Shown here: in pieces, positions 1 through 21,489 of the stretch
Position numbering within the stretch: position 1 is the stretch's first letter
How the letters are laid out: each line of letters opens with the position of its first letter
Source: Promethearchaeota archaeon
GTDB taxonomy: Archaea > Asgardarchaeota > Lokiarchaeia > Sigyniarchaeales > SOKP01
DNA length: 21,489 nucleotides
Assembly: GCA_048938445.1 (NCBI GenBank)
Contig: JBHLME010000076.1
Location: 1 to 21,489 of the forward strand
Direction of reading: 5' to 3'
Program-made: the position numbers and the translations under genes
Notes under the pieces: generated by a model
Databases searched by the model: none
Told to the model about the DNA's origin: nothing
What the model saw: the letters and a program-made list of their open reading frames with translations, nothing else

Positions 1-270
1 TGTCAATATAGTTAAAATAAAAGATATTAAGAACATAATTTCTTTAACTATAGAATCAATTAAGAAGAATTTAGTAGTTAATAATAAAATAGAAATTAAA
101 ATTTCAAATGATAATAATAATCCTAATGGTAATAAAATTTTGTAAGATAAAAGTTTAACTCCGCGAATTTTAAAAACTTTAAAAATAATATAGAATAGAA
201 CCTGAAAAGCAAGGAGTATCGCGGTTAAATAAAGCAAAAAATGTAATTCTAAATTCCAATCAGATTCCAT
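1..270 (-). CDS. Membrane protein, N-terminal part (runs off the window's left edge); paralog of 1597..2571
   Basis: Manual translation from ATG at 270 gives MESDWNLELHFLLYLTAILLAFQVLFYIIFKVFKIRGVKLLSYKILLPLGLLLSFE. This aligns with the N-terminus of 1597..2571 (QSDLNIELQFLFYVVANVIAYEVFFYIIYKVIKVRKLKLLTHNILLPLGLLLLFE). Not in the ORF track. Confidence 0.85.
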   Translation of the reverse strand, partial: MESDWNLELHFLLYLTAILLAFQVLFYIIFKVFKIRGVKLLSYKILLPLGLLLSFEILISILLLTTKFFLIDSIVKEIMFLISFILTILT

Positions 271-279
271 AGGTAAATT

Positions 280-347
280 ATGACCTTGTTTAAATTAAAT
301 CTTATTTTATTTAAAAATGAATTAATAGCAATATAAATATTTAGGTA
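280..347 (-). repeat. Duplicated upstream/promoter region (second copy at about 2575-2643)
   Basis: atgacctt..tttaaatta...caatataaatat.taggta occurs upstream of both paralogous membrane-protein genes. It contains minus-strand TTTATA (TATA-like). Confidence 0.6.
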
Positions 348-453
348 ATAATTAGTTTGGAAAAAAATAACCACGTTAGACTTTTTTAATTGACTAATTT
401 AAATCTAATATTCACGAGGAAAATTTTATAAAATCATAAAATAGAAGCAATAT

Positions 454-1548
454 TTACTCTTCCTTTTTAAATATTTCATCACAAATGAATGCGACAGGTT
501 CAAAAATGGATAATTCACCATCCCATTTAGAAAAAATATTTCCATAGAGAGACTCTATTCTTAAGACAAATTTTTGTAATAGCATTTGTAATATTCTTAG
601 ATTCTTAGTACAGAATATCACTCCAGTTATATTAGTAGATTGAAAAATAATTATTGTTTTTCCTTTTTTTTCTAATATGGAAATTCCTTCTCTTTTAGTT
701 TTTGTCATGCTTTCGAGGATTATATTCATACTGGTTAATGCTCCTCCTACTAAAACACCATCATAATCTTCTTCTTTATGATGAATTCTTTTTTCAAATA
801 TGGCAAGACCTACTTTGTTGATTATTAAAATTTCTTCAATAGTCTCATACCAATTAAATTCAGAAAATGGAGGAAGTGATACAAAAAAGTAAAATAAAAG
901 CATTATACCAATAATTTGAAGAAAATTTCCTATTAAAATAGATAGATGACCAAAAATTGATATCATTAGACTACTAGTTAAAGAAAATCCAAATAAAAAA
1001 AGAAATAAACCAGGAAAGAATTTTAAAATACCAAAAATGAGTTTTTGTCTATTTTTTTGAACTTTCTTAATGAAATTTATAAAATATATCAATAAAAATA
1101 CAATATATATTGCCCATAACACGTAAGTCATCGGTTGTGTGAGTTTAATATCAATTATGAATAGTATACAAAAAACTATACCAAAAAAAGTAAATATATA
1201 GGTGAAAAAATACCTTTTAAAAAGATATATTTTATGTTTTTCAATACTATAAAGAAACATGATTCCAATAATTAACATCGGAAAATATCCTGCATTAAGA
1301 AAGAGAAATCTAATAGATCCATCTCTCCAAATAAAAAATGGAGAAATAATGACTTCTGACGAATAGTAATCGCTTATAACAAAAAAAATTTCCATTACGA
1401 AAAAACCTAGATATATTAGAGAAAGACCCAGCTCCTCAGAATTTCTCATTGACTTTTCTGCCTTTAAATACCTATATAAGAGGGCAATACCAAGCTGAAC
1501 ACATATAATGTTGAATACAACTTCCATAATAAGAAGTCGCAATCTCAA
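454..1548 (-). CDS. Multi-pass (about 7 TM) membrane protein with C-terminal longin/roadblock-like soluble domain
   Basis: About seven hydrophobic segments, then EEILIINKVGLAIF...VLVGGALTSMNIILESM...ILEKKGKTIII...WDGELSIFEP, a pattern typical of Asgard longin/roadblock-like domains. Start uncertain: the frame is open to 1584. Confidence 0.75.
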   Translation of the reverse strand: MRLRLLIMEVVFNIICVQLGIALLYRYLKAEKSMRNSEELGLSLIYLGFFVMEIFFVISDYYSSEVIISPFFIWRDGSIRFLFLNAGYFPMLIIGIMFLYSIEKHKIYLFKRYFFTYIFTFFGIVFCILFIIDIKLTQPMTYVLWAIYIVFLLIYFINFIKKVQKNRQKLIFGILKFFPGLFLFLFGFSLTSSLMISIFGHLSILIGNFLQIIGIMLLFYFFVSLPPFSEFNWYETIEEILIINKVGLAIFEKRIHHKEEDYDGVLVGGALTSMNIILESMTKTKREGISILEKKGKTIIIFQSTNITGVIFCTKNLRILQMLLQKFVLRIESLYGNIFSKWDGELSIFEPVAFICDEIFKKEE

Positions 1549-1596
1549 ATCCCCTATTATTGGATAAGTTGTAAGAATACTTATTTATCATCACCA

Positions 1597-2571
1597 TTAA
1601 TCTATGATATTATTAATAACAGTATCAAAGCTGTTAAATACAAGAGTTTGATTTCCTCTCAATGTGTCAAACTTCCTTAATATTTCTTTATAAGTTGACT
1701 CAAACTGATTTTTTAGCATATTTAAGAGAAATTTCATGTGTTTCTGCTCTTTATCAGCAATTAAAACATAAGTTAAAGGAATATTATATTTCGATCCATA
1801 TTCTAATATCAATAAGAATCCTCCTTGGGAGATGAATTGTATTCTTTCTTCTTGAGTATTAGTAATTGAAGATATTATATTCTCAATTCCTTCAATTCCA
1901 TGAGAAAAAAAAACATCCTCTAAATTTTGTTCTGAATTATAGGATAAATCATTTCGATTATTATCTAATTGATCTTTTTTAGTAAAATCATAATGGTATA
2001 GACACTTATGGTCAATAGAATTAATGATATATAAACCTCTCAATGTTTCGCTTCCTTTTATGTTTAAAAAAGCATTAATCAGAAATCCAGAAGATATTAT
2101 GATAAAAATTGATAAATTTCCTAACAATAAAAAGATGGTTGATATAACATTAATTAGCGTAAAAACATCCAGATATAGGGAAAAAATTATTAAAATTTGG
2201 CTGATAATGATTGGAACTAATCTCAATTTAATCTTCCTAATAATCGGACTAATTAATATTATATTAAACGATATAAAAGATACAAATAATATAATGATAA
2301 CTATAACTAAATATAGAGCAATGAGATGTAATATTTGAATTTTAGGTGGATCAGTTAATCCGAATTTAGAATGTTCTAACAATGTTGAAATTATTGTCTC
2401 AAATAATAATAATAATCCTAACGGTAATAAAATATTATGAGTTAGAAGTTTTAATTTGCGTACTTTTATAACTTTATAAATTATATAAAAGAAGACCTCA
2501 TAAGCAATAACATTAGCTACAACATAAAATAAAAATTGTAATTCTATGTTCAAATCTGATTGATAAATCAA
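1597..2571 (-). CDS. Multi-pass membrane protein with C-terminal longin-like domain
   Basis: Hydrophobic N-terminal half. C-terminus GLYIINSIDHKCLYHYDF...FSHGIEGIENIISSI...QFESTYKEIL resembles a longin-type fold. TTG start. Confidence 0.75.
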   Translation of the reverse strand: MIYQSDLNIELQFLFYVVANVIAYEVFFYIIYKVIKVRKLKLLTHNILLPLGLLLLFETIISTLLEHSKFGLTDPPKIQILHLIALYLVIVIIILFVSFISFNIILISPIIRKIKLRLVPIIISQILIIFSLYLDVFTLINVISTIFLLLGNLSIFIIISSGFLINAFLNIKGSETLRGLYIINSIDHKCLYHYDFTKKDQLDNNRNDLSYNSEQNLEDVFFSHGIEGIENIISSITNTQEERIQFISQGGFLLILEYGSKYNIPLTYVLIADKEQKHMKFLLNMLKNQFESTYKEILRKFDTLRGNQTLVFNSFDTVINNIID

Positions 2572-2669
2572 AAAATGACCTTATTTTAAATTAATTATTA
2601 ACCTAATTACAATTGAATCAATATCAATATAAATATATAGGTATAAAAAAAAATTAATTTACTCTACTC

Positions 2670-3413
2670 ATGTTAGATAAATATATAAATAATATAAAAG
2701 ATAAATTACGGGAAAATGCGCCCACTTTCTCTCAAGATGAGATTCTTCGTAGATACAGAATCCTAAACTCAACAAATCCTAATTTTAGGAGTTATGGATT
2801 AAAAATGGCAGTAATTGAAAATATTGTAAAACAAGTACATGGAAAATATGACTGTTCTTATGATGAAGCGGTAAAAGTGTTTAATAAGTTAATTAGCTCT
2901 GATATTCATGATGAAAATTTTGCTGCGATTCTCTTTTTAAATCGTTTTAAGAAATTCTTTGATGAGTCTACTCTCAAATTGATTTTTGATAAATTTTCAC
3001 TATATTGTGATACATGGGCTCTATGTGACAGTACTATGATTAAAATAGTGGGACCATTTTTAGGAAAAAAAGGGAATGAAAAATTAGCCGAAAATACCAT
3101 TGAAAGATGGTCTAATTCAGATAACATGTGGATTAGAAGAGCTTCGATGGTGATTTTATTAAAGCTAACCATGATGAGAAAAGATTTTAATGAAATTCTC
3201 GTATTTAACTTAGTTGATAAAATGCTTTCATATCCCGAAGAATATATTCAAAAGGGTATTGGCTGGCTTCTTAAAACGTGTTCTAGCTATAAACCTGATG
3301 TGATTATAAAATATTTGAATAAAAATAAAAAAAGATTAACTAGATTAATACTTAGATATGCAACTGAAAAATTACCTGAGGATATTAGAGCAGAAATCTT
3401 AAAAAAGGTGTAA
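2670..3413 (+). CDS. DNA alkylation repair protein, AlkD-like (HEAT-repeat) family
   Basis: Motifs DTWALCD, WSNSDNMWIRRAS, EEYIQKGIGWLLK and RYATEKL are characteristic of the AlkD/DNA_alkylation family. Confidence 0.85.
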   Translation: MLDKYINNIKDKLRENAPTFSQDEILRRYRILNSTNPNFRSYGLKMAVIENIVKQVHGKYDCSYDEAVKVFNKLISSDIHDENFAAILFLNRFKKFFDESTLKLIFDKFSLYCDTWALCDSTMIKIVGPFLGKKGNEKLAENTIERWSNSDNMWIRRASMVILLKLTMMRKDFNEILVFNLVDKMLSYPEEYIQKGIGWLLKTCSSYKPDVIIKYLNKNKKRLTRLILRYATEKLPEDIRAEILKKV

Positions 3414-3416
3414 CAT

Positions 3417-4250
3417 GTGAAAACGAAAGTTTATATGAGTAAGCAAGGTCTTGAAGAAACAGATCAAGAATTAGTTATTAGAACACTACAAATGGCCTCA
3501 TTAAAAGATATTATAAATAATAAAGAAAAAAAAATATTAATCAATCCTAATTGGGTTTGTGATGATCACTCAAATACTGGAAATGTAACATCAACAGATA
3601 CTATTGAAGGAATAATACAATATCTTATAGATGAATCTAACATATCTCCTGAAAAGATAACCGTGGCAGATGGTGGTCAAACAAGTAGCACGCAGAGAAC
3701 TATAAAACTTAATGATGTTTATCGATTAGAGGAATATGGAATTACTATTGCTGATTTAAATCAAGATAAAAGAATAAGTGATATAAAAATCAATAATCCA
3801 CTCGCATTAAAATCCATCAATATTGCAAAAACCGTGATGGATGTATCCTGCATCATTTCTGTGCCTTCATTAAAAACACATTCAATGGCAGGAACTACTC
3901 TAAGCATGAAAAATATGATGGGTGCTATATTACCAAAGGGTGTAATGCACTCAAATATCCATAAAAAAATTGCAGATCTTACCTCACTTTTTCGTTCAAA
4001 AATGAAATTTCAGGTAATTGATGGTATTATTGGTTCTGATGGATTTGAAATAGGAGGTTCTCCCGTGGAAATGGATTTAATAATTGCTGGAGAAGATCCC
4101 GTTGCAGTAGATACAGTAGGGAGCGCGGTAATTGGATATACTCCTAAATATTTAAAATTTGCTGAAAAAAAAGGCCTTGGCATAGCAAATTTAGAAAATA
4201 TTGAAATTATAGGATCAAAAATCGAAGAAGTATTTAAAAGATTCTATTAA
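3417..4250 (+). CDS. DUF362 domain-containing protein
   Basis: ILINPNWV, ISVPSLKTHSMAGTTLSMKNMMG, IDGIIG and AGEDPVAVDTVG match DUF362 motifs. GTG start 3 nt after the upstream stop. Confidence 0.85.
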   Translation: MKTKVYMSKQGLEETDQELVIRTLQMASLKDIINNKEKKILINPNWVCDDHSNTGNVTSTDTIEGIIQYLIDESNISPEKITVADGGQTSSTQRTIKLNDVYRLEEYGITIADLNQDKRISDIKINNPLALKSINIAKTVMDVSCIISVPSLKTHSMAGTTLSMKNMMGAILPKGVMHSNIHKKIADLTSLFRSKMKFQVIDGIIGSDGFEIGGSPVEMDLIIAGEDPVAVDTVGSAVIGYTPKYLKFAEKKGLGIANLENIEIIGSKIEEVFKRFY

Positions 4251-4381
4251 CCTAAATTTTTTGATATACCAACATATATATTCTAAAATTATTATTAGAG
4301 ATAATAAAAGTGTCAGATAATTTTTTATTTTTATTTATGTATCGAAAATAGTGCGAATTCATTAAGGATAGGGTGTAAGGG

Positions 4382-5413
4382 ATCGAGAACATTACAATTG
4401 ATCAAAAAGATTATAAGATTTTACTTGATCTATTAAAAGAAAAGACGGGACTTAATTTTGAATACTATAGAAAGAATTTCATTGAGAAAAGGATTAAATC
4501 CAGAATGATAAGAGTTAATTGCTGGACTCTTAAAGATTATTATAAGTATTTATTTGCAGATGAGGAAGAAGTAAGAAAATTTCTTAAAGGATTTACTATA
4601 AATTATACTTTTTTCTTCCGAGATTATGATGTTTTTGAAACTTTTCAAGATATGTTTTTAGATGGATTAAATGTAAATAAAGGTGAAATTCAAAGTCATA
4701 TTAGGCCAAGCCCTGCAAAAATAGCTAAGTTTCGTTCAAAACAAAATCAAGCTAAATTACAGATGAAACTCGCTAAAGAATCTAGTAAACCAGAAAAAAG
4801 CTATGTTGACATTTTTATATTTCTAGATCGTCTGGCATTTTATAGAAAGTTAAAAAAACCAAGAAATGAAGCCAATACAATAAAAATATGGTCTTGTCCG
4901 TGTGCTACTGGGGAAGAACCTTACTCAATTGCTATGATTTTAAATAATCTTGAACAACAAATACCTAATTTTCCTCGTTATAAAATAGTTGCTTCAGACA
5001 TTGCAATAGAGGCAATAGAAAAAGCAAATAAAGGTATTTATTCTGATGATTCAATGAAAGAAATTTCAGACTATTATGAAAGAAAATATTTTATAAAAAA
5101 AAAAGTCAATTTTGGGCATGTGAATAGGATTAGTGAAGATATAAAAAAAAAGGTTGAATTCATTCAAGAAGATGTAACCAAAGGACATGCTTATCACAAC
5201 CAAAAATATGACATTATATTTTGCCGTTATTTATTTATTTATTTCAATCAAGAAAATCGACATAAATTTTTGAAAATTATCGATAAACATTTGAAAGAAA
5301 ATGGATTATTAATCTTGGGAAAGACTGAAACATTATTCGGATCTTATGGATCTTTTACTCAAATTGATTCAAGAAATCATATTTATATAAAATCTCGGTC
5401 AAAATTATTTTAA
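4382..5413 (+). CDS. cheR: CheR-like SAM-dependent protein-glutamate methyltransferase (copy 1)
   Basis: INYTFFFRD, IWSCPCATGEEPYS, ASDI, DIIFCRYLFIYF and LILGKTE. The ORF track starts at 4505, but 41 upstream in-frame codons (IENITIDQKDYKILLDLLKEKTGLNFEYYRKNFIEKRIKSR) are homologous to the N-terminus of copy 2. Confidence 0.85.
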   Translation: MENITIDQKDYKILLDLLKEKTGLNFEYYRKNFIEKRIKSRMIRVNCWTLKDYYKYLFADEEEVRKFLKGFTINYTFFFRDYDVFETFQDMFLDGLNVNKGEIQSHIRPSPAKIAKFRSKQNQAKLQMKLAKESSKPEKSYVDIFIFLDRLAFYRKLKKPRNEANTIKIWSCPCATGEEPYSIAMILNNLEQQIPNFPRYKIVASDIAIEAIEKANKGIYSDDSMKEISDYYERKYFIKKKVNFGHVNRISEDIKKKVEFIQEDVTKGHAYHNQKYDIIFCRYLFIYFNQENRHKFLKIIDKHLKENGLLILGKTETLFGSYGSFTQIDSRNHIYIKSRSKLF

Positions 5414-5460
5414 ATAAATTTATGAAAACTACTAAAAAAAATATTATTTAAGATTTATAA

Positions 5461-6477
5461 ATGGTGCAAACTTCTCGAATTAAAATAGATGAAAAGTCAT
5501 TTCAAGCATTAATTTCTTTATTGAAACAAAAGACAGGTTTAAATTTAGGATATTACAGACGCACCTTTATATTAAGAAGAATCCAAGCAAGAATGATTCG
5601 AATAAATTGTAATAATCTTGAAAGATATAACAAGTATTTATTGTCAAATGTTAATGAACTCAAGAGATTTGTTGAAAGTTTTAATATTAATTACACATAT
5701 TTTTTTAGGGACTGGGATGTTTATGCTACAATTCAAAACATATTACTCCAATCATTAAAAATTGAAAATGATGAATTTTTAAATAAATTAAGACCAAGAA
5801 TTCCAGAGACACCTCAAAAACTTCCAAAAAGAACAAGGATTGCAGAACAAGATATAATATATAATAAAAATTTGCTTTCTAATCTTAAAGAATTAGCAGT
5901 TTACAAAAAGATAAATAATCCAAAAAAAGTTAAAGTACCAATTTATATTTGGTCTTGTGCTTGTGCTACAGGGGAAGAACCTTATTCTTTAGCAATGATT
6001 TTTAACAATCTTCAAGAAAGCCTTCCAAACTTTTCTAAATATGAAATTATTGCTTCAGATATTGATAAATTCGCTATTGAAGCCGCAAAAAGGGGGATTT
6101 ATACAGAAGAATCAATAAAATACATGTCAAAATATAATGAAAAGAGGTATTTCAAGAAGAAAACCACAGTTTTAGGAGATCAATATCACATAACTAACAA
6201 TATTAAGAAAAGCATAACTCTCCTAAATGAAGATATTACAAAAATTCACCTTTATTCATGGAAATTTGACTTGATCTTTTGTCGTAATCTATTGATTTAT
6301 TTTAACATCGAAAATAGAAATATGTTTATTAGAACTCTCGAAAGACAACTCAATGATGGTGGGATTTTAGTACTGGGAAAGGCTGAATCACTTTTTGAAA
6401 AAGAAGGCTCTCTTAAACTGATTGATCCAACCAACCATATATATGTTAAAGATAGATTTGATAAAATCCAAATATGA
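5461..6477 (+). CDS. cheR: CheR-like SAM-dependent protein-glutamate methyltransferase (copy 2)
   Basis: KTGLNLGYYRRTFILRRIQARM (CheR N-domain), INYTYFFRD, IWSCACATGEEPYS, ASDID and DLIFCRNLLIYF. Confidence 0.88.
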   Translation: MVQTSRIKIDEKSFQALISLLKQKTGLNLGYYRRTFILRRIQARMIRINCNNLERYNKYLLSNVNELKRFVESFNINYTYFFRDWDVYATIQNILLQSLKIENDEFLNKLRPRIPETPQKLPKRTRIAEQDIIYNKNLLSNLKELAVYKKINNPKKVKVPIYIWSCACATGEEPYSLAMIFNNLQESLPNFSKYEIIASDIDKFAIEAAKRGIYTEESIKYMSKYNEKRYFKKKTTVLGDQYHITNNIKKSITLLNEDITKIHLYSWKFDLIFCRNLLIYFNIENRNMFIRTLERQLNDGGILVLGKAESLFEKEGSLKLIDPTNHIYVKDRFDKIQI

Positions 6478-6483
6478 ATTTTA

Positions 6484-6555
6484 TGGGAGTGAAAGGATTC
6501 GAACCTTCCCAACGAGCTCCCAAAGCTCGGATGCTGACCACTACATTACACTCCC
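6484..6555 (-). tRNA. tRNA-Pro(UGG)
   Basis: Acceptor GGGAGTG/CACTCCC-A; anticodon arm CGAGC-TTTGGGA-GCTCG; T-loop TTCGAAT. Confidence 0.95.
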
Positions 6556-6595
6556 ATGCTAAAATTAACTTCTTAGCCAATATGTATTTTTAAAA

Positions 6596-6670
6596 TACTC
6601 CTGGTGGGATTTGAACCCACGTTTCTTTGATGAAAGCCAGTTATCCTTAACCTAACTAAATGACAGGAGC
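6596..6670 (-). tRNA. tRNA-Glu(UUC), degenerate anticodon stem (possible pseudogene)
   Basis: Acceptor GCTCCTG/CAGGAGT-A and T-arm GTGGG-TTCAAAT-CCCAC are intact. Anticodon arm ACTGG-CTTTCAT-CAAAG pairs poorly. Confidence 0.75.
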
Positions 6671-6677
6671 GTTCTAA

Positions 6678-6749
6678 AGCACGCGACAGGACTTGCACCT
6701 GCATGAGGAGATTTGCAGTCTCCCGCTTTTACTTCTCAGCCACGCGTGC
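6678..6749 (-). tRNA. tRNA-Cys(GCA)
   Basis: Acceptor GCACGCG/CGCGTGC-T (U73); anticodon arm GGAGA-CTGCAAA-TCTCC; variant T-loop TGCAAGT. Confidence 0.92.
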
Positions 6750-6760
6750 AGTAAATAAAA

Positions 6761-6835
6761 AGGCACTGAGAGGATTTGAACCCCTGATCAGCTACTTACA
6801 AGGAAGCTGCCTTATCCAGACTTGGCCACAGCGCC
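6761..6835 (-). tRNA. tRNA-Thr(UGU)
   Basis: Acceptor GGCGCTG/CAGTGCC-T; anticodon arm GCTTC-CTTGTAA-GTAGC (one mismatch); T-loop TTCAAAT. Confidence 0.92.
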
Positions 6836-6843
6836 AAATTTAA

Positions 6844-6915
6844 TGCGGGAGGGGTGATTTGAACACCCGTGAATCACTTGGAAGGCGAGCATCCTAACCT
6901 CTAGATGAATCCCGC
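6844..6915 (-). tRNA. tRNA-Gly(UCC)
   Basis: Acceptor GCGGGAT..CTCCCGC-A (imperfect at the base); anticodon arm CTCGC-CTTCCAA-GTGAT; T-arm GGGTG-TTCAAAT-CACCC. Confidence 0.9.
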
Positions 6916-6924
6916 TTGATTATA

Positions 6925-6998
6925 CGGTGGTGTCGGGATTTGAACCCGAGTTTGAAGGGCGACGACCATCAGTACTCACCAAGCTATACTACACCACC
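6925..6998 (-). tRNA. tRNA-Asp(GUC), atypical C33
   Basis: Acceptor GGTGGTG/CACCACC-G (G73); anticodon arm GATGG-TCGTCGC-CCTTC. Confidence 0.87.
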
Positions 6999-7004
6999 GA
7001 GGTA

Positions 7005-7078
7005 TCTGGGCGGGAGGAATTGAACCTCCAATCATCGAGTCTACAGCTCGCCGCCTTGTCCATTTTGGCCACGCCCAG
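7005..7078 (-). tRNA. tRNA-Tyr(GUA), archaeal/eukaryal type
   Basis: C1-G72 acceptor CTGGGCG/CGCCCAG-A; anticodon arm GCGAG-CTGTAGA-CTCGA; short variable loop. Confidence 0.93.
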
Positions 7079-7087
7079 ATTGATTTC

Positions 7088-7160
7088 TACTCCCGGACGG
7101 ATTTGAACCGGCGTTATGGGATTCAAAATCCCAAATGCTTGACCACTACACCACGGGAGT
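7088..7160 (-). tRNA. tRNA-Gln(UUG)
   Basis: A1-U72 acceptor ACTCCCG/CGGGAGT-A (archaeal Gln signature); anticodon arm TGGGA-TTTTGAA-TCCCA. Confidence 0.93.
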
Positions 7161-7173
7161 ATTTATCAATAGA

Positions 7174-7197
7174 GTTTGGGATCTAGTGATCCCAAAC
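7174..7197. repeat. Perfect 10-bp hairpin in the Ala-Gln spacer
   Basis: GTTTGGGATC-TAGT-GATCCCAAAC. Confidence 0.7.
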
Positions 7198-7205
7198 ATA
7201 TCGAT

Positions 7206-7247
7206 GATCGCCAAATGCGACTTCTTTTCTTTTCTTATGATCACCTC
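7206..7247 (-). repeat. Conserved array spacer element, copy A
   Basis: Minus strand reads GAGGTGATCATAAGAAAAGAAAAGAAGTCGCATTTGGCGATC. 26 of the first 31 aligned positions match the copy at 8175 (+). Confidence 0.7.
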
Positions 7248-7262
7248 CTTTTTTTTATTTTG

Positions 7263-7334
7263 TGGAGCCGGAAGGACTTGAACCCTCATCTCCCAGTATG
7301 CAAAACTGGTGCTTTTCCATTAAGCTACGGTCCC
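7263..7334 (-). tRNA. tRNA-Ala(UGC)
   Basis: Acceptor GGGACCG/CGGCTCC-A with G3:U70; anticodon arm CCAGT-TTTGCAT-ACTGG. Confidence 0.94.
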
Positions 7335-7348
7335 ATTTATTGTAAGAA

Positions 7349-7420
7349 GGTTCGGTGAGAGATTTGAACTCTCATCTGTCGCATCACAAACAACTATACT
7401 TCCATTATACTAACCGAACC
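7349..7420 (-). tRNA. tRNA-His(GUG), encoded G-1
   Basis: G-1 plus GTTCGGT/ACCGAAC-C73; anticodon arm GTTGT-TTGTGAT-GCGAC. Confidence 0.92.
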
Positions 7421-7440
7421 TTGTGATAATTTCTTTCAAA

Positions 7441-7577
7441 GGAATTAATACCCTCCTCTTAATTCATTGTAGTAAATTATTGAAAGTTTTAAAGAGGTGG
7501 AAGAAGTTATATTGAAATCTAATTGAAAAAGTAAATAGAAAAATGGGTGATATTACAGGAGACGGGTATTAATATTC
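7441..7577. other. Long imperfect inverted repeat in the array A leader
   Basis: ATTAATACCC-TCCT-CT-TAAT-TCA (7444-7466) pairs with TGA-T-ATTA-C-AGGA-GAC-GGGTATTAAT (7548-7573). Confidence 0.55.
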
Positions 7578-7690
7578 AATGAATATAGCGTTCACTACAT
7601 TTTTGCCCCTCCGTCGGGGCGCCTTTATTATGATATATAGTAAATACCAAATTTACACGTCTCATAGTATAGTTAATAACTCATCTTTAA

Positions 7691-7775
7691 TATTTAAATA
7701 TTATGGTCAAAATTGCCCACACTTTTCCCATTTTCAATTTTATGATATTTCTAGCGATAGATTTAAATATATAAT
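7691..7775. promoter_or_regulatory. Candidate divergent promoters between arrays A and B
   Basis: TATTTAAATA (7691-7700) and TTAAATATATAA (7763-7774) flank TTGCCCA/TTTCCCA repeats. The same layout recurs at 14283-14365. Confidence 0.45.
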
Positions 7776-7827
7776 ATGCAATGATAATCCTATGAACAAT
7801 CGCATATTTAAGATCAAGATGCGTTGG

Positions 7828-7847
7828 CGACGAGTGAATGTCGTCAT
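7828..7847. promoter_or_regulatory. CGAC-N8-GTCG motif, copy 1
   Basis: CGACGAGTGAATGTCGTCAT is 16/20 identical to 14417-14436. Confidence 0.55.
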
Positions 7848-7937
7848 GATTAATAGATTTAAATATTAAATTCATTTAAATCTCTCACTTAAATACAGCG
7901 ATTAATATTTCTAACTTTTAATCCCTTGACATATTCC

Positions 7938-7954
7938 TTGAAAGACTTTATAAA
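7938..7954 (+). promoter_or_regulatory. BRE-TATA promoter proximal to array B
   Basis: ttGAAAGAC-TTTATAAA, ending 46 nt upstream of tRNA-Asn. Confidence 0.65.
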
Positions 7955-8000
7955 TACTTACATTCTGATACGACGACGGGATTTAATATGAATATAACAT

Positions 8001-8073
8001 ACCCCCGTATCATAATTGGTAGTGTTCCAGGCTGTTAACCTGTGAGGTGTATGTTCGAATCATGCCGGGGGTG
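8001..8073 (+). tRNA. tRNA-Asn(GUU)
   Basis: Acceptor ACCCCCG/CGGGGGT-G; anticodon arm CCAGG-CTGTTAA-CCTGT; T-loop TTCGAAT. Confidence 0.9.
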
Positions 8074-8083
8074 CTAAATTTAT

Positions 8084-8156
8084 AGAGTCATGGTCTAAAT
8101 AGGGAGGACCCTCGACTGAAGCTCGAAGGATGTAGGTTCAAGTCCTACTAACTTCA
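8084..8156 (+). tRNA. tRNA-Phe(GAA), degenerate acceptor stem (possible pseudogene)
   Basis: Anticodon arm CTCGA-CTGAAGC-TCGAA; T-arm GTAGG-TTCAAGT-CCTAC; acceptor AGAGTCA/TAACTTC has two mismatches. Confidence 0.78.
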
Positions 8157-8174
8157 TATAAAATAAATTTAATT

Positions 8175-8216
8175 GATGTGATCATTGGAAAGAAAACAAG
8201 TCGCTTCTATACGACC
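8175..8216 (+). repeat. Conserved array spacer element, copy B
   Basis: GATGTGATCATTGGAAAGAAAACAAGTCGCTTCTATACGACC is homologous to 7206-7247 (-). Confidence 0.7.
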
Positions 8217-8264
8217 AAAGGTAAAAAATTTATGAGTAAAATAAGTTAGTTTAATTAAAAAATT

Positions 8265-8339
8265 AGGGGTGTCGATTAGTCAGGTTAGGTCACCGTTCTG
8301 ATACAGCGGAGAACGTGAGTTCAAATCTCACCACCCCTA
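8265..8339 (+). tRNA. tRNA-Ile(GAU)
   Basis: Acceptor AGGGGTG/CACCCCT-A; anticodon arm CCGTT-CTGATAC-AGCGG; T-arm GTGAG-TTCAAAT-CTCAC. Confidence 0.92.
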
Positions 8340-8346
8340 CTAAAAT

Positions 8347-8368
8347 GAGCTTGTGGCTCAATCTGGTC
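8347..8368 (+). pseudogene. 5' fragment of a tRNA (acceptor 5' strand plus half of the D-arm)
   Basis: GAGCTTG-TG-GCTC-AATCTGGTC begins 7 nt after tRNA-Ile. No anticodon arm, T-arm or matching acceptor 3' strand follows. Confidence 0.6.
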
Positions 8369-8424
8369 ATCACAAAAAATTCACAAATTGATGAAAAAAT
8401 CCCTTTCCACTCTTGTACATTAAA

Positions 8425-8497
8425 TGGAGTGTGATCTAATGGCTAGGATGCTTCCTTTACGAGGAAGATGATGCAGGTTCGATTCCTGCCACTCCAA
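8425..8497 (+). tRNA. tRNA-Val(UAC)
   Basis: Acceptor TGGAGTG/CACTCCA-A; anticodon arm CTTCC-TTTACGA-GGAAG; T-arm GCAGG-TTCGATT-CCTGC. Confidence 0.93.
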
Positions 8498-8507
8498 CTC
8501 TAAGAGA

Positions 8508-8580
8508 GAGGGTATGGCCAAGTGGATGAGGCAGTGGGCTTCTAACCCACAGATCGTCGGTTCAAATCCGATTACCCTCT
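8508..8580 (+). tRNA. tRNA-Arg(UCU)
   Basis: Acceptor GAGGGTA/TACCCTC-T; anticodon arm GTGGG-CTTCTAA-CCCAC; A20 in the D-loop. Confidence 0.93.
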
Positions 8581-8589
8581 AATAAAAAT

Positions 8590-8663
8590 GGGAGTGTAGC
8601 ATAGTTGTTTAGTGCATTGGGCTCCAAACTCGAAGGTCACCGGTTCAAATCCGGTCACTCCTA
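8590..8663 (+). tRNA. tRNA-Trp(CCA), intron-less
   Basis: Acceptor GGGAGTG/CACTCCT-A; anticodon arm TTGGG-CTCCAAA-CTCGA; D-loop lacks the G18G19 pair. Confidence 0.9.
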
Positions 8664-8672
8664 TGATATAAA

Positions 8673-8745
8673 GGGCTATTAGCGTAGTGGCTAACGCAGC
8701 GGGCCTTTAACCCGAAGAACGGGGGTTCAAATCCCTCATAGCCCA
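8673..8745 (+). tRNA. tRNA-Lys(UUU), atypical C33
   Basis: Acceptor GGGCTAT/ATAGCCC-A; anticodon arm GCGGG-CCTTTAA-CCCGA. Confidence 0.9.
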
Positions 8746-8753
8746 TAAATCTT

Positions 8754-8825
8754 ACGGACGTAGTATAATCGGGAAGAATTTCAAATTCATGATCTGAGGT
8801 AGTGGCTCAAATCCACTCGTCCGTA
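8754..8825 (+). tRNA. tRNA with CAU anticodon (probably Met), divergent
   Basis: Acceptor ACGGACG/CGTCCGT-A (A1-U72); anticodon arm TCAAA-TTCATGA-TCTGA; T-loop CTCAAAT. Lacks the initiator's three G-C anticodon-stem pairs. Confidence 0.78.
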
Positions 8826-8834
8826 TTTAAATAA

Positions 8835-8907
8835 ACACCCGTGGTCCAAGGGATAGGGCCCTCGCCTTCGAAGCGATAAGATGTAGGTTCAAGTCCTACC
8901 GGGTGTA
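8835..8907 (+). tRNA. tRNA-Arg(UCG)
   Basis: Acceptor ACACCCG/CGGGTGT-A; anticodon arm CTCGC-CTTCGAA-GCGAT; T-arm GTAGG-TTCAAGT-CCTAC. Confidence 0.92.
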
Positions 8908-8911
8908 TCAA

Positions 8912-8983
8912 AGGAGTGTAGCTTAGTGGTAGAGCATGGTCCTTATATGGCTAAGGTCGAAGGTTCAATTCCTTCCACTCCTA
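8912..8983 (+). tRNA. tRNA-Ile(UAU)
   Basis: Acceptor AGGAGTG/CACTCCT-A; D-arm GCTT/GAGC; anticodon arm TGGTC-CTTATAT-GGCTA; T-arm GAAGG-TTCAATT-CCTTC. Confidence 0.87.
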
Positions 8984-9066
8984 TTTTAATATAATTGATA
9001 TCTTGAAAGATTATGTACTTTAAAATTTTTCATAAGTAACTAATTAAAATATAATTTGTCCAATTA

Positions 9067-9600
9067 CTACCAAGTAATTTCAAAAATAGATTTATCTTTA
9101 TCAATAATTTCAACTGTACTTGTTTCAATCCCGAACATTTCCAAAATTCCTATAAAAACACCTTTAAACAACAAGGCATCATAAGATTTAGCTGGTGCGG
9201 GAGCTTGAATTATGACATGCCCCTCCTCAAATTTTATAATTTCTCGGGGTATGACTTTAGAGACATCATCATCTTTATGGTCATTGAGAAATGTTTGTGA
9301 CTCATATCTTAGAGCTTCCGAAGGCCTTTCAAAATCTGGTAAACCAACAGTCTGCTTTATTATTGGAAAGATATTTTTTCCCATATTAACCAAAGCATTC
9401 ATGCCCAATGGAGATGCTTCAATATATGTATTTAAAAACAATTCGAGTAACTCACCATCATACCATCCTTCGGGTTCAAGTTCACTAAAATGTTTTCCTA
9501 TTTTATTATAAAGTGCTTGATCTGCTTTTTTTTGGTCATCTTTATAAAGATTCATTAATCTTCCGCAGAAAGTAATATACTTTCCATGTACTTGTACCAT
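9067..9600 (-). CDS. Hypothetical soluble protein, possibly H-NOX/V4R-like ligand-binding fold
   Basis: 177-aa ORF with protein-like composition. LEPEGWYD...LVNMGK...FKGVFIGILEMFG...FEITW is reminiscent of H-NOX/V4R-type proteins (inference). Confidence 0.7.
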   Translation of the reverse strand: MVQVHGKYITFCGRLMNLYKDDQKKADQALYNKIGKHFSELEPEGWYDGELLELFLNTYIEASPLGMNALVNMGKNIFPIIKQTVGLPDFERPSEALRYESQTFLNDHKDDDVSKVIPREIIKFEEGHVIIQAPAPAKSYDALLFKGVFIGILEMFGIETSTVEIIDKDKSIFEITW

Positions 9601-9813
9601 ATTCTTGAATTATATGAAATATAGTTAAATTATAAATATTGATATCTATAATTATTTAACTTTGCCTTATTTAAGTGTTGCAAATTTCAATTATCACTTC
9701 ATAAATAATTATTGAGTTAATAATAAAAGAATCTAAAATTAATACGAAGATTATTTGGATCTCAATTTCTTTAACAATATTTGTAGGATAATTTATCCTA
9801 TTATATTTAAGTT

Positions 9814-9830
9814 GAAAAAAAGTTTATATA
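9814..9830 (+). promoter_or_regulatory. BRE-TATA promoter of the corrinoid/methyltransferase pair
   Basis: GAAAAAAAG-TTTATATA, 70 nt upstream of the ATG at 9901. Confidence 0.55.
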
Positions 9831-9900
9831 ATTACTTTACTCATTTGAATAATATCAAATTTAATTATAATTTTTAAAAAATCTAAAAGGATGTACAAAT

Positions 9901-10533
9901 ATGTCTAATGATTTAATTAATTTAATAGTAGAATTAAATGAAAAAGAATCGATTGAGGCAATTCAAGAAAAGATTAAATCTGGTGAAGATCCTTTTAAAA
10001 TTCTTGATGATGTAAGAATTGCAATGGGAGAGATTGGTAAAAGATATGAGACTAATGAATATTTCTTGGCAGATTTGATGATGTCTGGTGAAATCTTACG
10101 ACAGATCAGTGAAATTTTAGAACCACATTTAAAAACAAATACAAAAACTGAAAGTATTGGGATTATTCTCTTGGGTACAGTTGCAGGTGATTTACATGAT
10201 ATCGGTAAAAATATTGTAAAATTTATGCTAGAAACGAATGGTTTTGAGGTTCATGATCTTGGTGTAGATATACCAAGTGAGAAATTCGTTGAAAAAGCTA
10301 AAGAAATAAATGCAGATGTAATTGCTCTTAGTGGATTTCTTACCCTAGCTTATGATTCAATGAAAGAAACAATTGAAGAAATTGTTAAAGCAGGATTAAG
10401 AGATAAGGTAAAAATAATGATAGGAGGAGGACAAATAGACGATAGAATAAAAGATTATGTCGGTGCCGATGCATATGGTAAGGATGCTTTAGAAGCAGTG
10501 GCTCTTGCTAAAAAATGGGTGGGTACTACTTGA
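9901..10533 (+). CDS. Cobalamin-binding corrinoid protein (MtbC/MtmC-like methyl carrier)
   Basis: Cap domain (IGKRYETNEYFLADLMMSG) plus B12 motifs GTVAGDLHDIGKNIV, LSG and MIGGG. Confidence 0.93.
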   Translation: MSNDLINLIVELNEKESIEAIQEKIKSGEDPFKILDDVRIAMGEIGKRYETNEYFLADLMMSGEILRQISEILEPHLKTNTKTESIGIILLGTVAGDLHDIGKNIVKFMLETNGFEVHDLGVDIPSEKFVEKAKEINADVIALSGFLTLAYDSMKETIEEIVKAGLRDKVKIMIGGGQIDDRIKDYVGADAYGKDALEAVALAKKWVGTT

Positions 10534-10568
10534 TAATCCTTTTTAAAAAAAATTGAGAGGTAATATAT

Positions 10569-11906
10569 ATGGTAAATAAGAGTGAAGAAGAATTAATGAA
10601 TGAAAAACAAGAAGAAATGCTTAAAGGATGGCTTTCACCACAAACTTTTGAGTTTCCTAATCCCGAAACAGAAAAATTATACAAAGAAAGAACAACCATA
10701 ATAAAGGATGCAATTCAATTAAAAAAAATTCCTGATAGAATACCCGTTATCTTAACTATTGGATTTTTTCCCGCATATTATAGTGGGTTTACTCCAAGAG
10801 AAATAATGTACGACTATGATAAATTATTTAGCGCGTGGAAAAAATATGTAGTAGATTTTAGTCCAGATGCTCATATTGGTGCTTTTGCTCCAGGATCAGG
10901 CAAAATTTTTGATATTCTTGACTATAAATTATATGCATGGCCTGGTCATGGGTGCTCGCCTAATCATTCATATCAATGTCTTGAAAAAGAATATATGCAG
11001 GCAAATGAATATGATGACCTAATTCAAGATCCTTCGGGTTTTTTTAGAAGTGTCTATTTACCAAGAATATTTGGGGCATTAGATCCTTTTAAAATGCTTG
11101 CACCACTCACCAATATTCTTGAAATTGTCTTTGTAGGAGGAGCAATAGTACCATACGGATTCCCAGAAGTTCAAGCGGCTGTAAGCAAACTTTTAGAGGC
11201 AGGAAGCGAAGCCTTAAAATGGGGTGGTGTTCTAGGAGCTTTTGATAAAGAGATGGGTGAATTGGGCTATCCAAACTTTTTTGGAGGTGCTACAAAGGCT
11301 CCTTTTGATACTATAGGTGATACTTTAAGGGGAACGAATGGTATAATGCTCGATATGTATCGACAACCTGACAATCTTCTTGAAGCACTTGATGCGATGG
11401 TTCCTTTAATGATAAAAATGGGTGTATCTGCGGCTAAAATGCATGGAAATCCCATTATATTTATCCCATTACATAAAGGTGCTGATGGATTCATATCAGA
11501 TGAACAATATAGGACTTTTTATTGGCCATCATTTAGAAAAGTTCTTATTGGCTTAGTTAAAGAAGGGTGCATCCCATTTCCTTACGCAGAAGGAGGGTAT
11601 AATTCACGACTGGAAGTCATTAAGGATTTACCAAAAGGAAAAGTAGTCTGGGGATTTGATCATGTCGATATGGTAAAGGCTAAAGAGATCTTAGGAGATA
11701 CTTGCTGTATTGGTGGAAATGTTCCTATTTCACTATTAAATGTAGGTACTCCCCAACAAGTAAAAGATCACGTAAAAAATCTCATTGATACTGTTGGAAA
11801 AGATGGGGGTTATATTATGATGAATGGAACTGTCGTTGAAGAAGCGAAACCTGAAAATGTAAAAGCTATGATAAATTTCACTAAAGAATACGGTATTTAT
11901 AAATAA
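10569..11906 (+). CDS. Uroporphyrinogen decarboxylase-family methyltransferase (MtbA/CmuA-like, MT2)
   Basis: PDRIPV, PFDTIGDTLRG, FISDEQYRTFYWP, CIGGNVP, GGYIM and AKPENVKAM; adjacent to the corrinoid protein. Confidence 0.88.
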   Translation: MVNKSEEELMNEKQEEMLKGWLSPQTFEFPNPETEKLYKERTTIIKDAIQLKKIPDRIPVILTIGFFPAYYSGFTPREIMYDYDKLFSAWKKYVVDFSPDAHIGAFAPGSGKIFDILDYKLYAWPGHGCSPNHSYQCLEKEYMQANEYDDLIQDPSGFFRSVYLPRIFGALDPFKMLAPLTNILEIVFVGGAIVPYGFPEVQAAVSKLLEAGSEALKWGGVLGAFDKEMGELGYPNFFGGATKAPFDTIGDTLRGTNGIMLDMYRQPDNLLEALDAMVPLMIKMGVSAAKMHGNPIIFIPLHKGADGFISDEQYRTFYWPSFRKVLIGLVKEGCIPFPYAEGGYNSRLEVIKDLPKGKVVWGFDHVDMVKAKEILGDTCCIGGNVPISLLNVGTPQQVKDHVKNLIDTVGKDGGYIMMNGTVVEEAKPENVKAMINFTKEYGIYK

Positions 11907-12178
11907 ATTCTCGATTGATGATAAATAAGTTTAAGAGGTATATCTGAATAGTTATAAGACTCTTTCTCAATCAAGAATTATTATCATTTTTTTTATTAGA
12001 TTTAGCTTTATATAAATAAATTAATTCTTTAATTTGATAATAATAATCCATTAACACTTTCCATTACATTTTTAAATTTAAAATTCCAATGGATGATTAA
12101 TTACTAGTTTAGAATTTTAATTAATCAATTTGTATAATAATTTTTAATAATTAATAATCATCATAAGGGTAATTAAAA

Positions 12179-13594
12179 ATGTTACAAACAATCAAAGATA
12201 AACTCGATAAAACATTCCATAAAATTTTTAGCAATAGCCATTTGATCTATACTTTACTTTTCTTACTCATCATTTTATTAATTTTATTGTTCAGTATCAC
12301 GCAAGATCCACAAATAGGAAATATTGCATTATTCATTGCAACCACCAGCGCATTAACTTTTATATTTATGATGATTTTATCGCTTTATCCCAATTTAGAA
12401 GAAAGCTTTTTTCTATCAGAGAAAATATTTGAAAAGAGAAAGGTATTCTTATTCTTAGGCATGTTCCTTATTAGTTTTATTATAGTTTTAATATATTTCT
12501 TTACAGGATCTTCAAACCAACTCGCAATTCAATTTTTAGGATGGGATTTATTGCTCCCAATATTCTTTATCATTGTTTATTTTGGGTGGAATATTGTTCA
12601 AATTTGGTTTATTAAATCAGGTTTTGAAGATATTTCCAGTAAAATTGATGATAAACTGATTGGCTCAAAAGGAGATAGAACTGATAAGACATATTTGAGT
12701 ATTTTATTTTTAATTATTGCCTTGTTAATCCCTGTCTTAATGCAAATTGGAACTTTAATTGGATTTATGAATTATTTTTTACCACAGAATCCTGGAGATC
12801 CTCTAAACGATTTAATTTTATACATTGGATGGAATGTTATCATGTTCATTATAATTTTTTTGATATCATTACGTTTAATCTTACTTTTCGTTCAAAGCAA
12901 GAAGAAAAATACTCCAAATATTTTTTCCTCAATTTTTTATATCTTAATCGGAATTATCATTTGGTTCCGATCATTTAATTTCGTTAATTCATTCCAAAAC
13001 GTTACCTCAACATTGGGAGTAGAAGTATTTACAAATCTTATGGATATTTTATTGATGTTATTTACTTCGATAATGCTCTTAAGAGGTTTGGGTAATAAAG
13101 TATATAAATTTCGCATTTTTACACCAAATAACCTTCCTTTTTTCCTCTTTACATTCGCAATTCTCTACATTGAAGGACAAGTAATCATGATAACCGGAGG
13201 GGGGTCCATCTCACCTACTTTAACTGATTTCAAACAAATTAAACTCGTAAATAATTTTATTATTTTATTAGTAACAGTCATCTTCTATTGGTGGTATGCA
13301 AAATATAGTTTAGAACAAAAGGAATTGATTTTCAAGGGCTCATTTAAACCACGTGAAGTATATAGTATTTTAAAGGACTTTAAAATTCATTTAGAAAAAT
13401 ATGATTATCTTGAAACTAATAAGATAGATGACCAGGATATAAAATCATTTCTAAAAACTAAAAAAATAATAATTCTTGATGATGAAAAGGAAAAAGAATT
13501 GAAAACTGATATAAATTTTCAGGATTCTAATTCTAATAAAAGTGATCTTGAAGAGGAATCACTAGATATTGATATTGATGACAATTTGATATAA
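12179..13594 (+). CDS. Polytopic membrane protein of unknown function with acidic C-terminal tail
   Basis: 471 aa, roughly 10-11 hydrophobic segments, D/E-rich tail. Confidence 0.8.
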   Translation: MLQTIKDKLDKTFHKIFSNSHLIYTLLFLLIILLILLFSITQDPQIGNIALFIATTSALTFIFMMILSLYPNLEESFFLSEKIFEKRKVFLFLGMFLISFIIVLIYFFTGSSNQLAIQFLGWDLLLPIFFIIVYFGWNIVQIWFIKSGFEDISSKIDDKLIGSKGDRTDKTYLSILFLIIALLIPVLMQIGTLIGFMNYFLPQNPGDPLNDLILYIGWNVIMFIIIFLISLRLILLFVQSKKKNTPNIFSSIFYILIGIIIWFRSFNFVNSFQNVTSTLGVEVFTNLMDILLMLFTSIMLLRGLGNKVYKFRIFTPNNLPFFLFTFAILYIEGQVIMITGGGSISPTLTDFKQIKLVNNFIILLVTVIFYWWYAKYSLEQKELIFKGSFKPREVYSILKDFKIHLEKYDYLETNKIDDQDIKSFLKTKKIIILDDEKEKELKTDINFQDSNSNKSDLEEESLDIDIDDNLI

Positions 13595-13610
13595 TAATAT
13601 AAAGTAATAG

Positions 13611-13694
13611 CGTGAGGGATGGGATTTGAACCCATGGTGGACCAGCCACATCAACTTAGCAAGTTGACACATTACCTGACTATATTACCCTCAC
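13611..13694 (-). tRNA. tRNA-Ser(GCU)
   Basis: Acceptor GTGAGGG/CCCTCAC-G; anticodon arm TCAAC-TTGCTAA-GTTGA; long variable arm GTGG-CTGGT-CCAC. Confidence 0.92.
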
Positions 13695-13703
13695 ATTTAT
13701 TAG

Positions 13704-13791
13704 CGCGACCGGGAGGATTCGAACCTCCGGTGGTGTAAAACCACTCCCACTCTCAAGGCAGGTACCTTCGGCCAGGCTCAGTCACGGCCGC
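13704..13791 (-). tRNA. tRNA-Ser(UGA)
   Basis: Acceptor GCGGCCG/CGGTCGC-G; anticodon arm CCTGC-CTTGAGA-GTGGG; long variable arm; G73. Confidence 0.9.
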
Positions 13792-13799
13792 TTTTTTAA

Positions 13800-13883
13800 T
13801 ACGGGAATGCGGATTTGAACCGCAGAACCTCCTACGAGGAGTAGTGTTTGAATCTACTGCCTTTATCACTCAGCCATTCCCGT
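13800..13883 (-). tRNA. tRNA-Leu(CAA)
   Basis: Acceptor ACGGGAA/TTCCCGT-A; anticodon arm GTAGA-TTCAAAC-ACTAC (31-39 mismatch); variable arm TCCT-CGT-AGGA; A73. Confidence 0.83.
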
Positions 13884-13889
13884 TTTTTA

Positions 13890-13973
13890 TGGTGCGGATG
13901 GCAGGATTTGAACCTGCGATGCACTTAGCACCAGCTCCTAAGGCTGGCTCCTTACCAATTCGGTCACATCCGC
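13890..13973 (-). tRNA. tRNA-Leu(UAG), CCA encoded
   Basis: Acceptor GCGGATG/CATCCGC-ACCA; anticodon arm CCAGC-CTTAGGA-GCTGG; long variable region. Confidence 0.94.
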
Positions 13974-13982
13974 ATTGTTTTA

Positions 13983-14064
13983 TGGTACAGGGAGAGGGAT
14001 TCGAACCCACGAGCACTTTGCCATAGATCTTAAGTCTATTGCCTTCCCATTTGGCTATCCCTGC
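13983..14064 (-). tRNA. tRNA-Leu(UAA), CCA encoded
   Basis: Acceptor GCAGGGA/TCCCTGT-ACCA; anticodon arm ATAGA-CTTAAGA-TCTAT; long variable region. Confidence 0.94.
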
Positions 14065-14282
14065 ATATTATTTAGGATTTGGTTTTACATATAGAAGAAC
14101 GAGTAAAAGAAATATGAATTTTCTTGGAAATGAATAAAAATCTTGAATGAAAAAGCTGCTGTTAACTGATCTCTAACTGACTATAACGATAAAAGACTGA
14201 ACAATCTGCTCAGCAACAATAATAAAATATTATTTGAACCATTATTGTACGAGATCATTAAATTTAAAACATATAGTTATGC

Positions 14283-14365
14283 TTATAAATATATCGCATG
14301 ATTTTTCCCACTTTAATGGGTAAAATATTCTGGATTATTCAATATAATAATACTTAAATATATAA
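14283..14365. promoter_or_regulatory. Candidate divergent promoters with a palindromic operator
   Basis: TTATAAAT (14283-14290), palindrome TTTTTCCCA-CTTTAA-TGGGTAAAA (14302-14325) and TTAAATATATAA (14354-14365). Confidence 0.45.
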
Positions 14366-14416
14366 CTCTCTTTCATAAATGTATGTTAAAATGTGTTTAT
14401 AGAATCGGTAATCTTT

Positions 14417-14436
14417 CGACAAGAGAAAGTCGTTAT
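14417..14436. promoter_or_regulatory. CGAC-N8-GTCG motif, copy 2
   Basis: CGACAAGAGAAAGTCGTTAT is 16/20 identical to 7828-7847. Confidence 0.55.
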
Positions 14437-14459
14437 ATGCAATGGGATCACTTTAACAG

Positions 14460-14565
14460 ATAGTCGAGGATCCATCTATAAATATTACACATCTTACATA
14501 GTAATAACTTATTTATAACTAAATACAACCGAATGCTTGATTATCATGGACGGATTCTCGACTAT
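14460..14565 (+). other. 14-bp long-range stem in the intergenic leader
   Basis: ATAGTCGAGGATCC (14460-14473) pairs with GGATTCTCGACTAT (14552-14565), including one G-U pair. Confidence 0.6.
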
Positions 14566-14751
14566 TTTTAAGTTCAATTAATGAGAATCACCAAGAAAAA
14601 TAATTGAAATAATGATTATTTTATTGATAATCTTACCCAGAAGTTAGATGATGTCAATTTGAAATAAACACGCATGATAATTTAGCGAAATTTTGAATAA
14701 CTAGAGACTTTATCCATTTTATTATTCACACATTTCTATTTCAAATACTAA

Positions 14752-14825
14752 GGACATGTAGCTCATGGGGTTAGAGCATTCGGTTCTTTACCGAAAGGAG
14801 GTGGGTTCAAATCCCCCCATGCCTT
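14752..14825 (+). tRNA. Degenerate tRNA, anticodon CUU (Lys); possible pseudogene
   Basis: Acceptor GGACATG/CATGCCT-T; D-arm GCTC/GAGC; anticodon arm TTCGG-TTCTTTA-CCGAA (U37); mismatches in the acceptor and T stems. Confidence 0.72.
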
Positions 14826-15004
14826 CTAATAATGATATTGATAATTATAAATAGAAGAAGGTTCTGAAAGCCTGGATGTAAATTTACTAAAAAAATTTAT
14901 ATGATATTTTTAACTAATTAGGTTATCTTAGTTAGAATTGAAAATTATTTCTATAAACTATATTACCGAGAAACAACTACTTTAGTATAAAAAATTTTTT
15001 AACA

Positions 15005-15106
15005 GCCAAGGTGGCGTAGAAATCTTTAATTTCTGAAGGTTACGAAACCCGGGAACGCACCAGACTGAAGATCTGGGTATCGGGGGTTCAAATCCCCCCC
15101 TTGGCA
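15005..15106 (+). tRNA. tRNA-Phe(GAA) with a 26-28 nt intron in the D-loop (about 15020-15047)
   Basis: Acceptor GCCAAGG/CCTTGGC-A; anticodon arm CCAGA-CTGAAGA-TCTGG; perfect T-arm. The insertion forms a BHB-like structure (CGTA/TACG helix with 3-nt bulges). Confidence 0.9.
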
Positions 15107-15149
15107 TCATTTTATTTTACATCAATCATAGAACCTATTAGAACAATTA

Positions 15150-15971
15150 ATGAACATTCAAGAAATCATTGCAAAAAGTATTTTAACTAAAAGTAATATT
15201 CCTAATGTGGATTTAGTAGTTAATCCATATATTGGTTGTGAACATGGTTGTATATATTGTTATGCGGAATTTATGAAAAGATTTACGGCTCATCACGAAC
15301 CATGGGGGGAATTTCTTGACGCGAAGATTAATTCGCCAGAATTGGTTAAACCACGTGGGCATTATACGAATAAAATTGTCATGTTTAGCTCCGTGACTGA
15401 TCCTTACATCCCACATGAAAGAAAATATGAACTTACTCGAAAAATCCTTTATAGATTGATTCCTTATCAACCATCTATTACTATATTGACTAAATCAGAA
15501 TTATTTATGCGTGATATTGAATTATTCAAACAATTTAAAAATATAGAAGTAGGGATTTCAATTTCTACCCTGAATGATCAATATATGAAACAACTTGAAC
15601 CAAGAGCATCAATCCCTTTGCGGAGATTTAATGCGATTAAAAAATGTCATGATGCAGGTTTAAAAACCTATATCTTTCTCTCTCCAATATTTCCATTTAT
15701 AACTGAAATTGAAGAAATAATGGAAAAAACTGTTGATTATGTTGATTATTTCATGTTTGAAAACCTAAACGTGCGACCTCACAATAGAAAAAGAATTTTT
15801 AATTTTATTAAGAAAAATAAACCTAATTTACTAAGTAAGTATAAAGAAATATTTGATAAACCTCAAGACCATTCCTATTGGGACATGTTATCTGGAAAAA
15901 TTTATAATTTTGGAAAAAAATTTAATGTGGAATGTATAAATTGTTTTCATCATGGAGGTTTTACTAAATAA
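15150..15971 (+). CDS. Radical SAM protein, SplB (spore photoproduct lyase)-like family
   Basis: NPYIGCEHGCIYCYA (CxxxCxxC), SSVTDPY, ILTKS, LEPRAS and SPIFPFIT. Confidence 0.9.
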   Translation: MNIQEIIAKSILTKSNIPNVDLVVNPYIGCEHGCIYCYAEFMKRFTAHHEPWGEFLDAKINSPELVKPRGHYTNKIVMFSSVTDPYIPHERKYELTRKILYRLIPYQPSITILTKSELFMRDIELFKQFKNIEVGISISTLNDQYMKQLEPRASIPLRRFNAIKKCHDAGLKTYIFLSPIFPFITEIEEIMEKTVDYVDYFMFENLNVRPHNRKRIFNFIKKNKPNLLSKYKEIFDKPQDHSYWDMLSGKIYNFGKKFNVECINCFHHGGFTK

Positions 15972-16090
15972 TACTACATTTATCAAATTTACTCTCTTTT
16001 TAATACAATGAATTTATATATATCTTATTTTTATAGTATTTCATATAAAAATTATAATGCAAATCTAAATAGAAAAAAGGGTAAATATTC

Positions 16091-17089
16091 ATGAAGATAA
16101 GATTAGGTTCCATGATTTTTTTTGGAACGATGAAGTTCTTATTTTATATAGTGCTTCCGTTAATTATTATAAATATACTTCAAACTATAGGTATAATGGA
16201 ATTTAATGCTGCCTATGTATGGGGTATAATAATTATTGGAATTATAGGAACTGGTATAACAGTACTTAATCATACCTTCAAAAAGGATACGGTAGCTAGT
16301 GGTTATGCAAGTATTATTGATTCTTTGTATTCGGCAATTTTTATCTTTTATATCTTTGGTGGTTTTACTGTTGGAGATGGATTTGGTAACTTTTCAATAA
16401 GAGTTCCTTTTTCTACGTATAGTATTTTTATTCAAATTGGCATACAAATTATTGCTTATTTATCATTGATTGGTGCTGGTATTAAAATTTTTCAGCATAT
16501 TTTCAGAACGGCAGAGCTTAAAAAAAATCAGGAGTTACATGTAAAAATTAAGAAAAAATTCAGAGCTAGCAAGTTTTTCAGAGTTCTTGGAACTCTTGTT
16601 AACCTTATATTGTTAGTGTATATTGTTAGCATACCATTAAGTGCTCTTAATGTTTCAATTAATTTGGAAGGGGGTGGCCTTTCCTTTGATTGGGATCCAG
16701 GCCCAGATCCCTTAAATATATCTGATGGAGATACTCTGAGCATGTCATTAAAGTTCAATGTCCATAATTATGGGGTATATTCCATTTTGGATGTCCGTCT
16801 TGATATTAATTTATACGTGAAGGATTGTTTTAATGGTACGGAATATTTAATACCTGATAATACACGGATAGGCGGCTCACCTGATCGTGAATACAATTTC
16901 TATCGTTTTACATCAACTATTAGCGAAAATTTCACAATGAGTATCGAACCAATATATGTGCCTGATTTGGTGACTTGTGATGCTACTCTCTTAATCGATA
17001 TATCACTTCACGCTAGATATGCACAATTAACCGCTGATCTCGATGTAATATTTCAACAAAGCTGGGAAAACGTAACTTATGTCCCCTAA
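16091..17089 (+). CDS. Membrane protein with a beta-rich C-terminal, probably extracellular, domain
   Basis: About five hydrophobic segments followed by a beta-strand-rich region (FNVHNYGVYSILDVRLDINLYV). Confidence 0.75.
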   Translation: MKIRLGSMIFFGTMKFLFYIVLPLIIINILQTIGIMEFNAAYVWGIIIIGIIGTGITVLNHTFKKDTVASGYASIIDSLYSAIFIFYIFGGFTVGDGFGNFSIRVPFSTYSIFIQIGIQIIAYLSLIGAGIKIFQHIFRTAELKKNQELHVKIKKKFRASKFFRVLGTLVNLILLVYIVSIPLSALNVSINLEGGGLSFDWDPGPDPLNISDGDTLSMSLKFNVHNYGVYSILDVRLDINLYVKDCFNGTEYLIPDNTRIGGSPDREYNFYRFTSTISENFTMSIEPIYVPDLVTCDATLLIDISLHARYAQLTADLDVIFQQSWENVTYVP

Positions 17090-17133
17090 AAATAATATCT
17101 CTTTTTTTTTCAATTTTAATTTAAAAATTTCAC

Positions 17134-18183
17134 TTAAGGATGTGTAATAATCTTTATGCATTTTTTCTCTCTCATCAATCTGAAACCAATTGATATTAAA
17201 TCATTCAAAGGAATTTCCTGAGTGATTAGCTCATTGAATTTAAGTTTATTATTGGAGATTAATTCAATTGCATCTAAAAAATCTTTGGATGTATAGATAT
17301 AAGAACCTAAAATTTTTCTTTGATATCTTACAATGTTATTTGGTCTTATTTTTGCTTCAGCGTAAGTGTCTTGCCCAAGACACACGAGTTTTGCACCGTG
17401 AGCCCATACTTTTTGAGCTATTTCAAAAGTTTCCGTAAGACCTACTGCATCAATGATAACATCAATTCCTTTACTATCTGTGATTGACATTATTTTTGTT
17501 TTAAAATCTTGGTTTACGGGATTAATGACATGATCCGCTCCCAATTCTTCAGCTTTTTGAATCCGCCACTCATTAATTTCCATTGATATCAAACTTTTTA
17601 ATGGATGGGTTCTAAGGATGGATTGTATCAATAATCCCATCGGTCCAGCACCAATGATCATAACATTATCAGATTCTTTAACGTCTGCGATATTATGACA
17701 ATGAATTGCACAAGATAGAGGTTCTATAAGGGCAACAGATGACATGTTAATATCATTTGGGAGCTTAAAAAGTGAATTTCTTGGCAAAACACAATATTTT
17801 GCAAAACCACCATCTTGAAAAATACCAAAGGTTGTTCCGGTTGCCATGTATTCACAGAGATTAGGAAGCCCTTTCCTACAATACATGCAATAACCACATT
17901 TTTCATTCGGATCTACCGCAACCTTATCTCCTATAGATAAATCTTGAATTTCCTCACCAATTTCTTTGACAATCCCTACAAATTCGTGTCCTAAAATAAT
18001 ATTATCTTTAGCAGGATGGCTACCAGACAGAATTTTTAAATCTGTTCCGCAAATCCCACAAGATATTACTTCTATTAGGACTTGATCGTTTTTATATATC
18101 TGAGGAGCATCAACTTCTTCTAATTTAATTTTACCTCCTTCAGTTTTATTTTTATGAAATACTGCGGCTAACATGTTTTCCAT
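17134..18183 (-). CDS. Zn-dependent medium-chain dehydrogenase (threonine/sorbitol dehydrogenase-like)
   Basis: CGICGTD, LGHEFVG, structural Zn site CGYCMYCRKGLPNLC and NAD-binding GAGPMG. Confidence 0.93.
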   Translation of the reverse strand: MENMLAAVFHKNKTEGGKIKLEEVDAPQIYKNDQVLIEVISCGICGTDLKILSGSHPAKDNIILGHEFVGIVKEIGEEIQDLSIGDKVAVDPNEKCGYCMYCRKGLPNLCEYMATGTTFGIFQDGGFAKYCVLPRNSLFKLPNDINMSSVALIEPLSCAIHCHNIADVKESDNVMIIGAGPMGLLIQSILRTHPLKSLISMEINEWRIQKAEELGADHVINPVNQDFKTKIMSITDSKGIDVIIDAVGLTETFEIAQKVWAHGAKLVCLGQDTYAEAKIRPNNIVRYQRKILGSYIYTSKDFLDAIELISNNKLKFNELITQEIPLNDLISIGFRLMREKKCIKIITHP

Positions 18184-18291
18184 TTCATTATTTAATTCAT
18201 TCAGACAATGAATCTGATATATTTGTAAAATTTCTACTTATGATTTATATTATTGGAAGAATTATAAAGATTAATCTAAAATTTTTTATAG

Positions 18292-19527
18292 TTGGATTCT
18301 ACTAAAAAAGATGATTTTATGAGTAAAGACAAAATTAACGCAAGTAAAGATCGTTGGAACGTGCTGTTATTATTTATGTTAGTAAATATAATCGTACAAA
18401 TGCTCTGGGTAAGTTTTACTACAGTAACTATTGCATCCCAATCATACTATGGTGTTGGAGAAGAAGAAATTTTACTCTTGGCATTGACCTTTATGATTGT
18501 ATATATTCCAGTTACTTTCATCTCAGCTTGGATTATTGATAAATATGATTTTAAAATTGGAGCAAGTATTGGTGCATTCTTCATAGGAATTTTTGGATTC
18601 TTACGTTTTTTTGCCTTTTCAAATTATATACTTGTATTAATTTTTCAAATTGGAATAGCAATAGGTCAACCATTTATTTTAAATGTCTACACTAAGCTTT
18701 CTGCAAATTGGTTTCCTCAAAACGAACGTCAAACAGCAACAGGACTATCCATGCTTTCCCAATTTCTAGGAATTGCCCTTGGGCTATTATTAACTCCTTT
18801 TATTGTTGAGGGTCTTGGAGATCTAGGTATTGGAGTAATGAATCTTATATATGGATTAATTGCAATAATTATTGGATTCCTTTTTATAATGTTCGCTAAA
18901 AACAGACCATCAATAGCACCTTCAAATCAAGTTTCTAGTGAAAAAGTGATGATGACTGAAGGTCTAAAACAATTATTTAGGAATAAATCGTTTATTTTTC
19001 TATTTATATCATTTTTCTTCGGAGTAGGTGTATTAAATTGGTTAATTGGATATAGTGGACTAATCGTAGAAGGAAAAGGATATACTCCAATATTTGCGGG
19101 TGTTTTTAGTAGTTTAATGGTTTTTGGGGGGATTATTGGTTCAGGTGTAATATCAATTCTTGCTGCAAAAGTAAAAAATAGAAAATATTTGATGGTAATA
19201 TCATTCCTAATTGCAACAATCTCGCTATTTGTAATTTCTATTACAAATGAAGCAATCTCACTAAACGTATTTTCATTTTTATTAGGATTCGGAATATTAT
19301 CTGCTGCTCCAGTCGCATTAGAATATGTAGTTGATATAACTAAACCTGTTCCCGAAGCAAGTTCTAATGGAATGTTAATGATGTTTGGCCAAGTTGGAGG
19401 AATTGTTTTAATGCTTGGATTGCTAGATCTAAAATTACCTGATGGGAATTATTTACCCGCATTAATATTACAAGCAATTTTTCTGGCTATTGTTGTAATT
19501 TTAGCCTATTTATTGGAAGAAAAATAG
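18292..19527 (+). CDS. MFS transporter (start may be the ATG at 18319)
   Basis: About 12 TM segments; WIIDKYD motif-A variant; SANWFPQNERQTATG (FLVCR-like MFS pattern). Confidence 0.9.
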   Translation: MDSTKKDDFMSKDKINASKDRWNVLLLFMLVNIIVQMLWVSFTTVTIASQSYYGVGEEEILLLALTFMIVYIPVTFISAWIIDKYDFKIGASIGAFFIGIFGFLRFFAFSNYILVLIFQIGIAIGQPFILNVYTKLSANWFPQNERQTATGLSMLSQFLGIALGLLLTPFIVEGLGDLGIGVMNLIYGLIAIIIGFLFIMFAKNRPSIAPSNQVSSEKVMMTEGLKQLFRNKSFIFLFISFFFGVGVLNWLIGYSGLIVEGKGYTPIFAGVFSSLMVFGGIIGSGVISILAAKVKNRKYLMVISFLIATISLFVISITNEAISLNVFSFLLGFGILSAAPVALEYVVDITKPVPEASSNGMLMMFGQVGGIVLMLGLLDLKLPDGNYLPALILQAIFLAIVVILAYLLEEK

Positions 19528-19532
19528 ATATT

Positions 19533-20087
19533 TTATCCTTTTTTTTTTTCTATTTTTAAAATTTCATTTGCTGCTGCTAAAAAATCGTTTGCTATGATTG
19601 TTGGTTTTATTCTTCTCTCCTCTAAATCATTAATGTGTTCTATACCATGACCGGTTAAGACATAAACAGTTTTAAAACCAGCATTTATACCTAAAAGAAT
19701 GTCACTGGGATGATCTCCTATCATCCACGAATTCTTTAAGTCAATACCAAAATTTTTTTCTGCTTCTTTAATAAATTTAGTCTTGGGTTTTCTACAATCA
19801 CAATTTTCATTAGGAACGTGAGGACAATAATAAGTTTTTACTATTTTGATGTCATTTTCATTAAGTTTTTCTAATACTGCCTCATTAAATCTCTTAAAAG
19901 TATCTAAAGTATAATATCCATATCCAATCCCTGCTTGATTAGTTATGATGAAAAATTCATAATATTTCCCGAGCATTCTTAATCCTTCAATGACTCCAGG
20001 TAAAATCTTTAATTTATCTATTGAAAAATCATAACCGATATCCTCATTTATCGTACCATCTCTATCTAAGAATAATGCCGCTTTCAA
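19533..20087 (-). CDS. gmhB: HAD-family phosphatase, GmhB / histidinol-phosphatase-like
   Basis: FLDRDGTIN, ITNQAGIG, CPH..CDCRKP and MIGDHPSD. Actual substrate not established. Confidence 0.85.
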   Translation of the reverse strand: MKAALFLDRDGTINEDIGYDFSIDKLKILPGVIEGLRMLGKYYEFFIITNQAGIGYGYYTLDTFKRFNEAVLEKLNENDIKIVKTYYCPHVPNENCDCRKPKTKFIKEAEKNFGIDLKNSWMIGDHPSDILLGINAGFKTVYVLTGHGIEHINDLEERRIKPTIIANDFLAAANEILKIEKKKG

Positions 20088-20298
20088 CTTTTGTACTCAA
20101 TATTTTTTTGTTATTAATGTTGAAAAATAATAAAATCTTATAAGGTATTAGATAGATCCAATTCCAACAGATATAAATATTAAAAATCTCTTCTTTAATT
20201 GTATAAACATTACTTTTAATCAATATTTACATGTAAAATAAAAAAAAAGAACTAAAAATTTAATTCAAGAAATTTATTTTTAAAGGTTATAGAAGAAT

Positions 20299-20934
20299 AT
20301 GAATGCTATAAACGGTAATTCAACTGGATTAAATGGAGGAAATTCTTTTAAAAATGTAAATATCATTTGTCCTAAGTGTCAAGAAAAGAAAGTATTAAGT
20401 GTGCCAAAAAAAATAATAAATGAAAGTAAACAATTAACGACAATCTCGATACCAGCAAACTTATGCTGTGAACATAGCTTTCAAGCTTTTATTGATAAAA
20501 ATTTTAAAATTCGAGGTTATCAATTAGTTGACTTTGCGTTTTCTGCCGTTGAATATTTAGATAAAGAAGAAGAAGAACACGCAGTCATACCTGAATTTGA
20601 GAAAATTATTAATCTAATTAGACAATCGGTGGATGAAAAAGATATTCTTGGCGGGGCAATTCTTACAATTGATGGAAAAGTATTATACTCTTCGTTACCT
20701 CATAAAACTTTTTCAAGTACAACGAGGGAATTTGAAGTAAGGGCTAAAAAAAATTTAATAAATGTTCAAAAGATGTTTCTAGAACTTGAAAACGAGCAAA
20801 AAATTTGTTCTCAATACATGGAAGTTAATAATGTAAAATTTATTCTTATACTTGTTTTTGCTAGTACTATTAAATTGGGAATGGGAAACTTACTTCTAAA
20901 AGAATTGACTAAGAAGATAACACACTTATTTTAG
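20299..20934 (+). CDS. Zn-finger plus roadblock/LC7-like domain protein
   Basis: N-terminal CPKC...CCEHSFQAFIDKNFKIRGYQ; C-terminal ILGGAILTIDGKVLYSSLP...KLGMGNLLLK roadblock-like pattern. Confidence 0.75.
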   Translation: MNAINGNSTGLNGGNSFKNVNIICPKCQEKKVLSVPKKIINESKQLTTISIPANLCCEHSFQAFIDKNFKIRGYQLVDFAFSAVEYLDKEEEEHAVIPEFEKIINLIRQSVDEKDILGGAILTIDGKVLYSSLPHKTFSSTTREFEVRAKKNLINVQKMFLELENEQKICSQYMEVNNVKFILILVFASTIKLGMGNLLLKELTKKITHLF

Positions 20935-20943
20935 GGATTTAAT

Positions 20944-21489
20944 TTATACCTGATTTGAACCGATATTTAAAAGATACATAAATAATTCATCAAGCCCTTC
21001 ACCCGTGATTGATGAAGTTATGAAAAATGGATAATCATATTGAACTGCTAATTTTGTGGCTTTATTTATAATATTATCACGATCTTCAACTAAATCGATC
21101 TTATTTCCTACGAGAATATAGGATACGGTCTTATCTTTAATAAAATGTTGGGCTTCTGCTATCCATTCTGGAATTTGATCGAAGGTCTCACTTCTCGAAC
21201 AGTCAAACAGTATTATTACAGCCTTAGATTCATCATAAAAATTTTTACGAACCTTAGCAAAGCTTTTTAGACCACCAAAATCAAATAGATAAAAAGTAAC
21301 AGCAATGTTTTTAGTGACTTGTAATTCTTTTTTAACAATACTGACTCCGATTGTAGGTTTATAAGAATCTTCAGGAATTCCATTTATATACATGTTAACT
21401 AATGAACTCTTTCCTACAGCTTCAGCACAAGTTATGATAATTTTATTGATAATTTGTTTTGAGCGTTCTATATTATTATTAGATTTAAG
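20944..21489 (-). CDS. Rab/Ras-like small GTPase domain (5' end lies beyond the window)
   Basis: The frame is open to 21489. G1 KIIITCAEAVGKSSL (upstream of the ORF-track start), G2 YKPTIG, G3 DFGGL, G4 NKID, G5 TSSITG. Confidence 0.9.
   Translation of the reverse strand, partial: LKSNNNIERSKQIINKIIITCAEAVGKSSLVNMYINGIPEDSYKPTIGVSIVKKELQVTKNIAVTFYLFDFGGLKSFAKVRKNFYDESKAVIILFDCSRSETFDQIPEWIAEAQHFIKDKTVSYILVGNKIDLVEDRDNIINKATKLAVQYDYPFFITSSITGEGLDELFMYLLNIGSNQV

Follow-up and report, generated by a model that had tools for sequence, protein, structure and literature searches.

The window, that is, the whole 21.5-kb contig analyzed here, contains 27 tRNA matches according to Rfam family RF00005 and 26 according to ARAGORN; the Rfam-only match is Glu-UUC (6596-6670, minus strand). 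Membership in the tRNA family was judged by the gathering score of the RF00005 covariance model (29 bits), and all 27 matches exceed it, with scores of 36-69.7 bits. Twenty-five of the tRNAs fall into three groups. Array A (6483-7420, minus strand) contains ten, in transcription order His-GUG, Ala-UGC, Gln-UUG, Tyr-GUA, Asp-GUC, Gly-UCC, Thr-UGU, Cys-GCA, Glu-UUC (weak) and Pro-UGG. Array B (8001-8983, plus strand) contains another ten, Asn-GUU, Phe-GAA, Ile-GAU, Val-UAC, Arg-UCU, Trp-CCA, Lys-UUU, Met-CAU (A1-U72), Arg-UCG and Ile-UAU, and array C (13610-14064, minus strand) contains five, Leu-UAA, Leu-UAG, Leu-CAA, Ser-UGA and Ser-GCU. Gene density is ∼8 tRNA genes per kb in 6483-8983 (20 genes) and ∼3.1 per kb in 6483-15106 (27 genes). 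All array tRNAs are 71-89 nt long, so none is interrupted, and CCA is encoded only in Leu-UAG and Leu-UAA. Each of the 25 has a different anticodon, and coverage of all 61 sense codons requires that U34 tRNAs decode complete four-codon family boxes.

Reading the array sequences with the Rfam boundaries reveals C1-G72 and a short variable arm in Tyr, A1-U72 in Gln, G1-C72 in Pro, U73 in Thr, A1-U72 in Met, and an encoded G-1 with C73 in His. The identity features of Tyr, Gln, Pro, Thr and Met are archaeal. An earlier note, made from the letters of this DNA alone, had given the same gene order and anticodons for the three arrays, the absence of repeated anticodons and introns, the two CCA-encoding genes and the archaeal elements of Tyr, Gln, Pro and Thr; ARAGORN, Rfam, the gene lengths and ends, and the re-read sequence agree with it on every one of these points. 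It had also allowed that most of its calls might fail covariance models, which none of the 27 does.

Not all members are in good condition. Array Glu-UUC scores 37.2 bits, is missed by ARAGORN and forms two of five anticodon-stem pairs, and array Phe (8083-8157) scores 41.9 bits with two acceptor-stem mismatches (sequence read by eye); from their sequences, both copies look decayed in the window genome. Two further matches lie beyond array C, at higher coordinates. A Lys-CUU gene of array type (14752-14826, plus strand), supported by ARAGORN, Rfam and relatives, is displaced from array B, within which it lies in the relatives; its best match is an array Lys-CUU at 0.73 identity. A tRNA-like Phe-GAA (15033-15106, plus strand) is the weakest of the 27 matches at 36 bits; its acceptor stem is poor, no relative exceeds 0.68 identity to it, and it is probably decayed.

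Arrays A and B share a divergent promoter block (7691-7769) that is conserved in three genera. It comprises the TATA element of operon A (7691-7698, minus-strand reading), that of operon B (7762-7769), and a conserved motif with two spaced ATGGG repeats (7705-7731); in genus g4, the promoter motif is duplicated, with one copy on each side of an inserted LRR gene. Downstream on the minus strand lies leader RNA element 1 (7559-7665, 107 nt), delineated by alignments and fold z-scores, which starts ∼26-33 nt after the TATA element and lies ∼140 nt upstream of tRNA-His. The distance from TATA to element 1 is fixed among the loci compared. In the alignments it folds into a terminal helix and three hairpins, with a z-score of -3.50 in the window; of the 13 copies, 11 reach -3.09 or lower. 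Element 1 is present at all array loci examined, has a single copy in the window genome, and matches nothing in Rfam even at E values up to 5-10. On the other side, leader element 2 (7791-7851, plus strand) is a conserved stretch upstream of tRNA-Asn with a hairpin whose stem differs in sequence among genomes. Arrays A and B also contain one spacer element each. The one between Ala and Gln (7162-7261, minus strand) consists of a GGAGGUG motif, 25-30 A-rich nucleotides and a GUCGC/GCGAC-type hairpin; it recurs in the same spacer of L014, L015, L139, L146 and L128, and no Rfam family matches it. A second copy occupies the Phe/Ile-GAU spacer (8158-8264, plus strand) and, compared with L128, L141, L149 and L011, shows a degenerate 5' motif and a hairpin at ∼8200-8215. 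In all, the cassette has three or more conserved non-coding elements without an Rfam match.

Distribution and insertion of the cassette

The earlier note had proposed searching Asgard genomes for syntenic arrays. Among 135 genomes of the family, with array carriers called by multi-hit matches, the cassette was found with identical gene order in eight other genomes from two other genera (g4 and g6). All four g4 genomes are carriers, as are one of the six in g1 and four of the ten in g6, where G052 additionally holds a remnant; no clustered tRNA matches occur in any other genus among the 135 genomes. The order of array A recurs in G020, G008, G044, G045, G047, G049 and G051 as well as in metagenome contigs, and that of array B is likewise kept in relatives and metagenome contigs. 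Half of the metagenome contigs that matched the element-1 pattern (11/22) carry the cassette. The match scores and the conservation of the whole cassette in these 8 other genomes and 11 contigs exclude a chance origin. Its layout is compact in G047, L134 and L149, with 26-27 tRNA genes within ∼3-3.5 kb. In genus g6, array C directly follows array B, and L128 is intermediate, with array C inverted and 0.9 kb past array B.

Comparison with genomes of the same genus reveals two insertions in the window. Insertion 1 (approximately 6485-12170) has an empty site in three relatives: in G003, G004 and G005, the gene for a 471-aa membrane protein lies directly next to the second CheR gene, and both the insertion and the tRNAs are absent. 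Its protein cargo (9067-11906) comprises three genes, encoding a 177-aa protein (minus strand) that matches no known family, an MtbC-like corrinoid protein and an MtaA/URO-D-like methyltransferase. Insertion 2 (approximately 13601-15920) is defined by flank spacing in G004, which lacks it and in which a 332-aa gene follows ∼0.5 kb after the 471-aa gene. The earlier note had taken a canonical tRNA-Phe at 15005 as a sign of a separate housekeeping set; the gene is the weak match at 15033-15106 and not a housekeeping copy, and because it lies within the same lineage-specific insertion it is no evidence for such a set. Insertion 2 also contains a radical SAM gene (15150-15971, plus strand) whose best family is ‘radical SAM mobile pair protein B’ (TIGR04470), at 243 bits and thus under the curated cut-off of 410; G052 has a homolog (51% identity) at a distance of 1.5 kb from its remnant tRNA module. 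A deletion in the common ancestor of G003, G004 and G005, instead of an insertion, may also account for their empty sites.

Gene neighborhoods differ among array loci, with at least five settings (G000, g4, G047/G046, G049 and G051), and in G047 and G051 the array has an orphan DNA methylase or a LAGLIDADG endonuclease as its neighbor. The search turned up no integrase or transposase and no clear target-site duplication. A Pfam domain search detected no viral or integrase domains on the contig, in agreement with the earlier note, or at five other array loci. Successive scans of IMG/VR returned three unrelated matches, then none, then none; the three were bacterial-type, CCA-encoding tRNAs in a different order and at most 78% identical. 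An identity as a viral tRNA cluster was rejected, given the absence of viral genes at the six loci examined and of anything related in the three IMG/VR scans. The earlier suggestion that the arrays are cargo of a virus or large element thus survives in part: the DNA is absent from three congeners, but neither Pfam nor IMG/VR supports a viral origin.

Sequence evolution and dispersed tRNA genes

Array tRNAs change fast, with a mean identity between genera of only 0.65-0.70. Host tRNA-Lys-CUU differs at 0-5 positions among genera g1, g5 and g11 (manual count). Across 26 within-isotype alignments, with 573 predicted stem pairs and 3777 cells, 288 pairs display compensatory double changes and 67 display one-sided changes, and 95 stem cells (2.5%) are non-canonical. 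A1-U72 of Met and C1-G72 of Tyr are invariant across the alignments, and the acceptor stem of array Lys-UUU is identical to that of host tRNA-Lys. As judged from these alignments, the structure-preserving change is indicative of selection for function; relaxed constraint could account in part for the speed of change.

Outside the window contig, the same genome contains 23 RF00005 matches, nine of which are 101-139 nt long. For 15 or more of the 25 array anticodons, the genome has a dispersed gene as well, often with an intron: His, Ala, Tyr, Gly, Thr, Cys, Glu and Pro from array A, and Ile-GAU, Val, Arg-UCU, Trp, Lys-UUU, Leu-UAG and Ser-GCU from the other arrays. Dispersed Gln-UUG is uncertain. 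No dispersed Asp-GUC, Asn-GUU, Phe-GAA, Met-CAU, Arg-UCG, Ile-UAU, Leu-UAA, Leu-CAA or Ser-UGA was found in the window genome, and no initiator Met anywhere; for anticodons in this group the array could be the only source. Rough subtraction of array matches leaves ∼20-23 in the array-bearing genomes G000, G020 and G044, and 13 remain in G047 (79% complete). Two array-free genomes that are 100% complete yield only 25 and 31 tRNA matches by the same method, which therefore misses genes. The earlier proposal that the array is additional to a housekeeping set is thus supported in part by the 23 outside matches and the 15 or more shared anticodons, but not to the extent of full redundancy, no dispersed gene having been found for nine anticodons; that the array holds the genome's only tRNAs is excluded for most isotypes, not for all. 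G34 and C34 isoacceptors are also present elsewhere in the window genome.

Ile-UAU deserves separate mention. TiaS was found in none of 34 genomes of the host class versus 6 of 7 from other classes of the phylum. The whole class thus appears to lack TiaS and would then have to read AUA by tRNA-Ile-UAU, which the array carries, as in eukaryotes.

Interpretation and relation to known tRNA arrays

Bacterial L-arrays are described as at least 20 packed tRNAs for nearly all amino acids in conserved order, supernumerary, horizontally spread and with some decayed members, and the Anabaena array as silent under standard conditions and induced by translational stress (Santamaria-Gomez et al. 2021, PMC8421152). 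By that description, the Asgard cassette is likewise dense, near-complete and order-conserved, and has members that look decayed. Empty sites, at least five neighborhoods and a patchy distribution match their horizontal spread, direction and mechanism excepted; for their supernumerary character, dispersed counterparts were found for 15 of 25 anticodons and not for 9-10, by a method that under-counts. Unlike L-arrays as described there, the cassette has archaeal-type tRNAs, two divergent operons around a single promoter block, and leader and spacer RNAs that are structured and conserved; its genes are uninterrupted, in contrast to the often intron-interrupted tRNA genes of the host. Membership in the bacterial L-array lineage was rejected: the archaeal tRNA features and Asgard host make the cassette an analog of L-arrays. 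It also falls within the array unit of Tran et al. (2016, PMC4758250), which asks for 20 or more tRNA genes and a density of no less than 2 per kb. In their inference, arrays are acquired by transfer and then reshaped by rearrangement, deletion and duplication, a pattern with which the cassette is consistent.

The reading we favor, and consider probable, is that of a horizontally mobile supernumerary tRNA cassette, the archaeal analog of bacterial L-arrays, with archaeal-type tRNAs that fit this Asgard class. In its compact form it would consist of two divergent operons (11 + 16 genes) sharing one promoter block, each beginning with a structured leader RNA and containing one conserved spacer element. 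We infer from the sequence that each operon is transcribed as one precursor, from which RNase P and tRNase Z would release the tRNAs, with CCA added later and charging to follow; use of the cassette may be conditional. Unlike many dispersed host genes, array tRNAs would need no splicing. With one tRNA per codon box or half-box, and U34 or G34 where possible, the cassette would therefore add a minimal complete decoding set to the dispersed genes, some of which it may have replaced. In the window genome, it would have inserted beside the CheR gene and afterwards been broken up, leaving arrays A and B together and array C, Lys-CUU and the decayed Phe 4.6-6 kb off.

Several other explanations were weighed. 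An artefact, whether through misbinning or chimerism of the contig or through bacterial or phage sequence in the bin, is scarcely credible despite a bin contamination estimate of 8.2%. The GC content of the contig (0.30) equals that of the genome (0.296), and its flanks are syntenic with five same-genus genomes (65-77% identity in the main matches). The junctions are bridged by contigs of an independent sample (4622-8219, 8287-11140, 11268-15081 and 15074-19247; depth 15.7-18.8, equal in array and flanks and even across junctions) and by a second study (6389-6885 and 13532-14015), which disposes of the chimerism the earlier note had considered. The tRNA identity features are archaeal, and a Ras-family GTPase is encoded near the arrays. 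The genome also encodes an actin homolog (424 bits to PF00022) that is 97-100% identical to at least 80 genome records, mostly Promethearchaeota/Promethearchaeia MAGs, in line with the Asgard-like host proposed earlier. Selfish or neutral cargo of a virus, plasmid or other mobile element, of no benefit and slowly decaying, is improbable. It would explain the patchy distribution, the lineage-specific insertions, the fast sequence evolution, the decayed Glu and Phe genes and the G052 remnant, and it would suit the radical SAM gene beside tRNAs in two genomes, with its family named for mobile elements, and the methylase or endonuclease next to the G047 and G051 arrays. Against it, just 2.5% of stem cells lack pairing at a sequence divergence of 30-35%, half of the pairs have compensatory changes, and order, promoter and leaders are conserved in three genera and 11 metagenome contigs; moreover, viral and integrase domains were not detected at six loci, three IMG/VR scans gave nothing related, and depth matches the flanks.

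That the cassette is instead the main housekeeping source of tRNAs, a highly expressed operon pair beside secondary or decaying intron-bearing genes, is quite improbable. The minimal yet complete anticodon set, the strong structure-preserving selection and the 9-10 of 25 anticodons without a dispersed gene found, including all Asp, Asn, Phe and Met, point that way. However, most of the family lives on dispersed genes alone, three congeners lack the cassette at the same site, the same detection gap appears in array-free complete genomes (25-31 matches), and dispersed copies of 15 anticodons are retained. Moreover, the Glu gene and the two Phe candidates of the window genome are of poor quality, so good copies must lie elsewhere. 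Possible, although unlikely, is a splicing-independent emergency or defense module, a self-contained minimal tRNA set that travels whole between Asgard lineages, in which the unusually fast, structure-preserving evolution reflects an arms race and the leader and spacers are new RNAs. Its own regulated bidirectional promoter would then switch on when the intron-bearing tRNA pool breaks down or comes under attack, tRNA nucleases of viruses or toxins and a loss of splicing capacity being examples, with element 1 and the GGAGGUG-hairpin spacers as module-specific regulatory or processing RNAs.

Dense tRNA arrays have been reported for few archaea only. Tran et al. (2016, PMC4758250) report one among 165 archaeal genomes, in Methanobrevibacter ruminantium (21 genes). 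According to Morgado and Vicente (2019, PMC6333295), archaeal clusters occur only in Halobacteria and Methanobacteria, with none in Asgard genomes; they are mostly redundant and linked to mobile elements, and that of Haloarcula vallismortis covers all 20 isotypes. Compared by description only, these share archaeal-type tRNAs with the Asgard cassette; as far as that account goes, it makes no mention of leader or spacer RNAs or of a contrast with an intron-rich host. No earlier description of tRNA arrays, clusters or operons in Asgard or Lokiarchaeota was found in the article texts and abstracts searched. With the cassette, the L-array strategy would extend to the archaeal relatives of eukaryotes. 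Asgard tRNA genes are reported to be unusually intron-interrupted, and the cassette offers a natural experiment, with intron-free and intron-bearing tRNA sets within one cell. The compact array genes may also skew Asgard tRNA and intron censuses, and possibly MAG tRNA counts.

Two further comparisons are instructive. Like phage and giant-virus tRNA clusters, the cassette is compact, fast-evolving and biased towards U34/G34 anticodons, but the examined arrays have no viral genes beside them, and depth in the window is chromosomal. Like organellar minimal sets, such as the 25 tRNA isotypes given for the apicoplast (PMC12069591), it has ∼25 anticodons, one per codon box, and needs extended U34 wobble; unlike organellar sets as described there, it is an add-on in a free-living archaeon with other isoacceptors. 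The Glu and Phe genes that look decayed and the G052 remnant fit dispensability, as well as plain decay.

Gene content and layout of the cassette

The window encodes 26 tRNA genes according to ARAGORN, and 27 matches to Rfam RF00005 reach or exceed the gathering score. They are organized as array A (6483–7420, minus strand, 10 tRNA genes), array B (8001–8983, plus strand and divergent from array A, 10 genes) and array C (13610–14064, minus strand, five genes), with a Lys-CUU gene at 14752 outside the three arrays and a weak tRNA match, Phe-GAA, at 15033. The anticodons and gene order proposed in the earlier note are identical in the ARAGORN/Rfam annotation, and its description of the genes was borne out: the array tRNAs are uninterrupted (71–89 nt each), only two (Leu-UAG and Leu-UAA) encode CCA, and the archaeal identity elements Tyr C1-G72, Gln A1-U72, Pro G1-C72 and Thr U73 are all present when the sequence is read with Rfam bounds. 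Each codon box or half-box is served by one of the 25 array anticodons, which have U34 or G34 wherever possible, with Leu-CAA in addition, and cover 20 of 20 amino acids; by wobble rules, all 61 sense codons would be served only if U34 reads whole family boxes. Two genes look impaired in this genome, to judge from their predicted stems: array Glu-UUC (37.2 bits, missed by ARAGORN) keeps two of five anticodon-stem pairs, and array Phe at 8083 (41.9 bits) has two acceptor mismatches, read by eye.

A BLAST search across 135 genomes of the family returned clustered matches to the cassette (arrays A, B and C together with Lys-CUU) in four of four genomes of genus g4, five of ten of genus g6 (one a remnant) and one of six of the window's own genus, g1 (G000 alone), and in no other genus. 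Gene order is the same at the fetched relative loci, as annotated with ARAGORN and Rfam. In the compact cassette of g6, operon A reads His-Ala-Gln-Tyr-Asp-Gly-Thr-Cys-Glu(-Glu)-Pro and the divergent operon Asn-Phe-Ile-Lys(CUU)-Val-Arg-Trp-Met-Arg-Ile(UAU)-Lys(UUU)-Leu-Leu-Leu-Ser-Ser; that of genome G047 packs 27 genes into ∼3 kb. This layout indicates that array C and Lys-CUU of the window are displaced parts of operon B, an assignment also supported for Lys-CUU by its similarity to array-type Lys-CUU. Scanning metagenomes with the pattern of element 1, the leader RNA of operon A, yielded 22 contigs: same-order arrays lie on 11 of them, L145 has element 1 without an array, and the other 10 proved to be unrelated sequence. 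On metagenome contig L128, array C is inverted and lies 0.9 kb after B, which is, judged by its arrangement, an intermediate towards the window layout. The G052 remnant module (contig C258; L020 2750–5528) consists of a promoter, a decayed element 1, a single tRNA-Ala-UGC and a radical SAM gene of the family represented in the window. A small open frame (∼70 aa, read from the spacers) lies between Cys and Glu of array A in g4 and on one metagenome contig (L011 ∼9334–9630, L017 ∼13121–13371, L149 ∼6790–7174) and is absent from the window.

Comparison with relatives of the same genus delimits the probable insertions. The second CheR gene directly adjoins a gene for a 471-aa membrane protein in G003, G004 and G005, and in the window arrays A and B and three protein genes separate the two. 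A 332-aa gene follows the 471-aa gene by ∼0.5 kb in G004; between them the window carries array C, Lys-CUU, the Phe-like gene and a radical SAM gene. No tRNA was called at the syntenic loci of these relatives. Gene adjacency therefore defines two lineage-specific segments, ∼6485–12170 and ∼13601–15920. Around these segments, a repeat search turned up nothing beyond short, weak repeats in two copies (e.g., 6470–6488 and 14110–14128), and these were not taken for target-site duplications. The radical SAM protein has 'radical SAM mobile pair protein B' as its best match (243 bits against a cut-off of 410), and a homologue with 51% identity is encoded 1.5 kb from the G052 remnant module.

Leader elements, neighborhoods and probable mobility

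The inter-operon block comprises a TATA box (7691–7698), a motif with two spaced ATGGG repeats (7705–7731) and a second TATA box (7762–7769), and is conserved. Element 1 (7559–7665, minus strand) is a structured RNA at the 5' end of operon A that begins 26–33 nt downstream of its own TATA box in every copy and measures 107–123 nt across loci. Its predicted fold consists of a terminal helix and three hairpins, with stem sequences that vary among copies. As the loops vary in length among copies, an RNAalifold consensus from a MAFFT alignment contained just the terminal helix and hairpin 3, and the structure was judged by per-copy fold z-scores: these lie between −3.09 and −5.90 for 11 of the 13 copies and are −2.04 for L145 and −0.46 for the G052 remnant. 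Element 1 was seen only with the cassette, the solitary L145 copy excepted, and occurs once in G000. Operon B is led by element 2 (∼7791–7851). A spacer element is found once per operon (7162–7261, minus; 8158–8264, plus) and is built of a GGAGGUG motif resembling a ribosome-binding site, ∼25–30 A-rich nucleotides and a GUCGC...GCGAC hairpin; it recurs at L011, L013–L016, L128, L134, L139, L141, L146 and L149. The L128 copy contains a perfect C-box-like GUGAUGA and no D box. An Rfam search at permissive E-values assigned no family to element 1, element 2 or the spacer elements. A 96-aa open reading frame (7579–7869) is not considered a gene, because in relatives its tblastn alignments lose the frame and track the conserved RNA elements. 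The two operons would be transcribed as two precursors, which would then be processed and their tRNAs charged.

Cassette neighbors are CheR genes in G000, Meth_synt_2 and DNA methylase genes in G047 and G046, a histidine kinase gene in G049, and methylase and LAGLIDADG-type endonuclease genes in G051. In g4, where an LRR gene has been inserted between the operons, the neighbors are LRR, WD40 and Arf-like GTPase genes. The endonuclease gene lies directly after the G051 array (L015 8245–9120), and N6/N4 DNA methylase genes lie beside the G047 and G051 arrays (L013 11343–12266 and L015 1600–2676, respectively); both kinds of neighbor may hint at the cassette's means of movement. At the g4 locus L011 (10913–14716), the gene between the operons encodes a 1267-aa leucine-rich-repeat protein and is bracketed by two direct copies of the ATGGG-repeat promoter motif; the flanks of L011 and L017 carry further LRR and WD40 genes. 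The cassette loci examined revealed no integrase or viral domains, and IMG/VR scans with the Cys and element-1 patterns gave no matches. Three IMG/VR contigs matching the Arg-UCG pattern were judged coincidental, carrying bacterial-type CCA-encoding tRNAs in another order and at most 78% identical. The viral origin considered earlier is thus unsupported by domain scans or by the three IMG/VR scans.

Redundancy, selection and fit to the host

The best reading of these data is that the cassette is a functional archaeal analogue of bacterial L-arrays, a set of tRNA genes that would be supernumerary and horizontally spread. An artefact is a very unlikely alternative, on which the assembly is informative. 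The window is an entire contig of 21,489 bp (C215), and the bin holding it amounts to 4.63 Mb in 256 contigs, with an estimated completeness of 96.5% and contamination of 8.2%. GC content is 0.30 for the contig and 0.296 for the genome; contigs from an independent sample cover 4622–8219, 8287–11140, 11268–15081 and 15074–19247 at a depth of 15.7–18.8, and short contigs from a second study bridge 6389–6885 and 13532–14015. The matching GC and the bridging contigs at even depth indicate that the window is neither chimeric nor a high-copy element, which disposes of the chimerism that the earlier note had named as grounds for abandoning its claim. A further, unlikely alternative, that the cassette is inert mobile cargo, has to be set against the pattern of substitution in within-isotype alignments (26 isotypes, 3–9 genomes). 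Mean identity of array tRNAs is only 0.65 (g1–g4), 0.70 (g1–g6) and 0.65 (g4–g6), whereas host tRNA-Lys-CUU differs at no more than 0–5 positions among g1, g5 and g11 by our own count. Compensatory double changes affect 288 of the 573 predicted pairs and one-sided changes 67, and non-canonical cells make up only 95 of 3777 in the stems. Low identity combined with preserved pairing indicates that the array genes change fast while selection maintains the cloverleaf. The A1-U72 pair of Met and the C1-G72 pair of Tyr are invariant.

The remaining alternative, also unlikely, that the cassette is the main housekeeping tRNA set, turns on the dispersed genes. Outside the contig there are 23 RF00005 matches, all dispersed, nine of them 101–139 nt long; hidden introns have been reported in Asgard tRNA genes. 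Dispersed anticodons were read with ARAGORN, with a free-insertion alignment and, in the anticodon loop, with HMMs. Relaxing the intron settings of ARAGORN produced 187 mostly implausible calls, which were discarded, and the T-arm-anchored free-insertion alignment gave mixed splice calls, of which only those confirmed by ARAGORN or HMM anticodon reading were kept. About 30 dispersed anticodons were identified, 15 of them shared with the array: His, Ala-UGC, Tyr, Gly-UCC, Thr-UGU, Cys, Glu-UUC, Pro-UGG, Ile-GAU, Val-UAC, Arg-UCU, Trp, Lys-UUU, Leu-UAG and Ser-GCU. Lys-CUU is also present in duplicate (array type and dispersed), and dispersed Gln-UUG is uncertain. By a method that under-counts, dispersed Asp, Asn, Phe, Met, Arg-UCG, Ile-UAU, Leu-UAA, Leu-CAA and Ser-UGA were not found in the genome, and isotype-specific HMMs likewise retrieved no dispersed Phe, Asn, Asp or Met genes. 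The under-counting is plain from two array-free genomes: although 100% complete, they yield only 31 and 25 tRNA matches. Rough subtraction of array matches leaves ∼20–23 in G000, G020 and G044 and 13 in G047 (79% complete), compared with 25–31 in these two genomes. The proposal of a complete second set is therefore supported in part: the array is additional for most isotypes (15 of 25 anticodons also dispersed), and for nine anticodons the under-counting method found no dispersed gene.

The cassette also fits the decoding of its host class. None of 34 genomes of that class (each ≥90% complete, three closed) yielded the TiaS domain (PF08489), against six of seven genomes from other classes of the phylum and four of four archaeal control genomes. 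Given this distribution, the class seems to decode AUA with tRNA-Ile-UAU, a tRNA that the array encodes. Eukaryotes decode AUA in the same way. Literature on Lokiarchaeota with TiaS, agmatidine or tRNA-Ile was not found among the matches listed. Together with an acceptor stem common to array Lys-UUU and host tRNA-Lys, this fit argues for an origin of the cassette within this lineage, or long adaptation to it. Some array genes of relatives contain insertions of ∼20–45 nt in the anticodon arm or T-arm, in Phe and Arg-UCU of g4 (L011 15253–15355 and 15820–15910; L017 8210–8311), Gln (L128) and Ser-UGA (L134), indicating that an otherwise uninterrupted cassette can gain introns.

The protein genes of the contig are cellular. 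They encode DNA-alkylation repair, DUF362, two CheR, a corrinoid protein and its methyltransferase, a radical SAM enzyme, an alcohol dehydrogenase (which as a query found no related loci), an MFS transporter, a HAD hydrolase and a Ras-family GTPase. The last adjoins a 211-aa protein of no known family (20299–21489), and two paralogous membrane proteins (364 and 324 aa; 454–2571) likewise belong to no known family. Actin homologues are present in the genome; the best of them reaches 424 bits against PF00022 and is 97–100% identical to the 80 genome records listed, mostly labelled Promethearchaeota/Promethearchaeia MAGs; Thor-, Hermod-, Hod- and Odinarchaeota labels and one labelled bacterium also occur among them. 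With an actin so conserved and labels so mixed, only the phylum is secure.

Other arrays in Asgard archaea

Tran et al. (PMC4758250) report one archaeal array unit among 165 genomes, and Morgado and Vicente (PMC6333295) place clusters only in Halobacteria and Methanobacteria. A 2026 preprint on Asgard tRNA introns does not contain the words array, operon, tandem or intronless, and the literature searched, supplementary tables aside, yielded no account of arrays of this kind from Asgard archaea. When 400 genomes of the phylum were scanned for three T-loops in close succession, 36 matched, and six further loci were fetched. Dense arrays occur at G131:C135 (18 genes in 1.5 kb) and G230:C852 (15 genes), both on contigs of 3–5 kb, at G328:C4:161–163 kb (17 genes, CCA encoded) and at G278:C3:627–632 kb (11 genes); G307:C1 and G140:C26 carry arrays of six and five genes. 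Compact arrays thus recur in Asgard bins, some on very short contigs and with bin assignment as given, and the gene orders of all six differ from that of the cassette.

Follow-up and report, generated by a model that had tools for sequence, protein, structure and literature searches.

A conserved hairpin element in the spacers of divergent tRNA arrays of a Promethearchaeota archaeon

Archaeal tRNA genes can be gathered in many-gene arrays that are thought to be accessory; the survey that describes them found such clusters in Halobacteria and Methanobacteria alone, and its excerpted account makes no mention of a spacer element (PMC6333295). In contrast to the clusters of that survey, the arrays analysed here lie in a genome (4,627,293 bases) that encodes an actin homologue (424 bits) and a profilin homologue (at its cut-off). 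In the tRNA arrays of bacterial phages, small non-tRNA RNAs lie among the tRNA genes on the same strand and are presumably released from the precursor, an arrangement which the present element shares; it is likened to them by gene arrangement alone and stands on an archaeal chromosome rather than in a phage of bacteria. The boxA/boxB signals, which serve antitermination in bacterial rRNA operons and at phage nut sites, combine a linear motif with a small hairpin, and we know of no archaeal counterpart. Like these signals in rRNA operons and lambdoid phages, the element occupies an early position in a long operon that is untranslated or polar; however, it was not found at the rRNA loci of relatives and is dispensable in the arrays, and the likeness drawn here is one of architecture. 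In E. coli, small RNAs are bound by base pairing to external transcribed spacers of tRNA transcripts (Lalaouna et al., 2015, cited in PMC7213987). As far as the excerpted account describes them, they resemble the element, as interpreted below, in being non-tRNA pieces of a precursor with a base-pairing function after processing, but they are bacterial, Hfq-linked and directed at small RNAs, whereas the only conserved complement found for the element is the 3′ end of 16S rRNA. To our knowledge, the E. coli external transcribed spacer contains no conserved hairpin module. The element itself was not found in the literature searched.

Two inverted copies in the arrays of the window

The window (the whole stretch of 21,489 nucleotides analysed) gave 27 matches against Rfam 15 at the gathering threshold, every one a tRNA. 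The tRNA genes form two divergent, long untranslated operons (∼1 and 0.9 kb), with genes convergent on both array ends (5461–6477, plus strand; 9067–9600, minus strand). The array is accessory and intron-free, in an Asgard-type archaeon, a placement based on the actin and profilin homologues and on matches to the archaeal 16S model in genomes of the same family; its tRNA set is complete and uninterrupted, while the other tRNA genes of these genomes are often interrupted by introns. Decayed tRNAs were seen in other spacers (8341–8424 of the window; the Ala-Gln spacer of the related genome G008), and small ORFs occur inside the arrays of G020 and G008. A megablast search of 6400–9100 against a phage collection gave no match. 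Contigs from four DNA runs over 6900–8500 (short pieces) contained no joint with an inverted inter-copy segment; in one of them the Phe-Ile spacer was filled differently. Among the sequencing runs listed as containing the sequence, none with RNA covered 7100–8300.

Copy A lies in the spacer between tRNA-Ala(UGC) (7262..7334, minus) and tRNA-Gln (entire spacer 7162..7261, minus), and copy B in that between tRNA-Phe(GAA) (8083..8157, plus) and tRNA-Ile (8158..8264, plus), the bounds being taken from the tRNA ends. No other spacer in either array is as long as these (100 and 107 nt, respectively), as the earlier note had stated, once a tRNA-Glu overlooked by ARAGORN (6596–6670) is counted. The offsets which it had given from the upstream tRNA were reproduced: GAGGTG begins at 7247 (minus) and GATGTG at 8175 (plus), at distances of 15 and 18 nt past the Rfam ends of tRNA-Ala (7263) and tRNA-Phe (8156), respectively. 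The core of copy A (7196..7256, minus) consists of an A-rich tract, the sequence GGAGGUG (7242..7248, minus), a 20-nt purine-rich linker, hairpin 1 (7207..7221, minus; GUCGC-AUUUG-GCGAU, with a G-U closing pair) and a few bases more; hairpin 2 (7174..7197, minus) has a 10-bp stem, GUUUGGGAUC/GAUCCCAAAC, and the loop ACUA. The core of copy B (8166..8226, plus), inverted with respect to copy A, has a weaker motif, the degenerate GAUGUG (8175..8180, plus), a 19-nt linker and hairpin 1 (8200..8215, plus; GUCG...CGAC, four pairs, the fifth being a C-A mismatch), and is without hairpin 2. Both copies thus close with the GTCG...CGAY hairpin that had been described.

The reported match of 26 in 31 positions corresponds to a 31-nt alignment with 26 identities, four mismatches and one gap. 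Local alignment of the whole spacers scored 38, a value reached by one of 2000 dinucleotide shuffles (mean 18.3, sd 2.9), and the reverse-complement control scored 12; the likeness of the two spacer elements exceeds chance. Within the entire genome, strict and medium regular expressions for the motif alike gave two matches only, both of them in C215. The Ala-Gln spacer folds at −26.7 kcal/mol (z −4.43), and the fold of the Phe-Ile spacer is not better than that of its shuffles (z −0.27). The covariance-model scores were 69.8 bits (R1) and 66.1 bits (R2) for the core of copy A, and 67.3 bits (R1) and 57.7 bits (R2) for that of copy B.

Occurrence and conserved structure in relatives

The search, which covered some 330 genomes and a single exact-pattern scan, yielded 18 tRNA-adjacent copies, from seven genomes of the family and seven metagenome contigs. 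Sixteen of them score 35–79 bits, and two diverged copies score 26.7 and 19.7 bits; the anatomy was described from copies with at least 35 bits, aligned as the core of copy A with 15 others (alignment A8). Each of the 18 immediately follows a tRNA on the same strand, starting 8–35 nt past its 3′ end, and after most of them another tRNA comes next. Matches of the covariance model away from tRNAs reached at most 33.7 bits (searches of 135, 151 and 151 genomes), with no tRNA present at any of the six such loci examined. Seven of eight metagenome pattern matches fell within tRNA arrays. A degenerate DNA pattern run over viral and genome contigs gave, among the matches listed, apparent chance matches in G+C-rich bacteria, and a stricter pattern gave no match in the viral contigs. 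Homologous arrays contain the motif, and the unrelated intergenic DNA searched yielded none; the outcome that the earlier note had named as refuting its proposal did not occur.

The copies share an A-rich tract, GGAGGUG, a purine-rich linker of 19–22 nt and a 5-bp hairpin, GUCGY/RCGAY; the remaining spacer sequence is not alignable between lineages, and the G+C content of the element is 48% in one contig and 29–39% in the others. For seven of the nine A copies the upstream neighbour is called as tRNA-Ala(UGC), the exceptions being L302A, with no such call, and L308A, whose neighbour is not visible. The B copy occupies either the Phe-Ile or the Asn-Phe spacer, and its motif takes degraded forms (GAUGUG, UGAGGUG, UUAGGUG). 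The placement after the second tRNA of both arrays, as originally claimed, applies to the window and to L301, but the B copy of the g6 lineage stands after Asn, the first tRNA. Of all the copies, the window's copy A is the one that its copy B matches best (65%).

At five loci (the window, L301, G049, L307 and L308) the divergent promoter region is flanked on either side by a copy no farther away than the second spacer, G051, G020 and G047 are single-copy loci, and the arrays of G044, G045 and G008 have none, so that any function must be dispensable. Arrays of 9–11 tRNAs without the element comprise array A of G020, array A of G047, array B of G051 and those of G044, G045 and G008. Conversely, the element is retained after a lone tRNA-Ala in G052 and, following Gly, at the end of a three-tRNA operon in L304. 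Filled and empty sites occur in close relatives, the Ala-Gln spacer measuring 138 nt in G049 and 6 nt in G047. Genomes of the family and order with complete 16S genes (G012, G032 and G038) gave no match to the model, and their rRNA loci are accordingly without the element.

Pairing in hairpin 1 is preserved in 74 of 75 cells, with changes on both sides in two of its five pairs, and neither the paired share nor the covariation score was matched in 500 shuffles. Hairpin 2, restricted to copies after tRNA-Ala, has 59 of 60 cells paired along its 10-bp stem and two of ten pairs compensatory, as reached by 11 of 500 shuffles; its loop is GCAA or GAAA in four of six copies. Compensatory changes maintain pairing in both A and B copies. 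The covariation is modest, at two pairs per hairpin, and its support is overstated by the shuffle controls because many copies are close kin. Nine G-U cells (six in hairpin 1 and three in hairpin 2) would become A-C mismatches if the opposite strand were read, and these G-U pairs favour the tRNA strand.

Several further structures were considered and rejected. As counted by eye, GGUG could form a closing helix with a CAC(C/U) stretch after hairpin 2 in only about five of eight A copies, and a linker-tail helix could enclose hairpin 2 only in the window's copy A, G052A and L301A. Some lineages alone have a T-box-like UGGN following hairpin 1, pairing between the element and conserved intergenic blocks shows no covariation, a dnaX-type frameshift cassette is similar in architecture but would need an upstream ORF, which is lacking, and a tRNA remnant would lack its acceptor partner.

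No Rfam 15 family was found for the element: at E values up to 5, positions 7150–8280 gave only tRNAs and two sub-threshold matches to Plastid-ycf2, both of which fall on tRNAs, and the related loci gave tRNAs only. Box C/D small RNAs are marked by RUGAUGA (C box) towards the 5′ end and CUGA (D box) towards the 3′ end. A C-box match was present in one of 16 copies and a D box in six, four of these at +110 to +123, in the next tRNA, and two at −15, before the motif; membership of this class was rejected. A sense-strand terminator was likewise rejected, with no run of T5 or longer in any of the 16 copies within the stretch examined, and a terminator scan found no sense-strand site in either window spacer. 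The copies do lie between tRNA-processing sites and on the tRNA strand, as expected of a tRNA-spacer small RNA.

Coding potential and complementarity to 16S rRNA

Both short frames quoted in the earlier note read as claimed, the first being without a start codon. When the hairpin is read as Ser-(Ser/Pro)-Arg-(Asn/Ser)-Asp, 12 of 15 copies show an ORF with a start codon that spans it, and an AUG immediately precedes the hairpin in G020B, L301B, L304x and G052A, as a translated mini-ORF or leader peptide would have it. However, in eight of those 12 the start is the GUG within GGAGGUG, which cannot be served by a motif of which it is itself a part, and none of the nine A copies has a start codon 4–12 nt past the motif. 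The predicted peptides range from 3 to 47 residues, the commonest frame is without an ORF in three of the 15 copies (window B, L301A and L302A), and in G052A codons 4, 7 and 11 are in-frame stops. Moreover, the distance from GUG to the hairpin (19–22 nt) takes all three phases, differing by 1–3 nt; synonymous and non-synonymous changes stand at 2:7 between G051A and G049A and at 1:9 between G020B and L301B; and chance alone is expected to give open frames of 15–30 codons in such sequence. Linker phase, stops, missing ORFs, non-synonymous changes and absent starts all run counter to the ribosome-sensing mini-ORF that had been proposed, a reading which we regard as highly improbable. The element does not code for protein.

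In its A-rich context and its GGAGGUG, complementary to the 16S tail, the element resembles a Shine-Dalgarno initiation region. No 16S or 23S gene was detected in its own genome, and therefore duplexes were computed with the 16S tail of G012, from another genus of the same family, which ends UGGAUCACCUCCU; archaeal 16S model matches were found in same-family genomes, and the 16S gene of G043 is interrupted by a contig end. GGAGGUG of copy A and its flanks form 11 uninterrupted pairs with this tail, and the duplex (−20.5 kcal/mol) is matched by 0.005% of random genome windows. For all A copies the duplex energies lie between −14.5 and −20.5 kcal/mol, and no more than 0.2% of 19,997 random genome windows pair as strongly. 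The B copies pair weakly, at −6.3 to −13.8 kcal/mol (the first percentile of the background being −11.6), and GAUGUG of the window's copy B reaches just −9.5 kcal/mol. Thermodynamic ensembles frequently have the motif base-paired within the spacer, with a mean unpaired probability of 0.02–0.73.

In contrast to an initiation region, however, 11 of 16 copies of the element, among them all nine A copies, have no start codon 4–12 nt downstream; the five that have one share no common position, and the reading frame is not conserved. Upstream of real starts in its own genome, GAGG occurs in 186 of 2153 regions as against 52 of 2153 controls, and no word is more enriched than AAAAA. Only a few per cent of the long ORFs of that genome have a Shine-Dalgarno-type motif before them, which limits the effect that a decoy could have.

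Weighing the explanations

The earlier note had left three readings: a small RNA, the mini-ORF weighed above, and a processing or antitermination signal. We consider the spacer element to be, in all likelihood, a conserved non-coding RNA module of tRNA transcripts, and probably a small RNA produced along with the tRNAs. The small RNA fits best because the element is conserved, its structure is maintained by compensatory changes, it shares the strand of the tRNAs and it is flanked by the cut sites of tRNA processing. A cis signal in the nascent poly-tRNA transcript, in which the linear motif and hairpin would act as a processing or folding insulator or in antitermination and processivity, accords with arrays that are long untranslated operons and with the copies that flank the promoter region at five loci, never beyond the second spacer, an early placement held even though the B copy uses either of two spacers. 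Yet a necessary cis signal is opposed by the arrays of 9–11 tRNAs listed above that do without it, by its persistence in G052 and L304 with no long array beyond, and by the rRNA loci of G012, G032 and G038, which have no model match, leaving this reading rather unlikely. The loci with one copy (G051, G020 and G047) or none, together with G052 and L304, favour action in trans rather than in cis.

The absence of the element from many arrays, the shorter B copies with their degraded motif, the decayed tRNAs of other spacers and the small ORFs of the G020 and G008 arrays would all suit a functionless, decaying relic, either the ribosome-binding site and hairpins of a lost small gene or a neutrally drifting copied spacer. 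This is quite unlikely, as motif, linker length and both hairpins are preserved across lineages whose spacers are unalignable, the 48% G+C contig included, and compensatory changes preserve pairing in A and B copies. Features of the DNA or of the opposite strand, such as a recombination or gene-conversion substrate or a terminator halting antisense transcription from the convergent genes short of the divergent promoters, appear very unlikely. Runs of T8 and T4 do follow the hairpin on the other strand of copy A, the terminator scan flags the other strand of copy B, genes converge on both array ends, and the closeness of the two window copies hints at exchange between inverted copies; but the other strand of copy A is not flagged, the nine G-U cells would turn into mismatches, the GCAA and GAAA loops are meaningful on the tRNA strand only, a terminator would be expected at the array ends and not eight tRNAs deep, and single-copy loci have no recombination partner. 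A small mobile insertion targeting tRNA trailers would account for the patchy presence, the three different positions (after Ala, Phe and Asn, and also Gly in L304) and the filled and empty sites of close relatives. Against it, terminal repeats or target duplications are indistinguishable from the A/T-rich background, each genome has one or two copies with none outside tRNA loci, and there is no linked transposase or other protein partner; we give it scarcely any credence.

On the small-RNA reading, the module would be transcribed as part of the poly-tRNA transcript, and cleavage by tRNase Z (RNase Z) after the upstream tRNA and by RNase P before the next would release a free RNA of ∼60–140 nt, presumably the whole of 7162..7261 in window array A. 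Least certain are the steps that would follow. The free, single-stranded A-rich GGAGGUG arm may imitate a translation-initiation region without a start codon and pair with the 16S 3′ end, the RNA acting as a trans-acting decoy or tether on small ribosomal subunits, and expression of the extra tRNA set might thereby be coupled to the translation machinery; the B copy could derive from the A copy by duplication, shortening and partial degradation. The entire chain, a small structured spacer RNA that is co-transcribed with the tRNAs, excised and active through 16S pairing, is put forward tentatively, whilst the pairing mechanism taken alone is doubtful, and the B copies, weakly complementary and without the second hairpin, speak against it. 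That a start-less mimic of a ribosome-binding site, made from the spacers of an accessory array, acts in trans by binding to the anti-Shine-Dalgarno tail of 16S rRNA is unlikely, although as a hypothesis the mimic is concrete and can be tested at the bench.

Were the element a relic only, its value would be confined to annotation. If the mimic is true, switching on the array would supply splicing-free tRNAs and at the same time retune initiation between Shine-Dalgarno-led and leaderless mRNAs, and the element would represent a new class of ribosome-directed regulatory RNA derived from tRNA processing. If a real RNA product is made, it would be an uncatalogued archaeal RNA motif without an Rfam match, would add the archaeal relatives of eukaryotes to the phages and bacteria whose tRNA precursors are known to contain a few functional RNAs, and would offer a clue to the reason for which these arrays exist.

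Two homologous elements in divergent tRNA arrays

The two copies of the element lie at 7196-7256 on the minus strand (winA), in the spacer from tRNA-Ala to tRNA-Gln of array A, and at 8166-8226 on the plus strand (winB), in the spacer from tRNA-Phe to tRNA-Ile of array B. The sequence was re-read, and the positions and letters quoted for both in the earlier note were correct; likewise, alignment of the 31-nt cores returned the claimed 26 identities, with 4 mismatches and one gap, and no other spacer in either array is as long as these two (100 and 107 nt). The local alignment score of the two spacers was 38, a value reached by 1 of 2000 shuffles (mean 18.3, sd 2.9), and the reverse-complement control scored 12. 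Regular expressions for the motif match only these two places in the organism's own genome.

The window is the whole of contig C215 from a 4.63-Mb assembly (256 contigs, 29.6% G+C). ARAGORN finds 26 tRNA genes in it, and Rfam adds a 27th (6596-6670, minus) at the place held by tRNA-Glu(UUC) in related arrays; between them the 27 genes serve all 20 amino acids. They fall into three blocks: a minus-strand one at 6483-7420, a plus-strand one at 8001-8983, and a third made up of 13610-14064 (minus) and 14752-15106 (plus). Genome-wide there are 50 tRNA matches, 27 in the window and 23 elsewhere; none of the 27 is longer than 88 nt, and nine of the 23 are 100-139 nt long, a length typical of genes with an intron. 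The window set (6483-9000 and 13610-15106) is uninterrupted, has U at the first anticodon position in most members and includes tRNA-Ile(UAU). Homologous arrays of the same gene order occur on metagenome contigs and in two further genera of the family, and were not found in the five other genomes of the same genus. The 27 genes look like an accessory tRNA set, of which no account in Asgard-type archaea was found in the literature searched. In the portion available of a survey of archaeal tRNA gene clusters, these are given only for Halobacteria and Methanobacteria (PMC6333295); the words array, tandem and spacer are absent from the available part of a 2026 preprint on Asgard tRNA introns; and main texts on tRNA gene clusters or arrays in Lokiarchaeota or Asgard archaea yielded nothing further, although supplements may hold more. 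The Asgard-type archaeal nature of the host is itself deduced from the 16S of same-family genomes (the archaeal model scores best), an actin homologue in its own genome (424 bits), in which profilin also matches at the cut-off, and Ras-family GTPases encoded on C215.

Several neighbouring features were observed in passing. Between the divergent arrays, a conserved non-coding block at 7558-7667, common to the window, metagenome loci L301 and L307, and genomes G047, G049 and G051, encloses a G+C-rich hairpin in a terminal helix of 10 bp that does not vary (GAGACGGGUA with UACNCGUCUC); it shows little covariation, matches no Rfam family up to E = 5, and may represent either another small RNA or a DNA site for regulation. 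Another intergenic block, at 7777-7856, is also conserved; its hairpin differs between lineages in both arms of the stem (GACGAC/GUCGUC versus GACGGA/UCCGUC), and the block is flanked by two copies of a AGATTTAAATA box (7757 and 7853), which look like archaeal TATA elements. The 84-nt Ile-Val spacer (8341-8424) begins like a tRNA and is probably a decayed one, tRNA-Lys genes standing at that place in G020 and L301. The Cys-Glu spacer is only 7 nt in the window; the same place holds a 94-aa ORF without a Pfam match inside array A of G020 (L013 3352-3636) and a putative similar ORF, read by eye, in G008 (L014 about 7735-7970). The array tRNA-Phe of G020 (L013 9253-9355) is 103 nt and intron-sized, unlike that of the window. 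Large leucine-rich-repeat proteins, one with a weak TIR match, flank both G020 arrays (L013 407-2881, 4913-8716 and 10530-11639); since one of these proteins, 1267 aa long, is encoded between the arrays, the promoter region there measures 4.8 kb versus 580 nt in the window. In G012, another genus of the family, a 138-nt intron-bearing tRNA (L062 3125-3262) lies 3' of the 16S gene, with no 23S.

Distribution among relatives

Covariance models of the element were built stepwise from 3, 7 and 16 copies (R1, R2 and R3). Among 135 family genomes, R1 matched both window copies, G020, G051, G049 (two) and G052, with all others at or below 32.4 bits. R2 gave four matches of at least 57 bits in 151 genomes of the order and none else above 31.8, and R3 four of at least 49.8 bits in 151 genomes of the class and none else above 33.7. 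The overall sample was some 330 different genomes, all from one class, and one exact-pattern scan of metagenome contigs; the scan returned eight loci, seven with tRNA arrays, on which R2 found 10 copies, including second copies on L301, L307 and L308 that the pattern did not demand (L306 repeats G020). Diverged copies scoring 26.7 and 19.7 bits lie in the Asn-Phe spacers of G046 and G047. The motif is thus present in homologous arrays, and the possibility raised by the earlier note, that it is equally common in unrelated intergenic DNA, is not borne out: matches away from tRNAs stay at or below 33.7 bits, and none of six weak-scoring loci checked had a tRNA.

All 18 distinct places lie directly 3' of a tRNA, on the tRNA strand. 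A copies follow tRNA-Ala in the window, L301, L302, L305, L307, L308, G049, G051 and G052, the upstream neighbour in L302 being a 91-nt tRNA at the Ala position that ARAGORN labels Tyr. B copies follow tRNA-Phe in the window, L301 and G020, and tRNA-Asn in G049, L307, L308, G046 and G047. The remaining copy, L304x, follows an Asp-Glu-Gly operon, and its G+C is 48% versus 29-39% elsewhere. Both copies occur together in the window, L301, G049, L307 and L308; G051 has only A, and G020 (with a second tRNA-Ala at the A site) and G047 (Ala-Gln spacer of 6 nt) only B. No copy was found in G044, G045 or the G008 array seen. Of the G052 locus only a fragment is left, in which the element is accompanied by tRNA-Ala, a stretch of the intergenic block and a remnant that resembles a tRNA. 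In L301 no tRNA is called 3' of copy A, yet the sequence there begins like tRNA-Gln of other arrays.

Best matches join winB to winA (65%), G049B to G051A (71%) and G049A (70%), and L301B to G020B (73%), and the least alike are B copies at the two different positions (51%). The A copies and the B copies do not separate into two clades, which suggests, as a hint from 62 nt, that sequence has repeatedly been copied or converted between the inverted copies.

Anatomy and secondary structure

From 5' to 3' the module comprises an A-rich tract, GGAGGUG, a purine-rich linker, hairpin 1 and often CA; beyond these parts, the spacers are not alignable from one lineage to another. GGAGGUG is invariant in all nine A copies, L301B and L304x, and other B copies read GAUGUG, AGAGGUG, UGAGGUG or UUAGGUG. 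Hairpin 1 begins 19-22 nt after GUG and reads GUCGY, a loop mostly CUYGAA, then RCGAY. Copies after tRNA-Ala carry hairpin 2, an extra 10-bp stem (GUUUGRG.../...CYCAAAC), found in seven of nine copies searched (eight A copies and L304x); it is missing from G051A and L304x, and L308A is cut by the contig end. Six hairpin 2 loops were aligned (GCAA three times, GAAA, ACUA and one of 6 nt), G049A being left out because its hairpin is longer.

In hairpin 1, 74 of 75 cells are paired, with both-sided change in two of five pairs (C-G to U-A, G-C to A-U); shifting the partner lowers pairing to 17-61%. Hairpin 2 has 59 of 60 cells paired and compensatory change in two of ten pairs. The pairing or covariation score was reached by 0 of 500 shuffles for hairpin 1 and 11 of 500 for hairpin 2, figures that overstate the case because the copies are related to one another and the initial alignment had been made to fit the model. 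The support from covariation is real, if modest, and is drawn from few independent lineages. Nine cells that are G-U on the tRNA strand become A-C mismatches on the opposite strand, which would mend only one mismatch (winB). GNRA-type loops are a known motif class, and those of hairpin 2 make sense on the tRNA strand only. From the G-U cells and these loops we conclude that the functional form would be an RNA read in the same direction as the tRNAs.

Coding potential, 16S complementarity and possible role

The hairpin occurs in all three phases relative to GUG because the linker differs by 1-3 nt. A start-bearing ORF crosses it in 12 of 15 copies in the commonest frame and in 3/15 and 6/15 in the two others, the two short frames of the earlier note falling in the poorest (3/15). 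The commonest-frame ORF (3-47 residues) starts at the GUG inside the motif in 8 of 12 cases, is absent in winB, L301A and L302A, and meets stops at codons 4, 7 and 11 in G052A. Moreover, synonymous to non-synonymous codon differences are 2:7 (G051A/G049A) and 1:9 (G020B/L301B). Judged by these comparisons the element does not encode a peptide; the mini-ORF reading of the earlier note and a leader peptide both fail on the varying frame, the stops and the mostly non-synonymous differences. Tests for a box C/D small RNA and for a transcription terminator on the sense strand were also negative.

The likeness to a Shine-Dalgarno (SD) sequence was examined against the 16S of G012, which ends UGGAUCACCUCCU. 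With this tail, from another genus of the family, winA forms 11 uninterrupted pairs; predicted duplex energies are -14.5 to -20.5 kcal/mol for A copies, matched by no more than 0.2% of 19,997 windows of 26 nt drawn at random from the genome, and -6.3 to -13.8 for B copies. In the organism's own genome, GAGG lies within 20 nt upstream of 186 of 2153 long ORFs versus 52 of 2153 control regions, and GGAGG before 56 versus 9, the most enriched word being AAAAA; SD-type motifs thus mark real starts, for few genes only. GGAGGTG itself is not start-specific (347 copies, 11.8% before an ORF versus 5.6-11% for permuted controls). Since a start codon 4-12 nt 3' of the motif is mostly missing (5 of 16 copies have one; A copies, 0 of 9), the arm resembles a translation-initiation region that lacks its start codon. 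In predicted folds the motif is partly base-paired inside the spacer, which makes a free arm less likely.

At the level of sequence comparison, the element is shown to be a structured, conserved module on the sense strand that does not code for protein and goes with the 3' flanks of tRNAs, and among the readings offered in the earlier note a small RNA is accordingly the best supported. Given what tRNase Z and RNase P are established to do, it is probably transcribed inside a poly-tRNA precursor and freed when the flanking tRNAs are cut out; we propose that it might then act in trans via its 16S-complementary arm. In favour of a role in cis, the element recurs in the first spacers to either side of the promoter region, and does so at two different B positions. 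A necessary cis signal fits less well than action in trans with three findings: one copy per locus suffices, the element is kept where there is no array after it (G052 and L304), and some arrays do without it.

No Rfam family matches the element. The nearest known systems are the T4 tRNA region, with two small RNAs whose role is given as unknown in the part of the source available (PMC3014915), and E. coli tRNA transcripts, with external transcribed spacers that pair with small RNAs (as cited in the available part of PMC7213987). If the small-RNA reading is true, the element would be a functional RNA hidden in tRNA precursors, of a kind already known.
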